Positions 1 through 64,000 of a stretch of 64,000 nucleotides of DNA are shown piece after piece. The position numbers and the translations under genes are program-made. The notes beneath the pieces were generated by a model. The model made no database searches. It had not been told where the DNA came from and was given only the letters and a program-made list of their open reading frames with translations. Location of the stretch: NCBI GenBank assembly GCA_964628455.1, contig CAZVPD010000003.1:2046-66045 (forward strand). Direction: 5' to 3'. Origin of the DNA: an uncultured Lachnospiraceae bacterium (GTDB lineage Bacteria; Bacillota; Clostridia; Oscillospirales; CAG-272). The first letter of the stretch is position 1. Every line of letters starts with the position of its first letter.

Positions 1-295
1 TCGAAACGGTCACTTCAAGGCCGAATTCTTCGATGAAATAGACCATAGAAAGCATATTTCCTTCGCGGGCAATCCCCCCGCATTTCGCCTGCAGCGGCAG
101 AACCGACGCTCCGGCAATGATGTTGCTGAACCCGCCGTAATCGGCGTCTGTCAGTGCGATATGAAAGCAGGGAACCGGCATTTCGCCGGCTCTGCCGCTG
201 CAGTTTTCCCCCGCGGACATACGGCTCATGCCGTAACTACCGTGTATTTTATCGAAAACAAGTTCGATCTGACCGTGGCGTATCGTTGTGCTCAT
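1..295 (-). CDS. hypothetical protein, N-terminal part only (gene runs off the left edge)
   Basis: Minus-strand frame is open from ATG at 295 (MSTTIRHGQIELVFDKIHGSYGM...) to position 1. GGGAGAA RBS lies 5 nt upstream. It is absent from the ORF track because it is truncated. No family recognised. Confidence 0.4.
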   Translation of the reverse strand, partial: MSTTIRHGQIELVFDKIHGSYGMSRMSAGENCSGRAGEMPVPCFHIALTDADYGGFSNIIAGASVLPLQAKCGGIAREGNMLSMVYFIEEFGLEVTVS

Positions 296-411
296 ATTGT
301 TCTCCCGTTGTTTTTTCATGATGGATGCGGCTGATCTATTATAAGCATTATTTTTCTCCTTGTCAACAAAACGAAAAAAAGGACCGCCCGCGGCAGTCCC
401 TTTTATAAAAT

Positions 412-1908
412 TCAGGATTCTTCGGCGAGTTTTTCGAAGTCCGCAATAAACTTTTCCATCGCGGTCTCGGCGGCAGGTCCGCGCTTTGCCATAAACGATC
501 CGAAATCGGCATTGTTTTTCATCGTCATGGAATATAATTCCCATGAAAGACCGCCGATATCATAAAGCTCTCCCGTATCGTAAACGCGGTTCTGCATGAT
601 GATATCAAGCATCAGGGTCGATTCGGGATCTCGTGCGATTTTTGTGCCGAGGTTGGTTTCGTAATAGGCCGGCAGCAGCGAATAACGCGATTCGGCCGAC
701 ATGGCTTCTATGATGACGCCGGCTGTCTGAGGATCAAATGCGCTTGTGTTGGGCACAGCGACCGCGGCTCCCGTATAGCGGTTGACGGTATGGTAGAAAG
801 ACTCCTGCTTCTCATCGAATTTGGGAATCGGTATGATGCCGAAGTCGGTCACCATATTGCGAAGCGTTTCGACAACGCGCATTCTGATCCACATCATAAG
901 CGCCCGGTCTTCGGAGAACATCTTTGTCTGAAGCTGATAAATATCCTGTTTGCCTTCGAGATGGTGCAGGTTGATAACCATGTCGTCCCGGTACATGATT
1001 TCGAAGATCTTCGTGAGGATCTGATAATTTTTTTCTTCTCCGAGCGTCAGTTCGGGCATGCCCTCGCTGTTTATCGTCACGATCCGTCCGCCGCCCGCGT
1101 GCAGATAGGATACGATCGCGTCACGCTGCCAAAGCAGGCCGTACTGGTCCTCAAGGTCCGCTGCGCCGTCGCCGTTAAGATCTTTCGAGGCTGCGGTAAT
1201 CATCTCGTTCATTTTGTCAAAAGTCCATTTGTTGTTGAAGACAAGGTCATAGGGCAGCTCCATGTTATAATCGGTGACCATCTTCTTATTGAAGACCATG
1301 GCCGAAGTGGAGTCGTCGTCAAGGATGATCATATCCCCCGTGACATAGTAAAGCTGACCGAGGATGGTGGCGTTGTCTATCATCATCGGGTCATACCAGG
1401 GTTTGGTCAGATCCACATATTCAAGGTTATAAAGATTGACAAAATAACCGCCGCGGACGGTCGATTTTATGCTTTCGATACGGGGGGTGACGATATGGAA
1501 ATCGTCCGTTCCCGCTTTGACCTGTTTCTGTACGGCAAGGTTGATGTCCTTGTTTTCTATTCCCGTAATGACGACGTCGAATCTTTCCTCGACGGCAAGG
1601 TTGCGGGCATATACCGCGTCATTGATCACTTCGCCGTTGGGAGATTCGGTATCGATATCGCGGGACAGCCAGTCCTGCCAGTCTGTTCCGCCGACGGGAT
1701 GCATCGCTATTCTGATCTCCATGCCTTCATAGGTGTCGGAAGGCAGTTCGGGTTCGATCCGGGGTTCTTCGGTTTCTTCGGGTTCGGTGCTTTCGGCGGT
1801 CGCGGTTGTTTCGTTCTGAACGGCTGCAGGTTCCGCGCAGGCGGGAATCACAGTCATGGCAAGAAAAGCAAGTGCGGCAAAGAAAACCAGCTTAGATTTG
1901 GCAAACAT
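412..1908 (-). CDS. extracellular solute-binding lipoprotein (ABC family-1 SBP type), orphan
   Basis: 505-aa ORF trimmed to ATG 1908 (AGGAG 8 nt upstream). This gives the lipoprotein signal MFAKSKLVFFAALAFLAMTVIPAC followed by a T/E/P linker. Conserved blocks: VINDAVYARN, KPWYD, DLNGDG, IPIPKFDE, LPAYYE, MLDII. Paralog of four other ORFs in the window. Confidence 0.8.
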   Translation of the reverse strand: MFAKSKLVFFAALAFLAMTVIPACAEPAAVQNETTATAESTEPEETEEPRIEPELPSDTYEGMEIRIAMHPVGGTDWQDWLSRDIDTESPNGEVINDAVYARNLAVEERFDVVITGIENKDINLAVQKQVKAGTDDFHIVTPRIESIKSTVRGGYFVNLYNLEYVDLTKPWYDPMMIDNATILGQLYYVTGDMIILDDDSTSAMVFNKKMVTDYNMELPYDLVFNNKWTFDKMNEMITAASKDLNGDGAADLEDQYGLLWQRDAIVSYLHAGGGRIVTINSEGMPELTLGEEKNYQILTKIFEIMYRDDMVINLHHLEGKQDIYQLQTKMFSEDRALMMWIRMRVVETLRNMVTDFGIIPIPKFDEKQESFYHTVNRYTGAAVAVPNTSAFDPQTAGVIIEAMSAESRYSLLPAYYETNLGTKIARDPESTLMLDIIMQNRVYDTGELYDIGGLSWELYSMTMKNNADFGSFMAKRGPAAETAMEKFIADFEKLAEES

Positions 1909-2062
1909 TCGGGTTACTCCTAAGGTCATTATATTTTTGTGATACTCTTCATTTTAACACATTATTCTTAAAAAAACAACATCGAACATCAATCGTTTAC
2001 CGATTATTTACAATGAGTGCGCCGTATGGATTAAATAAATTTACCGTTTTTTCATAATACTC

Positions 2063-2091
2063 TTTATTTTTTAAAAATTACATGCTATAAT
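2063..2091 (+). promoter_or_regulatory. candidate promoter of hpf (extended -10)
   Basis: TGcTATAAT at 2083-2091, weak -35 TTTATT at 2063-2068 with a 17-nt spacer, about 50 nt upstream of the hpf start. Confidence 0.4.
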
Positions 2092-2141
2092 AGAATCGTA
2101 TCCAGCATAACCAAACTACAAACGAAAGGTGGAGTTGAGCT

Positions 2142-2669
2142 GTGAAAATAACAACTATCGGGAGGCAGATGGAGGTTCCGGAGGATTTAAAGGATCTTTT
2201 TGAAAAAAAGCTCCGCAAATTCAACAAATTCTTCCGTGATGATACAAACGCCTTCATTACGTTGTCAAAAAAGCGCACTATGGAAGTACTTGAGCTCACC
2301 ATCTCAAGCGGCGGAACCCTGTATCGCAGCGAAAAAGAAAGCGCAACCTTCAACAACGCACTCGATGAAGTGATCGAGGCGATCGAGCGCCAGATACGTA
2401 AAAACAAAACCCGTCTTGAGAAAAGACTGCGTGAAGGAGCCTTCGTCAGGGAGACCGGAGAACCGGCTTATATGGCTGTGGATGAAGAACCCGAGTTCAA
2501 CATTCGCGTCAAATCCTTTTCGATCAAACCGATGACACCTGAAGAGGCTATTCTGCAGATGAATCTTCTGGGACACACGTTCTTTCTTTTTAAAAATGCC
2601 GAATCCGGTGAAGTCAATGTCGTTTACAAGAGATACGACAATGACTATGGAATGATCGTTCCGATGTGA
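2142..2669 (+). CDS. hpf: ribosome hibernation promoting factor, long form (RaiA/HPF family)
   Basis: 175 aa, GTG start with GGTGGAG RBS. N-terminal MKITTIGRQMEVPEDLKDLFEKKL is typical of the sigma-54 modulation/HPF family, and a C-terminal dimerisation domain is present. A strong terminator follows. Confidence 0.9.
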   Translation: MKITTIGRQMEVPEDLKDLFEKKLRKFNKFFRDDTNAFITLSKKRTMEVLELTISSGGTLYRSEKESATFNNALDEVIEAIERQIRKNKTRLEKRLREGAFVRETGEPAYMAVDEEPEFNIRVKSFSIKPMTPEEAILQMNLLGHTFFLFKNAESGEVNVVYKRYDNDYGMIVPM

Positions 2670-2702
2670 TCGGTTTTAATGATTCTGAAATAAGGTTAAA
2701 AC

Positions 2703-2735
2703 GGGAGGCGGAAATCCGCCTCCCGTTTGTTTTTT
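2703..2735. terminator. bidirectional rho-independent terminator (hpf / cinA convergent)
   Basis: Perfect 9-bp GC stem GGGAGGCGG-AAAT-CCGCCTCCC, with a T-run after it on the + strand and an A-run before it (a T-run on the - strand). Confidence 0.75.
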
Positions 2736-2737
2736 AT

Positions 2738-4003
2738 TTACGGGATTGATTTTAACGTTTCCATTGCCATCGCAAACGCGGTCACGGCGGAAAGCGAGCG
2801 TATCCGCTCCCGGCTGCCGGTAAACCGGCAGCGGCGGACGGAAGTCCCCTCTTTTGTGCCGGCTGCGATATACACAAGCCCTACGGGTTTTTCATCGGTT
2901 CCTCCTCCGGGACCGGCGATGCCCGTCACGGCAAGAGCGAGTTCCGCACCCGTCAGAGCCCTCGCACCGGCTTCCATTTCCCGCGCGGTCTCTTCGGATA
3001 CCGCCCCGTAAAATGCGAGAGTTTCTCTCCCGACACCCAGCAGAGAGGATTTGAAAGCATTGGAATAAGTCACTGCGCCTCCGTCAAAAACATCGGACGC
3101 GCCGCTGACGGAGGTAAGCATTTCGGCGATCATACCGCCCGTGCAGGATTCGGCCGTCGTGATTTTCATTCTTTTTTCCCGCAGCAGGTCGATAAGCGCA
3201 GAGGGCAGGTTTGTGTCGATCCCGTATATATAGGGCGCAGCCGGGGACTGCCTGATCCGGTCGATCATGGCATTGCATAAAGCCAGACCTTCCGCCTCGT
3301 TTTCGGCGCGTGCCGTGACGCGCAGCCTGACTTCGCCCTCCTTGCAATACGGGGCAACGGTCGGATTTTCCGCCGCCTTCATAAGAGATGCGAGAATTTC
3401 CTCAAGCGAGGACTCGCCTATCCCGACAAAATTGATATTGCGGCTGACCAGGGTCACCGCCGAAAACCCGCGGAGGTACGGCTCGACGGCATCGCGGAAC
3501 ATGGGTACCATTTCACTCGGCGGTCCGGGGAGCATAATGATGATTTTACCGCGCTGTTCGTCTTCGACGGCCAGCCCCGGGGCTGTTCCGTTGTTGTTGT
3601 CGAATATGACCGATCCTTCGGGCATCATGGCCTGCTTGATGTTGGTTTCGGCCATTGCCGCGCCCCGGTGGATGAAATAGGCTTTCATGCGTTCCAGTGA
3701 ACGCTCATGCAGATATAGCTTTCGGTTCATCAGCCGGGCCGCCGTTTCCTTTGTCAGGTCGTCATAGGTAGGACCCAGTCCTCCCGTCATGATGATCAGG
3801 TCGCACCGCTCCAGAGACGCGGCAATGCACCTCTCGAGGCGCGCCGGATTATCGCCGACCACCCCCTGATAATACTGGTTGATCCCCATAGCGGCCAGCC
3901 GCCCCGAAATATAGGCGGCGTTTGTATTGACGATTTCCCCCATCAGCAGTTCGGTCCCGACGCACAGGATTTCCGCGGAATTTATCCTGATCAAGTTTTT
4001 CAC
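2738..4003 (-). CDS. cinA: CinA family competence/damage-inducible protein (nicotinamide-nucleotide amidase domain)
   Basis: 421 aa. N-terminal MoCF-like domain (AEILCVGTELLMGEIVNTNAAYI) and C-terminal CinA/PncC domain (TAESCTGGMIAEML). The true start may be TTG 3994 (GAGGTG RBS 6 nt upstream) rather than GTG 4003. Confidence 0.85.
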   Translation of the reverse strand: MKNLIRINSAEILCVGTELLMGEIVNTNAAYISGRLAAMGINQYYQGVVGDNPARLERCIAASLERCDLIIMTGGLGPTYDDLTKETAARLMNRKLYLHERSLERMKAYFIHRGAAMAETNIKQAMMPEGSVIFDNNNGTAPGLAVEDEQRGKIIIMLPGPPSEMVPMFRDAVEPYLRGFSAVTLVSRNINFVGIGESSLEEILASLMKAAENPTVAPYCKEGEVRLRVTARAENEAEGLALCNAMIDRIRQSPAAPYIYGIDTNLPSALIDLLREKRMKITTAESCTGGMIAEMLTSVSGASDVFDGGAVTYSNAFKSSLLGVGRETLAFYGAVSEETAREMEAGARALTGAELALAVTGIAGPGGGTDEKPVGLVYIAAGTKEGTSVRRCRFTGSRERIRSLSAVTAFAMAMETLKSIP

Positions 4004-4073
4004 CTCTTCATGCGATTCTTTGGCAGTATTTTACCACGCGCAACGTTCAAAGTCAAGCGGAGCCCGATTTCAG

Positions 4074-4102
4074 TTGACAAAACAACAGGCCGTTGCTATA
4101 AT
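4074..4102 (+). promoter_or_regulatory. consensus sigma-A type promoter of the URO-D/NH/GH95 operon
   Basis: TTGACA (4074-4079), 17-nt spacer, TATAAT (4097-4102), 47 nt upstream of ATG 4150. Confidence 0.6.
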
Positions 4103-4149
4103 GGTATCAGGTTCCGGCTGAAATTTTAAGAATTAAGGGCGGTGTTTTC

Positions 4150-5229
4150 ATGTACAAACCCGAATACAGCGACATATCCTATCTGAAATCCATACCCAAA
4201 AAACCGGATTTTGACGGCTTGCTGAAAATACTCCGCAAAGGCAAAGCGGACAGGGCGCGGCTGTTCGAATTTTTTCTGAATGAAACGCTTTACAATCAGT
4301 TTGCGGACGAATCCGATTACGGGGATATAGCCGATCCGTACCTGCGTTACTGCGTCCGGAACACCTCCGCTTACAGGAATGCGGGTTACGATTATATGGT
4401 CATCGGCGGACAGGGATTCGGCTTTCCCCGAAAAGAGAATCCTCACAGCGACCGCACTTATTCGCTGAATGAAGTGGTTACGATCACGGACCGCGAAAGC
4501 TTTGAAGCATATCGCTTTTCAGACCCTTCGGATGATTCTTTTTATAAAATATACGATGATATTCTGCCCTATATCCCCGACGGTATGCGGGCGGTGGGAC
4601 AGCAGCCGGGCGGGGTGCTTGAGAATGTCATGGCTTTGTGCGGCTATGACAGCCTCTGCCTGAATATGTACGATGATCCCGGACTTGTCCGCGATATTTT
4701 TGAAGCGGTGGGCGGCCGGCTTGCCGACTATACCCGCCGCGTCGTTTCGCATGAAAGCGTCGGCGCCATGATCATCAACGACGACTGGGGCTTTAACACG
4801 CAGACCATGATCAGTCATGCGGACATGCGCCTTTATGTTCTTCCCTATATTGCCGAAATGATCGGCGCGTGCCATGAGGCAGGCAAACCCGCGATCCTGC
4901 ACTCCTGCGGCAACTTCGGCGCCGGCAGGGACAGCCTTTATGAAGATGTTATCGCGATGGGACTGGACGCGAAGCATTCTTTTGAGGACGTCATCTGTCC
5001 GATCGAACAGGTTTACGAGACCTATAAAGGACGCCTTGCTTTAATGGGGGGAATCGACGTCAATTTTATCTGTACAAGCTCTCCGGAAGCGGTTTATAAC
5101 CGGTCGGCTGCGATGCTCGCGCGAAGCTTTGCTGACGGAGGCTACGCGCTCGGTACCGGAAATTCGGTGCCCTATTATGTGCCGTCCGAAGGATATGCCG
5201 CAATGATCGCCGCTGTGCTGATCGGATAA
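4150..5229 (+). CDS. uroporphyrinogen decarboxylase (URO-D) superfamily protein, MtaA-like
   Basis: 359 aa with URO-D-fold length and layout. Has an ILHSCGN block and a later FICTS. Paralog of 8534-9547 and 9665-10762. Confidence 0.7.
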   Translation: MYKPEYSDISYLKSIPKKPDFDGLLKILRKGKADRARLFEFFLNETLYNQFADESDYGDIADPYLRYCVRNTSAYRNAGYDYMVIGGQGFGFPRKENPHSDRTYSLNEVVTITDRESFEAYRFSDPSDDSFYKIYDDILPYIPDGMRAVGQQPGGVLENVMALCGYDSLCLNMYDDPGLVRDIFEAVGGRLADYTRRVVSHESVGAMIINDDWGFNTQTMISHADMRLYVLPYIAEMIGACHEAGKPAILHSCGNFGAGRDSLYEDVIAMGLDAKHSFEDVICPIEQVYETYKGRLALMGGIDVNFICTSSPEAVYNRSAAMLARSFADGGYALGTGNSVPYYVPSEGYAAMIAAVLIG

Positions 5230-5244
5230 AAAAAGGAGAACTGT

Positions 5245-6132
5245 ATGAAACAAATTCTTGACGCCGTCTTGCGTGAAAAACCCAAAAAACTGATTCTCGA
5301 CACCGATACCTATAACGAAGTGGACGACCAGTTCGCCGTGGCTTATGCCATGCTGTCGCCCGAACTCAGGCTGCTTTCGCTGAATGCCGCTCCCTTTCTA
5401 AACGACCGCTCGGTCTCGGCCGGGGACGGCATGGAAAAAAGCTTTGAGGAACTGAAGAGGATCACCGCCCTCACAAGACCGGGACACAGCATACCGATCT
5501 TCCGCGGTTCGCTCAGTTTCATGACCGAACGGGACAAACCGGTCGATTCACCAGCCGCGCGCAATATCATCGATACCGTGAAGAACCTTCCGGACGGCGA
5601 ACGGCTGTATATCGCCGTCATCGGAGCGGCGACCAACGTAGCCTCAGCGATTCTTGCCGCTCCCGAAATCATGGACCGCATCGTCATCGTATGGCTTGCG
5701 GGAAACTCGTATATGTCTCCCCATCCGCGCGAGTTCAATATGCACGGAGATCTCCCGGCCGCACAGGTGCTTTTCGACTGCGGCGCGCCGCTTCTGCAGA
5801 TACCGTGCGACGGTGTCTGCACCGAACTCGCCACCACTATTCCGGAACTCGATTTCTATCTCAAAGGAAAAAACGATCTCTGCGATTATCTTTGCGATAT
5901 CGTCCGGGGGTATACGCATGACGCTTACGCCTGGTCCAAGGTCATATGGGATGTCTCCGCCATAGCCTGCCTTATTCTTCCGGATTCCATGAGCCGGGTT
6001 ATCCTCCCCGCCCCGATGGTGCTGGACCGTTTTTATTCGTTCGACGCGGGGCGTCATCCGTATATCTATATCCGTAAACTTTACAGGGACGAAATTTTCC
6101 GGGATCTGTTCCGCAAGCTTGCCGACAAATAA
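5245..6132 (+). CDS. inosine-uridine preferring nucleoside hydrolase family protein (variant Asp motif)
   Basis: 295 aa, AGGAG RBS. The N-terminal LILDTDTYNEVDDQFAVAYAM resembles the IUNH DxDxxxDD fingerprint but with a longer spacer. Confidence 0.7.
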   Translation: MKQILDAVLREKPKKLILDTDTYNEVDDQFAVAYAMLSPELRLLSLNAAPFLNDRSVSAGDGMEKSFEELKRITALTRPGHSIPIFRGSLSFMTERDKPVDSPAARNIIDTVKNLPDGERLYIAVIGAATNVASAILAAPEIMDRIVIVWLAGNSYMSPHPREFNMHGDLPAAQVLFDCGAPLLQIPCDGVCTELATTIPELDFYLKGKNDLCDYLCDIVRGYTHDAYAWSKVIWDVSAIACLILPDSMSRVILPAPMVLDRFYSFDAGRHPYIYIRKLYRDEIFRDLFRKLADK

Positions 6133-6182
6133 CCCGCGGCGCTTCGGTTCCGTTTTAAATCATAGAATTTGCGGGGAATACT

Positions 6183-8537
6183 ATGCAGAACAAACTTACA
6201 ATGAGATATCCTTCGTCCTGGCAGGGTGACATGTGGCGCGAAGGCGCCCCCTGCGGGAACGGTCTTGTCGGAGCGCTGGTATACGGCGGTATTTATAAAG
6301 AGAACATCCTTCTGAATCACGCGTATTTATGGCGCGGCGGCCGGAATGAACCGCTGCCCGACGTCAGCGGAAAACTGCCTGAGATCAGAAGACTGCTCGA
6401 TGAAAACAATCCTTTCGATGCGGACGGGATACTGGCCGGCGCTCTGCGGGAACGCGGTTACGGCGGCGACACCTGCAATCCTCTTCCCCTTTGCGACATT
6501 CGGATCAACACGCCCGTAAAAGACGTCTTTTCGCATTACAGGCGCGAGATCGATATGGAAAAAGCCGAGGTGACCGTCAGCTGGACCGAAAAAGCGGTAC
6601 ATTTCACACGTTCCGTATTCGTTTCCCGCCTGAATCATCTGATATTCACCCGCTATGCCTGCGACAGGACCGGAGCTCTCGATACGGCGGTAACCGTTTG
6701 CGTCCACGACACGGAGACACTGGGCGCGGTCGTCATCGAAAACGCCGAAACCCGTGTCTCGGGAAATATGATCTGTTTCGCCGCCTATAATCAGTCGGTG
6801 TTTTACGGCGGTGATTACGGCGCGGTAAGCCGTGTTGTCACCGACGGAGAAACCGAGGCGGACGGCCCTTACCTGAAAATAAAAAAAGCGTCTGAAATAT
6901 TGATCGCAACAAAAGTATTTGCCGGAAGCGGACGGGAAAGGGAATTCGCGCAGGCCCGAGAGGATCTCTCCCGTGTTTTTGATTATAACGAAGAGTTGTC
7001 GGCGCATACTGCCCTGCACAAACCTCTCTTCCGTGGCGTAAACTTTGAAATATCGGAAACGCACACTTCAAACGAGGAACTTTTGCTGCAGGCGTTCGAG
7101 GATGAATGCCCGAACGAACTGACCGAAAAGCTGTATGCCTACGGCAGGTATCTGTTTGTCTGCTCCTCTTCGGATAAAGATACGCTGCCCTGTCATCTGG
7201 TCGGTTTATGGAACGGCACATACAACTGCTTCTGGGCGATCTATATGTACAACATCAATTTCGAAATGATCTACTGGCAGGCGCTCAGCGGGAATTTGCC
7301 CTCTTATCTGCGCCTTGCGCTCGATTATACGGAAAAATTTACCGATGACTTCAGGGAGAATGCGCGCAGGCTTTTCGGCTGCCGGGGCATCTACATCAAC
7401 TCCGTAAACACTCCGGAATCGGGCATTTCGAAATGCGGCGCTTCCCATATACTGAACTGGACCGGAGGAGCCGCCTGGTTTGCCCAGCATTTCTGGGACT
7501 ATTACCGCTATACGGAGGACACCGAATATTTAAAAAAGCACGCGCTTCCCTTTATGTATGAAGCCGCTCTGTTTTATGAGGACTTCGCCGTCCCGGGGGA
7601 AAACGGATATTATGTGCTGTACCCCTCGACCTCTCCGGAAAACTGCGCGCAGAATATAAAGGACATGTCCCCCTCCGGCCATGAAGCGCAGATTTCGGTG
7701 AACGCGACGCTCGAAACGGCGCTGATGAAGGAACTGCTGGTGAATTTGATCAGCGGCAGCATAATCACCGGCATGTATGCGGAAAAACGCGATAAATGGC
7801 GTGACATGCTGGCGCATATCGCCCCTTACCGGATAAACACCGACGGTGCCGTTAAGGAATGGCAGCATGATTTCTACGGAGAAAACTACAGGCACCGCCA
7901 CCAGAGCCATCTGTATCCGGTTTTTCCGGGCTGCGAGATCGCCGAAAAAGATGAGATCTATCCGGCATTCGTCCGGGCTGAAGAACTCAGAATGGAGCAC
8001 GGCCTTCAGGATCAGAGCAGCTGGTCCATGGTTTTCATGTCCTGCGTCATGGCCCGCATGCAGCGCGGCGAAGAGGCTTTAAAGGCCGTCGGTACGATCG
8101 CACGTACCTGCCTGATGAATAATTTCTTTACTGTTCACAACGACTGGCGCAGAATGGGACCTGCGGCATGCGATGATTTCAGAGTCGCGCCCTTTCAGAT
8201 AGACGGCAACACGGGAATACCCGCCGCGATCAACGAAATGCTGCTCCAGTCTCAGCATGATGAGATTTTTCTGCTTCCCGCTTTGCCGGGAAAATGGGCA
8301 CAGGGAAAAATCGAAGGACTTCTCGCGCGCGGCAACATCCTTTGCGATATTTACTGGAAGGACGGCAGCGCAAGGGCTGTTCTGACCCCCCGGGGAGGAG
8401 TCAGACACAAGACGGTCCGCCTCGGAAGCGGATATGTCTTTGCCGACGGAAGCACCCTGGCGGACCATACATTCAGCCTTCCATTGGAACTTGAATTTTT
8501 CGAAGCAAAAAAGGCAGACGGAAGGAGCGCTTTATGA
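6183..8537 (+). CDS. glycoside hydrolase family 95 (alpha-L-fucosidase/alpha-L-galactosidase type)
   Basis: 784 aa. The N-terminal WREGAPCGNGLVGALVYGGIYKENILLNHAYLWRGG matches the GH95 N-terminal domain pattern. Size and (alpha/alpha)6-type middle region are consistent. Confidence 0.8.
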   Translation: MQNKLTMRYPSSWQGDMWREGAPCGNGLVGALVYGGIYKENILLNHAYLWRGGRNEPLPDVSGKLPEIRRLLDENNPFDADGILAGALRERGYGGDTCNPLPLCDIRINTPVKDVFSHYRREIDMEKAEVTVSWTEKAVHFTRSVFVSRLNHLIFTRYACDRTGALDTAVTVCVHDTETLGAVVIENAETRVSGNMICFAAYNQSVFYGGDYGAVSRVVTDGETEADGPYLKIKKASEILIATKVFAGSGREREFAQAREDLSRVFDYNEELSAHTALHKPLFRGVNFEISETHTSNEELLLQAFEDECPNELTEKLYAYGRYLFVCSSSDKDTLPCHLVGLWNGTYNCFWAIYMYNINFEMIYWQALSGNLPSYLRLALDYTEKFTDDFRENARRLFGCRGIYINSVNTPESGISKCGASHILNWTGGAAWFAQHFWDYYRYTEDTEYLKKHALPFMYEAALFYEDFAVPGENGYYVLYPSTSPENCAQNIKDMSPSGHEAQISVNATLETALMKELLVNLISGSIITGMYAEKRDKWRDMLAHIAPYRINTDGAVKEWQHDFYGENYRHRHQSHLYPVFPGCEIAEKDEIYPAFVRAEELRMEHGLQDQSSWSMVFMSCVMARMQRGEEALKAVGTIARTCLMNNFFTVHNDWRRMGPAACDDFRVAPFQIDGNTGIPAAINEMLLQSQHDEIFLLPALPGKWAQGKIEGLLARGNILCDIYWKDGSARAVLTPRGGVRHKTVRLGSGYVFADGSTLADHTFSLPLELEFFEAKKADGRSAL

Positions 8538-9547
8538 CCAAAAGAGACTATGTGCTTTCGGCAGTAAAGCATAAGAGCGCCGATAAAGTCCCGTATTGCA
8601 TCCGCCTGACCGGTGAAGCGTATAATCTATACGGGGAAAGACTGCTCAAAGACTATTACAGTAAGGAAGTTTCGGACGATCTGAAAGAAGGCAGGATCAG
8701 TTTCACACAGGCAGTGGAACTTTCGATGGGAAATTTCATGATAGAACCGGGATTTCCGTGGTGGAACTGGGATTACGCGAATACGGATCCCGTCTATTCG
8801 AGACCGGAAGAAGAACCCCCGGTGATGCCCGCGGTCGTCCGTTATGACACCGAAGAGAACTTCCGTTCCTTTTATTCGAAAGCCGAATTTTTCGCCGATA
8901 AATATCAGGTTTATACGACGGCTCTGATATGGGGCAGTCACTGGGAAAAAGCCTATTTTACAAGGGGGATCGAAAATTTCCTCGCGGACCTTGCGGGCTT
9001 TCCGGACTTCGCGCAGAAGCTTCTCGATTATATCGTCCATACAAACATGCAGATCCTGCCGAATATCGCAACCTGCCCTCATCTTGACGGGATACTGCTC
9101 GGAAGCGACTGGGGCACGCAGAACGACCTGATCATGTCTCCGGCAACCTGGAAAACCATGATCAGAAAAGGTGAAAAAATACAGTATGACCTGATAAAAT
9201 CCTTTAACAAGGACGTGATGGTTCACTCCTGCGGCAACGTCACCAAACTCATCGGAGAACTGGTGCTTCTGGGCGTCGATATCCTGAATCCCGTACAGCC
9301 CGAATGTATGGATCTGAAGGAACTGAAGCAAAAATACGGTGACAGGCTTACTTTCTGGGGAGGTATCAGCACGCAGAAAACACTGCCATACGGCACACCC
9401 GAAGAAGTGAAAAAAGAAACGGAACAGACGATACGGCTGATGAGCGAAAACGGCGGCTATATCACCTGCGCCTCGCAGGAGATTCAATGCGACGTGCCCT
9501 ATGAAAATTTGACCGCGATGATAAACACAGCCAGGTCTTTTGCCTGA
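8534..9547 (+). CDS. URO-D superfamily protein, MtaA-like
   Basis: 337 aa. The start overlaps the GH95 stop (ATGA). AGGAG RBS. MVHSCGN block and a later ITCASQEIQC. Confidence 0.7.
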   Translation: MTKRDYVLSAVKHKSADKVPYCIRLTGEAYNLYGERLLKDYYSKEVSDDLKEGRISFTQAVELSMGNFMIEPGFPWWNWDYANTDPVYSRPEEEPPVMPAVVRYDTEENFRSFYSKAEFFADKYQVYTTALIWGSHWEKAYFTRGIENFLADLAGFPDFAQKLLDYIVHTNMQILPNIATCPHLDGILLGSDWGTQNDLIMSPATWKTMIRKGEKIQYDLIKSFNKDVMVHSCGNVTKLIGELVLLGVDILNPVQPECMDLKELKQKYGDRLTFWGGISTQKTLPYGTPEEVKKETEQTIRLMSENGGYITCASQEIQCDVPYENLTAMINTARSFA

Positions 9548-9664
9548 AACCGCGGGGTCCAAACGGATAAAACAAAAAAAGCAGGCGATTCTCCGGAATT
9601 TATCTGCCGGAATGTCTGCTTTTTCATATTTTATGTCTTTACGGATAACGATAAGGCGCCGCCG

Positions 9665-10762
9665 TTAATTATAGCTGCCCAGAGCCAGTCCTTTTTCGAT
9701 AAAATATTTGTATGTTTCGTAACGGACCGTTTTCGGAATAGAATGGTCGGAGTGCAGGACATAAGCGTGTCCCTGTTTGACCACGGGTATTTTAGCCTCC
9801 AGTTCCGCGTCGATGATCGCCCTGTCATTCGAATAAAGGCAGCGGACGTCTATCCCCCCGATGAGAGCGATTTTATCCCCGTGGTTTTTAAATATGCGCA
9901 GCAGGTCCATGCCGGCTTTGACTTCGATAACCTGAAGCCCGTCGATCCCCGCGCGGATCATGCCGGGGAGCAGCGGCTCCACAAAACCGCAGGAGTGCAT
10001 GACCACGGGAAGTCCGATGCCGTGCGCATAGTCACAGGTGAGTTTATGTGCGGGATATATAAACTCGTCATACATTTCGGGAGACATGAACGGAGCGTTT
10101 TTAAAGCCCATATCCTCATAATACCAGACTCCGTCGGGTTTCCCCTCTTCCTCAAAAAGGATTTTCTGAAGACTTACCGTCAGTTCCGCGAAGGTGTTCG
10201 TCATATCGGACACCCATTCGGGGTCGTCCAGCATACCCATCAGCATCCCGACATGACCGCATACCGGATGCATGCATTCAAACACATTGACACCGCTCCA
10301 GAAAAAGAAGCGTTCTTTGGATGCCGCGTATGCTTTGGCACCCCTGTAAGCCTCAAAGTTGATGCGCCGACGGTAGTTTGCCGGATCGAGAAGCCGGGGT
10401 TTTATGAGTTCATCCCATTTTTCACGGCAGTCTATATCAAAAGCGATGTGTTCAGGGGTGGAATCGTGTTTTTTATGACGGCGGAGGGTGGCATAGTTGC
10501 CGTCCTTCGCGGTTACCGTATCTTCATCTTCGGCAACGACAAACGGAACAAAATCAAGGTCCGCGCACAGATTGAAAGGCCAGCAGGTTGTCAGATCATA
10601 ATTAAAATGGTCTTCGAAACCTTCGCCCGGTTTTATTTCGGAGGTGGTGTCCTCGCCCGAAGTCCACGCGCGGTGGGTATCGCCCCAAAAATGTTCATAC
10701 AGGCCGATCCTGTCGGTAGGCTTATGCCGAAGTATGCACGATATGCGTTCTTTGCCTGTCAT
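9665..10762 (-). CDS. URO-D superfamily protein, MtaA-like
   Basis: 399-aa ORF trimmed to ATG 10762 (MTGKERISCILRHKPTDRIG; AAGGA upstream). The longer form would overlap the upstream capA-like gene. VMHSCGF block. Confidence 0.7.
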   Translation of the reverse strand: MTGKERISCILRHKPTDRIGLYEHFWGDTHRAWTSGEDTTSEIKPGEGFEDHFNYDLTTCWPFNLCADLDFVPFVVAEDEDTVTAKDGNYATLRRHKKHDSTPEHIAFDIDCREKWDELIKPRLLDPANYRRRINFEAYRGAKAYAASKERFFFWSGVNVFECMHPVCGHVGMLMGMLDDPEWVSDMTNTFAELTVSLQKILFEEEGKPDGVWYYEDMGFKNAPFMSPEMYDEFIYPAHKLTCDYAHGIGLPVVMHSCGFVEPLLPGMIRAGIDGLQVIEVKAGMDLLRIFKNHGDKIALIGGIDVRCLYSNDRAIIDAELEAKIPVVKQGHAYVLHSDHSIPKTVRYETYKYFIEKGLALGSYN

Positions 10763-10826
10763 AATCGTTACCATCCTTATTTTTATAGAATAAATTTGGA
10801 ATATTCGAATAACGGGAGACTTTAGA

Positions 10827-12218
10827 TCACCGGCCGGGAGCGGCTGTAACCCGTCCGCTGTCATCGATGTCGATCTCGGAGGAAAGACTTTCGATTGTTC
10901 CGAGTATGCGCATTCCGTCTTCCGTACCGGCTGCCGAGGAGGTTACTCCTCCCGTCTGAAGACAGGGTATGACCTTTACGGCGAGACCTTTTCCGTCGGC
11001 GGTTATTTCGAGAAGTGCGGTCTCTCCGTCCTCATGGTTAAACCAGAAATTGCCGAGACTGTATACGATAGGCCTGCCTTTATAAAATTCGATCTCCTGC
11101 AGGCAGTGGGGATGCGAACCGACCACGGCATCGGCTCCCGCGTCGATATACTGTTTCGCCTGTTCTGTCTGGGCTTTCTCAAGAGCATCCGTATTTTCTG
11201 TTCCCCAGTGCGGATATGCTATGACATAATCGGCGTTCGCCTTTGCTTCGGAAATAACCGCAAGAAACCGGTCCGGTTTATACGTGCGCAGCACCCCGCT
11301 CCTGTATTCGCCGGCTTCGGGGGTAAAGGGCATTTTTTCCGCTCTGGTAGCGGCAACAAAGGCTATTTTTATTCCGTTTACTATATAATAGCGCGGAGAC
11401 GAGGCATCGGCAATAGTCCGTCCGCCTCCGGTATATTCGATTCCGGCGCCTTCAAGCGTTTCGATCGTATCGATAAACGCTTCGGACCCGTAGTCGTAAA
11501 CGTGGTTGTTAGCCAGTGAAACAATGTCGACGCCCATTTCGGCGAGAAGGGACACATTCGAAGGCGAGGACCGGAAGGTGTAGTATTTGTTTTCCAGCGG
11601 TTCTCCCCTGTCGGAAAAAACGAACTCATTGTTGACCAGCGTCAGGTCCGCGGCATTCATGCGTTCAAGCAGCCCGCCTGAGATGCATTCGGAAAGAACT
11701 CCGCCTTTCTCCGCAAGAACAGCCATCGTTTCCCAGTCATCCGCAAGGCATACATCGCCTGTCATAACTATTTTAACCGGTTTGCCGTTTTCGCTTCCCG
11801 AAGGGACAGCCGTTCCCGTATACAGGTCTTTTAATGTGTGGAGCGTCATACCGCTGATTTCATACCAGAACATGCTGTCCGCCAGATCCGCAGCGGACGC
11901 TTTATGCATAAGCTGTCTGTATACGTCGCTTCCGGCTGTTTTTTCAAGCCACAGGACAAAGCCATAATCCATAAATGACGGAAGCTCTGCACCGGCACTG
12001 AGAACCGCGAAAACTTCATCGGGGGTAACGGGAGGCTCCGTGAGGTTTTCATCCGGCTCGAGCCCCGCGTCGCGGGTCTCCTCCCCGGGTATCCGATCTC
12101 CGGAGATATCCGACGCGTGAATCTTTCCGCCGCTGTCTGCGGATATCCAGACGGCAAGGCAGACGGGAGTGAGTATAATCATGACCGAGACAAAAAATAT
12201 TGTCAGGCGCTGTTTCAT
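10827..12218 (-). CDS. CapA family protein (PGA_cap metallophosphoesterase-like), membrane anchored
   Basis: 463 aa. N-terminal TM (LTIFFVSVMIILTPVCLAVWI). Motifs VKIVMTGDVCLAD, LVNNEFVFS, SLANNHVYDYG and YPHWGTE are typical of the CapA/YwtB family. Confidence 0.75.
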   Translation of the reverse strand: MKQRLTIFFVSVMIILTPVCLAVWISADSGGKIHASDISGDRIPGEETRDAGLEPDENLTEPPVTPDEVFAVLSAGAELPSFMDYGFVLWLEKTAGSDVYRQLMHKASAADLADSMFWYEISGMTLHTLKDLYTGTAVPSGSENGKPVKIVMTGDVCLADDWETMAVLAEKGGVLSECISGGLLERMNAADLTLVNNEFVFSDRGEPLENKYYTFRSSPSNVSLLAEMGVDIVSLANNHVYDYGSEAFIDTIETLEGAGIEYTGGGRTIADASSPRYYIVNGIKIAFVAATRAEKMPFTPEAGEYRSGVLRTYKPDRFLAVISEAKANADYVIAYPHWGTENTDALEKAQTEQAKQYIDAGADAVVGSHPHCLQEIEFYKGRPIVYSLGNFWFNHEDGETALLEITADGKGLAVKVIPCLQTGGVTSSAAGTEDGMRILGTIESLSSEIDIDDSGRVTAAPGR

Positions 12219-12429
12219 AAAAAGGTTTCCTCGGGATATTTATTTTAATTTTACGGTTTAATATATTTAACGGGCAGAAAAGCATTTAAACATACTAAAC
12301 ATACTATACCACAGGATCATGGAATATTCAAGCGGAATTTTTTTTACGCATATAACAGCCGGCTGCCGGATCCAAAGCGTTTTTCGTTCTTATCCGACGC
12401 GGGCAGAAAGGAGTTTTACTTTTTCGCTT

Positions 12430-13584
12430 TTACCGGATCAGCATTTCTTTAACCTCCCCGGCGTTTTTTATCAGGGGGATTTCCGGACAGCGGCAGAATT
12501 TCTGATGAACATCGTTTAAAACAAGATGCTCAATCACAACATTCCGGTCAATCTGTATCGTTGGCGCCTCGGTTTCCGCTTCTTCATTCCTGTAAACACC
12601 GGAAATCGAAACATTTCCGCATCTGATGCCTTCCGCAAACCATATGACGGGATTGTATTTTATCGATTTTTCATGTGTTCCCTTCCCGTAAGGGATATCC
12701 ACGCTGTCGATAAAGCGTCTGTCGGCGTCAGGCTGCTGCGGATGCTTCGAACAGAATACATTCTCAATTGAAATGCCGTCAAACAGGGACGGAGCTCCCG
12801 GAACGATGTTGTGATGCGTGAAAGAAATTCCGTAAAAACGATAGGTGCCGAAGATATTGCGGACAGAAACGTTTTTCATGGGGCTGCCGCAGGAAAGCAG
12901 CCGGACCGCTGTATACCCGTTATCCGCATAAAGGCTGTCGACTGAAATATTTTCTATGATTCCCTGCTTTACATTGAGGTTGTTTCCGTCGTCATAAGCA
13001 TCGTCACAGTTCAGAGCTACCAGGTCGTCGTTTGTCGCTCCTTTGATATTACGGATAAAACCGTTTCGGGCCCGCCCCTGTATATGAACCCCGTCCATAT
13101 TCGGACGCAGCATATTATAATCGAAGGTGATGTTTTCAACCGTGAATCTGTCGGCGCCTGTAATCTGCATCGCATAACTTTCCGGATCCTTCACGGTTAA
13201 ATTTCTGATATTCAGATCCTCGATGTTCTCAAAGCGCATGACAGGCCCCATGAAATACGGCTTGCCCGGATGGTTTTTCCCGCGTTTTTGCGCCCTGTTG
13301 TTGCCATTCCATACACCGCCCTCCACCGTAATGCGCCGGTTCGTTTTTTCTTTTCCGCAGCATTCGTTTTTCAGCATAAAGCAGCAGGCTCCGTCGGCAA
13401 GAAAGATCTCTGCTCCGAACGACAGGACCAGCGCGGTGTCGTCCCCGATAACAAGCGAATCTGAAATACGGTATTTCCCTTCGGGTATCGCTACCTCTCC
13501 CCGGCGGTCCAGTCCGGCCTGTATTCCCGCGGTATCGTCATGCTCTCCGTCTCCGTAAAGCTTCATATCGTTATTGATCGTCAT
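12430..13584 (-). CDS. right-handed beta-helix glycosidase, GH28-like / pectate-lyase superfamily
   Basis: 447-aa ORF trimmed to ATG 13584 (AGGAG 6 nt upstream; MTINNDMKLYGDG). Contains DDTAGIQAGLD...IPEGKYRISDSLVI and NDDLVALNCDD. The upstream 63 codons are AT-rich intergenic read-through. Confidence 0.65.
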   Translation of the reverse strand: MTINNDMKLYGDGEHDDTAGIQAGLDRRGEVAIPEGKYRISDSLVIGDDTALVLSFGAEIFLADGACCFMLKNECCGKEKTNRRITVEGGVWNGNNRAQKRGKNHPGKPYFMGPVMRFENIEDLNIRNLTVKDPESYAMQITGADRFTVENITFDYNMLRPNMDGVHIQGRARNGFIRNIKGATNDDLVALNCDDAYDDGNNLNVKQGIIENISVDSLYADNGYTAVRLLSCGSPMKNVSVRNIFGTYRFYGISFTHHNIVPGAPSLFDGISIENVFCSKHPQQPDADRRFIDSVDIPYGKGTHEKSIKYNPVIWFAEGIRCGNVSISGVYRNEEAETEAPTIQIDRNVVIEHLVLNDVHQKFCRCPEIPLIKNAGEVKEMLIR

Positions 13585-13719
13585 ACACAGCTCCTGTGGC
13601 TGCATTGACCGCGGCAGCCGGATACGCGGCCTGTAAAAGATTTTAAGGCATAAATAACCGGTTTCCGCCTCATGATTATTAAAATAAAAATAAAACAAAA
13701 ACGTAAAGAAAGGCAAAAA

Positions 13720-14742
13720 ATGAAAATCAAACTGGGAATAGTCGGCCTCGGAAGAGCCGGAAGAGGTATGCATCTCGATGAACTGGAGGGCTCACGCGAT
13801 CTTTTTGAAATTTCGGCTGTATGTGACTCGATAAAAGAACGCGCCGACGAGGTTGCGGCCAGATACGGCTGCCGGGCTTATTATAATATCACGGACTTTC
13901 TTGCGGATGACGGTTTTGAAATGGCCGATATCGCGACCCGCTCGTGCGACCACTGCCGTCATGCTGTCATGAGCATGGAAGCCGGAAAACATGTTCTGCT
14001 GGAAAAACCGATGGCGGCCGACTTAAGCGAAGCCCTGCTGATTTTCGAAACAAGCGCGAAACTCGGAAGGAAGCTGTATATCCGGCACAACCGGCGCTGG
14101 GAGGGACCGTTTAATCAGGCTCTGGCGATCATTAATTCCGGAGTCATCGGCGATGTATTCGAAGTCAGGCTTACGCGCAGCGGGTTTGAAACACGCAACG
14201 ACTGGCAGACATTAAGAAAATACGGGGGAGGGCAGCTGCTCAACTGGGGACCGCACATCATCGACCAGGCGCTCGTGTTCGGCGAAGGCTATACCGATTT
14301 ATTTTATAATATAAAGCAGATCAACGCCAGCGGAGACTGCGAAGATCATATAAAAACCGTCTTTACCGGAAAAAACAAAAGGATTATCGATCTGGAGATA
14401 AGCGGAGGGTGCGCGCTCAGTCTGCCGCTTTATACGGCATACGGTTCGAGGGGTTCGTTCGAAATGTATGACGACCGCACCGAACTGAAATATGTGAACC
14501 GTGACTTCAGCATCATCAAGTTTGAGGCGAATGAGGGGACACCCGGCGAATATTTCGCCAACAGCGGTGATATATCCTGGACAACCGAAACGATTCCGAC
14601 CGAACACGTGAGGCTCGATCAGGTTTGGAAAGCTGTCTATGAAGATTATAACGGAATAAAACCCTACCGCATCACAAAGGAACAGGCGCTTGCGGTCATG
14701 GAAGTGATCGCAAAGGTAAAACAGGGACGCGTTGCATTATAA
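13720..14742 (+). CDS. Gfo/Idh/MocA family oxidoreductase
   Basis: ORF trimmed to ATG 13720. MKIKLGIVGLGRAGRGMH Rossmann GxGxxG. LLEKPMAADL motif. Confidence 0.85.
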   Translation: MKIKLGIVGLGRAGRGMHLDELEGSRDLFEISAVCDSIKERADEVAARYGCRAYYNITDFLADDGFEMADIATRSCDHCRHAVMSMEAGKHVLLEKPMAADLSEALLIFETSAKLGRKLYIRHNRRWEGPFNQALAIINSGVIGDVFEVRLTRSGFETRNDWQTLRKYGGGQLLNWGPHIIDQALVFGEGYTDLFYNIKQINASGDCEDHIKTVFTGKNKRIIDLEISGGCALSLPLYTAYGSRGSFEMYDDRTELKYVNRDFSIIKFEANEGTPGEYFANSGDISWTTETIPTEHVRLDQVWKAVYEDYNGIKPYRITKEQALAVMEVIAKVKQGRVAL

Positions 14743-14782
14743 ATTACACGTTATATATTATTAATGAGAAGGAATTATTTCT

Positions 14783-15526
14783 ATGATCAGAACAGGTGTG
14801 GCCGACTACGGCATGAATTGTTATTACGGCGGATTTTATGACTATTCCGCGCGTATGGACGCGCTCGCAAAGATCGGATACGACGGCATCGAAAGGATGT
14901 CTCCGCGGAATTACACGGATGCCTGTCAAAAGCTGATCGTTCTCGCCGAACGCAGAATGAGTTTTTCTACGGTTGAAGCCGAAGACACCGAACAATCGAT
15001 CAAACTGACGGCAGCATTCGGGAAAAAATACATCTGGGCGGATAAATCTCCCTTCGTGTCCTCCTTTGACGATTACTGCCGAACAGTGAGTTATCTCGAA
15101 GAGGCCTGCGCCCGATACGGCATTTGCCCTGCGGTCCACAACCATCTGGGCTCGCTTGTCGAAAGTCAGGAGCAGCTGGAAGAATTTCTTGCACGCTGTC
15201 CGGGAACCGGCCTTATCCTTGATACAGCGCATCTCGCGGTTGCCGGCGGAGATATCCTGTATATCCTTGCGAAATATTTCGAGCGGGTAAAAGCCGTTCA
15301 TATAAAAGAATGGCATATAAACGATCCGTTGACGAAAAACATACGGGAAGGACGATTCTGCGGTTTGCGTCAGGGCAATTATGATATAGACAATGAAGGC
15401 TTCGTAAAGGAATTGCTCAGACGCGGTTACGGCGAATGGATATTTATCGAACAGGATACGCATCTGCGAGAACCGCTTGAGGATCTGAAGGAAAGCCGTC
15501 AGATCCTGCGAAGCTGGGGTATATGA
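14783..15526 (+). CDS. sugar phosphate isomerase/epimerase (xylose isomerase-like TIM barrel)
   Basis: 247 aa. Contains GYDGIERMS, ILDTAHLAVAGGD and VHIKEW, as in AP-endonuclease-2/xylose-isomerase-like barrels. Lies 40 nt after the oxidoreductase. Confidence 0.8.
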   Translation: MIRTGVADYGMNCYYGGFYDYSARMDALAKIGYDGIERMSPRNYTDACQKLIVLAERRMSFSTVEAEDTEQSIKLTAAFGKKYIWADKSPFVSSFDDYCRTVSYLEEACARYGICPAVHNHLGSLVESQEQLEEFLARCPGTGLILDTAHLAVAGGDILYILAKYFERVKAVHIKEWHINDPLTKNIREGRFCGLRQGNYDIDNEGFVKELLRRGYGEWIFIEQDTHLREPLEDLKESRQILRSWGI

Positions 15527-15591
15527 GCTGTTCCCCGGACTGAGACGATAAAATCCCGAATCTGACAGGATGGGATACCTAAACAGAATCA

Positions 15592-15636
15592 TTCTCCGGT
15601 TTCTTCCATAAAACCGGAGAATGACTTTCTTTTTTA
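15592..15636. terminator. rho-independent terminator (strong for + strand, weaker for - strand)
   Basis: TTCTCCGGTTT-cttccat-AAACCGGAGAA 11-bp stem, followed by a T-rich run (ctttctttttt) on the + strand. Confidence 0.65.
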
Positions 15637-15640
15637 TGTA

Positions 15641-16654
15641 TTATCTGCCCCTGGAGGTTTCTTCGACGGCAACGGCAACGGCAACGGTAGCGCCGACCAT
15701 CGGATTGTTTCCCATACCGATCAGCCCCATCATTTCGACATGAGCGGGAACTGAGGACGATCCGGCAAACTGAGCGTCGCCGTGCATCCTGCCCATCGAG
15801 TCGGTAAGACCGTAGGACGCGGGTCCGGCAGCCATATTGTCGGGATGAAGCGTGCGTCCGGTTCCGCCTCCCGAGGCTACGGAAAAGTATTTCTTGCCGG
15901 ATTCATAGGACCATTTCTTATAGGTTCCGGCGACCAGGTGCTGGAAACGGGTCGGATTCGTGGAGTTTCCGGTTATGGAGACATCCACATCTTCGGCTTT
16001 CATAATGGCAACGCCCTCAAGCACATCGTTTGCGCCGTAAACGCGGACTTTGCTTTTTTCACCGGTCGAATAAGCTTTCTCGCGGACAATGTTCAGGGTG
16101 TCGGTATAAAAGTCATATTCGGTTTCAACATAGGTGAATCCGTTGATGCGCGAAATGATAAATGCGGCGTCTTTGCCCAGCCCGTTGAGTATGACGCGAA
16201 GGGGTGCGGTTCTGACTTTATTCGCGCTGCGCGCAATCCCTATGGCGCCCTCAGCCGCTGCAAAGGATTCGTGTCCCGCGAGGAAACAGAAGCATTTTGT
16301 CTCTTCTCGAAGCAGCATCGCCGCCAGATTTCCGTGACCGATGCCGACTTTTCGGCTCTCCGCCACCGATCCGGGAATACAGAAAGCCTGAAGACCGATC
16401 CCTATGGCTTCGGCCGCGTCCGCAGCGTTCCGGATCCCTTTTTTCAGCGCGACGGCACAGCCCAGCGTATAAGCCCACCCTGCATTCTCAAATGCGATAG
16501 GCTGCACGCTTTTAACTATTTCGTCAACATGGATGCCGGCTTCCTGACACATGGTCCGCGCGGCCTCAAGATCGGCGATACCGTATTCGGCAAGGCATTT
16601 TTCGATGCCCGCCATTCTTCTCGCTTTACCTTCGAATTGTACGTTGTTCGACAT
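15641..16654 (-). CDS. GGGtGRT family protein (function unknown)
   Basis: 337 aa, AGGAGG RBS. Contains the family-defining SVASGGGTGRTLHPD. Lies 20 nt downstream of the IscU-like gene. Confidence 0.8.
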   Translation of the reverse strand: MSNNVQFEGKARRMAGIEKCLAEYGIADLEAARTMCQEAGIHVDEIVKSVQPIAFENAGWAYTLGCAVALKKGIRNAADAAEAIGIGLQAFCIPGSVAESRKVGIGHGNLAAMLLREETKCFCFLAGHESFAAAEGAIGIARSANKVRTAPLRVILNGLGKDAAFIISRINGFTYVETEYDFYTDTLNIVREKAYSTGEKSKVRVYGANDVLEGVAIMKAEDVDVSITGNSTNPTRFQHLVAGTYKKWSYESGKKYFSVASGGGTGRTLHPDNMAAGPASYGLTDSMGRMHGDAQFAGSSSVPAHVEMMGLIGMGNNPMVGATVAVAVAVEETSRGR

Positions 16655-16674
16655 AAAATACGGATCCTCCTTTC

Positions 16675-17388
16675 TTATTGTTTGCGCGGGTCGATGTATC
16701 TGACCGCGTCGGCATATCTGCCGTATGTTTTGATATTGTTCTTATATGCAGCGGCGGGTTCGGTTCCGGATTTGATGTCGTCCATCATCTTGCCGAGGTG
16801 TATGAATTTATATCCGATTACTTCATCGTTTTCGTCAAGACCGGTTTCGAGAATATAGCCTTCCGCAATTTCCAGGTAGCGGACGCCTTTGGCCAGCGTA
16901 GCGAAAATAGTGCCGACCTGAGAGCGCAGGCCTTTGCCGAGGTCCTCAAGCGAAGCACCGATGGGTAGTCCTCCTTCGGAGAACGCCGTCTGCGTGCGTC
17001 CGTATACCAGCTGTTTGAAAATTTCGCGCATGGCAACGTTTATGGCATCGCAAACCAGGTCGGTGTTCAGAGCTTCGAGGATTGTTTTTCCCTGCAGAAT
17101 TTCTCCCGCCATAGCTGCCGAGTGCGTCATACCGGAACAGCCCAAAGTTTCAACAAGCGCCTCGTGAATAATGCCTTCTTTTACATTGAGCGTAAGTTTA
17201 CAGCAGCCCTGCTGCGGCGCGCACCAGCCGATGCCGTGAGAAAGGCCGGATATGTCTTTGATTTCATAGGGTTTTACCCATCTGCCCTCTTCGGGTATGG
17301 GAGCAGGTCCGTGATGCGGACCCTTGGCGACGGTGCACATGCTCTCGACTTCGTGCGACAGAGCATATGCACTTTCGTTTTTTGACAT
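16675..17388 (-). CDS. IscU/NifU N-terminal-like iron-sulfur scaffold-like protein with extensions
   Basis: 237 aa. Three-Cys layout resembles IscU: GWCAPQQGCCKLTLNV, ETLGCSGMTHSAAMAGE..GKTILEAL, DLVCDAINVAMREI. It also has N- and C-terminal extensions. Confidence 0.65.
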   Translation of the reverse strand: MSKNESAYALSHEVESMCTVAKGPHHGPAPIPEEGRWVKPYEIKDISGLSHGIGWCAPQQGCCKLTLNVKEGIIHEALVETLGCSGMTHSAAMAGEILQGKTILEALNTDLVCDAINVAMREIFKQLVYGRTQTAFSEGGLPIGASLEDLGKGLRSQVGTIFATLAKGVRYLEIAEGYILETGLDENDEVIGYKFIHLGKMMDDIKSGTEPAAAYKNNIKTYGRYADAVRYIDPRKQ

Positions 17389-17419
17389 ATATTTCTCCTA
17401 TCTTTGTATTGTTTTTATT

Positions 17420-17448
17420 ATTATAAGCTTTTTTACGGTTAAAATCAA
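17420..17448 (-). promoter_or_regulatory. promoter of the IscU-like/GGGtGRT pair
   Basis: On the minus strand: TTGATT (17448-17443), 17-nt spacer, TATAAT (17425-17420). About 30 nt upstream of ATG 17388. Confidence 0.55.
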
Positions 17449-17487
17449 TATGGATTCGACAACTTTTTTGTTAACAGTACATATCCG

Positions 17488-17519
17488 AAAAAAAGCCGGA
17501 CGCTTTATGGCATCCGGCT
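17488..17519 (-). terminator. rho-independent terminator of the rlmN-prpC-prkC operon
   Basis: Minus strand AGCCGGA-tgccataaagcg-TCCGGCT followed by TTTTTTT, 20 nt after the prkC stop. Confidence 0.7.
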
Positions 17520-17538
17520 CTGCAGGTTACGGGCTGCG

Positions 17539-19230
17539 TCAGCCGCTGCCCGAACTGACTACAAAATCGATTTTGGTCGAATGTGACGGAACCTCCGAAT
17601 AAGGGGTGCGGCTCTGTGAAATTATTTTACCCTTTTCGACCGTATCCGAGGGTTCATAAGTCACCTGCCCGAGTATCAGATCGTTTGAGGTGAGTACCGA
17701 CATTGCTTTTTCCTCGGTCATTCCGGTAAAATCGGGGACCGAAATGTATTTGATATCCGGACCTTTGCTTACAAACAGTGTAACCGGATCTCCGGCAACA
17801 AGTTCGGTTCCCGCAGCGGGTTCTGTTTTGATCACATAACCGAGCTGCACGGTATCGTTGAATTCATGTGTGGTTATGGGTTTGAGATTGAGTCCGCGGA
17901 GTTCGTTCTGAACCATCCGGTATTCCAGAATCGTAAAATCGGGAAGAATAACCTTCTGCACTCCGCGGCTGACCGTAAACTTAAGGTCGCAATACTGACG
18001 GCCTGCCAGTACTTTTCGCTTTTCACCCGGTGAGGGATCCTGCTCTATGATCGTATTTTCACCGTGTTCGGAACTGTATACATATTCCGTCTCAATACGG
18101 TAATAATCAGCGCGGTCAAACTCGGCTTTGAGCTCTTCACCGTATATTTCCCCTATATAGGATTTTATTTCTATCGTTTGCGCGGTAAGGCTGCTGTCGG
18201 CATTAAACAGCATATTAAAAACATAAAAGCCGCTGATGCCTATCACAATGATAAAAGCAGCCGTAACCCCCGCAATAATGGGAAGCATGGACCGGCTTTG
18301 ATGACGGCGCTGCGTATTCTGAACCGGACGGCCGGTCTTTGGCTCCTGAGTTCCGTTTTCCGCTTCCGGCCGGCGTATCCTGAAGATATACTCCGGATTG
18401 GATTTGATCTGCGCAATATGCCGCAGCATCAGAGACGCCGACTGAAACCGCCGGTCGGGTGATTTTTCCATTGCCGAGAGTATAATTTGTTCAAGCCCCG
18501 CCGGTATAGAAGGATTTAAGTCCCGCGGACGTTTCGGAAGCGTACTTACCTGCATCAGAGCAACCGAAACAGGACTGTCCGCCGTAAACGGAAGTTTTCC
18601 CGTGGCCATTTCATACATCACTACGCCAAGCGAATACAGATCACTGCGGGGATCGATGGGTTTTCCCGACGCCTGTTCGGGGCTTATATAAAACACGGTT
18701 CCTATCGCTTTGTCGGTCATTGTTACGGTCTCGGCGTTCGGCAGTTTGGCAATTCCGAAATCCGCGACCTTTATGCGTCCGTTTTTTAAAAGCATAATAT
18801 TCTGCGGCTTGATATCGCGGTGAATGATCCCCTTTTGATGCGCATGTTCGAGTGCTTTTAATATCTGTTCCGTATAACTGATTATTTCTTTAAAATTCAG
18901 AGCGCCTTTTTTATTCATGTAATTCTTTAAAGTGATACCCTCGACCCGTTCCATGACGATATACTTTAAATTTTCTTTGACCGAAACGTCGTAAATACTC
19001 ACAATATTCGGATGAGAAAGCATTGATACCGCTTTTGACTCGTTTATAAAACGCTTAACGGACTGAACGTCATTTGCGATCTCGTCTTTCAGCATTTTTA
19101 CGGCAACAGTTCGCTTCATCACCGTATCGACCGCTTCAAAAACGACCGCCATTCCGCCTACTCCGATTATTTTGACAATTTTATAGCGCCGGTCAAAGAT
19201 CTGACCGATGTATTTGTCAAATGTGTCCAT
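17539..19230 (-). CDS. prkC: Ser/Thr protein kinase with PASTA domains
   Basis: 563 aa. Hanks kinase motifs GVGGMAVVFEA, HRDIKPQNIM, DFGIAK. One TM segment (IIAGVTAAFIIVIGISGFYVF). Three PASTA-like repeats in the C-terminal part. Confidence 0.9.
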   Translation of the reverse strand: MDTFDKYIGQIFDRRYKIVKIIGVGGMAVVFEAVDTVMKRTVAVKMLKDEIANDVQSVKRFINESKAVSMLSHPNIVSIYDVSVKENLKYIVMERVEGITLKNYMNKKGALNFKEIISYTEQILKALEHAHQKGIIHRDIKPQNIMLLKNGRIKVADFGIAKLPNAETVTMTDKAIGTVFYISPEQASGKPIDPRSDLYSLGVVMYEMATGKLPFTADSPVSVALMQVSTLPKRPRDLNPSIPAGLEQIILSAMEKSPDRRFQSASLMLRHIAQIKSNPEYIFRIRRPEAENGTQEPKTGRPVQNTQRRHQSRSMLPIIAGVTAAFIIVIGISGFYVFNMLFNADSSLTAQTIEIKSYIGEIYGEELKAEFDRADYYRIETEYVYSSEHGENTIIEQDPSPGEKRKVLAGRQYCDLKFTVSRGVQKVILPDFTILEYRMVQNELRGLNLKPITTHEFNDTVQLGYVIKTEPAAGTELVAGDPVTLFVSKGPDIKYISVPDFTGMTEEKAMSVLTSNDLILGQVTYEPSDTVEKGKIISQSRTPYSEVPSHSTKIDFVVSSGSG

Positions 19231-19281
19231 ATCAAGCTCCCTTTGCGGTATATTGAAAATCGGAAAATATACCGGTTCTAT

Positions 19282-20058
19282 TTATGCTTTAACAACAAGC
19301 GCGGTGATGTTGTCACCGCCCCCGGCCTTGTTTGCAAGGCCGATAAGTTCAGTCACTTTCGCTTCGAGCGACGCTCTGTCCTCTTCCCGTCTGTCCCGTG
19401 ACATAACGGCGTGTATCTCTTTCTCGGTTACATAATTTGTAAGTCCGTCCGAACAGAGCAGAATGTACCGGATATTTTCTGCCGACAGTTCCGCCGTGTA
19501 GACATCTGCTTCCACCGAACTATCGCTTCCTATTGCACGGGTGATGATGTTGCGGTGAGGGCTTTTCGCCGCTTCTTCGGCTGTCAGCTGTCCCATATCG
19601 ACAAGATACTGCACATAAGAATGATCGTGTGTGACTTTTTTGATTTCGGTATCGGTCAGCGTATAAAGCCGGCTGTCTCCGATGTTGACAATATATGCCT
19701 TTTTACCGAATACCAGCGCAGAGATAAGCGTGGTTCCCATCCCGGTAAGTTCGGGGTTCTCCTTCGCCATGGCGAAGACGGCGGAATTCGCCTCGGAAGC
19801 GGCTTCGGTCATAGCGGATTTTATACCGCATGCGATGTTTTCGCCGGAAAGGTCCTGCAGGAGGCCCGGGATGCTGCGGGTTATGCTCTCGGAAAAAACC
19901 TTGCTTGCGGTTTGGGCTGCGATATTACCGCCGGCGGCTCCGCCCATACCGTCGCAAACGACCGTCAGCAGAATATCCTCTCTCAGTTCGATAACGGTAA
20001 AGCAGTCCTGATTTGCGGAACGCTTTCTGCCCGTATCGCTTTTACCGAAGTATAACAT
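19282..20058 (-). CDS. prpC: PP2C-family Ser/Thr phosphatase (Stp/PrpC)
   Basis: 258 aa. Contains GKSDTGRKRSANQD, VCDGMGG, LLCSDGL, GGGDNITA. Conserved position between rlmN and prkC. Confidence 0.9.
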   Translation of the reverse strand: MLYFGKSDTGRKRSANQDCFTVIELREDILLTVVCDGMGGAAGGNIAAQTASKVFSESITRSIPGLLQDLSGENIACGIKSAMTEAASEANSAVFAMAKENPELTGMGTTLISALVFGKKAYIVNIGDSRLYTLTDTEIKKVTHDHSYVQYLVDMGQLTAEEAAKSPHRNIITRAIGSDSSVEADVYTAELSAENIRYILLCSDGLTNYVTEKEIHAVMSRDRREEDRASLEAKVTELIGLANKAGGGDNITALVVKA

Positions 20059-20134
20059 GAATGCTTACCCCCTGAAATACCGTTTTATAATAAAGCGGTG
20101 GAAAGGTGTTTGTAGCTTTATATCTGTTTATTGT

Positions 20135-21199
20135 TTACTGTTGTCCGGGCTGATCCTGATCGGTTCTTCTTTCGGCGGTTCGGGCACGCAGCTGTCCGCA
20201 GGAAGCACTTATATCGGGACCGAGGTTCCTGCGGATCGTGGCATTGACCCGAAGGCCTTCAAGTTCCCTTGCAAAACGGGCTGCCGCATCGCTTCTGACA
20301 TAACTGCGCCCTTCAACTTCATTCAGCGAAATAAGATTGACATGAAAAGGAGCGGTCCTTCCGAAAAAGCCGTGAAGCAGGGATGCCAGCCGTTTGGCAT
20401 GAACCGGCGTGTCATTTAACCCGGCAATCAGTGTATATTCAAAAGAAATCCGCCGTCCGGTTTTATCGAAATACGTCCGGCAGGCTCTGAGCAGCGCTTC
20501 GAGATTCCACTTGTTGTTGACCGGCATCAGCGCGCTGCGCTCTTCATCGGAAGAAGCATGAAGCGACACCGAAAGCGTTATCTGTAAATCCTCTTCGGCA
20601 AGCCTGTATATTTTATCTGCCAGCCCGCATGTGGAAAGCGAGATACGCCGGCAGCTGATGTTTAAACCGTCTTCCGCCGAAACAGATCTGATAAAACGCA
20701 CTACATTGTCATAATTATCAAGAGGTTCGCCGATCCCCATCAGAACGATCCCGTCGATACGTTCTCCCGTATCTTTTTGCGCCGCGATTACCTGTCCGAG
20801 CATCTCGGACACTTCCAGATTGCGCGCGGTCCCGCCTGTGTTTGAAGCACAAAAACGGCAGCCCATACGACAGCCCGCCTGACTTGATACACATATCGTA
20901 TTACCGTGACGATAGCGCATGACTACGCTTTCTATCATCTCGCCGTCTGCCAGACGAAAGAGATATTTTACGGTGCCGTCAACCGATGAAACCAGTTTCA
21001 ATTCGGTTTGAGGCAGGTTCAATGTTGCGCGTTCGCTTAATTTCTCACGCAGATTCAAAGGCAGGTTTGTCATTCCGTCAAAATCCGTGCCGCGCCACGC
21101 CCATTCGATGATTTGGCCGGCACGCCACGCGGGCTCGCCGAGTTCCGCGAGCAGTTCGGTGACGGCGTTCCTGCCCATGCTTAAAATATCCGTTTTCAT
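20135..21199 (-). CDS. rlmN: 23S rRNA/tRNA (adenine-C2)-methyltransferase RlmN (radical SAM)
   Basis: 354 aa. Radical-SAM CRMGCRFCAS, GIGEPLDN and SASCGQL near the C terminus. Confidence 0.9.
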   Translation of the reverse strand: MKTDILSMGRNAVTELLAELGEPAWRAGQIIEWAWRGTDFDGMTNLPLNLREKLSERATLNLPQTELKLVSSVDGTVKYLFRLADGEMIESVVMRYRHGNTICVSSQAGCRMGCRFCASNTGGTARNLEVSEMLGQVIAAQKDTGERIDGIVLMGIGEPLDNYDNVVRFIRSVSAEDGLNISCRRISLSTCGLADKIYRLAEEDLQITLSVSLHASSDEERSALMPVNNKWNLEALLRACRTYFDKTGRRISFEYTLIAGLNDTPVHAKRLASLLHGFFGRTAPFHVNLISLNEVEGRSYVRSDAAARFARELEGLRVNATIRRNLGPDISASCGQLRARTAERRTDQDQPGQQ

Positions 21200-21278
21200 A
21201 TAAAAAGATTATATCATAAAACAAATTAAATTGCAACGATATAGATTGTTACGCTTATGTAAATTTAATAAGCGTTTT

Positions 21279-21833
21279 TCAACTGTCCAGGATCACCTTT
21301 TGCGCCTTATGTCCGGTGTGTCGGAGAAAAACATCCAGCAGGTCGGCGGTTTTGATTTTAAGACTGGTGGTGTTGGCACACGGATGACATCCGATATATG
21401 CACCTGCATAAAGTTCGGAATCGATGCATAGTGTAACGCGGCGTCCGGTATCGAAGGCGAGTCCGAGCACGGATAGCGATCCCGGACCGACCCCGAGCAA
21501 ACGATTCATATCTTCGCCGCCGGCAAACGAAAGTCTCGCCAAACCAAGCTGAGAGGACAGGTTCTTTGTGCTGAAGCGCTTGTTGCCGGGCAGCATCAAA
21601 AAATAGAATCCGGTCTGTTGTCTGTTGCATAAAAACAGGTTTTTGCACATCCGGACGCCGAGGAACGCGTCCACTTCTTCGCAGTCACCGATTGTCATTG
21701 CGGCGCCGTGGTCGATCCTCACATATTCGATTTTTAATTTCCCGAGTAAATCGTAGGTCTTGTTTTCGGCGGGAGAACGGATTTCATCGGGCCTGTCGGT
21801 AAACAGGACAGGGTTGATATAGATAGAACCCAT
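21279..21833 (-). CDS. YbaK/ProX-type aminoacyl-tRNA editing domain protein
   Basis: 184 aa, GAGGAA RBS. CKNLFLCNRQQTGFYFLMLPGNKRFSTKNLSSQLG...LSFA and GSLSVLGL are typical of prolyl-tRNA synthetase-associated domain proteins. Confidence 0.65.
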   Translation of the reverse strand: MGSIYINPVLFTDRPDEIRSPAENKTYDLLGKLKIEYVRIDHGAAMTIGDCEEVDAFLGVRMCKNLFLCNRQQTGFYFLMLPGNKRFSTKNLSSQLGLARLSFAGGEDMNRLLGVGPGSLSVLGLAFDTGRRVTLCIDSELYAGAYIGCHPCANTTSLKIKTADLLDVFLRHTGHKAQKVILDS

Positions 21834-22366
21834 AAAAAAAATTCCTCAAGATGTTTTTTGTTTTTCGGTTTCATTTTTTTTATACCTGTGTTATAATTGA
21901 CGCAGTCTGAAAAACAAGGGAATCGATATCCATGAAATCAGGAACTTAAAAGAGGATTTATACGGTTTGGTTATTCCGATTATGAATGCCGCGGCGGGTT
22001 CCGGTCTGAAATATTTCGGACTCAATGGCCGCAATCTGCCGACTGACAGACATACGGAACCGCTTCGGGAAGATGCCGCTCCTCTTTTTAATTGATTGCA
22101 TTCCATCAGCCCGATCCGATAAAAAAGCGGAGCGGAAACTCCGTAAGCAGGAGAGGAAACGGCAGAGTCCGCAAACTCTTTCTGCCTATGTCGGACAATC
22201 CGCGCTACGCGGTTTTCAGGGATTCGGATGGTTTTGAATACAGCAAAGCGAATGACGAAATAACCGTATACTATGAGGATCATTTCGGCTCCGCGGTTTT
22301 TGTCTGTCCGTGAAAATATGATCCGTTGGGTATAAATCAACAGAAAGAAATGTAAACAAACGATTT

Positions 22367-23278
22367 ATGAAAAAACTTGCTGGAACTTTCTTCGTCCTTG
22401 CAGCCGGGTGCCTCTGGGGTACGGTAGGCATCTTTGTCCGCAGACTTTCCGAAACCGGCATGACCTCCATACAGATCGCGGCTGTGCGGATTTTTGTCAC
22501 GGCGATTGTTTTGTCTTCGGGGCTCCTGCTTTTTAACAGGAGGCTTCTTCGTATCCGCTTTCGTCATATCTGGTGCTTTCTCGGAACAGGACTGGTCAGC
22601 ATCGTGGTTTTTACATACTGCTATTTCCGGACGATAGAAGAGGTATCTCTTTCCGCAGCTGCGGTTCTGCTTTATATGGCTCCGGCCATGGTCATGCTGA
22701 TGAGTGCGCTTTTGTTCCGCGAAAAAATTACATTGATTAAAACAGCCGCCTGCCTTCTGGCACTGGGTGGCTGTGTTCTCGTCACCGGAATCATAGGCAG
22801 CGGAGACAGAATACCTGCCGCCGCCATCATCAGCGGACTGTTATCGGCTCTGGGTTACGCTCTGTACAGCATTTTCGGACGATACGCTATAAATTACGGA
22901 TATCACCCGCTCACTATTGCCTCTTATACTTTTATCTTTGCCTGTTTGGGAATACTGCCGCTGTTCGGACTGCGGGATTTTACAACAAAAATCGTTTCAG
23001 GTGACCTTTTGCCCGATATCTCCCGGATATTGTACGGTATACTGTTCGGTCTGATTACCGCGGCCCTGCCGTATGTGCTCTATACGGCAGGCCTTGCAAA
23101 AACAGAATCGGGCAGGGCTTCTGTCATGGCTTCGGTGGAACCTGTAGTCGCAACCCTTGCAGGCGCTGCGGTTTTCGGTGAAAAACTCACACCGGAGGGT
23201 GTGGCCGGCATAATGCTTGTAGTTTTCGCGGTGATCCTGATGAACGTCAAAAACAAAGCACGCAATAAAAAACTATAA
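22367..23278 (+). CDS. EamA/DMT superfamily transporter
   Basis: 303 aa, about 10 predicted TM segments in two EamA halves. Weak RBS. Confidence 0.8.
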   Translation: MKKLAGTFFVLAAGCLWGTVGIFVRRLSETGMTSIQIAAVRIFVTAIVLSSGLLLFNRRLLRIRFRHIWCFLGTGLVSIVVFTYCYFRTIEEVSLSAAAVLLYMAPAMVMLMSALLFREKITLIKTAACLLALGGCVLVTGIIGSGDRIPAAAIISGLLSALGYALYSIFGRYAINYGYHPLTIASYTFIFACLGILPLFGLRDFTTKIVSGDLLPDISRILYGILFGLITAALPYVLYTAGLAKTESGRASVMASVEPVVATLAGAAVFGEKLTPEGVAGIMLVVFAVILMNVKNKARNKKL

Positions 23279-23300
23279 TAAAAAAAGCGGGGAATCGCAT

Positions 23301-24353
23301 ATGATCATGTTTAACTGCGACTATAACGAAGGCGCCCATCCGGATATACTCTCCCGGCTTTCCGAAACCAATTACGAACAGACTCCCGGTTACGGAGAAG
23401 ACGTGCACTGTGAACTCGCGCGCTCCTATATAAAAAGGGAATGCGGACGGGAAGACATCGACATACATTTTCTTGTGGGGGGAACTCAGGTCAATCTGAC
23501 CGTTATATCAGCCGCTCTGCGCCCCCATCAGGGAGTCCTTTGCGCCGCGACAGGCCATATCAATGTTCACGAAAGCGGAGCCGTCGAGGCGACAGGCCAC
23601 AAAGTGTTGTCCCTTCCGACATATGACGGCAAAATAACCGCAGGTCAGATAAAAAAAGCCTGTGAAGCTCATCGGAAAGACGAGGCGAGAGAACATATCG
23701 TCCTGCCGAAAATGGTTTATATTTCTTTTCCGACCGAACTGGGCACAATCTATTCAAAAGCGGAACTTAACGCAATAAGCGAGGTCTGCCGGAACTTCGG
23801 GTTGTATCTTTATCTGGACGGCGCCCGTCTGGGCTACGGACTAGCTTCCTCCGAAAACGACCTTACTCTTTCCGATATTGCACGGCTTTGCGATGTTTTT
23901 ACGATCGGCGGCACCAAGGTCGGGGCGCTTTTCGGTGAAGCGGCAGTCATAACCGTTCCGTTTTTAAAAGAGGATTTCCGTTACATCATAAAACAGAAGG
24001 GGGGACTGCTCGCTAAAGGACGGCTGCTGGGCATACAGTTTGAAACACTGTTTGAAAACGGATTATATAAAAGCATATCCGCACATGCGGTCCGCCTGTC
24101 GGATATGATCCGCAATACCCTCCGCAGCCTCGGGATACGTTTTTTAGCAGACTCTCCGACAAACCAGCTTTTCCCTGTATTTCCCGACGACATCCTGAGC
24201 AGCCTGAACAAAAAATATATTTTCAGCCATATTGAATCGCTGGACGGAGAAACGGCGGTCCGCATCTGTACAAGCTGGGCTACGCGCCGTGATGACGCCG
24301 AAGCGCTTATTTCGGACATCCGCGCCGCATACGGCGAAAAAAGCGTCCTTTGA
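23301..24353 (+). CDS. threonine aldolase-like PLP enzyme (beta-eliminating lyase family)
   Basis: 350 aa. Contains FNCDYNEGAHPDIL, VGGTQVNL, LDGARL and GGTKVGALFGEA (PLP Lys region). Confidence 0.7.
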   Translation: MIMFNCDYNEGAHPDILSRLSETNYEQTPGYGEDVHCELARSYIKRECGREDIDIHFLVGGTQVNLTVISAALRPHQGVLCAATGHINVHESGAVEATGHKVLSLPTYDGKITAGQIKKACEAHRKDEAREHIVLPKMVYISFPTELGTIYSKAELNAISEVCRNFGLYLYLDGARLGYGLASSENDLTLSDIARLCDVFTIGGTKVGALFGEAAVITVPFLKEDFRYIIKQKGGLLAKGRLLGIQFETLFENGLYKSISAHAVRLSDMIRNTLRSLGIRFLADSPTNQLFPVFPDDILSSLNKKYIFSHIESLDGETAVRICTSWATRRDDAEALISDIRAAYGEKSVL

Positions 24354-24367
24354 TTTTTATGACTATT

Positions 24368-24411
24368 AAAAAAGACGGCGACGAACGCAGCCCGTTCTCC
24401 GCCGTCTTTTT
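24368..24411. terminator. bidirectional rho-independent terminator
   Basis: AGACGGCG...CGCCGTCT outer stem with additional inner pairing. Flanked by an A-run (24368-24372) and a T-run (24407-24411), between convergent genes. Confidence 0.7.
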
Positions 24412-24425
24412 ATATGCCGCTTATT

Positions 24426-25178
24426 TCAAGGGCGTTTCGCAAATCTGTAGATAAAAAGCAGGGCCGTTACAACAGCCGAACCGGCGCCGATAACCACGGC
24501 GCTGCGTGCGGTAAGTTCCGGTCCGGAACCTGCCGCTGAACCGGCCGTCTCTTCCGTTACGGTGACAGCCGTTTCGGCAGATGAGGTTTCGGGTTCGGCA
24601 GTGCCGGCCGTATCAGCCCCGGTTTCGGCAGCCGTCGCGGCAAATGCCGCCGTCGTGACCGCGTTTGCCGCAGACGTCTGCGCCGGAACCGCAGCCGGAG
24701 CCGCTTTTTGGGGCTTAATGGTTTCGGGTGGGTTTAGTGCTACGGTCACCCTCGCCACACCCTTATCCTGAGGTTCTCTCAGGATGATCAAAGGCGCACG
24801 GGTTTCCTGCCAGATGGTTTCGGGAGGCGGAACGGTTTCACGAGCGGTCTCCGGTTCGGTAACTCCGGCTGTCGTTTCGGCCGGAACCGGTACGGTCGTT
24901 TCGGCCGGAGGAACGGTCACCGGTTCGGTTTCCGCCGTTTCTCCGGTGGTTTCCTCAACGGGCGGCAGCAGAGTCGTTTCCGGCTCCGTTTCGGTTTCCG
25001 TTTCGGTTTCCTGTTCTGTCGTTGTCTCGGGTTTCGGTATGTCAATGACCTTGACCGTTGTTTCCGGTTCGGTTTCGGCCGGCGGAGGGACGTCCTGCTC
25101 GGCGCTTATGCGAACATAGGACATTGTATAAAGCACAATCAGGATAGAAAGCAAAAATACTGAGGCTGTTTTTTTCAT
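24426..25178 (-). CDS. secreted/anchored T-E-P-rich low-complexity protein
   Basis: 250 aa. N-terminal signal-like MKKTASVFLLSILIVLYTM. A long ETEPETT/PAETT-rich region. C-terminal hydrophobic segment plus basic tail (VVTALLFIYRFAKRP). Confidence 0.6.
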   Translation of the reverse strand: MKKTASVFLLSILIVLYTMSYVRISAEQDVPPPAETEPETTVKVIDIPKPETTTEQETETETETEPETTLLPPVEETTGETAETEPVTVPPAETTVPVPAETTAGVTEPETARETVPPPETIWQETRAPLIILREPQDKGVARVTVALNPPETIKPQKAAPAAVPAQTSAANAVTTAAFAATAAETGADTAGTAEPETSSAETAVTVTEETAGSAAGSGPELTARSAVVIGAGSAVVTALLFIYRFAKRP

Positions 25179-25260
25179 AATATGAGTTTCATTCCTGTCG
25201 GATATTCGTTGTGATTGAACCGCGTATTATAAATACCGACAAAAACCGCTGCTCTGTCGG

Positions 25261-26322
25261 TTATATTTCGTATATGCGCGGGTCATCTATACGGACGCGC
25301 TTTCCTTCTCTTGCAGAGAGGTAACAGGCGAGAACCATACGGAGCGAGTCGCGGCCTTCATATACGGAACAGATCGGGCCTCTTCTGCCGAACAGAAAAT
25401 CCGCAAAAGGCTGTGCCTGGGCACCAAGCCGCTCGCCGTGACCCGCAGGACTCGGTATACCGCTGTCCGTCCATATGCTGTTTCCCTCAACGAACCATTT
25501 AAGTCCTGCCTGCCCTTCGGCGCGGGGGAGGCGCGTGCCGGGACCGTCGCCGTAATACTGTTGAATCGAGCCTTTGCCTCCGTATACTTCGGTGGTTATC
25601 TCGGAAGCGGAACAGGAAAACGGGCAGGATATTTCGGCAATCATGCCGTTTGCGTATTTGTACAGGGCGATACCGTTGTCATTGGGAACGTCGGGTGAGT
25701 GCATAGTTGAAAGCTCCGCGCTGACGGTTTCCGGAACTCCGAAAATCCAGTTAAGCATATCTATCGGATGTGACGAATCGTCGGCGAAAATATCACGGTT
25801 ATATTTCGGATTGTTGTGCCATGTGTCTTTGAAACCGCCCCATGTATGCGTCGAAAGCCCGTGACGGCGGCGATACATATAGATACCGCCGATTTCCCCG
25901 GAACCGATGAGTTCTTTTATTTTGATATTCTGAGGGTCGACTCTCATCTGAAAGCCCATTGTAAAAGGAACCTTGTATTTTTCGACCGCAGCTACGATTC
26001 TGTCGGCCTGCGCTAAAGTCAGCGCCATCGGTTTATAACAGATGATGGCTTTTCCTGCCGCTGCCGCAGCTTCCGCGAGTTCGGCATGAAAAAGAGTTTC
26101 GGATGAAATAACGACCGCATCGATGTCCATCGAGAGCAGCTCTTCGGCCGACGCCGCCTTTGCTATTCCTCCCAGCTGCGCCGCGCAGTTTGTAAGTCTT
26201 GCTTCGTCATGATCCCAGCCGGCGGCTATCCTGACGCCCATTTCCGGATTGCGAACCCATGCTCCGCCGTATGCCATGACATGACCGTGCGCGAAGCCCA
26301 GAACACCTACATTTTTAGTCAT
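25261..26322 (-). CDS. Gfo/Idh/MocA family oxidoreductase
   Basis: 353 aa. Contains MTKNVGVLGFAHGH and ICYKPMALTL. AGAGG RBS. Confidence 0.85.
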   Translation of the reverse strand: MTKNVGVLGFAHGHVMAYGGAWVRNPEMGVRIAAGWDHDEARLTNCAAQLGGIAKAASAEELLSMDIDAVVISSETLFHAELAEAAAAAGKAIICYKPMALTLAQADRIVAAVEKYKVPFTMGFQMRVDPQNIKIKELIGSGEIGGIYMYRRRHGLSTHTWGGFKDTWHNNPKYNRDIFADDSSHPIDMLNWIFGVPETVSAELSTMHSPDVPNDNGIALYKYANGMIAEISCPFSCSASEITTEVYGGKGSIQQYYGDGPGTRLPRAEGQAGLKWFVEGNSIWTDSGIPSPAGHGERLGAQAQPFADFLFGRRGPICSVYEGRDSLRMVLACYLSAREGKRVRIDDPRIYEI

Positions 26323-26617
26323 TTCAAATACCTCTTTTAGTTTTTTTATATGGAAGGATATACTTTACTTCATCGGATATTTCCTCTTCCGAATAAACAT
26401 TATACATTATATATGCGGATGTTGTTTACCAAAATGTTAATTTATATTGAATTCGGTTTTTTTAGCGGTAAACGCCGTTTATATAATCCGATATTAATAT
26501 TATTCCCTTGATATTTAAAAAAACCGGTGATATAATCGTATATTATATATTATATATCAAAAATCCGATATCAGGATATCCCCAAAGAAATTTATATGAC
26601 GGAAGGTATTCGCTTTC

Positions 26618-27457
26618 ATGGAAACCGAAACAAAAAAGTCTGCTGCTCCAAAGCTGTTTTTCATCCTGACTTTATTGGCATCAGCGGCGGCGGCGCTGAT
26701 ACAGGCATTTCTTTTTACCTCGAATTATGACGAAAAGCTCAATCTTTATCATACAGGCACTTTTTTACCCTTGGTTTTTTATATTGCCGTATTTGCTGCT
26801 GCGCTTTTCTGCGCCTCTTCCTATTTTATAACGAAAAACAACACCGTCATGAAAATACTGCCCGCTCCCGGCCGTTTTGTTGTCTTCACTGCGATATTGG
26901 GCGGATTACAACTCGGTGCAGCTGTTCTGTTTAATATATACTACTATGTGACGGGAGTATATTCCGGTATGACATCTCTGCGCGCCGCTGTTTTTATAAC
27001 CGCCGTTCCGGCAGCCGTTTATTTTATAATCACGGCGCTGACCGGAAATCCGAAAAAAAACATACTTATAATATGCGGATTTTTTACCGTGATCTGGGCG
27101 GCGCTTTACCTCATGTGTATTTATTTCGACATGTCGTCTCCCTTAAACAGCCCTGTGCGTATCCTGAATCAGCTTTCGCTGATTACGGTTATGCTTTATT
27201 TTATATTTGAATTGCGATATCTGCTCGATAAGCCCCGGCCGCGCTTTTATCTGCCGGCATCGCTGCTCGCAATCCTTTTCATCTCGCTGTCTTCCGTTTC
27301 CGACCTGATCCTGACTTTTACCGGATTCCGTTCTTCCACGCAGGACACCGTATTCCGTATAGCCGAAGCTGCCATCATGCTTTATATCACCGCCCGGCTC
27401 AGCAGCGTTTTGATGAACCGGAAAACACCTCCGGCGGAGCAGCGCCTGGAAGAATGA
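26618..27457 (+). CDS. hypothetical multi-pass membrane protein
   Basis: 279 aa, GGAAGG RBS, about 7 hydrophobic segments. No family motif recognised, including no ABC permease EAA loop. Confidence 0.55.
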   Translation: METETKKSAAPKLFFILTLLASAAAALIQAFLFTSNYDEKLNLYHTGTFLPLVFYIAVFAAALFCASSYFITKNNTVMKILPAPGRFVVFTAILGGLQLGAAVLFNIYYYVTGVYSGMTSLRAAVFITAVPAAVYFIITALTGNPKKNILIICGFFTVIWAALYLMCIYFDMSSPLNSPVRILNQLSLITVMLYFIFELRYLLDKPRPRFYLPASLLAILFISLSSVSDLILTFTGFRSSTQDTVFRIAEAAIMLYITARLSSVLMNRKTPPAEQRLEE

Positions 27458-27507
27458 CCGGAACGTCCGGACCCGGAATACATATCACCCGCTTTATATA
27501 GAATAAC

Positions 27508-27547
27508 AAAAAACCGACTGCAGTGCTCTTTTCGCAGTCGGCTTTTT
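27508..27547. terminator. bidirectional rho-independent terminator
   Basis: CCGACTGC-agtgctcttttc-GCAGTCGG 8-bp stem flanked by an A-run and a T-run, between convergent genes. Confidence 0.7.
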
Positions 27548-27625
27548 ATCATATTTCATCGTGCATGCCGACGGTTTTCTGCTCCCGGATCCCGGCAGAT
27601 CACGCGAATCCGTTTTACTCAATCT

Positions 27626-28393
27626 TTATACCGCCACAACCGTCACACCCGCCCCGCGAAGATCCGAAAGATGGTCGGGCGAAGCGCTCGAATTTGTCAC
27701 GATACAATCGGCACAGGTTACGGGAGCTATGTCGGCAAACGCGACGCGTCCGATTTTCGAGTAGTCGGCGGCAATAATAACCGAAGCGGACTGCGCTATC
27801 ATGCGCCTCGATATTTCGGTTTCATTGGCATAATACAGGGTCAGACCGCATTCGCGGTCGATTCCGTCCACCGAAAGCACCAGTTTGTCCGCATGATAGC
27901 AGGACAGCTGACGAAGTGCGTCGTCTCCGTAAGTGAAAAGGAATTTGGGATTGATGAGACCTCCCAGAAGCATGACATTAAAACTTTTATAGGTGGAGGC
28001 TTCCGCTGCGATGGGAAGAGAATTTGTAACCAGAGTCAGATTATGCCTGTTGCGGAGGGCACGCAGCACATAGGTCATGGTGGTTCCCGAATTAAGCATG
28101 ATACTGTCGTTGTCGTGTATCATGGAGGCGACCCTTTCGGCGATAATCTTTTTTTCGGTTTCGTTTGCCGAAAGACGCTCTTTCAGGTCCATCTCATGGT
28201 ATAGCTTGGACGAACTGACGGCACCGCCGTGCACCCTTGACAGCAGTCCCTGAAGGGACAGAAATTCCAGATCTCCCCTCACCGTCACCTCGGAAATACC
28301 GAAGAGGGCACTGAGACTGCTCACCCTGACTTCTCCTTTTTCCCCGAGAAGTTCCAGTATTTTTTCCCGCCGCTGGTCCGCGTTATATTCCAT
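27626..28393 (-). CDS. DeoR/GlpR family transcriptional regulator
   Basis: ORF trimmed to ATG 28393. MEYNADQRREKILELLGEKGEVRVSSLSALFGISEVTVRGDLEFL winged HTH plus a DeoR C-terminal effector domain. Confidence 0.85.
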   Translation of the reverse strand: MEYNADQRREKILELLGEKGEVRVSSLSALFGISEVTVRGDLEFLSLQGLLSRVHGGAVSSSKLYHEMDLKERLSANETEKKIIAERVASMIHDNDSIMLNSGTTMTYVLRALRNRHNLTLVTNSLPIAAEASTYKSFNVMLLGGLINPKFLFTYGDDALRQLSCYHADKLVLSVDGIDRECGLTLYYANETEISRRMIAQSASVIIAADYSKIGRVAFADIAPVTCADCIVTNSSASPDHLSDLRGAGVTVVAV

Positions 28394-28458
28394 CACCCAA
28401 TACCCCCGTGTTTTCAGAACGGATGCACTTAGCATAGCATAATCGCCTTATAATTCTG

Positions 28459-28487
28459 TTGACATTTTGTTAATTTTATGCTATAAT
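28459..28487 (+). promoter_or_regulatory. consensus sigma-A type promoter of the nine-gene operon
   Basis: TTGACA (28459-28464), 17-nt spacer, TATAAT (28482-28487). Divergent from the DeoR gene. Confidence 0.6.
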
Positions 28488-28569
28488 ATTATACGTAAAT
28501 TATCCGAAACCTATACGAAGGCAATATGAAAGAATCCATAAAAAAGATCAGATGTAAAGGGGATATGTT

Positions 28570-30090
28570 ATGTCACAGCTTCTAATCGGATGGGCTCAGC
28601 GCGATGTTTCCACAGAAAAACCGGTTAACATACCGGGACAGTTTCATATGCGGATCTCGCAGGGAATTATGGACCCGCTTTTCGTAAGCGCGCTTGCCGT
28701 CGATGACGGCAGGGACTCGGTCATTTTTTTATCCGCGGACCTTGTTGTCATCCGCTGCTTCCTGCTGGATGAAATCCGGGCGAAAGTAGCCGCGAAAAAT
28801 CCCGCGATCAAAACCGAAAAAATACTTATGAATGCCACGCATGCTCACACCGGAGCAAGCCATTATTCGGATACCGGATGGGTAGACAGCAAATCGAACG
28901 GCAGGTCCGGCGGCGCAATGCCCGATGTGGGTATTAAAATAGCTTCGGGTGATGAATACCGTGACTTTCTGTCAGGGCAGGCGGCGGACGCGGTCTGCGA
29001 AGCCTGGGAAAAAAGGGTTCCCGGCGGTATTGCGTACGGGTACGGCTATGCCGTTGTTTCACACAGCCGCCGCGTGCTTTACTTTGACGACACGTCAAAG
29101 CGTCCCGGAAGCATGGCAACCGGCTACATGGTGAACGGACACGGGGTCATGTACGGAAATACAAACGACGAAAATTTTTCGGGATATGAAGCCGGGTCGG
29201 ACCATTTTATCAATATATTATATACTTTCGATGCCGGCGGAAAACTGACGGGAGCCGTCATCAACGTTCCCAGCCCTTCGCAGAATTCGGAACACGAGCA
29301 TCGTCTGTCGGCCGACTTCTGGCATGACGTCCGCACCGCCATACGTGCCCGGCACGGAAACATCTTTATCCTCCCCCAATGCGCGGCGGGCGGGGATCTT
29401 TCCCCGCGTATTCTGCACTATAAAAAAGCGCAGGACAGAAGATTCCGTTTAAAATACGGAATGAATGAAACCGAACTGGCGGCAAGAAAAGACATCGCGG
29501 AGCGAATTTCCGCCGCTTTCGACGAGGTTTTATCCTGGGCAAAAAACGATATAAAAACCGACGTGAAGGTGAATCACCGGACGGAAACAGTCCTGCTGTC
29601 CAAGCGCCCCATATCGGACGAGGAACTGGCTTTCTGTACGGACGCTTTAAAGAAGCTGAAAGAAGTTCCGTTTAAAACAGAAGGGGCTTCACCCACGGAA
29701 CTGCTGACTTTTAACTCCTCGCTCGAGGCTCAGCGAAACAGATTCGAACGGATTATCCAGCGATACAACGAGTTTGATAAGGAGCCGAAGCTTCCGATGG
29801 AACTTCATGTGCTTCATATCGGCGATATCGCCTTTGCATCCAACCGTTTTGAACTGTATATGGACTTCATGCACCGCATACAGGCGCGTTCTCCTTTCGA
29901 GCAGACTTTTATTGTGCAGCTTGCAGGCGTTCCCGGACCCGACGGCGGATCCTATCTCGCCACCGAACGCGGTGCGGAAAACAAAGGATACAGCGCCTGT
30001 CTTTTCTGCAATGTTGTGTCACCGGAGGGCGGTCAGGAACTTGTTGAGGAAACACTTAAGCTTCTTAATGAAATAAAAAAAATATCCTGA
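28570..30090 (+). CDS. hypothetical protein with neutral/alkaline ceramidase N-terminal-like domain
   Basis: 506 aa. The N-terminal pattern IGWAQRDVS...DPLFVSALAVDDGRDSVIFLSADLVVI and NATHAHTGASHY resembles the Ceramidase_alk family. No signal peptide. Confidence 0.5.
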   Translation: MSQLLIGWAQRDVSTEKPVNIPGQFHMRISQGIMDPLFVSALAVDDGRDSVIFLSADLVVIRCFLLDEIRAKVAAKNPAIKTEKILMNATHAHTGASHYSDTGWVDSKSNGRSGGAMPDVGIKIASGDEYRDFLSGQAADAVCEAWEKRVPGGIAYGYGYAVVSHSRRVLYFDDTSKRPGSMATGYMVNGHGVMYGNTNDENFSGYEAGSDHFINILYTFDAGGKLTGAVINVPSPSQNSEHEHRLSADFWHDVRTAIRARHGNIFILPQCAAGGDLSPRILHYKKAQDRRFRLKYGMNETELAARKDIAERISAAFDEVLSWAKNDIKTDVKVNHRTETVLLSKRPISDEELAFCTDALKKLKEVPFKTEGASPTELLTFNSSLEAQRNRFERIIQRYNEFDKEPKLPMELHVLHIGDIAFASNRFELYMDFMHRIQARSPFEQTFIVQLAGVPGPDGGSYLATERGAENKGYSACLFCNVVSPEGGQELVEETLKLLNEIKKIS

Positions 30091-30141
30091 TTATCATCCG
30101 GCCTGAAACAACACCCGGACTCAGCAAGGAGAAGAACCGAC

Positions 30142-31497
30142 ATGATAAAATCACCTTCCGTCGCTTTTGCCGGATTCGGCGAAATCAATACGCCGCGCGA
30201 TATTCTCGTCCGAAAGTGCTCCAAAGCCGCGCAAAACCTTCTGGATCTTGGACTTGAACTGCGCACCGTATACCCGATCACCGACGATCCCGATGAAAAA
30301 GATATAAAAAATGCAGTTGCGGAATTTAAAACTTTTGATTTTGACGTGCTTATACTGTGTATTGCCGGATGGATCCCCTCTCACGCCGTTATAAAAGTTG
30401 CCGAAGAATTCAGGCATCTGCCGATGGTGCTGTGGGGGCTTTGCGGCTGGGAAGAAGACGGACGCCTGATAACAACGGCGGACCAGGCGGGAACGACGGC
30501 GCTGCGCAAAACAATGTCCGATATCGGTTATAGTTTCCGTTTTGTTTACGAGATCGCCGGACTTCCCTCCCGTGCTCCCCGTGTCGCCGATTACTGTGCC
30601 GCGGCTTCCGCCGCAAAAACGCTTCGCCGTACCAAAGCGGGGATGATGGGCTACCGTGATATGAATCTCTACGGCACATTGTATGACGGTCCATCGCTGA
30701 AACGCACGACAGGCGTAGAAATCGAAACTTTTGAGATGCTTGAAGTTGAGCAGCGATATCGGTCGGTTTCGGAAGAAGAGATCAGCGATATTATAAACGG
30801 TCATATTAAAAAATGGCGATTTCTGAAGGAAGCCGACCCTTCTTCTCTCCGCAAAGCCGCGGGATATTATATCGCCGTCCGCGATATCGCACGCATGCGC
30901 GGCTACAAGGCGGTTTCGCTGAAGGATGTCGACGGAATGAAAAAGCTGCTCGGATATCCGCCGGCCCCTGTTTTCATGCTGCTTGCGGATATCGACGGCA
31001 TCTGCGTCGTACCCGAAAATGATTCCCTGGGCTGCGTCACACAGCTGATTATAAAAGAACTGATCGGCCAGTGCGGCTGCTATCTGGAATTTTACGAGTT
31101 CTTCGCGGACAGGGTGCTTGCCGGAGTTCCCGACTTTATCCCCGCCGAGGTTACGGAAGGGGAAACAACCGTGATCCCCGCGGCTTTCGGCGAACTGTCG
31201 CAGGGTATCCTCAATGTATCGGAACTGAAGGAAGGCGAGCTGACCATGTGCCGTCTTTCCTATACAGGCGGTAAATATTCGATGCACATGCTTCTCTGCA
31301 GAGGCGTGCGCCCGCGCAGATGGGAAGAAGCCGGCTGGACGCAGCCGGCACCCCGCCTGCCGGCTCTTGAAATTCTTCTAGACGACGTCGGGGCATTTGC
31401 AGAGAAAGTCACGTCGCAGCATTATTTCATATGCTACGGGGACAACACGCGCCGTATCACGGATCTGTGCTCCATACTCGGAATCGATGTCTGCTGA
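30142..31497 (+). CDS. L-fucose/L-arabinose isomerase family-like protein
   Basis: 451 aa. N-terminal VAFAGFGEINTPRD..., an ILCIAGWIPSHAV region and C-terminal HYFICYGDNTRRITDLCSILGIDV resemble FucI/AraA-related (COG2407-type) proteins. Confidence 0.55.
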   Translation: MIKSPSVAFAGFGEINTPRDILVRKCSKAAQNLLDLGLELRTVYPITDDPDEKDIKNAVAEFKTFDFDVLILCIAGWIPSHAVIKVAEEFRHLPMVLWGLCGWEEDGRLITTADQAGTTALRKTMSDIGYSFRFVYEIAGLPSRAPRVADYCAAASAAKTLRRTKAGMMGYRDMNLYGTLYDGPSLKRTTGVEIETFEMLEVEQRYRSVSEEEISDIINGHIKKWRFLKEADPSSLRKAAGYYIAVRDIARMRGYKAVSLKDVDGMKKLLGYPPAPVFMLLADIDGICVVPENDSLGCVTQLIIKELIGQCGCYLEFYEFFADRVLAGVPDFIPAEVTEGETTVIPAAFGELSQGILNVSELKEGELTMCRLSYTGGKYSMHMLLCRGVRPRRWEEAGWTQPAPRLPALEILLDDVGAFAEKVTSQHYFICYGDNTRRITDLCSILGIDVC

Positions 31498-31530
31498 ATA
31501 AAAGAAATCCACCCGGACCGGAGGAAAATC

Positions 31531-33705
31531 ATGCTGCCGATTTATAAAAATCCGGAAGTATCGGAAACCGAACGTGCCGCCGACCTGCTGTCGAGGATGA
31601 CCACAGCCGAAAAACTCGCGCAGATGGTCATGAGGGGCAGCATTGCCGACCTGAGGCGAATGGCCGAAGCGGGAGAACTGCCCGAGACGGGCGTCAGCTG
31701 CGTTTATGTCTCCCAGCCTGTATCAACCGATACGCTCGATTATATACAGCGCTGTCTGGTCGAAAAAACCCGGCTGGGTATTCCCATGATCGTCATGGGC
31801 GAATCGCTGCACGGAGCCATGATTGCCGGAGCGACGGTTTTCCCGCAGGCTATCGGCATGGGGGCCACTTTCAGCAAGCCCCTCATGAGCGAAGCGGCCG
31901 CGCATATAGGCGCCGAAGTGCGCGCATCCGGGGTGCGTCAGACCTATGCGCCCAATCTTGACCTTTCACGCGACCCGAGGTGGGGCCGAACGGAGGAAAA
32001 CTTCGGTGAGGACCCGTATCTTACTTCGCGGATGGGCGTCGCTTATATAAAAGCCCTTCAGTCGAAGGGAGTCGCTTCTTCTCCGAAACACTATATCGCG
32101 CACGGTTCTCCCGAAGGGGGGATCAACATCGCTCCGGTTCACATCGGACTGCGTGAATTTTATGAAAATATGTTCGAACCGTTCTGCGCCGCATTCAAAG
32201 AAGCGGGTGCTATGTCTGTTATGCCGGCATACAGCGAATTTGACGGCATACCGGTCCACGCGTCGCGTTTTTTCCTGACCGACGTCCTCAGGGGGGAAAT
32301 GGGCTTTGACGGATTTACGGTATCTGATTTCGGTGCCGTTTATATGCTGATGAGCGCCCATCATACCGCCGCCGATGCCCTTGAAGCGGGGAAAGCGGTC
32401 CTTGACGCCGGCCTTGATCTCGAAGCGCCCGGCGCTTTCGGTTTCGGCGGGGATTTCGGGCGTGCCGTCGAAAACGGCGAGGTCGATATGGTGAAAATCG
32501 ATGAAGCGGTTCTGCGTATCCTGCGGATTAAAATCAGGCTGGGGCTTTTCGAAAATCCGTATACTGGCTCCGGAGCTCCTTTTCATACCGCCGAAGCAGC
32601 CTCCTGCGCCCTTCGCTGCGCGCATGAATCGATCGTATTGCTCGAAAACAACGGCATTTTACCCCTTAGCGGCAATATAAAAAAGATTGCTCTGGTCGGT
32701 CCGAACGCAGACAGCGCGCAGCTTGGGGACTACACCGCCCCCGAAGCGGCAAAACGGGCTGTGACGCTGCGTGCCGCGCTTGAATCGAGGCTGGGCAGCA
32801 GCCGGGTGCTCTACGAACGCGGCTGCAATATCGGTTCCGGAGATGAAGCCATGCTCGGCCGTGCCGTATCCGCCGCAAAAGAAGCGGGCATTTGCATTGC
32901 GGTTTTAGGCGACAACAGCAATTATTACGGCGGGGTCGGCTGGGGCAGTCCCGAAGACACGGGAACCGTGACCTGCGGCGAGGGGTTTGACCTGTCTTCT
33001 CTTTCCCTGCCCGAACCGCAGAAAAAGCTGATTCGCGCAATCCGCGGCGCGGGCGTTCCCGTTATATGCATACTGGTTACCGGACGGCCGTATGCCGTCG
33101 GAGAGGAGGCTTCCCTTTCGGACGCGCTGCTTGAAGCCTGGTATCCCGGAGAACACGGCGGGACGGCCATTGCGGACATCCTGTTCGGCGATGTCTGTCC
33201 GTCCGGGCGGCTTCCGATCTCTTTTCCCCGTTCCGCGGGTCATCTCCCCTGCTTTTACAATCACAAGGTTTCCGCGCGGGGTTTTTACAGGCAGCCGGGA
33301 TCACCGGAAAAAGCAGGCCGCGATTATGTTTTTGATACCCCCGAGGCTCTCTATCCATTCGGATACGGGCTTAGTTACACATCGTTTGCCTACGGCGGTC
33401 TGAAAGCCGAAGTAAACGGCACGGACGCCACCGTCTTCGTTGAGGTCAGAAATACGGGTTTGTGTGCGGGTGCCGAGGCAGTATTGCTTTTTCTACGCTG
33501 CCATAAAAGCCGTATAACGCCGTTTGTGCGCCGTCTGCGCGGTTTTGAAAAGGTGTTCCTCAAACCGGGAGAAAGCGCCGTGTTAACCTTTAAACTCGAT
33601 GCAGCGGATTTTTCGTTTATAAACGAAAAATACTGCCGTGAAACGGGTTACGGCAGATACACCGTTATGATAGGAGATAAAAACATTGAAATCGACATCG
33701 TATGA
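31531..33705 (+). CDS. glycoside hydrolase family 3 (beta-glucosidase/BglX-like)
   Basis: 724 aa. Contains KLAQMVM, GIPMIVMGESLHG, SRDPRWGRTEENFGEDPYL and FTVSDFGAV (nucleophile region), plus a C-terminal Fn3-like domain. Confidence 0.9.
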   Translation: MLPIYKNPEVSETERAADLLSRMTTAEKLAQMVMRGSIADLRRMAEAGELPETGVSCVYVSQPVSTDTLDYIQRCLVEKTRLGIPMIVMGESLHGAMIAGATVFPQAIGMGATFSKPLMSEAAAHIGAEVRASGVRQTYAPNLDLSRDPRWGRTEENFGEDPYLTSRMGVAYIKALQSKGVASSPKHYIAHGSPEGGINIAPVHIGLREFYENMFEPFCAAFKEAGAMSVMPAYSEFDGIPVHASRFFLTDVLRGEMGFDGFTVSDFGAVYMLMSAHHTAADALEAGKAVLDAGLDLEAPGAFGFGGDFGRAVENGEVDMVKIDEAVLRILRIKIRLGLFENPYTGSGAPFHTAEAASCALRCAHESIVLLENNGILPLSGNIKKIALVGPNADSAQLGDYTAPEAAKRAVTLRAALESRLGSSRVLYERGCNIGSGDEAMLGRAVSAAKEAGICIAVLGDNSNYYGGVGWGSPEDTGTVTCGEGFDLSSLSLPEPQKKLIRAIRGAGVPVICILVTGRPYAVGEEASLSDALLEAWYPGEHGGTAIADILFGDVCPSGRLPISFPRSAGHLPCFYNHKVSARGFYRQPGSPEKAGRDYVFDTPEALYPFGYGLSYTSFAYGGLKAEVNGTDATVFVEVRNTGLCAGAEAVLLFLRCHKSRITPFVRRLRGFEKVFLKPGESAVLTFKLDAADFSFINEKYCRETGYGRYTVMIGDKNIEIDIV

Positions 33706-34300
33706 AGCGGCTGTCGCTTCGGTTGCTATAGAAACCGAAGCTGTCGGTTCTGTTTTAAGCAGCGTGGACCGCACGTCTTTCGCGCGTGCGGTGGATGCCC
33801 TGGCTTTCTGTCCCAGAATTATGACCTGCGCGTCCGGTTCGTCCGGCATTGCGGCGAAAAAATTTTCACACTCGCTCTGCTGCATCGAAAGAGGAGCCAT
33901 GTTCATGCCGCCTTCCGAAGCGGTCCACGGAGGACTCGGGGGACTCAAGCGCGAAGACTGTCTCGTTATGGTATCCCGCGGGGGGAAAACGTCCGAACTC
34001 TTGCCGATTATCGACGTCTGCAAAAAAAAAGGCGCATTGCTGATTGCGGTAACCGAAAACACCGATTCTCCGCTGGCACAAAGCGCCGATATTCTCTTGA
34101 AACTTTCGGTCGCCAAAGAAAGCGACAAACTGGGAGTCATGGCGACCGCAAGCTTTATGGCGACCGTTGCGCTGTTTGACGCTCTGCTCTGTGCGCTGAT
34201 AGAGGAAACAGGTTATACGCGGGAACAGTTCGGCCTTATACATCCGGGCGGTGCCGTGGGCGAAATGCTCAGCCGCAAAGAAACTCCGCTGCCCAAATGA
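33686..34300 (+). CDS. SIS (sugar isomerase) domain protein
   Basis: 204 aa. TTG start with AGGAG 8 nt upstream, overlapping the GH3 stop by 20 nt. Contains CASGSSGIAAKKF, VMVSRGGKTSEL, LIAVTENTDSPLA. Confidence 0.75.
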   Translation: MKSTSYEAAVASVAIETEAVGSVLSSVDRTSFARAVDALAFCPRIMTCASGSSGIAAKKFSHSLCCIERGAMFMPPSEAVHGGLGGLKREDCLVMVSRGGKTSELLPIIDVCKKKGALLIAVTENTDSPLAQSADILLKLSVAKESDKLGVMATASFMATVALFDALLCALIEETGYTREQFGLIHPGGAVGEMLSRKETPLPK

Positions 34301-34316
34301 GCATTAAGGAGCATGT

Positions 34317-35042
34317 ATGTATAAAAATTATAAGATACGCCCCCCTTTCTTTGAAATAGGTCCGAAGGCCTATCTGTACGGCGAGAACATGCTGAAACTC
34401 GCGCTCGCCGTCGACGCCTCCGCCGGACGCTATGACGTCGATGTGATCGTCACACCTCAGTATACGGATATCCGGCTTCTGGCCGAACATACCCGGAGGA
34501 TACACGTATACGCCCAGCATATGGACTTTCTGCCCCCGGGCAGGGGTCTCGGTTCGGTGCTCCCGGAAGCCGTAAAAGCTGCGGGCGCCGTCGGCGTCAT
34601 GCTGAACCACGCCGAGAAAAAACTGACGCTTGAGGAAATCGAAAAAACAATCGCCCGGGCTGACGAAGTCGGGCTGGCTACCATCGTATGCGCGGATACG
34701 CTCGAAGAAATCGAAGCCGTCGCGCGCATGTCCCCCAATCTGATCGTCGCGGAACCGACAGCTCTTATAGGAACAGGCGTAACCAGCGATTCGGATTATG
34801 TAACAGGCACCATTGAGATCGTCAGGCGCATCAATCCCGAAATAATGGTGCTGCAGGGGGCCGGGATCAAAGACGGCAGCGACGTTTACCGGGTCATCGC
34901 CGCGGGAGCACAGGCCACGGGTTCAACCAGCGGTATCATCAAAGCGCCGGACCCTGCGGTCATGGCAGACGAAATGCTGGCTGCGCTGCGCCGCGCATGG
35001 GATGAGCGCACCGGCGGGAACCGGCGGAAAGCCGGCACCTAA
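34317..35042 (+). CDS. triose-phosphate isomerase family protein (short, archaeal-like paralog)
   Basis: 241 aa. Contains FEIGPKAYLYG (Lys), MLNHAEKK (His) and IVAEPTALIGTG (Glu plus phosphate loop). Confidence 0.7.
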   Translation: MYKNYKIRPPFFEIGPKAYLYGENMLKLALAVDASAGRYDVDVIVTPQYTDIRLLAEHTRRIHVYAQHMDFLPPGRGLGSVLPEAVKAAGAVGVMLNHAEKKLTLEEIEKTIARADEVGLATIVCADTLEEIEAVARMSPNLIVAEPTALIGTGVTSDSDYVTGTIEIVRRINPEIMVLQGAGIKDGSDVYRVIAAGAQATGSTSGIIKAPDPAVMADEMLAALRRAWDERTGGNRRKAGT

Positions 35043-35081
35043 AGGATATGCTTTTAATTTACGGATAAAGGAGTAGGCAGA

Positions 35082-35582
35082 ATGGCAGTTTACAGAGGAA
35101 CGGTAAAACTTCAGTCGCACGACCATATGCCCTGTTTTCACAATATAACCGGCGAAGTCAGAAAGATCGCGGCCGAATCGGGAATAAAAAACGGGATCTG
35201 CGTCGTTTATTCTCATCACACCACCTGTTCGGTGATGACGCAGGAATGTTCGCATGATCTGAATTTTTTCGGGCGTGAATACCTGCAGATGGACCTGATC
35301 GAAATTATGGAAAAACTTATCCCGACCTGCCGCACCGAAGGACAGTATCACCATCCCGGTCCGAAACACATCGATTTTGCGCTGACTTTTCCCGACGAGG
35401 AGCCGAAAGGCAGTTTAAACACAGACGCGCACCTGCGCTCCTGCTTTTTCGGCCGTTCGGAGACCATCGTTTTAAACGACGGCGTTCTGTCCCTCGGTGA
35501 TTTCGGATTTATTTATTTTATCGACTGGGATCAGGTCCGCGAACGCGAACGCGTATGCGAAATTCAGATCATCGGAGAATAA
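35082..35582 (+). CDS. YjbQ/UPF0047 family protein (secondary thiamine-phosphate synthase family)
   Basis: 166 aa, AAGGAG RBS. Contains CFHNITGEVRKI and GICVVYSHHTTCSVMTQE. Confidence 0.8.
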   Translation: MAVYRGTVKLQSHDHMPCFHNITGEVRKIAAESGIKNGICVVYSHHTTCSVMTQECSHDLNFFGREYLQMDLIEIMEKLIPTCRTEGQYHHPGPKHIDFALTFPDEEPKGSLNTDAHLRSCFFGRSETIVLNDGVLSLGDFGFIYFIDWDQVRERERVCEIQIIGE

Positions 35583-35622
35583 CCCTACGAGCCTTCTTAC
35601 ATTTAATACAGGGGGATTGATT

Positions 35623-37131
35623 ATGAAAAGGAGTATCCTGCAGCAGATCATTGTTCTGTTTCTTTGCCTTCTGACTGTCCTGCCCGCACTTTCCTGCGCG
35701 GAAAAAACCGGCACTGTTCCTTCGGATCTGTCAGACACAGCGGCGGCCGAAACGGAACCGCCGGAAGAAACCCGCGCTGTGGCCAATCTGCCGGAAACAG
35801 ATTTCGCGGGAAGAGCTTTCCGGATATTCGGGCGTGAAAATACAACCTATCCGCAATTTACAAACTTCGAATTTTATGCCGAAAGCGAAAACGGAGAGGT
35901 GGTCAACGATGCCGTTTTTGCCCGCAACCGGACAATAGAAGAGAAATATAATATTAAAGTCGAACAGAACCTGCTGGACGACACAACGGGGCATATCAAG
36001 AAAACCGTTACTTCCGCCGATGATGCCTACGATATTGCGGCACTGCATAATTTTACAAGCGTTTCCTCCCTGTCCATGGGCGGATATCTGACCGACTTCA
36101 ATGCAGTAAACAACATCGACTTTTCCATGCCCTGGTGGAATACCGATGTGAATGCCTCGCTTTCATTTGCCGGAAAGCTTTATTATACGACAAGCGACTA
36201 TCTGCTGCTCGATAAGCAGAGGACCTATATTCTGATCTTCAATAAAAAAATCATGGAGGATTATTCCCTGGGAAATTTGTATCAGCTGGCTTTCGACGGC
36301 AAATGGACGACGGACGCCATGCTTTCCATGATCACAAAGGTATCTACCGACCTGGACGGGGACGGCAAGATGACCGATCTTGACATGTACGGCCTCGGGA
36401 TGGATTCGTATCTTTCGTTTTACGTTTTCTATGCGGCGATGGGCGGTACGATGGTGGGCCGCGACGAAAATGACCTGCCGATTCTTGCTATGAACAACGA
36501 ACATAATATCTCCGTCATCGAAAAAGCGATGGCCCTGACCTGCAATACGGATATCGCGTTTTTCTGCAATGATTATAACGGCAAGGTGTCATATGATTTC
36601 TGGTCGGTCATGGGCAATATGTTCAACGCGGGACGCGAACTGTTCATGTCCGCGTTTCCTCATTCGTTAAAAACGATTTCCGCAAATACCGATGTGAATT
36701 TCGATTACGGCGTCATCCCCTTTCCGAAATTCGACGAAGCGCAGGAAAAATATCTCACGGTCCCCGACAACTACCACTCCATGGTACTGACGATCCCCAC
36801 AAGCAACCTCGACACGGACTTCGCTGGATTTATGCTCGAGGCGTTTTCGGCGGAATCCGCTTATACGACGCTGCCGGCCTATTATGAGGTTTCCACCAAA
36901 ACCAAATATACCTACGATGAGGAAAGCGCAAAAATGCTGGATATCATCTTTGACGGCATCACATACGACCTCGGCGCCATCTATGACTGGGGTGCGATCA
37001 ATACGCTGCTCAAGGACACCATCCCCAATAAGAAAGAGAATATTTTCGCATCGGAATACGCCAAACGCGAACCGAAGGCGCTGACTGCCCTGCAGAAAAC
37101 CATCGACGAGTATCTTTTGATCGCGGAATGA
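35623..37131 (+). CDS. extracellular solute-binding lipoprotein, orphan
   Basis: ORF trimmed to ATG 35623 (MKRSILQQIIVLFLCLLTVLPALSC lipobox). Blocks VVNDAVFARN, MPWWN, DLDGDG, IPFPKFDE, LPAYYE, MLDII. Confidence 0.8.
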   Translation: MKRSILQQIIVLFLCLLTVLPALSCAEKTGTVPSDLSDTAAAETEPPEETRAVANLPETDFAGRAFRIFGRENTTYPQFTNFEFYAESENGEVVNDAVFARNRTIEEKYNIKVEQNLLDDTTGHIKKTVTSADDAYDIAALHNFTSVSSLSMGGYLTDFNAVNNIDFSMPWWNTDVNASLSFAGKLYYTTSDYLLLDKQRTYILIFNKKIMEDYSLGNLYQLAFDGKWTTDAMLSMITKVSTDLDGDGKMTDLDMYGLGMDSYLSFYVFYAAMGGTMVGRDENDLPILAMNNEHNISVIEKAMALTCNTDIAFFCNDYNGKVSYDFWSVMGNMFNAGRELFMSAFPHSLKTISANTDVNFDYGVIPFPKFDEAQEKYLTVPDNYHSMVLTIPTSNLDTDFAGFMLEAFSAESAYTTLPAYYEVSTKTKYTYDEESAKMLDIIFDGITYDLGAIYDWGAINTLLKDTIPNKKENIFASEYAKREPKALTALQKTIDEYLLIAE

Positions 37132-37180
37132 CCGGATCTTTCCGGATATTTCAAAGTTCAATAACGAAAGGCTGCCGACT

Positions 37181-38647
37181 ATGAAATCTTCTGTTACCGT
37201 TCGTTTGATCTCTTTGCTTTGTCTGTCTGCCCTGCTGTTTCCGCTGCTTGCATCGTGTTCCGAAGGCGGGGCGGAAGCGACTGAAAGTCTGACCGAAGCC
37301 CTGACCGAGACGCCCGCCACGGAAAAGCCTTTTCTTGACGACCTTCCCTCAGACCTTGACTTTGAAGGCAGGACCATACGCATGGTCACCAACGACAAAG
37401 CTTCCTTCGATACGGTCGAGGATGCCGCCGATGTTGTCGATGTGGAGGTATACAAGAGAAACCGTAAAATCGAAGAGCGGCTTGACATCCTGCTCGAACC
37501 GGTCATTGACGAGAACTGGGGGGTCGCGGCCTCTCTTCTGACCGCAAGCGTGCTTGCCGGAAGCGATGATTACGATCTTTACGGCGGTTATTGCTACTGG
37601 TCAATCGCACTTGCCACTTCCGGCTATATGCTGAATCTGGCAAATATGGAACATCTGAATCTTGAAGCTCCGTATTGGGGAAAAAAGTTTATCGATGCGA
37701 TGGCTTATAAAGACTTCGTTTACTGGGTCACCGGAGACATCGTTTTAAATTATACCAACGGAATCTATGCGACTTATGTCAATCTCGAACAGTGGGACAA
37801 CTATATAGGAGGCATCGATATCTATGACCTGGTGCGCAGCGGCCAATGGACCCTTGACCGCGTAAAAGAATACGCGGAAGCCGCCTACACCGACCTCAAC
37901 GGCAACGGAAAAACGGACGCGGAAGATTTTGTAGGCTATGTTTATACAACGGAAGACCCGATCGACGGCATGGCGATGGCGGCCGGCGTTACTTTCACGG
38001 AATTCGACGAAGACGGCGTCCCCTATATCACGCTGCTCGGAAGCGACAGGGCGGTGACCTTCAATGAAAAACTGACCGCTTTATGCACCAGCCACGCGTC
38101 CCTTCTGACAGCGTCGGACGGCGGTTATTCCTCGGTAAAACTCTTCGGTTCTCTGCATGCCCTGTTTAATATCGGACGGCTGGCTCACGCGGTGACTTTT
38201 CTGCGTGATATGAAAGAAGATTTTGCAATCATCCCGCCGCCGAAACTTGATGAGGCGCAGGAAACCTACCTGACCACCCTCCATGACGGCACCACGATCC
38301 TCGGTATTCCGAAAACCGCGTCCGCCGAAGCGATTGAAGCCGTTTGCGCGACACTTGAAGCTCTTGCTTCGGAAAGCTATAAGTCGCTTACTCCCGTTTA
38401 CCTGGATGTGGCTTTGAAAAACAAATATACCCGGGACGAACAGTCGGCCGAAATGATCGACCTTATCCGTCAGAATATCGTTTCCGACTTCGGGTTTCAA
38501 TACACGGCTACCGGATTCAATAACTTTTTCCGGGCACAGACCAAAAAAGGAGCCGAAGTAGCGTCAACAATAGCTAAAAGCGAAAAGAGCTGGACTGCTG
38601 CGCTCGATAAAATACTGCTGGCACTCGAAGAGAATGCCGGACAATAA
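37181..38647 (+). CDS. extracellular solute-binding lipoprotein, orphan
   Basis: 488 aa. Signal MKSSVTVRLISLLCLSALLFPLLASC. Blocks DLNGNG, IIPPPKLDE, MIDLI. More diverged paralog. Confidence 0.8.
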   Translation: MKSSVTVRLISLLCLSALLFPLLASCSEGGAEATESLTEALTETPATEKPFLDDLPSDLDFEGRTIRMVTNDKASFDTVEDAADVVDVEVYKRNRKIEERLDILLEPVIDENWGVAASLLTASVLAGSDDYDLYGGYCYWSIALATSGYMLNLANMEHLNLEAPYWGKKFIDAMAYKDFVYWVTGDIVLNYTNGIYATYVNLEQWDNYIGGIDIYDLVRSGQWTLDRVKEYAEAAYTDLNGNGKTDAEDFVGYVYTTEDPIDGMAMAAGVTFTEFDEDGVPYITLLGSDRAVTFNEKLTALCTSHASLLTASDGGYSSVKLFGSLHALFNIGRLAHAVTFLRDMKEDFAIIPPPKLDEAQETYLTTLHDGTTILGIPKTASAEAIEAVCATLEALASESYKSLTPVYLDVALKNKYTRDEQSAEMIDLIRQNIVSDFGFQYTATGFNNFFRAQTKKGAEVASTIAKSEKSWTAALDKILLALEENAGQ

Positions 38648-38667
38648 ATCTGCAAGGAGAGAAAACC

Positions 38668-40620
38668 ATGTCAGCTTATATCCCTTTCCCGGCGTATTAC
38701 GATGACGCCCCGCTCGATCTTTCCTTTGTCTATAAAAATGAAAAGCCTGCCGGACGGCACGGCTTTCTGAAAGCGGAAGGGGCTTCGTTTGTCTTCGAGG
38801 ACGGAACTCCGGGGCGCTTCTGGGGAACGAATTTCAACGGCGGAGCCAATTTCCCCGAATTCGGCTGCTCCGAAAAAACAGCGCGGCGCTTGGCGAAAAT
38901 CGGCGTGAACATCGTAAGGTTTCATCAGCTGGATGCCGAGTGGGACACGCCGAATCTTTTCGCTTTCAGCAACGGAAAACGCTGCGGCAGCACAACCGAA
39001 CTCGACACGGAGAGCATGAAAAGGCTCGATTATCTTGTTTACTGCCTCAAAGAGCAGGGGATCTATGTATATATCGACATTTTTACCTACAGGAAGTTTA
39101 AAACAGGCGACGGTGTGGAAAATGCGGGTGCTCTTGCCGATGCCGCGAAACCTTATTCGGGGTATAACCGCCGTCTGATCGACCTTCAGAAAAAGCTGGC
39201 TTATGACCTATGGAACCATTATAACCCGTATACGGACCTGTATTACAAGGACGACCCGGTCTTTGTCCTGTGTGAAGTTGTCAACGAAAGCGACCTGTTC
39301 TCCCGCAGCATCAGCACCGAACCTTATTTACAGGAGTTCCGTCATCTTTTTAAAGTATGGCTTGAAGAAAAGGGCATTCGGTTTGATGCCGGCTCTTGTG
39401 ACGTAAACGGTTCGGAAGAACCTCTTATCCGTTTTAAAATCGAACTCCAGGAAAAATATTACACCGAAATGATCGGATTTATGAGGGAGATCGGGGTGAA
39501 GATCCCCCTGACCGGCACCAACTGGTCCATAAACAAAGCGTGCTCCAAAACTCAGCTGGTGACGGATTACACCGACAGCCATGTTTATTATTATGACTGG
39601 CGCTGGGGTGAATTTAAAAAATCATGCATGAATAAAGCGATCACCGAAACCCCCGACTGCGGGTTCGGCATGCTCTCCACCATGCGCGCAGCCGACAAGC
39701 CTTTCTTCGTCTCGGAATGGGATATGCCCTGGCCGAATGAATACCGTGCCGAAAGTCCGATTCTGTTTGCGGCAGTCGGTTCTTTTCAGGGCTGGTCGGG
39801 TTTTACGATCCATACATACGCATACAATGCGCGGCTTATGCATATGAATATTCTGGGCAAAGAATTTTCGTCCGACACAATAGGAAATGTTCCCTATCGC
39901 GAGGGTATTTTCTCCACATGGAACGATCCGGCGAAATTCGGTCTGTTCTATCACGCAGCCCTGATTACCCGGCGCGGAGACGTTCCCGTGTCCGAGAAGC
40001 TCATCGAAGTAAATACCGACCCCTTTAAAGGCGGCGGAAGGGCGGCTTTTACGGCATCAAGCGAGCAGAACCGCGTCGCCTGCAACTACAACGGCTCCGG
40101 TGTCGATGAAGACAATTCTCTCGTTGACCTGGATTCGGGTGAAGTCAGGTCGGATAACGGCTGCCTGTACCGAAGCTGGCGAAAGCGCTACGGTACGATT
40201 GACACTTTACGCACAAAATGCGCATACGGTTTCCTTGCCGAAAACGGTAAAATCGAACTGAACGGGATCACTTTCGAATGTTCGACCGATTTCGCCGTTC
40301 TGGCTTTGAGTTCCCTCACCGACATGCCCCTTTGCGAGACGGATAACATTTTATTCACCGCTGTCGGCCGGGCTAAAAATACGGACGCCGTCTTTGACGG
40401 TGAAGTCATGAAGGAATACGGCAGACCTCCGATTCTGATCGAAGTGATCGAAGCCGAAATCGCTTTAAAGACATCGCAGCCGAATCTCAGATGCAGGGCA
40501 GTCAACGCGGAGGGTTTTTATGTCGGCACACTTCCTTCATGGTATGACGGGGAAGGAGTGTTTCACGTGAAAACCGGCGGGACGATGAGGAGCATGTACT
40601 ATCTGATCGCCGCGGAATAA
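38668..40620 (+). CDS. clan GH-A TIM-barrel glycoside hydrolase, GH5-like
   Basis: 650 aa. Contains RFWGTNFNG, VNIVRFHQLD, CEVVNES (NE acid/base) and FFVSEWDMPW (candidate nucleophile Glu). No signal peptide. Confidence 0.6.
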   Translation: MSAYIPFPAYYDDAPLDLSFVYKNEKPAGRHGFLKAEGASFVFEDGTPGRFWGTNFNGGANFPEFGCSEKTARRLAKIGVNIVRFHQLDAEWDTPNLFAFSNGKRCGSTTELDTESMKRLDYLVYCLKEQGIYVYIDIFTYRKFKTGDGVENAGALADAAKPYSGYNRRLIDLQKKLAYDLWNHYNPYTDLYYKDDPVFVLCEVVNESDLFSRSISTEPYLQEFRHLFKVWLEEKGIRFDAGSCDVNGSEEPLIRFKIELQEKYYTEMIGFMREIGVKIPLTGTNWSINKACSKTQLVTDYTDSHVYYYDWRWGEFKKSCMNKAITETPDCGFGMLSTMRAADKPFFVSEWDMPWPNEYRAESPILFAAVGSFQGWSGFTIHTYAYNARLMHMNILGKEFSSDTIGNVPYREGIFSTWNDPAKFGLFYHAALITRRGDVPVSEKLIEVNTDPFKGGGRAAFTASSEQNRVACNYNGSGVDEDNSLVDLDSGEVRSDNGCLYRSWRKRYGTIDTLRTKCAYGFLAENGKIELNGITFECSTDFAVLALSSLTDMPLCETDNILFTAVGRAKNTDAVFDGEVMKEYGRPPILIEVIEAEIALKTSQPNLRCRAVNAEGFYVGTLPSWYDGEGVFHVKTGGTMRSMYYLIAAE

Positions 40621-40630
40621 GACAAACGTA

Positions 40631-40671
40631 AAAAAAGGGCTGCCTTCTGATTTTTAAGGCAGTCCTTTTTT
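40631..40671. terminator. bidirectional rho-independent terminator
   Basis: AAGGGCTGCCTT / AAGGCAGTCCTT 12-bp stem with one mismatch, flanked by an A-run and a T-run, between convergent genes. Confidence 0.7.
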
Positions 40672-40690
40672 GCGGATTCAGACCGCGTTT

Positions 40691-42157
40691 TTATTCCATA
40701 GACTGAATCGTTGTGATAAGTTTGTCGATTGCCGACTGCATCAGTTTTTCTTTTCCGGCAAACATACTCACAACATCGGTTTTCTTGTTCGGATGAAGCC
40801 GCAGAAAGGCTTCGTTAAATCCGCCGAACTGATAAAACTCGCCAAGATCATACACTCTGGTTGAAAATATGATATCCAGCATATCCACCGACTCTTCATC
40901 GCGTGAATATTTATCCCTGAGCACCGTGTCATAATAAGCCGGGATCAGCGTATACCGGGATTCCGCAGCCAGCGCTTCGAGTATAATTCCGGTTCGTTCC
41001 GTATCCGGTGCGGATTTTGGAACAACCATGATTCCCGAAGTGTGGATCGAAACGGAATGTCCGTAATTCTCCTGCGTTTCGCTGAACTTGGGCACGGGAA
41101 GGATTCCGAAATCGCTTTCGATTGACCGGAAGTTCTCTGTGACGGTGATTCTCTCGACATAAAACAGAAATCGGTCTGTTCCCATCATTGTAATCGGAGT
41201 GATGTTTTTATCCGTGATGTTGTCGGTATGCAGGAAGTAGGATGTGTCGTAGATCATCTCGATGATTTTTTCGGCTACGCCGATGGTATGCTCATCGTTG
41301 AAAGCGATGACGGGCAGGTCGTTTTCATCCTTTGAAGCATAGCGCCCCCCGCTGCCGTGCAGGATGATATACGTCCAGTCATCATAAGCCACAATTCCCC
41401 AGATATCCGCTTCATTCATCATTCCGTCGCCGTTGAGGTCCGATACCACGCTTTTCGCAAGTTCCTCCATTTTATCAAGCGTCCATTTGTTTTCATAAAC
41501 CAGGCTGTACAGATTCCCGGCCGAATAATTCTCAGCCACATTTTTGTTGTAATAGATGCACGCCGTGGCTCCCTTGTCCATCAGAGTGATATCGGATTCC
41601 ATCATGAAAAGTCTGCCGTCGATCGACAGTTCGGCCGCAGCCTGAGAGTCCCACCATGGTTTGTCCCAGTCGGCGAATTCAAGTTCATTCAGGTCAAGAA
41701 GCACACCCGCCGAAACAAGCTGCGTGCTTTCGTAAGTCCTGGGAAAGTAAACGTCAAAAGCGTTATCGCCGGCCTGAACGGCTTTTTTACAGACGGAGAT
41801 CAGCTGATTGATTTCGATATATTCACTGGCTATGCTTATTTTATACTTTTCCTCGATTGTCCGGTTGCGTGAATAGACAGCGTCGTTGATCACTTCTCCG
41901 TCCAGAACCTCGGCGTCAAGGTCGGTCAGAATCGTCCAGCCGTCGATGACCCAGTGTGCAATGTTAAACTGATAACCGTCATAATCCGAATCCGGAAGTT
42001 CGGGGTATACGCGGGTATCCTCAGGCTGTGTTTCGACGGCTTCAGACGTCGTCTCCGCAGTCGCTTCCGGAGACGCACCGCCCTCCCCGCAGGCAGCGGC
42101 AGAACAGATGAATGCAGTCAGAATCAGCAGGGCGGCAAAACGGGCGAATAAACTCAT
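40691..42157 (-). CDS. extracellular solute-binding lipoprotein, orphan
   Basis: 488 aa, GGAGGG RBS. Signal MSLFARFAALLILTAFICSAAAC. Blocks VINDAVYSRN, KPWWD, DLNGDG, ILPVPKFSE, IPAYYD, MLDII. Confidence 0.8.
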   Translation of the reverse strand: MSLFARFAALLILTAFICSAAACGEGGASPEATAETTSEAVETQPEDTRVYPELPDSDYDGYQFNIAHWVIDGWTILTDLDAEVLDGEVINDAVYSRNRTIEEKYKISIASEYIEINQLISVCKKAVQAGDNAFDVYFPRTYESTQLVSAGVLLDLNELEFADWDKPWWDSQAAAELSIDGRLFMMESDITLMDKGATACIYYNKNVAENYSAGNLYSLVYENKWTLDKMEELAKSVVSDLNGDGMMNEADIWGIVAYDDWTYIILHGSGGRYASKDENDLPVIAFNDEHTIGVAEKIIEMIYDTSYFLHTDNITDKNITPITMMGTDRFLFYVERITVTENFRSIESDFGILPVPKFSETQENYGHSVSIHTSGIMVVPKSAPDTERTGIILEALAAESRYTLIPAYYDTVLRDKYSRDEESVDMLDIIFSTRVYDLGEFYQFGGFNEAFLRLHPNKKTDVVSMFAGKEKLMQSAIDKLITTIQSME

Positions 42158-42307
42158 TACAATCCCTCCTCTATCATCTTATATAAATATATAATAGCAT
42201 ATTCCTGACGGACTGTCAATAATCAATACAAACTCGCGGACCATTGCCAAATAATTCTGAGGACGGCAGAATCTCCGTTATAATGATTCCGCCTTATAAA
42301 ATTGTCC

Positions 42308-42336
42308 TTGACATAAACAGAACTTTTATATATAAT
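42308..42336 (+). promoter_or_regulatory. consensus sigma-A type promoter
   Basis: TTGACA (42308-42313), 17-nt spacer, TATAAT (42331-42336), 63 nt upstream of ATG 42400. Confidence 0.6.
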
Positions 42337-42399
42337 AATACCGTAAACAGCCCGCAGGCAGGTTATTTTAAATTTATTATATATCTCGGAGGTTTTCAG

Positions 42400-43485
42400 A
42401 TGAAAAAGGTAAAAATCGGAATAATAGGATGCGGCGGTATTGCCAACGGAAAGCATATGCCCGCGCTCAAGCGCCTTAAAACAGCGGATATGGTGGCGTT
42501 CTGCGATATCGTGACAGAGCGCGCCGAAAAAGCCGCAAAGGAATACGGCGCTGCCGGAGCCAAGGTTTATTCGGATTATAAGGAACTCCTTGCCGATAAG
42601 ACCATTGATGTTGTTCATGTTCTGACGCCCAACCGCATGCACAGCCCCATTACCGTCGACGCTCTCGACGCCGGCAAACATGTCATGTGCGAGAAACCTA
42701 TGGCAATAAACACCGCCGAAGCTCAGAAAATGGTGGAAGCCGCAAAGCGCAACAAACGCAAACTCACCATCGGATATCAGAACCGCCAGCGTCCCGACTC
42801 GCTCTATCTTAAGAAAGAAGCGTCCGACGGAACTTTCGGCGAAATATATTATGCCAAAGCTACCGCAATACGCCGCCGCGCGGTTCCGACCTGGGGCGTG
42901 TTCTTAAATGAATTTGAACAGGGCGGCGGTCCGCTTATAGATATCGGAACGCACGCGCTTGACCTCACCCTCTGGATAATGGACAATTACAAACCCAAAT
43001 ACTGTCTGGGAACCACTTTCCACAAACTCAACGGACTTGCTCCCGATGCTCAGGGAAATGCCTGGGGCACCTGGGACCCCGCCAAATTTACTGTGGAGGA
43101 CTCCGCATTCGGCTTTGTCGTTATGGAAAACGGAGCGACCATCATTCTTGAGTCTTCATGGGCGCTGAATTCACTTGATGTACGCGAAGCGGTCACCACC
43201 GTCTGCGGTACGATAGCGGGAGGCGATATGGAAGGCGGCGTCCGCATCAACGGAATACGGAACGGCCGTCAGTATGTCCTCAAACCCGATCTCAGCGCGG
43301 GCGGAGCCGCTTTTTACGAGGGAGACGGAAACGAGGAAGCGCACCAGCGTGAAGCGCGCCTTTGGATCGATGCGGTTATCAACGATAAAACGCCTTTTGT
43401 TCTTCCCGAGCAGGCATTCTGCGTGACCCAGATACTCGAGGGCATTTACGAATCCGCAAAAACCGGAACGGTATTCAATTTCTGA
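42400..43485 (+). CDS. Gfo/Idh/MocA family oxidoreductase
   Basis: ORF trimmed to ATG 42400 (GGAGG RBS). Contains MKKVKIGIIGCGGIANGKH and MCEKPMAINT. Confidence 0.85.
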   Translation: MKKVKIGIIGCGGIANGKHMPALKRLKTADMVAFCDIVTERAEKAAKEYGAAGAKVYSDYKELLADKTIDVVHVLTPNRMHSPITVDALDAGKHVMCEKPMAINTAEAQKMVEAAKRNKRKLTIGYQNRQRPDSLYLKKEASDGTFGEIYYAKATAIRRRAVPTWGVFLNEFEQGGGPLIDIGTHALDLTLWIMDNYKPKYCLGTTFHKLNGLAPDAQGNAWGTWDPAKFTVEDSAFGFVVMENGATIILESSWALNSLDVREAVTTVCGTIAGGDMEGGVRINGIRNGRQYVLKPDLSAGGAAFYEGDGNEEAHQREARLWIDAVINDKTPFVLPEQAFCVTQILEGIYESAKTGTVFNF

Positions 43486-43511
43486 TCTTTTTTCGGTCTG
43501 AATAACAAACT

Positions 43512-43549
43512 GCGGGCAGAGACCGGAAGTTTTCTCTGCCCGCTTCTTG
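43512..43549 (+). terminator. hairpin, probable partial terminator between oxidoreductase and TIM-barrel genes
   Basis: Perfect 11-bp stem GCGGGCAGAGA / TCTCTGCCCGC followed by a weak T-tract (ttcttg). Confidence 0.55.
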
Positions 43550-43624
43550 CATGAAGACCTGTTTTCATTGGATCCGGATCATTGCATCCATAGAATAAAA
43601 TTAAATATTCAGGAGGATATTCAG

Positions 43625-44593
43625 ATGAAATTAAGCGTTTTCACCGCACTGTACGGCGGATTGCCGCTGGAAGAAGCACTCGGCAAATTAAATGCTCTCG
43701 GCGTTGATACCGTCGAAATCGGAGCAGGCGGTTATCCCGGAAAATCCCATTGCAATCCCGCCGAACTGCTCGCCGACGCCGATAAATTCTACGAATTCAA
43801 ATCGGTCCTGCGCCGTCATCAGACAGACATCTGTGCGCTTTCGGTACACGGAAATCCCGTTCATCCGAATGCCGCGACGGCACAGGCGTTTGACACCGAT
43901 TTCCGCAGCGCGGTTCTTCTGGCTGAAAAGCTGGATATCAAAACCGTCATAACCTTTTCCGGCTGTCCGGGAGATGCTCCCGGCGCTTCGTATCCGAACT
44001 GGGTCACATGTCCCTGGCCGGATGATTTTCTCACAGTCCTTGAATATCAATGGAATGAAGTATTGATCCCGTATTGGAAAGAAGCCGCTTCTTTTGCCGC
44101 GCAGCACGGCGTAAACCGTATAGCGCTCGAAATGCATCCCGGTTTCTGTGTATACAATCCGGCAACTCTTCTGCGCCTGCGTGAGGCGGTCGGCGATGTG
44201 ATCGGCGCAAACTTCGACCCGAGCCACCTGGTCTGGCAGGGTATGGATCCCGTTGCCGCGATCCGTAAATTAAAAGGCGCCGTTTATCACTTCCACGCCA
44301 AGGACACCAAGATCGATCCGTATAACACGGCTGCCGACGGCGTACTCGATACAAAGCATTACGGCGACGAAATTCACCGTTCCTGGGTCTTCCGTTCGGT
44401 GGGTTACGGAAACACGATGCAGTACTGGCGTGATATGATCAGCAATCTGCGCCTGATCGGATATGACGGTGTGCTTTCGATCGAACATGAAGACAGCCTT
44501 ATGTCGATTGACGAAGGACTGTCCAAAGCCGTGGACTTTTTAAATAAAGTGCTTATAAAAGAACCGAAGCCATCCTCCATGTCATGGGCCTGA
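43625..44593 (+). CDS. sugar phosphate isomerase/epimerase (xylose isomerase-like TIM barrel)
   Basis: ORF trimmed to ATG 43625 (GGAGG RBS). Contains MKLSVFTALYGG, IALEMHPG, HFHAKD, SIEHED. Confidence 0.8.
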   Translation: MKLSVFTALYGGLPLEEALGKLNALGVDTVEIGAGGYPGKSHCNPAELLADADKFYEFKSVLRRHQTDICALSVHGNPVHPNAATAQAFDTDFRSAVLLAEKLDIKTVITFSGCPGDAPGASYPNWVTCPWPDDFLTVLEYQWNEVLIPYWKEAASFAAQHGVNRIALEMHPGFCVYNPATLLRLREAVGDVIGANFDPSHLVWQGMDPVAAIRKLKGAVYHFHAKDTKIDPYNTAADGVLDTKHYGDEIHRSWVFRSVGYGNTMQYWRDMISNLRLIGYDGVLSIEHEDSLMSIDEGLSKAVDFLNKVLIKEPKPSSMSWA

Positions 44594-44601
44594 CCGGGAT
44601 T

Positions 44602-44640
44602 CAAAAAAGGGGAGACATTAAAAACGTCCTCCCTTTTTTT
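44602..44640. terminator. probable bidirectional terminator
   Basis: GGGGAGAC / GTCCTCCC imperfect 8-bp stem (one mismatch, one G-T), flanked by A6 and T7 runs, between convergent genes. Confidence 0.5.
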
Positions 44641-44670
44641 ATTATTCGGATCGGCCGGCGTATGCGGCAT

Positions 44671-45348
44671 TTATTTTTTAACGCAGAATTCATCGATATA
44701 TCTGTCCATCCGCATGAGCAGGCCGGTATCTGTCCTTCCGCTGATATAATCCCTGATTTCTCTTACCGTTACGATCGGAAAGACTTCGATTCCGAATTCG
44801 TTTTTCACCTCATCCGACGCTGTTATGCCCGCCGGCGTGCGTTCTTCGCGGTTCACCGAAATAAACATGGCGGGTATCTCCGCTTTTGCGGCTGCGCGGA
44901 GCAGCGGAACCGTTTCGCGTACCGCCGTCCCCGCGGTTATGACATCCTCGATAATGAGGATTTTGTCGCCGTCTTCCGGTGCCGAACCGATAAAAATTCC
45001 GCCTTCGCCGTGGTCTTTGACTTCTTTGCGGTTGAAGCAGTATTTCAGGTCCGCATTGTATTTCTGATACAGTGCGCAGGAAGCGGCTGCCGCAAGGGGG
45101 ATGCCTTTATAGGCGGGACCGAACAGCAGGAATCTGCCGTCGGGACGCCGCAGTTTGTCTTCTCCGACAGCCGCGGCTATACAGTCCGCATAGAACCCCC
45201 CCAGCCTTGAAAGCTGGCTGCCTGTTCTGTATTTGCCCGTATTGATGAAATACGGTGATTTGCGTCCGCTTTTTAAAGTAAAATCCCCGAAAACAAGCAC
45301 TTCGGACTCGAGCATCAGCTCAATAAAATCGGATTTGTATTTCTGCAT
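44671..45348 (-). CDS. pyrE: orotate phosphoribosyltransferase
   Basis: ORF trimmed to ATG 45348 (MQKYKSDFIELMLESEVLVFGDFTLKSGRKSPYFINTG). PRPP-binding loop ILIIEDVITAGTA. Confidence 0.85.
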   Translation of the reverse strand: MQKYKSDFIELMLESEVLVFGDFTLKSGRKSPYFINTGKYRTGSQLSRLGGFYADCIAAAVGEDKLRRPDGRFLLFGPAYKGIPLAAAASCALYQKYNADLKYCFNRKEVKDHGEGGIFIGSAPEDGDKILIIEDVITAGTAVRETVPLLRAAAKAEIPAMFISVNREERTPAGITASDEVKNEFGIEVFPIVTVREIRDYISGRTDTGLLMRMDRYIDEFCVKK

Positions 45349-45549
45349 GGCAATACCTCGCTGAATTGTTTTGATGATTCTTATAAACTGCGGAAAGCAG
45401 TCTTTGTCTGTTTCCGTTTGCCTTAACGGCATACGGATATAAACGCAGCCGCGGTATCCGTATAATCCGTAAACTTATAAAAATTTTTTTGAAACCGGTT
45501 TTCATCCCGGGATGCGGAACGGCGGGTTTTCCGAGTTGACCCGCGTCGA

Positions 45550-45565
45550 TGTTTCACGTGAAACA
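45550..45565. promoter_or_regulatory. parS (ParB/Spo0J binding site), perfect consensus
   Basis: TGTTTCACGTGAAACA is a perfect 16-bp palindrome matching the Firmicute parS consensus TGTTNCACGTGAAACA. Intergenic. Confidence 0.8.
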
Positions 45566-45585
45566 TTGACGCGGGATATCTGTTC

Positions 45586-47775
45586 TTATCGGGACAGCAG
45601 AGCGACGGCGGAGACCGGGTCCGACTGCGCTCTGACCCGAAGCTCACCGGTCTTTTTTTCGATGACGGAGCATATCTCGGCACGGCGGGCTGTGATCTCC
45701 GCAACCATGGAAACAAGCGCGTCTGCTTCGAACAAAGCCACGCCGATATGATACGGCAGACCGTATTCCGCAGCCATCGCGCTGATCTTCATGTCGTAAG
45801 CGAGTCCGATAAAAGGAACGCCGGCGGAAGCGGCATAAATCGCTGCGTGCAGCCGCATGGCTATGATAAAGTTCATATGGCCGAACAATCCCGTAAGTTC
45901 GGAAGCCGATAATCCGCAGATCACCTTTCCGCCCGTTGCCGCCGCAATGCGGTGGCATATGGGCAGGTCTTTTACCGCCTGCATGGGAATGAAAAGGGGA
46001 ATACCCCCGCCGTTCTCCGAAATTTTCAATACGGCTTCGGTCAGCTTCTCTTCAAAGTTCTGCGCCGCATCCTTCCAGTGACGCAGCGCCACCGCGAAAT
46101 AACGTTCGTTCTTCCGGATGTCCTCCCGGTTCATCAGATAATCGGTCCATTCGGAGGCAGCCGGTCTTATGCAGAAAGCCGGATCTGCGGTAACGGCAAT
46201 GTTATTGTTCGTAACTCCTATAGAACGCATTTCTGCAGCGGATCCGTTTTCACGAAGGGTAATCAGGTCGGTTTTATTCAGGATATCACGCGCCGCCCTC
46301 CTGTTTTTCTCTCCTTTCAGAGGACCGATTCCCGATGCGTACATCATAATGCGCAGACCGTATTTTTTTGCGAGCTTCATGATTCCGATATAATACATAA
46401 GGGAGCGTGTGCTCGTTATATTCTGAATAAGGTTTCCGCTTCCGTTGATCAGAAGTTTCGCGTGTTTCAGGGAACGAATGACTGCAAACGGATTAAATCT
46501 GTTGACAGCCCGGATACCGTATCTCTGCGCTGTTTTACGCGGTGATCTGGACAATACCGTTATTTTTATGTCCGGCTGCAGCTGCCGCAGTCCTTCGACG
46601 ATCACAGCCAGCAGCGAATCGTCCCCCGTGTTTCCGAAACCGTAATACCCGCTGATGACAACATCGCCGTATCTATAGAACTCATAGGGGGTAAGCGCTT
46701 CATAGACCGACTCTGCATCGTCCGCCATTTTTTCTATGGTAAAATAACTGTTGACGACAGAACGGTTGTATTCGCCCATTTCGGTTTTTTCCGTGTCGGT
46801 CTTTTCGAAGACCGACAGTATATCCGCCCTGATCAGCTCTTCGGAGGAAGGGATGCAGCCGCGGCAGCAGAAGTTTGTTTCAAGCGCCGTCTGCAGTTTA
46901 TCGGGTCCGAAAACGCCTATGTATCCCTGAGAACCGGCCAGCACTACGGGCAGACCGGCAGCCATGGCTTCGAGTGCGGAGCGCGAAACCCCCAAAAAGA
47001 TCCCGCCTGCGGAGAGCAGGGCATGCACATCGGTGATCGCACCGATCAGACGAACCGATTCCCTGCCGATTTTCCGGTTGATATGATCCGCGGACGCGCC
47101 GAGTTCGCCGATTGCCGTACCGCTGCCGGCGATGATGATTTCTATATCGGGATATCTCTGTGCCAGCGCCTCCGCCGTCTGCACCAGCTGAAAAGCGACA
47201 TGCGCGCTTTCCCGGTCGATTCTGCCGACATAAAGCACGCGGTGTCCGGAGAAAAGTCCCGTTTCCGCATTCCCTCCGCGAAAACGAACGGTATCGATTC
47301 CGTTGATGGTCAGCGTTATATTGTCGGAATTCATATTGTAATGCCGGATCAGATACTGCTTTATATCGCAGCTGACCGCAAGGGCACGCTCGCCCCAGTT
47401 TGAAAAATATCTCCAATACGGAGTGACATTATATACGCCGTGGCAGGTGGTCATAAAGCGGAACCTGAGTTTTTTTGCAAGCAGACCGCATATAAAACCC
47501 GGAATCCGGGCGTGCGCATGCACGATATCGAATTTTTCCCTTTTGATGCACCGATATAATCCCGTATAAGAACGCCATACCGCCGCCGGATTTTTGCTGT
47601 TGAGCGGAAGGGAGATATGACGGACCCCCGCGCTGATGATGTCCTGTACAAAAACACCCCCGTTGGAGGCGACAACGACATCCATACCGCGGCGAACAAG
47701 TTCTTTTGCCAGTTCTACGATATGCGTTTCCGCTCCGCCTATGCCGAGAGACATGGTGGTCATGAGAATTTTCAT
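45586..47775 (-). CDS. fusion protein: GT4-type glycosyltransferase + polysaccharide pyruvyl transferase CsaB
   Basis: 729 aa. N-terminal GT4 (MKILMTTMSLGIGGAETHIVELAKEL; ALEAMAAGLPVV). C-terminal half has VVISGYYGFGNTGDDSLL and NGSGNLIQNITSTRSLMYY, typical of CsaB pyruvyl transferases. Confidence 0.75.
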   Translation of the reverse strand: MKILMTTMSLGIGGAETHIVELAKELVRRGMDVVVASNGGVFVQDIISAGVRHISLPLNSKNPAAVWRSYTGLYRCIKREKFDIVHAHARIPGFICGLLAKKLRFRFMTTCHGVYNVTPYWRYFSNWGERALAVSCDIKQYLIRHYNMNSDNITLTINGIDTVRFRGGNAETGLFSGHRVLYVGRIDRESAHVAFQLVQTAEALAQRYPDIEIIIAGSGTAIGELGASADHINRKIGRESVRLIGAITDVHALLSAGGIFLGVSRSALEAMAAGLPVVLAGSQGYIGVFGPDKLQTALETNFCCRGCIPSSEELIRADILSVFEKTDTEKTEMGEYNRSVVNSYFTIEKMADDAESVYEALTPYEFYRYGDVVISGYYGFGNTGDDSLLAVIVEGLRQLQPDIKITVLSRSPRKTAQRYGIRAVNRFNPFAVIRSLKHAKLLINGSGNLIQNITSTRSLMYYIGIMKLAKKYGLRIMMYASGIGPLKGEKNRRAARDILNKTDLITLRENGSAAEMRSIGVTNNNIAVTADPAFCIRPAASEWTDYLMNREDIRKNERYFAVALRHWKDAAQNFEEKLTEAVLKISENGGGIPLFIPMQAVKDLPICHRIAAATGGKVICGLSASELTGLFGHMNFIIAMRLHAAIYAASAGVPFIGLAYDMKISAMAAEYGLPYHIGVALFEADALVSMVAEITARRAEICSVIEKKTGELRVRAQSDPVSAVALLSR

Positions 47776-47887
47776 CAGATCGATCCTCCTCCGGATGATT
47801 TATTAAAAAGCGGACGTGTTGCATGGCGCAATACGTCCGGTATTTTCAACATCCTTTCCCTCGTTAAATGCTGAATCGGCCGGTTTT

Positions 47888-48787
47888 TTATTGCGGTTCG
47901 GCCGTTTCGGCAGTCGTTTCGGCTGCGGGAGTTTCTGTTTCCGTTTCGGTTGCCGGTTCTGTTTCAACGCGCAGGATTTTGCCGTTTTCAAAATATCCCT
48001 CATATGTCCGTCCGGCAGGCCATTTATAAATTCCCCAGCCGTTCATTTTGTTGTCCGCAAATTCGCCTTCATATACTTCTCCGTTGGCCCATTTGTATAT
48101 TCCCCTGCCGGTGCGGATGTCATTCTGGAATTCTCCTTCGTAAATATCCCCGTTGGCAAAGGTATATACGCCTGTCCCGTGTTTGGTCTCTTCTGCGTAA
48201 GTCCCTTCATAGAACGAGCCGTCAGCCCACGTGTATTTCCCCTTTCCGTCCTTCATGTCGTTTTTAAACTCACCGATATATATCGAGCCGTCAATCCACG
48301 TGTATATTCCGAAACCTTCTTTTTTCCCGTTCAGCAGCTCGCCTTCATACACATCGCCGCTTGAAAAGGTAAATGTTCCCGAACCCGTTATTTCGTCCCG
48401 TACAAAATCTCCTTCATATACGTCTCCCGAAGAATAGGTGATTTTCCCTTTTCCGTGTTTGAGCAGATCTTCCAGTCCGCCTTCGTATATATCGCCGTTT
48501 GAATAGGTCACGGTACCGGCTTCGCTGTCAATCTCGGCGGTTCCCCCGCTTGAAAAATAGAGTCTTCCCGACAAAGGAGAACCCAGGTCGTCAACCCTCC
48601 CGAAAAACTTTACAAAACGGCCGTCTCCGACATCCACTTTCATATAGCGGATTCCGGAAAAATAAATCGCCAAAAAAACCGCTGCGACAAAGATAACCGC
48701 CAGGATAAATGTCACCAGAAGTATAAAAGCCGTGCTGCGGTGCTTTCTTTTACGGCGTACGGGCCGTTGATTTCTTTTGTTTTCCAT
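47888..48787 (-). CDS. membrane-anchored MORN-repeat protein
   Basis: 299 aa. Basic N terminus plus TM (STAFILLVTFILAVIFVAAVFLAIYF). About 8-9 MORN repeats (GDIYEGG, GDVYEGDF, GDVYEGELLNGKKEGFG, GSIYIGEFKNDMKDGKG, GSFYEGTY, GDIYEGEFQNDIRTGRG, GEVYEGEF, GRTYEGYF). T/E-rich tail. Confidence 0.8.
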   Translation of the reverse strand: MENKRNQRPVRRKRKHRSTAFILLVTFILAVIFVAAVFLAIYFSGIRYMKVDVGDGRFVKFFGRVDDLGSPLSGRLYFSSGGTAEIDSEAGTVTYSNGDIYEGGLEDLLKHGKGKITYSSGDVYEGDFVRDEITGSGTFTFSSGDVYEGELLNGKKEGFGIYTWIDGSIYIGEFKNDMKDGKGKYTWADGSFYEGTYAEETKHGTGVYTFANGDIYEGEFQNDIRTGRGIYKWANGEVYEGEFADNKMNGWGIYKWPAGRTYEGYFENGKILRVETEPATETETETPAAETTAETAEPQ

Positions 48788-48858
48788 ATAGACTCCATTA
48801 TATATATTCCTGTTGTAATATTCCGGTTTCGGAATATCCGCAACCGGTTCCTCCGTCT

Positions 48859-49425
48859 TTATTCCAGAGGAGAAACGAACTCAACAAAGTTTTTCAGCAT
48901 CTGAATAAGATCCGGAACAACCGTGAATGAAAGGATCGCCACGGTTAAAAACAAGGCTATCGTCATAACGACGACAAGCAGGCTCGTTCCGTTGTCGCTG
49001 TAAAGAGAATCGGCGCGCATCACCATCTCATGAGGGATGTAAAATTTCAGCTCGGACAGCAGGGGCTGCGCCCGACGGCTCTTTTTCCGGCGGATTTTGC
49101 CCGTGTTTTCCGGAAGAGCCGGTTCGGAACCAACCGCGTTTTCGCCCCCGGCCGGTGAGGCCTGAATGATTTTACGGTAGGTACTCCTGATCCGCAGCGA
49201 GAATTTTACAAAGACATTTTTTGAAAAGCCGGTTTCCTCAAGCGTTTTTGCGGTTTCAGGTGTATTGGACCCCGTTTCCAGCAGTTTGCGAACAAATGAG
49301 CCGAGAACGCTTTTATTATACAATATAACAAATGCGCCTAAAATGACGCCCAAAAACATCGACCATACAATAATCTCAAGTGTCATTCCTTTATAAGTCA
49401 GCCACGAATTGAGATCAAGTCCCAT
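48859..49425 (-). CDS. hypothetical membrane protein
   Basis: 188 aa. TM segments near the N terminus (IIVWSMFLGVILGAFVILY) and the C terminus (LLVVVMTIALFLTVAILSFTVV), with a basic central loop. No family recognised. Confidence 0.55.
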   Translation of the reverse strand: MGLDLNSWLTYKGMTLEIIVWSMFLGVILGAFVILYNKSVLGSFVRKLLETGSNTPETAKTLEETGFSKNVFVKFSLRIRSTYRKIIQASPAGGENAVGSEPALPENTGKIRRKKSRRAQPLLSELKFYIPHEMVMRADSLYSDNGTSLLVVVMTIALFLTVAILSFTVVPDLIQMLKNFVEFVSPLE

Positions 49426-49450
49426 CTGATAACCTCCGCTGAACCTTCAT

Positions 49451-50725
49451 TCATTTTTTTATCACGTCAAATCCGGTATATCTGCGCAATACCTCGGGTA
49501 TAGTTACGCTGCCGTCGGCATTCTGATAATTTTCCAAAATCGCGGCGACCGTTCTGCCTATCGCCACACCGGACCCGTTGAGCGTATGAACAAGACGGGC
49601 TTTGTCTTTTAAGTCCCGCTTGTATTTGATATTGGCACGGCGTGCCTGAAAGTCCTCGAAGTTCGAGCAGGAACTGATCTCGACGTAGCGCCCGTATGAC
49701 GGCATATATACTTCGATATCATAGGTTTTAGCCGATGAAAAGCCCATGTCTCCCGTGGACAGGCAGACAACCCGGTGAGCCAGCCCCAAACCCTGCAGAA
49801 CACGCTGAGCGTCGAGGGTGAGTGACTCGAGTTCGTCGTATGATGTTTCCGGTTCGGAAAATTTAACAAGCTCGACTTTGTTGAACTGGTGCTGCCGTAT
49901 CAGTCCGCGGGTATCTCTGCCCGCACTGCCGGCTTCCGCGCGGAAACAGGCTGAATACGCGCAGTATTTCAGGGGCAGAACCTCCGCCTGCATGATCTCG
50001 TCGCGGTGCATGTTTGTGACGGGAACCTCGGCTGTCGGTATTAAAAAATAATCGGAACCGGCAAGTTTGAATGCATCTTCTTCAAATTTCGGCAGCTGAC
50101 CCGTTCCCCGCATCGAATCCCTGTTCACCAGAAAAGGCGGAAATATTTCGGTATATCCGTGGTCCGAATGAGTGTCCAGATAGTAATTTACGACCGCCCG
50201 CTCGAGCTTTGCGCCGGCTCCGCGATAAAAATGGAAACGCGCGCCTGTAACCTTGGCCGCAGTTTCCGGATCGAGTATATGCAGCGAAGCGCCGAGGTCC
50301 CAGTGGGCAAGAGGCGTAAAATCAAACACCCGGGGCTCGCTCCAGCGCCTTACTTCCACATTGGCCGTATCGTCCGGTCCGGACGGCACCGATTCGTGCG
50401 GAAGATTGGGTATAAAAAGGAGGATCTGTTCGATTTCGGAGTCGAGTTCGGCTATTTTATCAAAATCGATTTTTACCCGGTCCGATAATTCTTTCATTTC
50501 GGCAAATATCTCCGAAGTATCTTTTCCTTCTTTTTTTAAGGCCGGTATCAGGCGGGAAACAGCGTTCTGCCTGGCCTTCTGTGCTTCCGCGTCCGCAATC
50601 AGAGAACGGCGGGAACTGTCGCATTCAAGCAGACGGTCGATTTCCGCACTGTAATTTTTATTGCGCGTCCCGAGGCGCTCTTTTACAAAAGCGGGATTCT
50701 CTTTGATTAATTTGATATCAAGCAT
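49451..50725 (-). CDS. serS: serine--tRNA ligase
   Basis: 424 aa. N-terminal coiled-coil [18 protein letters not shown]. Class II motifs [21 protein letters not shown] and GSGVAIGRT. Confidence 0.95.
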
Positions 50726-50761
50726 GAAGCAATACCTTCTTTAATTCATATAGTATTTAAA

Positions 50762-51667
50762 TCACTCTTCATCCGAAAGGCTGTCTCCGCATAGTTTATG
50801 CAGCAGGATTCCAAGATCGTCGTTGTCTTCGTATTCAATGATCAGAGTATTCGGCTTTTGGGGGTTTTTATTGGAAATCCGGATCCTGCGGCCCAGTATA
50901 TTTGTCACTTTCCGCTCCAGCTCGGCATTGTAGTCCACGGACGGCGGTTTTTCGTCTTCCTGTCCGACGACCCTTTTTTTCTCTTCCGTCCGGTTCACAG
51001 ACCGTACCGCTTCTTCGGCAGCGCGTACCGAAAGCCCTTTTTTTAGTATGCTGCCTGCAAGCGTTTCCATATCCTCCCTGTTTTTCAGTCCCAGAAGCGC
51101 CCGTGCATGTCCGGCCGTCAGCTTGTCTTCCGCAACCATATTCAAAACTTTTTCCGGAAGGTCGAAAAGCCGCAGGGAATTGGCAACCGCACTTCGGCTG
51201 CGCCCGATCCGCCTGGATACTTCCTCCTGCGTGAGTCCGTATTCGTCTATTAAAGCACGGTATCCGCCCGCTTCCTCGACCGCATTGAGATTTTCACGCT
51301 GGATGTTTTCGATCAGTGCAAGTTCGGATGCACGCCTGTCGTCGGTATCCATGATGATAACCGGTATTTCGCTCAAACCCGCCATTTTTGCCGCCCGCCA
51401 GCGGCGCTCTCCGGCGATAATCTGGTAAAAGCCGTTCTCGCCTGCTCTCACCGCAATGGGTTGAATGATCCCGTTAGCCGCTATCGAATCGGCAAGCTGC
51501 GAAAGGCTTTCCATGTCGAAATTTTTCCGCGGCTGTCCGGAACGCGGTTCTATGTCGGATATACGAAGCATCGATGTGGTGCCCCGTTCATCTGCGGTAT
51601 TGTCGAGAAAGATGGCGTCAAGTCCGCGTCCGAGTCCGCCGGCTCTCGGTTTCTTTTCGTTTGCCAT
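50762..51667 (-). CDS. parB: ParB/Spo0J chromosome partitioning protein
   Basis: 301 aa. Contains GLGRGLDAIF, ParB box IIQPIAVR..YQIIAGERRWRAAKMAG, and HTH LTQEEVSRRIGRSRSAVANSLRLF. Confidence 0.9.
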   Translation of the reverse strand: MANEKKPRAGGLGRGLDAIFLDNTADERGTTSMLRISDIEPRSGQPRKNFDMESLSQLADSIAANGIIQPIAVRAGENGFYQIIAGERRWRAAKMAGLSEIPVIIMDTDDRRASELALIENIQRENLNAVEEAGGYRALIDEYGLTQEEVSRRIGRSRSAVANSLRLFDLPEKVLNMVAEDKLTAGHARALLGLKNREDMETLAGSILKKGLSVRAAEEAVRSVNRTEEKKRVVGQEDEKPPSVDYNAELERKVTNILGRRIRISNKNPQKPNTLIIEYEDNDDLGILLHKLCGDSLSDEE

Positions 51668-51814
51668 TTTTCCGCTCCTTTATAGGTCAACTGTACCTTC
51701 TGTCCCTTGTATGGAAAGTATAAAAAGCAGCGCTTGCGTTATAGTTTGCGGGGTTCATAACGCTGACCGCCCGGATATATGCCGATTCCCGGTTTTATTT
51801 CATTTAAGAAGGGG

Positions 51815-52576
51815 TCAGATCCGCTCCATGATTTCATCGGCAACGCTGTTGTATGCCTCTGTCCCCTTTGAATGGCGGTCAAAATACTGTATCGGCATAC
51901 CGAATCCCGGCGCTTCACTGAGCCTGACATTGCGCAGTATGGTTGTGGCGAAGAGTTTGCCGGCATAATATTTTTTAAGCTCATCCATCACCTGCAGCGA
52001 CAGATTAAGCCGTCCGTTGTACATGGTAATAAGGATTCCGGTTATGTCAAGAGCCGGATTATATAATTTTTTTACTTGCTTTATCGTAATTAAAAGCTGC
52101 GACAGTCCTTCCAGTGCGTAATATTCGCACTGCATGGGGACAATGACCCCGTCCGCAGCGGTAAGGGCATTTACCGTAAGAATTCCGAGAGAAGGCGGGC
52201 AGTCGATAAAAATATAATCAAATCTGTTTTTTATCGGAGCCAGCGCATTTCTGAGCCTGGTCTCCCTTGCTTCGGAAGAAACCAGTTCGAATTCCGCTCC
52301 GGCAAGCGATATATTAGCCGGCATAATCCATAAGTTTTTATAGCCGGTTTCTACGATAACGCTTTCTGCTCCGGCTCTGTTGATAAGCACGTCATAGGTA
52401 GACAAACGCATGTTTTTTTTGTTGATGCCGACTCCGCTTGAGGTGTTTCCCTGCGGGTCCGAATCGATAAGCAATACGCGCTTTTCTTTTACGCCGATAG
52501 CGGCGGCTATATTCACTGCCGACGTAGTCTTGCCGACGCCGCCTTTCTGATTCGCCAACGCTATGATTTTTGCCAA
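51815..52576 (-). CDS. parA: ParA/Soj chromosome partitioning ATPase
   Basis: TTG start 52576 (GAGAGG RBS 8 nt upstream) gives (M)AKIIALANQKGGVGKTT deviant Walker A and a 253-aa product. The 422-aa ORF in the track is an unsupported upstream extension overlapping rsmG. Confidence 0.9.
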   Translation of the reverse strand: MAKIIALANQKGGVGKTTSAVNIAAAIGVKEKRVLLIDSDPQGNTSSGVGINKKNMRLSTYDVLINRAGAESVIVETGYKNLWIMPANISLAGAEFELVSSEARETRLRNALAPIKNRFDYIFIDCPPSLGILTVNALTAADGVIVPMQCEYYALEGLSQLLITIKQVKKLYNPALDITGILITMYNGRLNLSLQVMDELKKYYAGKLFATTILRNVRLSEAPGFGMPIQYFDRHSKGTEAYNSVADEIMERI

Positions 52577-52679
52577 ATCCGCCGCCTCTCTTCCGTGTTT
52601 TCTGTTTGTTTCACCGGTATCTCGCCGGTATATTAAGGACAGCGTTTTTATTCCCGCACCGCCGTTTATAGTAAAACCA

Positions 52680-52708
52680 ATTATATCAATTATATAGCCT
52701 GTTGTCAA
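52680..52708 (-). promoter_or_regulatory. consensus sigma-A type promoter of parA-parB
   Basis: Minus strand TTGACA (52708-52703), 17-nt spacer, TATAAT (52685-52680), about 100 nt upstream of the TTG start. Confidence 0.6.
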
Positions 52709-52793
52709 CGGTTCGGTGACCGAATTTACGTAATTTTCAAACAAACCGGAGATACTGTCTTTGGTATGCCGCGAAAACGTTTTCCCGCCGGAT

Positions 52794-52809
52794 TGTTTCA
52801 CGTGAAACA
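52794..52809. promoter_or_regulatory. parS (ParB/Spo0J binding site), perfect consensus
   Basis: TGTTTCACGTGAAACA, identical to the copy at 45550-45565. Lies in the rsmG-parA spacer, 85 bp upstream of the parA -35 box. Confidence 0.8.
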
Positions 52810-52868
52810 ACAGATCTGTAAATTTACCGGAAGAGGGAGGGAACTGTTTGTCCAGGGGTTCAGGACAT

Positions 52869-52895
52869 AAAAAAATCCCGCTTTTCAGTCGGAAT
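52869..52895 (-). terminator. probable terminator of rsmG
   Basis: Minus strand ATTCCG-actgaaaag-CGGGAT 6-bp stem (one G-U) followed by TTTTTT, starting 3 nt after the rsmG stop. Confidence 0.5.
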
Positions 52896-52898
52896 TTT

Positions 52899-53660
52899 TC
52901 AGAGCGGCTTTTTGTTGATTTGCGAAAATTGACGCGGGTAGTTTTTCGGAGTTGTCCCGGTTTTACGTATGATGACCGTGCATCTTTTTTGTTTTTGTCC
53001 GTCTGCAATGAGAAATCCCTCGCTTTTTTCGATCCGGGTCCCTCCCAGTATCCGGACCGCGTTTTCCGCTTCCCTGATTTCAAGAATGCCTTCCGCGCCC
53101 TTCATGGCAATAAAAACACCGCCGACTGCCGTAAACGGCAGACAAAGTTCGCTGAGAACATTCAGACGCGCGACCGCTCTTGCTGTAACGATTGTAAATC
53201 GTTCTCTGAAAGCCGCTTCATGCGCAGCGCTTTCAGCCCGCCGGTTCAATGTGGTGATATTTGCGATCTGCAGCGAAGATGCTGCCTCATCAATAAACGC
53301 AAGCTTTTTTAAGGTGCTGTCAAGCGCCGTAACCGATACATCGGGACGTGCCGCGGCAATGGGAAGAGAAGGAAATCCCGCGCCGGCGCCCACATCGAGT
53401 ACCGACGCATTCATCGGGATCAGCCTGCAGACAGCCAGGCTGTCTGCAAGATGCTTCGCGATTATATCGGCCGGACGGCGTATGGCCGTCAGGTTTGTAT
53501 GGGCGTTATATTGCAGCAGCAGTTCCGTGAGTAAATACATCCGGCCGGATAAACCGGTATATTCGGCAAGTCCGTTTTCTTTCAGACACGACGTGAAAGC
53601 TTCATTGAACTCGGTTTGACTCATCATGGGGAGATCCCTGCTTTTTGTGTTTTTGGTCAT
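52899..53660 (-). CDS. rsmG: 16S rRNA (guanine527-N7)-methyltransferase RsmG (GidB)
   Basis: 253 aa. Contains HTNLTAIR and SAM-binding LDVGAGAGFPSLPIA. Start uncertain (ATG 53660, 53627 or 53624). Confidence 0.9.
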   Translation of the reverse strand: MTKNTKSRDLPMMSQTEFNEAFTSCLKENGLAEYTGLSGRMYLLTELLLQYNAHTNLTAIRRPADIIAKHLADSLAVCRLIPMNASVLDVGAGAGFPSLPIAAARPDVSVTALDSTLKKLAFIDEAASSLQIANITTLNRRAESAAHEAAFRERFTIVTARAVARLNVLSELCLPFTAVGGVFIAMKGAEGILEIREAENAVRILGGTRIEKSEGFLIADGQKQKRCTVIIRKTGTTPKNYPRQFSQINKKPL

Positions 53661-53666
53661 TCTTTC

Positions 53667-55097
53667 TCAGTGACGGAGTTGAATATGGGTAAGGATTTTA
53701 TATTCCTCGTAGTCTATTCCCCGCAGAATATTTTCAAGCTCCTCGTCACCCATGACCGTATTTCGCCCCGCGGCATATTCGGTATCGACCGCTTCCTTCA
53801 TTTTTATCACTATTTCGGAACGCTTATCGATAGCCTCTTCTCCGACAAGCCTGAAAAAGCTGTTTATCCAGTGTGCGATCCCGGCAAGACCGCTGTGTGA
53901 GTCGACGGCAACCGAAGCCGGCCGGTTGAGAATTTTTGCGGTATTGAAAATATTATAAATCTCTTCGTCTTTAAGCAGTCCGTCGGCATGAATTCCCGCC
54001 CGTGTGACATTGAAATTGCGTCCGACAAAAGGAGTGCGGGCCGGAATCTCATAACCTATTTCATCTTCGAAATAACGTGCGATTTCGGTAATGACCGAAA
54101 GGTCCATCCCGTCGGTCGTCCCGCGCAGTGAGGCGTATTCGATCGCCATTGCCTCAAGCGGGCAGTTGCCCGTTCTTTCGCCGATACCGAGCATAGAGCA
54201 GTTCACGCTCGATGCGCCGTACAGCCATGCTGTGGAAGCATTGGTAACCACTTTGTAGAAGTCATTGTGTCCGTGCCATTCAAGCATTTCGGAAGGAACT
54301 CCGGCATAATGCATGATGCCGTAAATTATCCCCTGAACAGAACGCGGAAGCGCGGTGCCGGGATATGAAACCCCGAAACCCATCGTGTCGCATGCCCTTA
54401 TTTTTATCGGAATACCGCTTTCGCGAGATAGGTCGTTGAGAGCTGCCGCAAGCGGGACCACAAAGCCGTAAAAATCCGCACGTGTGATGTCTTCAAAGTG
54501 GCAGCGGGGGCGTATGCCGTGTTCAAGAACATTTCTGACAATCCCGATATATTTTTCCATGGCTTCCGCGCGGGTAAGCTTCATCTTATTGTAAATATGA
54601 TAATCGGAACAGGAGACGAGTATGCCCGTTTCTTTTATACCGAGCTGCTTGACAAGTTCGAAATCTTTTTCGTTAGCCCGTATCCAGCTCGTTATTTCGG
54701 GAAACCGGTATCCCCGATCCATGCATTCGCGCAGCGCTTCCCGGTCTTTTTCCGTATAGACAAAAAACTCGCTCTGACGGATGATTCCCTTTTCTCCGCC
54801 GAGTTTATGGAGAAGGGTATATAGGTCGACAATCTGCTTCACCGTAAACGGTGAAGTTGACTGCTGACCGTCGCGGAAGGTTGTATCGGTTATCCATATG
54901 TTTTCGGGCATGTTGATCGGTACCGAACGGTGATTGAAAGACACTTTGGGTATACTGTCGTAATCAAACAAATGACGGTACAGATTGGGCGTTTCCCGAT
55001 CCTGCAGCTGGTAGCGGTAAGCGGATTGTTCAAGCAGTTTGGTTGTCTCCGAATAATAGAGAACGGTCGCCGGATTCTTCTCGTTTTCGTTATGCAT
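53667..55097 (-). CDS. HMGL-like (DRE-TIM) isopropylmalate/homocitrate/Re-citrate synthase family protein
   Basis: 476 aa. Contains WITDTTFRDGQQS and HGHNDFYKVVTNAS. About 75-aa N-terminal extension before the catalytic barrel. Confidence 0.75.
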   Translation of the reverse strand: MHNENEKNPATVLYYSETTKLLEQSAYRYQLQDRETPNLYRHLFDYDSIPKVSFNHRSVPINMPENIWITDTTFRDGQQSTSPFTVKQIVDLYTLLHKLGGEKGIIRQSEFFVYTEKDREALRECMDRGYRFPEITSWIRANEKDFELVKQLGIKETGILVSCSDYHIYNKMKLTRAEAMEKYIGIVRNVLEHGIRPRCHFEDITRADFYGFVVPLAAALNDLSRESGIPIKIRACDTMGFGVSYPGTALPRSVQGIIYGIMHYAGVPSEMLEWHGHNDFYKVVTNASTAWLYGASSVNCSMLGIGERTGNCPLEAMAIEYASLRGTTDGMDLSVITEIARYFEDEIGYEIPARTPFVGRNFNVTRAGIHADGLLKDEEIYNIFNTAKILNRPASVAVDSHSGLAGIAHWINSFFRLVGEEAIDKRSEIVIKMKEAVDTEYAAGRNTVMGDEELENILRGIDYEEYKILTHIQLRH

Positions 55098-55563
55098 AAT
55101 TTTTTATACTCACTTTCATTTGCAGGCTTCGGCTGCGGCTTTTTTTATTGTTATATACCCGCATTTATATAACAATTATCCTTTATTATAATTGCTATAC
55201 GGCTGGTTGTCCGTGTTTCCGTTTACAGCGTAACAGTATTATTATACACAGGTATATGAAATTTTGCAATAGCATTTCCTTCATTTTTAGATTGAATTTA
55301 TTAAAATAATTGTTAATTTTATAAAACCTCTTTACTTATAACTATATTCTGATATAATTTAGGTGTTGAGCCGAAACCGAAAAGCGATTATTTCATATTG
55401 TTTTTTTATCATCGGAGCGGTATTTGAACGTGCTTCCGCTGTTTTTGATTTTAATATTCTTCTTCGGTCCCGATGCCGTGCCGGGTTTCTTTTATACCGG
55501 AACATCATAAAACAATCCTATTTGTTTTTTTCCGTTATAATTTCAAACAAACATAAAAATACA

Positions 55564-55592
55564 TTGTCTTTTCCGTGACGATGTACTATAAT
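55564..55592 (+). promoter_or_regulatory. candidate promoter of the TIM-barrel/oxidoreductase operon
   Basis: TTGTCT (55564-55569), 17-nt spacer, TATAAT (55587-55592), 92 nt upstream of ATG 55685. Confidence 0.5.
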
Positions 55593-55684
55593 GCAGTTAG
55601 ATATGTGCGATAAAACGCGCTTCTATAAATATATTCGCTCTATTTCCGGAAACAAATACTTTTTATATCAAAGGAGAAACCAAC

Positions 55685-56503
55685 ATGATCAAATTAGGCG
55701 TAAACAGCGTTCTTTTCAAAACCGTTGATTTTGCGACCGCGGCAAGAGCCATACGCAAATGCGGTTTTGACGGAGTTGAAATATCCGGCATACAGGGCAT
55801 GTGCGAACATCTGAATTTAGCTTCCTGGAAACAGGACAAACTGACCCTGCGCGCCATATCCGATGAAAACGAACTCCCCTTCCTTTCAACGGAACTGGCT
55901 ACCCTTGACCGGGAAAGACTTCTCCTCGCTTTTGAAGCCTGTGCCGAGATCGGGATCCCGATCGTGAATGTGGGACCGGGCGGCAAGTCGGGCGATGAGG
56001 AATCCTTAAAAGTGTCTGTCGAAACAATAGCCGCAAGGGCAGAAGACGCCGCTCAGTTCGGTATCATTCTGTGCTGCAAGGCGCATGTCGGATCTTCCGT
56101 ATACAATACGCCTACCACTCTGGCTTTGACGGAAGCTGTAAATCACCCGAACTTCGGCGTCGATATGGATCCGTCGCATATTTTCCGCGCGGGCGAAAAT
56201 CCTGCCGAGGCTCTTCCCGCTGTTATTTCCCGCGTGAAGCATATTCACATCCGCGACTGCAAAGGCCCCGGCCCGAGTCCGGGAACTCCTCAGCTGCAGG
56301 CATGCGGACGTGGCGACATCGACCTCGCCGGATATTTCCGTGCCATGGTGGAAGCCGATTATGACGGACCGGTAAGTCTTGAGGTGATAGGTCCGGACCA
56401 GGATTTACAGGCCGCTTCCATCATCGCCGCAGAAAGTTACGGTTATATGAACGCGATCCTCAAATCTCTCGGAAGAACGGCAAAACTCGTCAGAGGCAGA
56501 TAA
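55685..56503 (+). CDS. sugar phosphate isomerase/epimerase (xylose isomerase-like TIM barrel)
   Basis: 272 aa, AAGGAG RBS. Contains GFDGVEISG, VDMDPSHIFRAGE, HIHIRDCKG, SLEVIG. Confidence 0.8.
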   Translation: MIKLGVNSVLFKTVDFATAARAIRKCGFDGVEISGIQGMCEHLNLASWKQDKLTLRAISDENELPFLSTELATLDRERLLLAFEACAEIGIPIVNVGPGGKSGDEESLKVSVETIAARAEDAAQFGIILCCKAHVGSSVYNTPTTLALTEAVNHPNFGVDMDPSHIFRAGENPAEALPAVISRVKHIHIRDCKGPGPSPGTPQLQACGRGDIDLAGYFRAMVEADYDGPVSLEVIGPDQDLQAASIIAAESYGYMNAILKSLGRTAKLVRGR

Positions 56504-56564
56504 GGCGGATTCATACGGCTTATAATCCGGCATGTCTTGAAATTTATTATAAGGAGTATTGAAA

Positions 56565-57653
56565 ATGGCAAAGAAATTAAGGATCGGTATCATCGGAACA
56601 GGCGGAATAGCGCATGCCCATGCCGGCGCTTACAAGCGTTTTGAGGATGTTGAGGTTGTTGCGGGCGCGGACATCATTCCCGATAAGGCAAGGAAATTTC
56701 TTGACGAATTCGGCTGGGAGAAAGCCGATGCTTATGAGACCCACGAAGAACTCTGCGCACGCAAAGACATCGATGCCGTATCCGTGTGTACCTATAACTC
56801 GACGCATTCGGTCTGCGCCGTAGCGGCACTCGAATCGGGAAAACATGTATTGCTTGAGAAACCCATGGCGATCACGATAGAACAGGGCCTTGACATTGTC
56901 CGCGCCGAAAAAAAGAGCGGTAAAATCGTCACGATCGGATTTCAGCCCCGTTACGGCCAGAACTATAAACGCGTGAAAGAAATCATCTCATCGGGAGCCC
57001 TGGGAGATATTTATTATGTTCAGACCGGCGGCGGCCGCCGCCGCGGTATTCCCGGAGGAACATTTATAGATAAAACCAAAGCAGGCGTGGGTGCTCTTGC
57101 CGACATCGGCTGTTATGCTCTTGATTTTGCGTTGAATTCCATCGGCTATCCCCGCCCGCTGACGGTTTCCGCGGTAGCACTTGACCATTTCGGAAAAAAC
57201 CCGAAATATTACGGCAATCCCGACGCCTTTTCGGTCGATGACTTCTCCGCAGCCTTTATCCGTCTCGAAGGCGGGATCACACTGGACTTCCGCATGACCT
57301 GGGCAATGCATATGGACACGACCGGAGATTTCATCTTCCTCGGCAAGGAAGCGGGACTCAAAGTCAAACAGCCTAACCTCGAACTCTGGGGAGGCGCGTG
57401 GGACGGCACCGTCGGCGATATCACGCTGTATCACGATGTCCTCGGCTATCCCACCAGTACTCCGATCCCGATCAACCGCGATGAAAAAGGCGATCTTTTC
57501 GGCTCCAAGGTGCGTGCTTTCGTCGATGCGGTCAAAACAAAAGGTCCGGCGCCCATTCCGACAAGCCAGATTATCTATAACCAGGCTATTATCGACGGCA
57601 TCATCCGTTCGGCAGCCTGCGGTCATGAAGTTGACGTGACTTTTAAAATTTAA
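56565..57653 (+). CDS. Gfo/Idh/MocA family oxidoreductase (tandem paralog A)
   Basis: ATG 56565 (AAGGAG 8 nt upstream). Contains MAKKLRIGIIGTGGIAHAHA and LLEKPMAITI. Confidence 0.85.
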   Translation: MAKKLRIGIIGTGGIAHAHAGAYKRFEDVEVVAGADIIPDKARKFLDEFGWEKADAYETHEELCARKDIDAVSVCTYNSTHSVCAVAALESGKHVLLEKPMAITIEQGLDIVRAEKKSGKIVTIGFQPRYGQNYKRVKEIISSGALGDIYYVQTGGGRRRGIPGGTFIDKTKAGVGALADIGCYALDFALNSIGYPRPLTVSAVALDHFGKNPKYYGNPDAFSVDDFSAAFIRLEGGITLDFRMTWAMHMDTTGDFIFLGKEAGLKVKQPNLELWGGAWDGTVGDITLYHDVLGYPTSTPIPINRDEKGDLFGSKVRAFVDAVKTKGPAPIPTSQIIYNQAIIDGIIRSAACGHEVDVTFKI

Positions 57654-57749
57654 AGCAAAAATATACGTCTTTGCTCTCCGAATCGCCAAGATGTCGGTGT
57701 ATTTCGATTGAAACCGTCTCCCTCTTATTTCAATAAGGAGCAACCCAAC

Positions 57750-58841
57750 ATGGATAAACTCAGAATCGGCATTATAGGCACGGGCGGTATAGCCGGCTCT
57801 CATGCAAAAGTATACAAAAGCTTTAAGGATATCGAACTTGTCGCCGGCGCTGACATCATACCCGGTAAAGCGAGAGCTTTCCTCGACAGTTACGGGTTCC
57901 CGGACGCTGATGCCTATGAAACCTGTGAAGAGCTCTGCAGCCGCGATGACATAGATGCGGTTTCCGTCTGCACGTATAACTCGGCTCATGCGGTCTGCGC
58001 CATTGCCGCGCTTGAGTCCGGTAAATATGTCCTGCTTGAAAAGCCGATGTGCGTCACGCTTGCCGAAGGACTCGAAATCATGCGGGCTGAAAAATCGTCC
58101 GGTAAATTTGTTACGGTCGGCTTTCAGCCTCGTTATAATGAAAATTTCAAAACGATCAAGCGTATAGTGGATGCCGGAACCCTCGGAAAAATATATTATG
58201 TTCAGGTCGGCGGTTCACGCCGACGCGGTATCCCCGGAGGCACTTTCATCGATAAAGAAAAAGCAGTGTTCGGCGCGATCGGAGACCTCGGCTGTTATTC
58301 CCTGGACCTGTCTCTGAATTCCATCGGATATCCGAAGCCTTTGACTGTATCGGCCTACACTTCCGATTACTTCGGGACAAATCCGAAATACTACTCCGAA
58401 GCCTCCCGGTTCACAGTGGATGATTTTTCCGCAGCGTTTATACGTCTCGAAGGCGACATCATCCTTGACTACCGCATGGCATGGGCCATGCATATGGATA
58501 TATGCAGCGAATTTGTCATACTCGGCACAGACGCCGGTCTTAAGACAAAAGCACCCGAGCCAAACCCGCTCTGGGGTTCAATCATCGGCGGCGACATTGC
58601 CGGACTTTACCTCATGCACGACGACGAAAAAGGTTCGCCCGTTTCAACGAAGATAGAACTTCCCCCTACGCCGTATGACCAGTTCGCGATGAAGATCCGG
58701 GATTTTTGCGATGCTGTCGTGAACAAACGGGAAGCCCCGATCCCCACCTCTCAGATCATACGCAATCAGGCGATCATCGACGCCATGCTCATCTCCGCGA
58801 GGGAGCGCTGTGAGGTCAAAGTAGAGATCCCCGAAATATAA
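57750..58841 (+). CDS. Gfo/Idh/MocA family oxidoreductase (tandem paralog B)
   Basis: ORF trimmed to ATG 57750 (AAGGAG RBS). Contains MDKLRIGIIGTGGIAGSHA and LLEKPMCVTL. Collinear with paralog A over its full length. Confidence 0.85.
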   Translation: MDKLRIGIIGTGGIAGSHAKVYKSFKDIELVAGADIIPGKARAFLDSYGFPDADAYETCEELCSRDDIDAVSVCTYNSAHAVCAIAALESGKYVLLEKPMCVTLAEGLEIMRAEKSSGKFVTVGFQPRYNENFKTIKRIVDAGTLGKIYYVQVGGSRRRGIPGGTFIDKEKAVFGAIGDLGCYSLDLSLNSIGYPKPLTVSAYTSDYFGTNPKYYSEASRFTVDDFSAAFIRLEGDIILDYRMAWAMHMDICSEFVILGTDAGLKTKAPEPNPLWGSIIGGDIAGLYLMHDDEKGSPVSTKIELPPTPYDQFAMKIRDFCDAVVNKREAPIPTSQIIRNQAIIDAMLISARERCEVKVEIPEI

Positions 58842-58888
58842 AATCCTGTTTTAAAAAATCATAAAAAAAACAAAAGGAGAAATAAACA

Positions 58889-60280
58889 ATGCCAAAAAAA
58901 CCGAATATTCTCTTCTTCGGAATAGACAGTCTTCGCAGCGATTTGACCAGTTTATACGGTTATAAAAAGAAGACGACCCCTCATATCGAAAAATTCCTGG
59001 AAAAAGACTCTGTCGTATTTGACAAAATGTTCAGTCCTTCGATCCCCACCACGCCGGGTTACGCCTCCATGCTCTCGGGCATGGACTGCTTCGGCACCGA
59101 TGTCGTAGCTCTCCGCCATCAGGGCGGCATCAGGGAGGACCTTGTTTCTCTTCCCGATGTTCTGGCCGCCAACGGATATAATACCACAAACATAGGATAC
59201 GGATTCAAAGGATTCCAGACAAACCTGAATTATCCCATCAGCTGGGGTGCCTGGGAATCCGGACGCTCGGCAAAAGCCGAAAGCATGAATACCGTGGCGG
59301 TGCCCGAACTTGAAAGACTCGCCAAAGAAGACAAACCCTTCTTCCTGTTTTTGCGCCATATGGACCCGCATTCGCCCTATCTTCCCCCTCAGCCTTTCGA
59401 GAGAATGTTCTACTCCGGAAATGAATTCGATCCGGAAAACAAGTCGCTTGAACCGGTCTACAATTTCGTTCCGTTCAGAGACTACTTCTATACCTGGTTC
59501 CCGCCGGGATGTACGGATGCCGAATACATCAACGCCCAATACGAAGGCGCCGTGGCATATATGGATTCCTGCATATCCATCATTTTGAACAAACTTGAAT
59601 ATCTGGGAATAGCAGACAACACCATTGTCGTTTTTACCTCCGATCACGGCGAAACGTTATATGACCACGACTGCTATTTTGACCATCACTCCATGTATGA
59701 CAACTGCCTTACCGTTCCGCTTGCGATAAAATATCCGAACGGCAGCAGAAAATACTTCCGCAACTGCGACCACCGCAAAGAATATGCGCAGACCAAGGAC
59801 ATCATGCCTACGGTGCTTGCACTTGCCGGAATCGAAACCGACATCCGTTTCGACGGGCGGAACCTGTTTGACGTCATAGACGGCAAAGCACCTCAGGAAC
59901 CGGAGTTCTATATAACTGAGGCGACCTGGATGCGCAAGCACGGCTGGCGTACTCCCGAATGGAAGCTTATGGTCGCGCTTGAACCCGACTTCCACTTCAA
60001 ACCTCCGGTTGAGCTTTACAACCTTGTGAAGGACCCGAAAGAATACAATAACCTTGCCGATAAAGAACCGGAAATCGTGAAGCTTCTCACCGACCGCATG
60101 CTGGCTCATATCGCAAAACGCGAAGCCGAAACCGGCAGAACAGCCCCTATCTATACCAACCTGAACTGGAACGGATTCGGCCGTCCGTTCGCTTCTTCGG
60201 AAGAAGCGTACAATACCCTTCATATCGGCGATCCGGAAGCGGCGAAGAAACTTCAGGAAGTACTCAACAAGAAAAAGTAA
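58889..60280 (+). CDS. sulfatase-fold (alkaline phosphatase superfamily) protein lacking the formylglycine motif
   Basis: 463 aa. KPNILFFGIDSLRSD metal-binding N terminus. At the position of C/S-x-P-x-R it reads SIPTTPGYASMLSG. Later contains TSDHGE. No signal peptide. Confidence 0.8.
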   Translation: MPKKPNILFFGIDSLRSDLTSLYGYKKKTTPHIEKFLEKDSVVFDKMFSPSIPTTPGYASMLSGMDCFGTDVVALRHQGGIREDLVSLPDVLAANGYNTTNIGYGFKGFQTNLNYPISWGAWESGRSAKAESMNTVAVPELERLAKEDKPFFLFLRHMDPHSPYLPPQPFERMFYSGNEFDPENKSLEPVYNFVPFRDYFYTWFPPGCTDAEYINAQYEGAVAYMDSCISIILNKLEYLGIADNTIVVFTSDHGETLYDHDCYFDHHSMYDNCLTVPLAIKYPNGSRKYFRNCDHRKEYAQTKDIMPTVLALAGIETDIRFDGRNLFDVIDGKAPQEPEFYITEATWMRKHGWRTPEWKLMVALEPDFHFKPPVELYNLVKDPKEYNNLADKEPEIVKLLTDRMLAHIAKREAETGRTAPIYTNLNWNGFGRPFASSEEAYNTLHIGDPEAAKKLQEVLNKKK

Positions 60281-60315
60281 AATCACAGGATTCCGGACAG
60301 TTCCGGAAAAGTTCG

Positions 60316-60378
60316 GCATACCGGACGCGCTGAATTTATTTCTTCGGGAAATACCTGCGTCCGGCCCGTCCGGTATGC
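60316..60378 (+). terminator. long hairpin, candidate terminator/attenuator
   Basis: GCATACCGGACG (60316-60327) pairs perfectly with CGTCCGGTATGC (60367-78), followed by tgATTTTAtatt. Alternative 8-bp pairing: CCGGACGC (60321-28) with GCGTCCGG (60357-64). Confidence 0.35.
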
Positions 60379-60407
60379 TGATTTTATATTAAGGAAGGCA
60401 AAAAATC

Positions 60408-61418
60408 ATGCAACGAATATGCGTCATCGGCATGGGTCCTATCGGCAATACGCACGCGCGCGCTTACCGCGACTGCCCCGGAGCGGAACTGGTCGGAGTA
60501 TGCGACCTGATCCCGGAACGCGCCGAAACCGCTTCGAAGACATACGGCGTGCCGTATTACCTCGACGCCGTGAAAATGCTCGCAGAACTGAAACCCGATA
60601 TCGTCAGCGTCACCACCGGCGGAAAAGAATATTCATCCGACCACTATCTGCCGACCATTCAGGCGCTGGAAGCGGGATGTCATGTCCTCGGGGAAAAGCC
60701 GATATCCGATGATCTGCGTCACGCCCGGGAAATGGTCGATACCGCAAAACGTCTCGGACGCTGTTACGGCATCGACATGAATCACAGGTTCACACCTCCC
60801 GCGCGCCAGGCCGAAAAATGGATGGCAGACGGACGGATAGGAGAACTCCTGTTCTGCAATATGGCTCTCTGGATCGGAAAATTCATGCCGCTCGATTCGG
60901 AATATTACCACCTGAAGGCTTTAAATCCGCACAGCGTCAATATCATGCAGCACTTCTGCGGCCCGGTCGACGAGGTTTCCTGCTTTGCCTATAAGGCGAA
61001 GGGACGCGACATCTGGTCAACAGCCTCCATCAATATGCGTTTCAGGTGCGGCGCAGTCGGTCATCTGACCTCCTCTTACGATATCCGCCGCGGTCATCCT
61101 ATGGAACGCTGCGAAGTGGCGGGTACGGAAGGACGTTTCGTATTTGAAGACATGTGGAGGCAGGCGACTTTATATCCCTCCGAAACCTATCTGAAAGAAG
61201 TTTACACCAATCCTGTTTTTGACGGCTACCGTGATTTCGAAGATACCTTCCGCTGCCGTATTCATACTTTCGTGCAGCAGATCGAAAACGGCGCAAAGCC
61301 GGATGAAATCGACGGTTCGGGCGTCGAAGGACTGGAAGCGCAGCGTGTCATTCACGCGGCAATCGCATCCATAAAGAACAACGGCGCCGTAATAAAGGTA
61401 GCCGATGTCACGGAATAA
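60408..61418 (+). CDS. Gfo/Idh/MocA family oxidoreductase
   Basis: 336 aa. Contains MQRICVIGMGPIGNTHA and VLGEKPISDDL. AAGGAAGG RBS. Confidence 0.85.
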   Translation: MQRICVIGMGPIGNTHARAYRDCPGAELVGVCDLIPERAETASKTYGVPYYLDAVKMLAELKPDIVSVTTGGKEYSSDHYLPTIQALEAGCHVLGEKPISDDLRHAREMVDTAKRLGRCYGIDMNHRFTPPARQAEKWMADGRIGELLFCNMALWIGKFMPLDSEYYHLKALNPHSVNIMQHFCGPVDEVSCFAYKAKGRDIWSTASINMRFRCGAVGHLTSSYDIRRGHPMERCEVAGTEGRFVFEDMWRQATLYPSETYLKEVYTNPVFDGYRDFEDTFRCRIHTFVQQIENGAKPDEIDGSGVEGLEAQRVIHAAIASIKNNGAVIKVADVTE

Positions 61419-61453
61419 CCCGCTTTCCCCTCCCCGCCAGAAGGAGACACCCT

Positions 61454-62317
61454 ATGTCAACCCCCGGATTTCTCGACGACAGTCTTTTTGACGCCGGCAG
61501 CGTAAAAATACGGGTCATGTCCGCCGAACACAACGGCAAAACATGGCTTCACCGCCATGCGTTTTACGAATTTGTATACATCGATACCGGGTTTACGCTG
61601 CACTCGCATGACGGAAGAACCTCCGTGCTTACTGCGGGAGACCTGTTCGCGATCTGTCCGAATGAAGCGCATTCCTACAGCAGTTCCTACCACACCAATC
61701 TGTATAACTGCCTGTTTTACCTTGAAGAACTGTCGGGATTAAGCGATGAGATCCTTTCCCTGCCCGGAATGGGCGAACTTCTCCACAGCGGCGGAACGCC
61801 TTTTCCCGTACTGCATGTGGGACTTCCCGAACGCCGGGACCTGGTGCTGATACTCGAGAAGATGAAGTGGGAAAATCAAACCCGGGCTGCCGGCTGGCAG
61901 CTGAGTTTAAAAAGCCTGCTGATATCTTTTCTTATCTACTATTCGAGACTGTACTGCACCGAGCAAACTGTCCGCAAAAGTCAGGACGGGGGCGGATATT
62001 ACAGTTATATTTACCGTGCGCTCGAATACATCGAGCAGAATTATAAAAACGACATAGGCGGCCGCGAAATTGCGGAATGCACCGGGTTATCACATGATTA
62101 TGTTGCCAAACAGTTCAAGAATATCCTGTCTATGACTCCGAGTGAGTATATCCGCCGTTTCCGTGTCGCAAAATCGATGGAGCTGCTTAAAACGACGTCT
62201 ATGACTGCCGCGGAAATATCCGCGGATGTCGGATTCGGTGATATAAGCCTGTATTCACGGGTTTTTAAGCAGCTGATAGGCATTACACCCACGGCGTTCC
62301 GCAAAAGCGGTGAGTAA
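61454..62317 (+). CDS. AraC family transcriptional regulator
   Basis: 287 aa. N-terminal cupin-like sensor (HAFYEFVYIDTGFTLHSH). C-terminal double HTH (IAECTGLSHDYVAKQFK; GFGDISLYSRVFKQLIGITPTAFR). Confidence 0.85.
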   Translation: MSTPGFLDDSLFDAGSVKIRVMSAEHNGKTWLHRHAFYEFVYIDTGFTLHSHDGRTSVLTAGDLFAICPNEAHSYSSSYHTNLYNCLFYLEELSGLSDEILSLPGMGELLHSGGTPFPVLHVGLPERRDLVLILEKMKWENQTRAAGWQLSLKSLLISFLIYYSRLYCTEQTVRKSQDGGGYYSYIYRALEYIEQNYKNDIGGREIAECTGLSHDYVAKQFKNILSMTPSEYIRRFRVAKSMELLKTTSMTAAEISADVGFGDISLYSRVFKQLIGITPTAFRKSGE

Positions 62318-62350
62318 AAATCATATGCTCTGCAAAAAAAGGAGGGATAC

Positions 62351-63811
62351 ATGAACAAAAGACGGCATATGCTATTGATTCTGTCTGTTTTATTTATTCT
62401 TTCCTCTCTATCCTCTCTTTCGGCCTGCGCGCAGAACACCGGTGTCGATACCGCCGGAACTTCCGGGGCGGTTGTCACACAGCCCGCAGAAAAAGACAAA
62501 CTGGGCTACCTGCCCGAGGCGGATTATGAGGGTTACGAATTCCGTATGCTCATACGCAACGCCGAACGCTGGATAAATGACATGGTTGTCGAAACCGAAA
62601 CAGGGGATGTGGTGGACGATGCGCTGTACCGCCGCAATCAGACAGTCTCCGAACGGTACAATGTCCTTTTTAAACTGATAAAGAGTTCGAATGATAACTA
62701 CGAAACCGATGCGGTAGAAACCATTATCGCAAACGACGACGCATACGATTTAATCGTTCCTCATCCCCGTGCGTCGTTTGTATATGCAAACCAGGGCCTT
62801 TTCATGGACTGGAATACCGATCTGCCGAACATTAATCTTGATAATCCCTGGTGGGACCGGGATGCCCGCGCTAATTTCTCCATAAACCGCCGCTTATATG
62901 TGATGGTGGGTGACATCAGTTATCAATGTATGGGCGCGTGTGACGTTATGCTGTTCAACAAAGCCCTCTTTGACAAATATAACCTCCCCTATCCTTATGA
63001 AAGCGTAAACTCAAACACATGGACTTTCGATACGTTTGAGAAGTATCTCCTGCTTGCCTCAAGTGATCTGAACGGAGACGGCGAATATTCCGAAAGCGAC
63101 GATCAGTTCGGATATGTCACCCAATACTGGGTCGGGCCGATCGAGGCGCTTTATGTTGCAGGTCAGCGGATTCTGCAAAAGGACGAAAACGATATCCCTT
63201 ATATCAGCCTGTATAACGAAACAACGCTGAACGTTTTTAACTGGTATTACGGAATTCTCGACAGCGACGCCGGTTATGTCCAGACCACCGGTCATTCATG
63301 GGACGGCGGATTCCTTTCGATATTCAGCGAAGGGCGCTCTATGTTCATTGACATGAATATGGACGATGTCATCACCATGCGCACCATGGACGCCGATTTC
63401 GGGATCATTCCATGGCCTAAATACGACGAAAGTTCGGAATTCTGCACCAATGTAGACGCCGGAACCAACTTATTCGGTGTTCCCGTAACAAATCCGGATC
63501 CGTCCCGCACCGGTCATATACTCGAATCCCTGTGTGTGCTGGGCAGCGAAACGGTCATACCCGCCTATTATGAAATTGCGCTGCAAACCAAATTCGCCCG
63601 TGATGAGGACTCTGCCGCGATGCTGGACATCATTAAGCAAAGCCGTGTGTTTGATCTCGGTTACTATAACAACAATCTGGTCGGGGTATTTGCCAACCAG
63701 TTTGCGGCTTTCGCCGCCACCGACGACCGTGATTTTACCTCGTGGTACGAAAAAAATCTTAAATCCGCGCAGGCAAGCCTTGATGAATTAATCGCAGTGT
63801 ATACGCAATGA
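62351..63811 (+). CDS. extracellular solute-binding lipoprotein, orphan
   Basis: 486 aa, AGGAGGG RBS. Signal MNKRRHMLLILSVLFILSSLSSLSAC. Blocks VVDDALYRRN, NPWWD, DLNGDG, IIPWPKYDE, IPAYYE, MLDII. Confidence 0.8.
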   Translation: MNKRRHMLLILSVLFILSSLSSLSACAQNTGVDTAGTSGAVVTQPAEKDKLGYLPEADYEGYEFRMLIRNAERWINDMVVETETGDVVDDALYRRNQTVSERYNVLFKLIKSSNDNYETDAVETIIANDDAYDLIVPHPRASFVYANQGLFMDWNTDLPNINLDNPWWDRDARANFSINRRLYVMVGDISYQCMGACDVMLFNKALFDKYNLPYPYESVNSNTWTFDTFEKYLLLASSDLNGDGEYSESDDQFGYVTQYWVGPIEALYVAGQRILQKDENDIPYISLYNETTLNVFNWYYGILDSDAGYVQTTGHSWDGGFLSIFSEGRSMFIDMNMDDVITMRTMDADFGIIPWPKYDESSEFCTNVDAGTNLFGVPVTNPDPSRTGHILESLCVLGSETVIPAYYEIALQTKFARDEDSAAMLDIIKQSRVFDLGYYNNNLVGVFANQFAAFAATDDRDFTSWYEKNLKSAQASLDELIAVYTQ

Positions 63812-63858
63812 ATTTATACCGGACAAATAATTTTTATATAAATATAAAGGAGAACCAC

Positions 63859-64000
63859 AATGAATAAACCATTAAAAGTCGGCGTCGTCGGAATGGGCGG
63901 AATCGGCAATACACATGCGGCCTGTCATCAGAGCGATGAACTGGCGCAGCTTGTTGCGGTATGCGACTGGGTCAAAGAAAAAGCCGACGCTGCCGCGGAA
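63859..64000 (+). CDS. Gfo/Idh/MocA family oxidoreductase, N-terminal part (runs off the right edge)
   Basis: ATG 63859 with AAGGAG RBS. MNKPLKVGVVGMGGIGNTHAACHQSDE Rossmann motif. Frame is open to the window end. Confidence 0.7.

Follow-up and report, generated by a model that had tools for sequence, protein, structure and literature searches.

The last eight genes of the window (the whole 64,000-nucleotide stretch of DNA that was analysed) contain a conserved core: a xylose-isomerase-like TIM barrel, a Thr-type sulfatase-fold enzyme and GfoC and GfoD, a paralogous pair of Gfo/Idh/MocA dehydrogenases. With a likelihood judged a little short of even, the cluster breaks down an imported sugar or glycoside, one that carries an ester group, probably sulfate, by an oxidise–eliminate–reduce route in the cytoplasm. 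The original prediction had read the region as a multi-step oxidation/elimination pathway lying outside the textbook routes. A sugar-oxidation unit and a likeness to DgpA are both supported, but the cluster is composite, and its eight genes do not form a single indivisible pathway. Published examples of the oxidise–eliminate–reduce logic already exist: AL/BT, DgpA and levoglucosan degradation. No description was found of the cassette with its Thr-type enzyme, which matched no characterised family in the profile libraries or literature searched. The features of the region are as follows:

55564..55592, + strand: promoter-like site, TTGTCT-17 nt-TATAAT, found by consensus scan within the 587-bp gap 5' of the first gene
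55685..56503, + strand: xylose-isomerase-like TIM barrel, 272 aa, core member (PF01261, E 1e-26)
56565..57653, + strand: GfoA, DgpA-like NAD-dependent glycoside dehydrogenase, 362 aa from ATG (PF01408, PF22725, PF02894; Gfo/Idh/MocA E 3e-28)
57750..58841, + strand: GfoB, tandem paralog of GfoA, 363 aa from ATG (Gfo/Idh/MocA Pfam E 7e-25)
58889..60280, + strand: Thr-type sulfatase-fold enzyme, 463 aa, the signature gene of the cassette (PF00884, E 3e-40, and PF16347)
60408..61418, + strand: GfoC, core Gfo/Idh/MocA dehydrogenase, 336 aa (Pfam)
61454..62317, + strand: AraC-family regulator with a cupin-type ligand-binding domain, 287 aa (PF12833 (HTH_18), PF00165, PF02311 (AraC_binding))
62351..63811, + strand: lipoprotein of a divergent SBP_bac_1 family, 486 aa, with an LSAC lipobox
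63860..64000, + strand: GfoD, second core Gfo/Idh/MocA dehydrogenase, first 47 codons, cut by the window end (PF01408, E 1e-5)

ORF calling, Pfam and NCBIfam confirm that all eight + strand, co-directional genes are real and carry the domains first assigned to them. The ATG starts proposed for GfoA (56565) and GfoB (57750) also hold, giving proteins of 362 and 363 residues, the lengths called in relatives; alternative TTG starts lie at 56559 and 57708. The fourth oxidoreductase is present and truncated at the window edge as described, but begins at 63860 rather than 63859; in L085, L086 and L001 the complete protein has 359 aa, and the cluster ends with this gene in the L085 and L086 contigs, which share 93.8% DNA identity with the window. 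Intergenic gaps measure 33–127 bp, a scan of the cluster found no + strand terminator-like site in any of them, and no Rfam family matches anywhere in 55000–64000. The single promoter originally proposed corresponds to a consensus match only, and such matches are no more numerous in the region (15, against 11.1 +/- 3.5 expected by shuffling) than chance predicts. None of the enzymes has a signal peptide. Pfam finds no glycoside hydrolase, kinase or permease domain in the eight genes; the reported lack of a glycosidase and a permease is thus true of the window's copy, but not of related loci, in which CUT1 ABC importers and GH18, GH78, GH35 and GH4 genes lie beside the cassette and RhaA lies nearby, a setting that speaks for catabolism.

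Confirmed copies of the sulfatase-fold gene lie in 591 genome stretches, the best 80 of which, from about ten phyla, were examined; recurrence of gene families was tallied over 81 related loci, and 45 loci had full flanks. A TIM-barrel ortholog lies immediately 5' of the sulfatase-fold gene in 64 of the 81 loci. Among the fully flanked loci, TIM and Gfo orthologs accompany the gene in 39 of 45, and two or more Gfo genes do so in 35 of 45. The core occurs in Clostridia, Bacillus/Paenibacillus, Armatimonadota, Planctomycetota, Verrucomicrobiota-type lineages, Lentisphaerota, Latescibacterota, Chloroflexota and Spirochaetota. The synteny search suggested at the outset bore fruit: the order TIM, sulfatase-fold, Gfo, (AraC), Gfo is repeated in distant phyla, and the start of one gene often overlaps the stop codon of another. 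This synteny shows that the adjacency is not a matter of chance alone. It is hardly credible, then, that these are unrelated sugar-metabolism genes without a common pathway, brought together in a genome that has many Gfo/Idh/MocA and TIM-barrel paralogs, even though the window does hold three other Gfo genes (13672–14742, 25261–26322 and 42244–43485), a second TIM barrel (43547–44593) and five paralogous binding lipoproteins, and its promoter-like site is nothing beyond a consensus match.

The four oxidoreductases all retain the GxGxxG and EKP motifs. Four genes of this family had been counted, and four there are, but they are really two paralog pairs, GfoA/GfoB with 64% identity and GfoC/GfoD with 37%. 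The best PDB matches of GfoA are DgpA1 (9m3d, 8e-47) and DgpA (7xr9, 1.5e-46), GfoB matches DgpA1 with an E of 8e-40, and across both proteins and both structures the values range from 8e-47 to 7e-37. GfoA and GfoB are thus closest to DgpA, a glycoside 3''-dehydrogenase, which fits an oxidation followed by elimination. Among the loci examined, GfoA is confined to the close relatives L001, L007, L009–L012 and L085, and GfoB to L001, L012 and L085; the tandem pair is a lineage-specific addition outside the conserved core. GfoC orthologs lie 3' of the sulfatase-fold gene in most loci. The best NCBIfam match of GfoC, to UDP-GlcNAc 3-dehydrogenase, spans the full length but scores 98 bits against a cut-off of 450, and the best PDB match of GfoC is 3q2i (E 6e-15). 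For the TIM barrel, predicted to be a lyase, isomerase or dehydratase acting on a keto-sugar, all NCBIfam matches fall far under the curated cut-offs; its best PDB match is 3tva (E 4e-10), and those to IolI and AsbF are weak.

These names raise the question of whether the unit is a cyclitol (inositol-type) interconversion or degradation module, performing IolG/IolX/IolW- and IolI/IolE-like steps on a free or esterified cyclitol that the sulfatase-fold enzyme would release from its ester. IolG is among the best NCBIfam names for GfoA and GfoB, as is IolE for the barrel, and the IolI structure is a weak PDB match for the latter. Such a module is nevertheless improbable: the scores lie 4- to 10-fold under curated cut-offs (95–97 bits against 355–540, and 30 against 290), GfoA and GfoB match DgpA far better than any inositol dehydrogenase, and the adjoining genes are glycosidases and sugar importers. 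IolB, IolC, IolD and IolJ are not found among the recurrent gene families of the 81 related loci, so that embedding in classical iol operons, the outcome named beforehand as speaking against the original prediction, is not what these loci display. With matches to IolG/IolE, levoglucosan dehydrogenase and BT_2158/2159 models all far below NCBIfam cut-offs, the view of the cluster as a functional sugar-oxidation unit distinct from a classical iol operon is upheld.

The sulfatase-fold enzyme had been called Thr-type, and rightly so. Thr54 occupies the position of the Cys or Ser converted to formylglycine in three independent alignments, and the motif [IV]PT..[GA]Y, which includes it, is found in 120 of the 120 best homologs. 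The metal ligands D13, D252 and H253 are retained, as is the His161 of the 'PH.P' motif of S1 sulfatases. Tyr58 (Y58) stands in place of the CxPxR Arg, the GKWH Lys/His motif is missing, H266 replaces the sulfate-binding Lys, and three additional His residues (H157, H260 and H267) are invariant. Profile alignments and a Foldseek search with the AF2 model, in which the top 50 matches are all S1 sulfatases or PMH, establish that the enzyme descends from S1 carbohydrate sulfatases; the model has a pLDDT of 73, but its confidence is low precisely at the active-site loops (residues 52–55 and 254–275), which weighs against the favoured explanation. The enzyme is cytoplasmic, has no signal peptide and is at least 58% identical across phyla. 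A sulfo-threonine intermediate is expected from established chemistry to be hard to hydrolyse, which makes simple hydrolysis of a sulfate ester doubtful. Four residues that the enzyme lacks (Arg, Lys, His and Lys) have equivalents that are essential in the related arylsulfatase EfAS (PMC12421950), an observation that counts against the favoured explanation.

The nature of the ester is indicated by neighbours in other genomes. In 10 loci, the sulfatase-fold gene and GfoC are separated by a sulfotransferase gene (PF13469) whose start overlaps the stop codon before it and whose product has intact PAPS-binding-type motifs, GHSGTR and RDPRD. In Paenibacillus an APS kinase gene (cysC) lies inside the operon, followed by a second Thr-type paralog, while in Bacillus the cassette is followed by ATP sulfurylase, a sulfate transporter and CysC. 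Canonical Cys-type CxPxR sulfatases are present in 11 loci. Together, these neighbours point to sulfate-ester chemistry, and sulfate is most likely the decoration. Of the phospho/sulfo-ester-type hydrolase originally proposed, the sulfo alternative is thus favoured, but the enzyme itself is not a canonical sulfatase. Sulfur-related neighbours occur in just 15 of the 45 fully flanked loci, and Pfam finds none among the window's own eight genes; both observations weigh against the preferred explanation. The co-occurrence of a sulfotransferase and sulfatases in one pathway, for which plain desulfation does not account, is a further observation against it. Neighbouring glycosidases and binding proteins vary by genome and indicate no single sugar.

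That the ester is instead a phosphate is unlikely. The Thr-type enzyme would then hydrolyse phosphomonoesters or phosphodiesters, or work as a phosphomutase, with a sugar phosphate or a glycoside in phosphodiester linkage (a teichoic-acid or phosphoglycan fragment, for instance) as its substrate, and the sulfur-related neighbours would be unrelated or serve other steps. In the alkaline-phosphatase superfamily, a Thr or Ser nucleophile typically goes with phosphoryl transfer (NPP, LtaS, EptA/MCR-1, phosphopentomutase and PhnA), the Lys-to-His change at 266 and the invariant H157, H260 and H267 resemble His-rich Thr-type sites, and weak PF01663 and EptA/LtaS profile matches were obtained. Relatives in the PMH/arylsulfatase clade are, moreover, promiscuous for phosphate and phosphonate esters (PMC12421950). 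Against this, sequence and fold place the enzyme with S1 carbohydrate sulfatases and not with LtaS, EptA or NPP, and no kinase, PTS component or phosphatase family recurs beside the cassette in the 81 loci, unlike sulfotransferase, APS kinase, ATP sulfurylase and Cys-type sulfatases.

Somewhat less probable again is that sulfation serves as activation, with the sugar being sulfated by the neighbouring sulfotransferase with PAPS, or with PAPS supplied through the in-operon APS kinase. The Thr-type enzyme would then be a sulfuryl-transfer or sulfate-eliminating enzyme rather than a hydrolase, acting on a sulfated and possibly oxidised intermediate, and sulfate would be the leaving group, the role of phosphate in kinase-dependent routes. 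A kinase is indeed absent from every version of the cassette (Pfam in the window; 81 loci), the overlapping sulfotransferase genes and the Paenibacillus and Bacillus arrangements fit such a scheme, and ordinary sulfatase chemistry sits badly with the remodelled active site. However, most loci, including the window, have no sulfotransferase or APS kinase nearby, PAPS is costly, and sugar catabolism offers no example known to us of activation driven by PAPS. That APS kinase and ATP sulfurylase lie beside the cassette could simply mean that released sulfate is assimilated, and the canonical sulfatases fit degradation of an already sulfated nutrient.

In the preferred scheme, catabolism of an imported sulfated sugar, the lipoprotein would capture the substrate and hand it to an ABC importer whose genes lie elsewhere in the genome. 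GfoA and GfoB may then oxidise a sugar hydroxyl with NAD+, at C3 by analogy, and the TIM barrel could catalyse a beta-elimination or isomerisation made possible by the keto group. GfoC and GfoD are proposed to perform a second oxidation and the final re-reduction, which would make the sequence redox-neutral. The sulfatase-fold enzyme would remove or transfer the ester group by way of a metal-activated Thr54 and a covalent enzyme intermediate, with no formylglycine. The AraC regulator probably controls the locus; in 16 loci its ortholog is flanked by the two core Gfo genes. The designation of the lipoprotein as an SBP has only indirect support, through its kin: of its four paralogs in the window one reaches 30 bits on PF01547, and PF01547/PF13416 domains are present in many homologs (45–55% identity), which bear the name extracellular solute-binding protein, whereas the lipoprotein itself has no Pfam match even at E 5, is negative by hhalign against a canonical SBP and yields an AlphaFold model with a pLDDT of 35. 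It is a probable extracellular binding protein for the substrate. Family members adjoin the cassette in L002, L004, L005, L009, L012, L016 and L022, and the gene is missing from L001; it is an insertion or deletion, a lineage-specific addition.

Among known systems, the levoglucosan (LgdA/B1/B2/C) and myo-inositol (IolG/IolE/IolI) routes likewise combine Gfo/Idh/MocA enzymes with xylose-isomerase-fold barrels and keto intermediates, but have no sulfatase-fold partner, and their models score poorly here (LgdA 48–75 bits against 650, IolG 91–95 against 355, IolE 30 against 290). With S1 sulfatases and the arylsulfatase-PMH clade (BT4656 5g2v, BT3177 7p24, 4uph, EfAS), the Thr-type enzyme shares PF00884 and PF16347 (profile E 3e-38 to 1e-30; Foldseek TM ~0.6), the Asp13, Asp252 and His253 ligands and His161; unlike the formylglycine-dependent S1 members, it has Thr54, Tyr58 and His266, with neither a C/S-x-P-x-R motif nor GKWH. 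As in the Thr-type EptA/LtaS/MCR enzymes, a Thr at the nucleophile position lies by an Asp/Asp-His metal site with extra conserved histidines, which suggests a covalent Thr intermediate; unlike them, it has no membrane domain. By sequence and fold, the enzyme is no relative of that group (NCBIfam 16–42 bits against cut-offs of 250–1250; none in the Foldseek top 50).

DgpA, an NAD-dependent 3''-dehydrogenase acting on flavonoid glycosides, works together with xylose-isomerase-fold partners. GfoA and GfoB resemble the DgpA/DgpB–DgpC C-glycoside deglycosylation system of gut Clostridia in being most similar to DgpA, but here they are accessory: the core GfoC and GfoD are only distantly similar to it (E 1e-11 to 1e-14), and the barrel has no PDB match named DgpB or DgpC at E <= 0.001. 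In the AL/BT 3-keto-glycoside pathway of gut Bacteroidota (BT2156-2160; the Alistipes 'AL' cluster), two Gfo/Idh/MocA oxidoreductases act with a TIM barrel, annotated as 'sugar phosphate isomerase' but in fact a 3-keto-glucoside 1,2-lyase, in a redox-neutral sequence of oxidation, elimination, hydration and reduction without a Koshland-type glycosidase (bioRxiv 10.1101/2024.03.25.586180). The cassette described here shares the dehydrogenases, the barrel and, as proposed, the redox-neutral logic, yet scores 32–60 bits on the BT_2158/BT_2159 NCBIfam models against cut-offs of 650–750. Whereas AL/BT is periplasmic and uses a DUF1080 lyase/hydratase, the enzymes here have neither signal peptides nor DUF1080, and their fourth core member is a Thr-type sulfatase-fold enzyme.

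The right end of the window carries eight consecutive open reading frames on the + strand, from 55.6 kb to the window end, and their Pfam assignments agree with the gene list of the original prediction, which had described an eight-gene redox operon. In order, these are:

55685-56503, +, xylose-isomerase-like TIM barrel (Pfam PF01261)
56565-57653, +, GfoA, a Gfo/Idh/MocA oxidoreductase in tandem with GfoB (Pfam)
57750-58841, +, GfoB, a Gfo/Idh/MocA oxidoreductase in tandem with GfoA (Pfam)
58889-60280, +, sulfatase-fold protein (Pfam PF00884)
60408-61418, +, GfoC, the third oxidoreductase (Pfam)
61454-62317, +, AraC regulator (Pfam)
62351-63811, +, lipoprotein without a direct Pfam match
63860 onwards, +, GfoD, the fourth oxidoreductase, with only its first 47 codons in the window (Pfam)

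All of the genes lie on one strand, separated by gaps of 33-127 bp in which no terminator-like sites were found on the + strand. Together with the gene order kept in other genomes, these features are indirect evidence for a putative single operon with one promoter. A promoter-like site at 55564-55592 is a good match to the consensus, in a region where the count of such sites is not above chance; an Rfam search of 55000-64000 returned no family matches. In the gap upstream of the cluster the repeats are short and AT-rich. Because the genes further upstream (encoding an HMGL-like enzyme, rsmG, parA, parB and serS) are housekeeping genes on the opposite strand, the cluster begins cleanly. This set of genes (serS, parB, parA, rsmG (gidB) and the HMGL-like gene; 49451-55097, - strand) is typical of the surroundings of a replication origin. 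There is an overlap between rsmG and the long, TTG-started open reading frame at 51815-53083, whose ParA domain does not begin until residue 172; the real parA start is therefore probably internal.

At the other end, the sequence can be followed beyond the window in two contigs, which share 93.8% identity with the window across 11.6 kb. In both, the fourth oxidoreductase (359 aa) is the final gene of the cluster, and is followed after a gap of ~400 bp by a radical-SAM activase and a PFL-like protein. This pair (5417-8262 in one of the contigs, L086) was considered as part of the cluster and rejected, given the ordinary pyruvate formate-lyase size of the 732-aa glycyl-radical enzyme; it was judged to consist of ordinary pyruvate formate-lyase genes outside the cluster.

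When one genome per species was scanned, at least 591 stretches were found to encode a relative of the sulfatase-fold protein. The best 80 of these, together with the two related loci L001 and L002, gave the 81 non-redundant loci that were analysed. An orthologous TIM barrel lies directly upstream of the sulfatase-fold gene in 64 of the 81, and 68 of them have dehydrogenases of the GfoC/GfoD type downstream. In 45 loci at least 4 kb of sequence flanks the sulfatase-fold gene on either side; the TIM barrel is accompanied by a Gfo gene in 39 of these, and by two or more in 35. In 16 of the 81 loci the two Gfo genes have an orthologous AraC gene between them. Across the same loci GfoA and GfoB are limited to the closest relatives, and the lipoprotein gene, absent from L001, is an insertion or deletion. 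The eight genes therefore resolve into a conserved four-gene cassette (the TIM barrel, the sulfatase-fold enzyme and the GfoC/GfoD pair), a regulator and lineage-specific additions.

The sulfatase-fold protein matches PF00884 with an E-value of 2.6e-40, and its profile matches PDB sulfatases with values down to 3e-38. In a Foldseek search with the predicted model, the top 50 hits were S1 sulfatases or PMH without exception. By sequence and predicted structure, the protein belongs with the S1 carbohydrate sulfatases and the arylsulfatase/phosphonate-monoester-hydrolase clade. The family alignment shows no variation at the metal ligands D13, D252 and H253, which align with those of PDB sulfatases; His161 is also kept. 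The C/S-x-P-x-R formylglycine motif is absent, the aligned segment being T54-T-P-G-Y58. The protein had been called ‘Thr-type’, and this holds: Thr54 occupies the formylglycine position in alignments, and the Thr and the Tyr are invariant in 120 of the 120 best homologs. Tyr58 stands in place of the motif Arg, the GKWH Lys/His motif is missing (the corresponding segment reads ‘vgFsGn’), and the sulfate-binding Lys, located about 13 residues past the Asp-His/Asn metal ligands, is replaced by His266. In EfAS, a structurally related Mn-dependent arylsulfatase, the equivalent residues are individually essential, including K110, H112 and K324 (PMC12421950).

The position of the invariant T54, at the nucleophile site next to the metal, is a feature common to LtaS and EptA/MCR. 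Kinship with these proteins was not found, with NCBIfam scores of 16-42 bits against cut-offs of 250-1250 and no member in the Foldseek top 50. There is also no N-terminal membrane domain; the protein begins at the first beta-strand, without a hydrophobic N-terminus. Conservation in the family is unusually high: between Clostridia and Planctomycetota identity stays at 58% or above, and numerous His, Arg and Lys residues do not vary. With such conservation, the protein is no decayed sulfatase but an enzyme under strong constraint whose chemistry is altered.

All four of the predicted Gfo/Idh/MocA family members are present, and on closer inspection they form two paralog pairs, GfoA/GfoB (64% identical) and GfoC/GfoD (37% identical). 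GfoC and GfoD are each ~28-31% identical to GfoA/GfoB over the N-terminal domain. The GxGxxG and EKP motifs are kept in all four proteins, none of which has a signal peptide. In the PDB, GfoA matches DgpA1 (9m3d, E 8e-47) and DgpA (7xr9, E 1.5e-46), and GfoB matches the same two entries (9m3d, E 8e-40; 7xr9, E 7e-37). DgpA and DgpA1 are NAD-dependent glycoside 3''-dehydrogenases of gut Clostridia. With this close similarity and the NAD-binding and EKP motifs, GfoA and GfoB would class as enzymes of the DgpA type. GfoC and GfoD have no close relative among PDB structures. Matches to the NCBIfam equivalogs for IolG, UDP-GlcNAc 3-dehydrogenase, levoglucosan dehydrogenase, BT_2158/2159, IolE and hydroxypyruvate isomerase all fall far under the curated cut-offs. 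The TIM barrel carries its PF01261 domain, a PDB search points to no specific family, and nothing named DgpB or DgpC, the C-deglycosidase partner subunits in DgpA systems, was found there at E <= 0.001. A second pairing of a Gfo/Idh/MocA oxidoreductase (42244-43485, +; 35% identical to GfoA) with a xylose-isomerase-like TIM barrel (43547-44593, +) adjoins an orphan binding lipoprotein, and two more Gfo genes occupy 13672-14742 and 25261-26322; the genome is thus rich in Gfo/TIM-barrel pairing.

The lipoprotein of the cluster has no Pfam match, including to SBP_bac_1 and SBP_bac_8, at E <= 5. Its comparison with a canonical solute-binding protein by hhalign was negative (probability 0.3), and its AF2 model was unusable (pLDDT 35). 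An exact-sequence look-up gave no match; close relatives were found through homologs. At 45-55% identity there are many homologs that have PF01547/PF13416 and bear the name of solute-binding protein, and a paralog in the window (40691-42157) scores 30 bits on PF01547, where the cut-off is 26. Judged from these relatives, the lipoprotein is most likely a divergent family-1 solute-binding protein. The 64 kb contain five lipoproteins that are paralogs within a single divergent family of solute-binding proteins:

412-1929, -, binding lipoprotein
35497-37131, +, binding lipoprotein
37181-38647, +, binding lipoprotein
40691-42157, -, binding lipoprotein
62351-63811, +, binding lipoprotein of the cluster

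They are mutually 27-32% identical, and only 40691-42157 scores above the PF01547 threshold. No ABC permease was found beside them among the annotated neighbours, part of the window's open reading frames having been scanned. Two related loci encode ABC binding proteins whose PDB matches are only generic CUT1 sugar binders; these two proteins are not orthologous to each other and give no clue to the substrate. Among the orphan lipoproteins of the window lie a GH3 glycosidase (31531-33705, +) and a protein of 650 aa that matches GH5 faintly (38668-40620, +), so the wider region is carbohydrate-oriented; the cluster itself has no glycosidase. Elsewhere in the window, a 729-aa fusion of a GT4 glycosyltransferase and a polysaccharide pyruvyl transferase (45586-47775, -) adjoins a protein that has MORN repeats and, at its N-terminus, a membrane segment (47888-48787, -).

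In other genomes, the cassette has several neighbours indicative of sulfate chemistry. In 10 loci, belonging to Armatimonadota, Planctomycetota, Kiritimatiellia, Opitutaceae and Chloroflexota, the sulfatase-fold gene and GfoC are separated by a gene for a PF13469 sulfotransferase that has motifs of the PAPS-binding type; this gene frequently overlaps the adjoining ones at its start and stop codons. In Paenibacillus the order is GfoC, APS kinase, a second Thr-type paralog, an AraC gene and a canonical CxPxR sulfatase. The complete and self-contained locus on the megaplasmid of a cultured strain, Paenibacillus cellulositrophicus KACC 16577 (L084, NZ_CP045296.1 836456-848524), is annotated as a sensor kinase, a response regulator, a binding protein, two permeases, Gfo, isomerase, sulfatase, Gfo, cysC, sulfatase (the second Thr-type paralog), AraC and sulfatase-like (the Cys-type). 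In Bacillus the cassette is followed by ATP sulfurylase, a sulfate-type transporter and CysC. Canonical Cys-type sulfatases lie near the cassette in 11 loci, and at least one of these sulfur genes is present in 15 of the 45 fully flanked loci.

Other recurring neighbours include CUT1 ABC importers, GH18, GH78, GH35, GH4, RhaA, a second TIM barrel, ASRT-like and URO-D-like proteins; the glycosidases and binding proteins vary between genomes. Several loci of gut and rumen Clostridia (L004 11559-12647, L031 4570-5607, and the same position in L013 and L016) have a GH18 gene as an insertion that separates the sulfatase-fold gene from GfoC, which may hint at substrates containing GlcNAc. In Bacillus-type loci (L065 7714-8082, L064, L067 and L083) the gene immediately upstream of the cassette encodes a small protein of the ASRT family (PF07100, Anabaena sensory rhodopsin transducer-like); in a Planctomycetota locus (L061 14591-15313) one is encoded downstream. 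Proteins of the URO-D family (uroporphyrinogen-decarboxylase-like) are encoded inside the window (8534-9547, +), immediately past the cassette in L001 (12329-13222), the closest relative, and two genes downstream of the cassette in a Hebobacteria locus (L035 9671-10636).

The best-supported reading is that the cluster encodes a cytoplasmic catabolic route of the oxidise-eliminate-reduce type. It would act on an ester-bearing sugar or glycoside, the ester being most likely a sulfate, and the Thr-type enzyme would process that ester. Chance adjacency of the eight genes is unlikely; the synteny check suggested with the original prediction finds the gene order conserved elsewhere, around the four-gene core. 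A cyclitol route, another of the substrates first envisaged, is also unlikely. The cluster is not a classical iol operon (IolG 91-95 bits against 355, IolE 30 against 290); no kinase, aldolase or ThDP-enzyme domain occurs in the eight genes, and no kinase, aldolase or Iol enzyme (IolB/C/D/J) is a recurrent neighbour family in the 81 loci.

On mechanistic grounds, a phosphoester substrate for the Thr-type enzyme is a serious rival to the sulfate ester. With a Thr nucleophile, a member of this superfamily is expected to form a covalent Thr intermediate, and hydrolysis of a sulfo-threonine would be difficult. On the side of sulfate stand the sulfur genes around the cassette. Plain desulfation does not account for the PAPS-type sulfotransferase and the APS kinase, so sulfate may instead be installed as an activating group and the Thr enzyme may be a sulfuryl transferase or lyase, a less probable reading. 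Taken to its full extent, this would make the Thr54 protein a new formylglycine-independent sulfuryl-processing class (a transferase, lyase or mutase, not a hydrolase). The cassette would then be a widespread route of sugar catabolism whose activating or leaving group is not phosphate but a sulfate ester, imported as such or PAPS-installed by the neighbouring sulfotransferase/APS kinase; we regard this combined proposal as improbable. A reverse sulfotransferase harvesting PAPS from sugar sulfates was rejected on group-transfer potential, that of alkyl sulfate esters being much below that of PAPS. Cleavage of the sulfoquinovose C-S bond, by analogy with PhnA, was rejected for want of gene-context support.

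Should the proposed reading of the cluster hold, ester-decorated sugars would be handled in an undescribed way by a cassette that hundreds of bacterial species carry; the habitats of these species are animal guts, rumen, soil, anaerobic digesters and fresh water. The sulfatase family would gain a member with new chemistry and no need for formylglycine-generating machinery. This would bear on the turnover of sulfated glycans and plant glycosides in anaerobic communities, on the annotation of thousands of ‘sulfatase’-labelled proteins, and on enzyme discovery for formylglycine-free desulfation or sulfation. Cultured carriers include P. cellulositrophicus KACC 16577, a good experimental model, Bianquea renquensis NSJ-32 and Metabacillus rhizosphaerae.

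The original prediction placed the pathway outside the textbook routes. Its interpretation is partly supported: a route of the sugar-oxidation/elimination type is the best reading, but the overall strategy is already known, and the pathway does not lie wholly off documented routes. DgpA systems follow oxidise-eliminate-reduce logic. The same logic is documented for the periplasmic AL/BT 3-keto-glycoside lyase pathway (bioRxiv 10.1101/2024.03.25.586180). The likeness to that pathway is one of logic only: scores against NF058561/NF058563, the models for its BT_2158/BT_2159 families (glycoside 3-dehydrogenase and 3-keto-sugar reductase), are 32-60 bits (cut-offs 750/650), and whereas the AL/BT pathway is periplasmic and uses a DUF1080 lyase/hydratase, none of the eight proteins here has DUF1080 and the enzymes lack signal peptides. 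The AL/BT pathway also has a TIM-barrel 3-keto-beta-glucoside 1,2-lyase; the barrel here has a PF01261 domain, and its PDB matches single out no family. For levoglucosan degradation (LgdA/B1/B2/C), scores against the LgdA equivalog NF052479 reach 48-75 bits, against a cut-off of 650. The classical myo-inositol operon is defined by IolG and IolE equivalogs together with IolB/C/D/J, a set absent here. Cpz4 of caprazamycin biosynthesis was considered as a sulfatase-fold sulfotransferase analogue; a review describes it as AST-type and is silent on its fold, and the analogy was dropped.

The Thr-type enzyme shares its fold and metal ligands with the S1 formylglycine-dependent sulfatases, but lacks C/S-x-P-x-R and the sulfate-binding Lys/His/Lys. 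With the LtaS/EptA/MCR Thr-type phosphotransferases it has the Thr nucleophile in common, but neither family similarity nor a membrane domain. No description of the cassette, or of a Thr-type or formylglycine-independent sulfatase, was found in the open-access papers and preprints searched in full text, though other literature may hold one; a cassette with a Thr-type S1-like enzyme and a PAPS link is likewise absent from Pfam, NCBIfam and PDB names. The general strategy is known; what appears new, no earlier account having been found, is the cassette with its formylglycine-less Thr-type enzyme and its link to PAPS metabolism.
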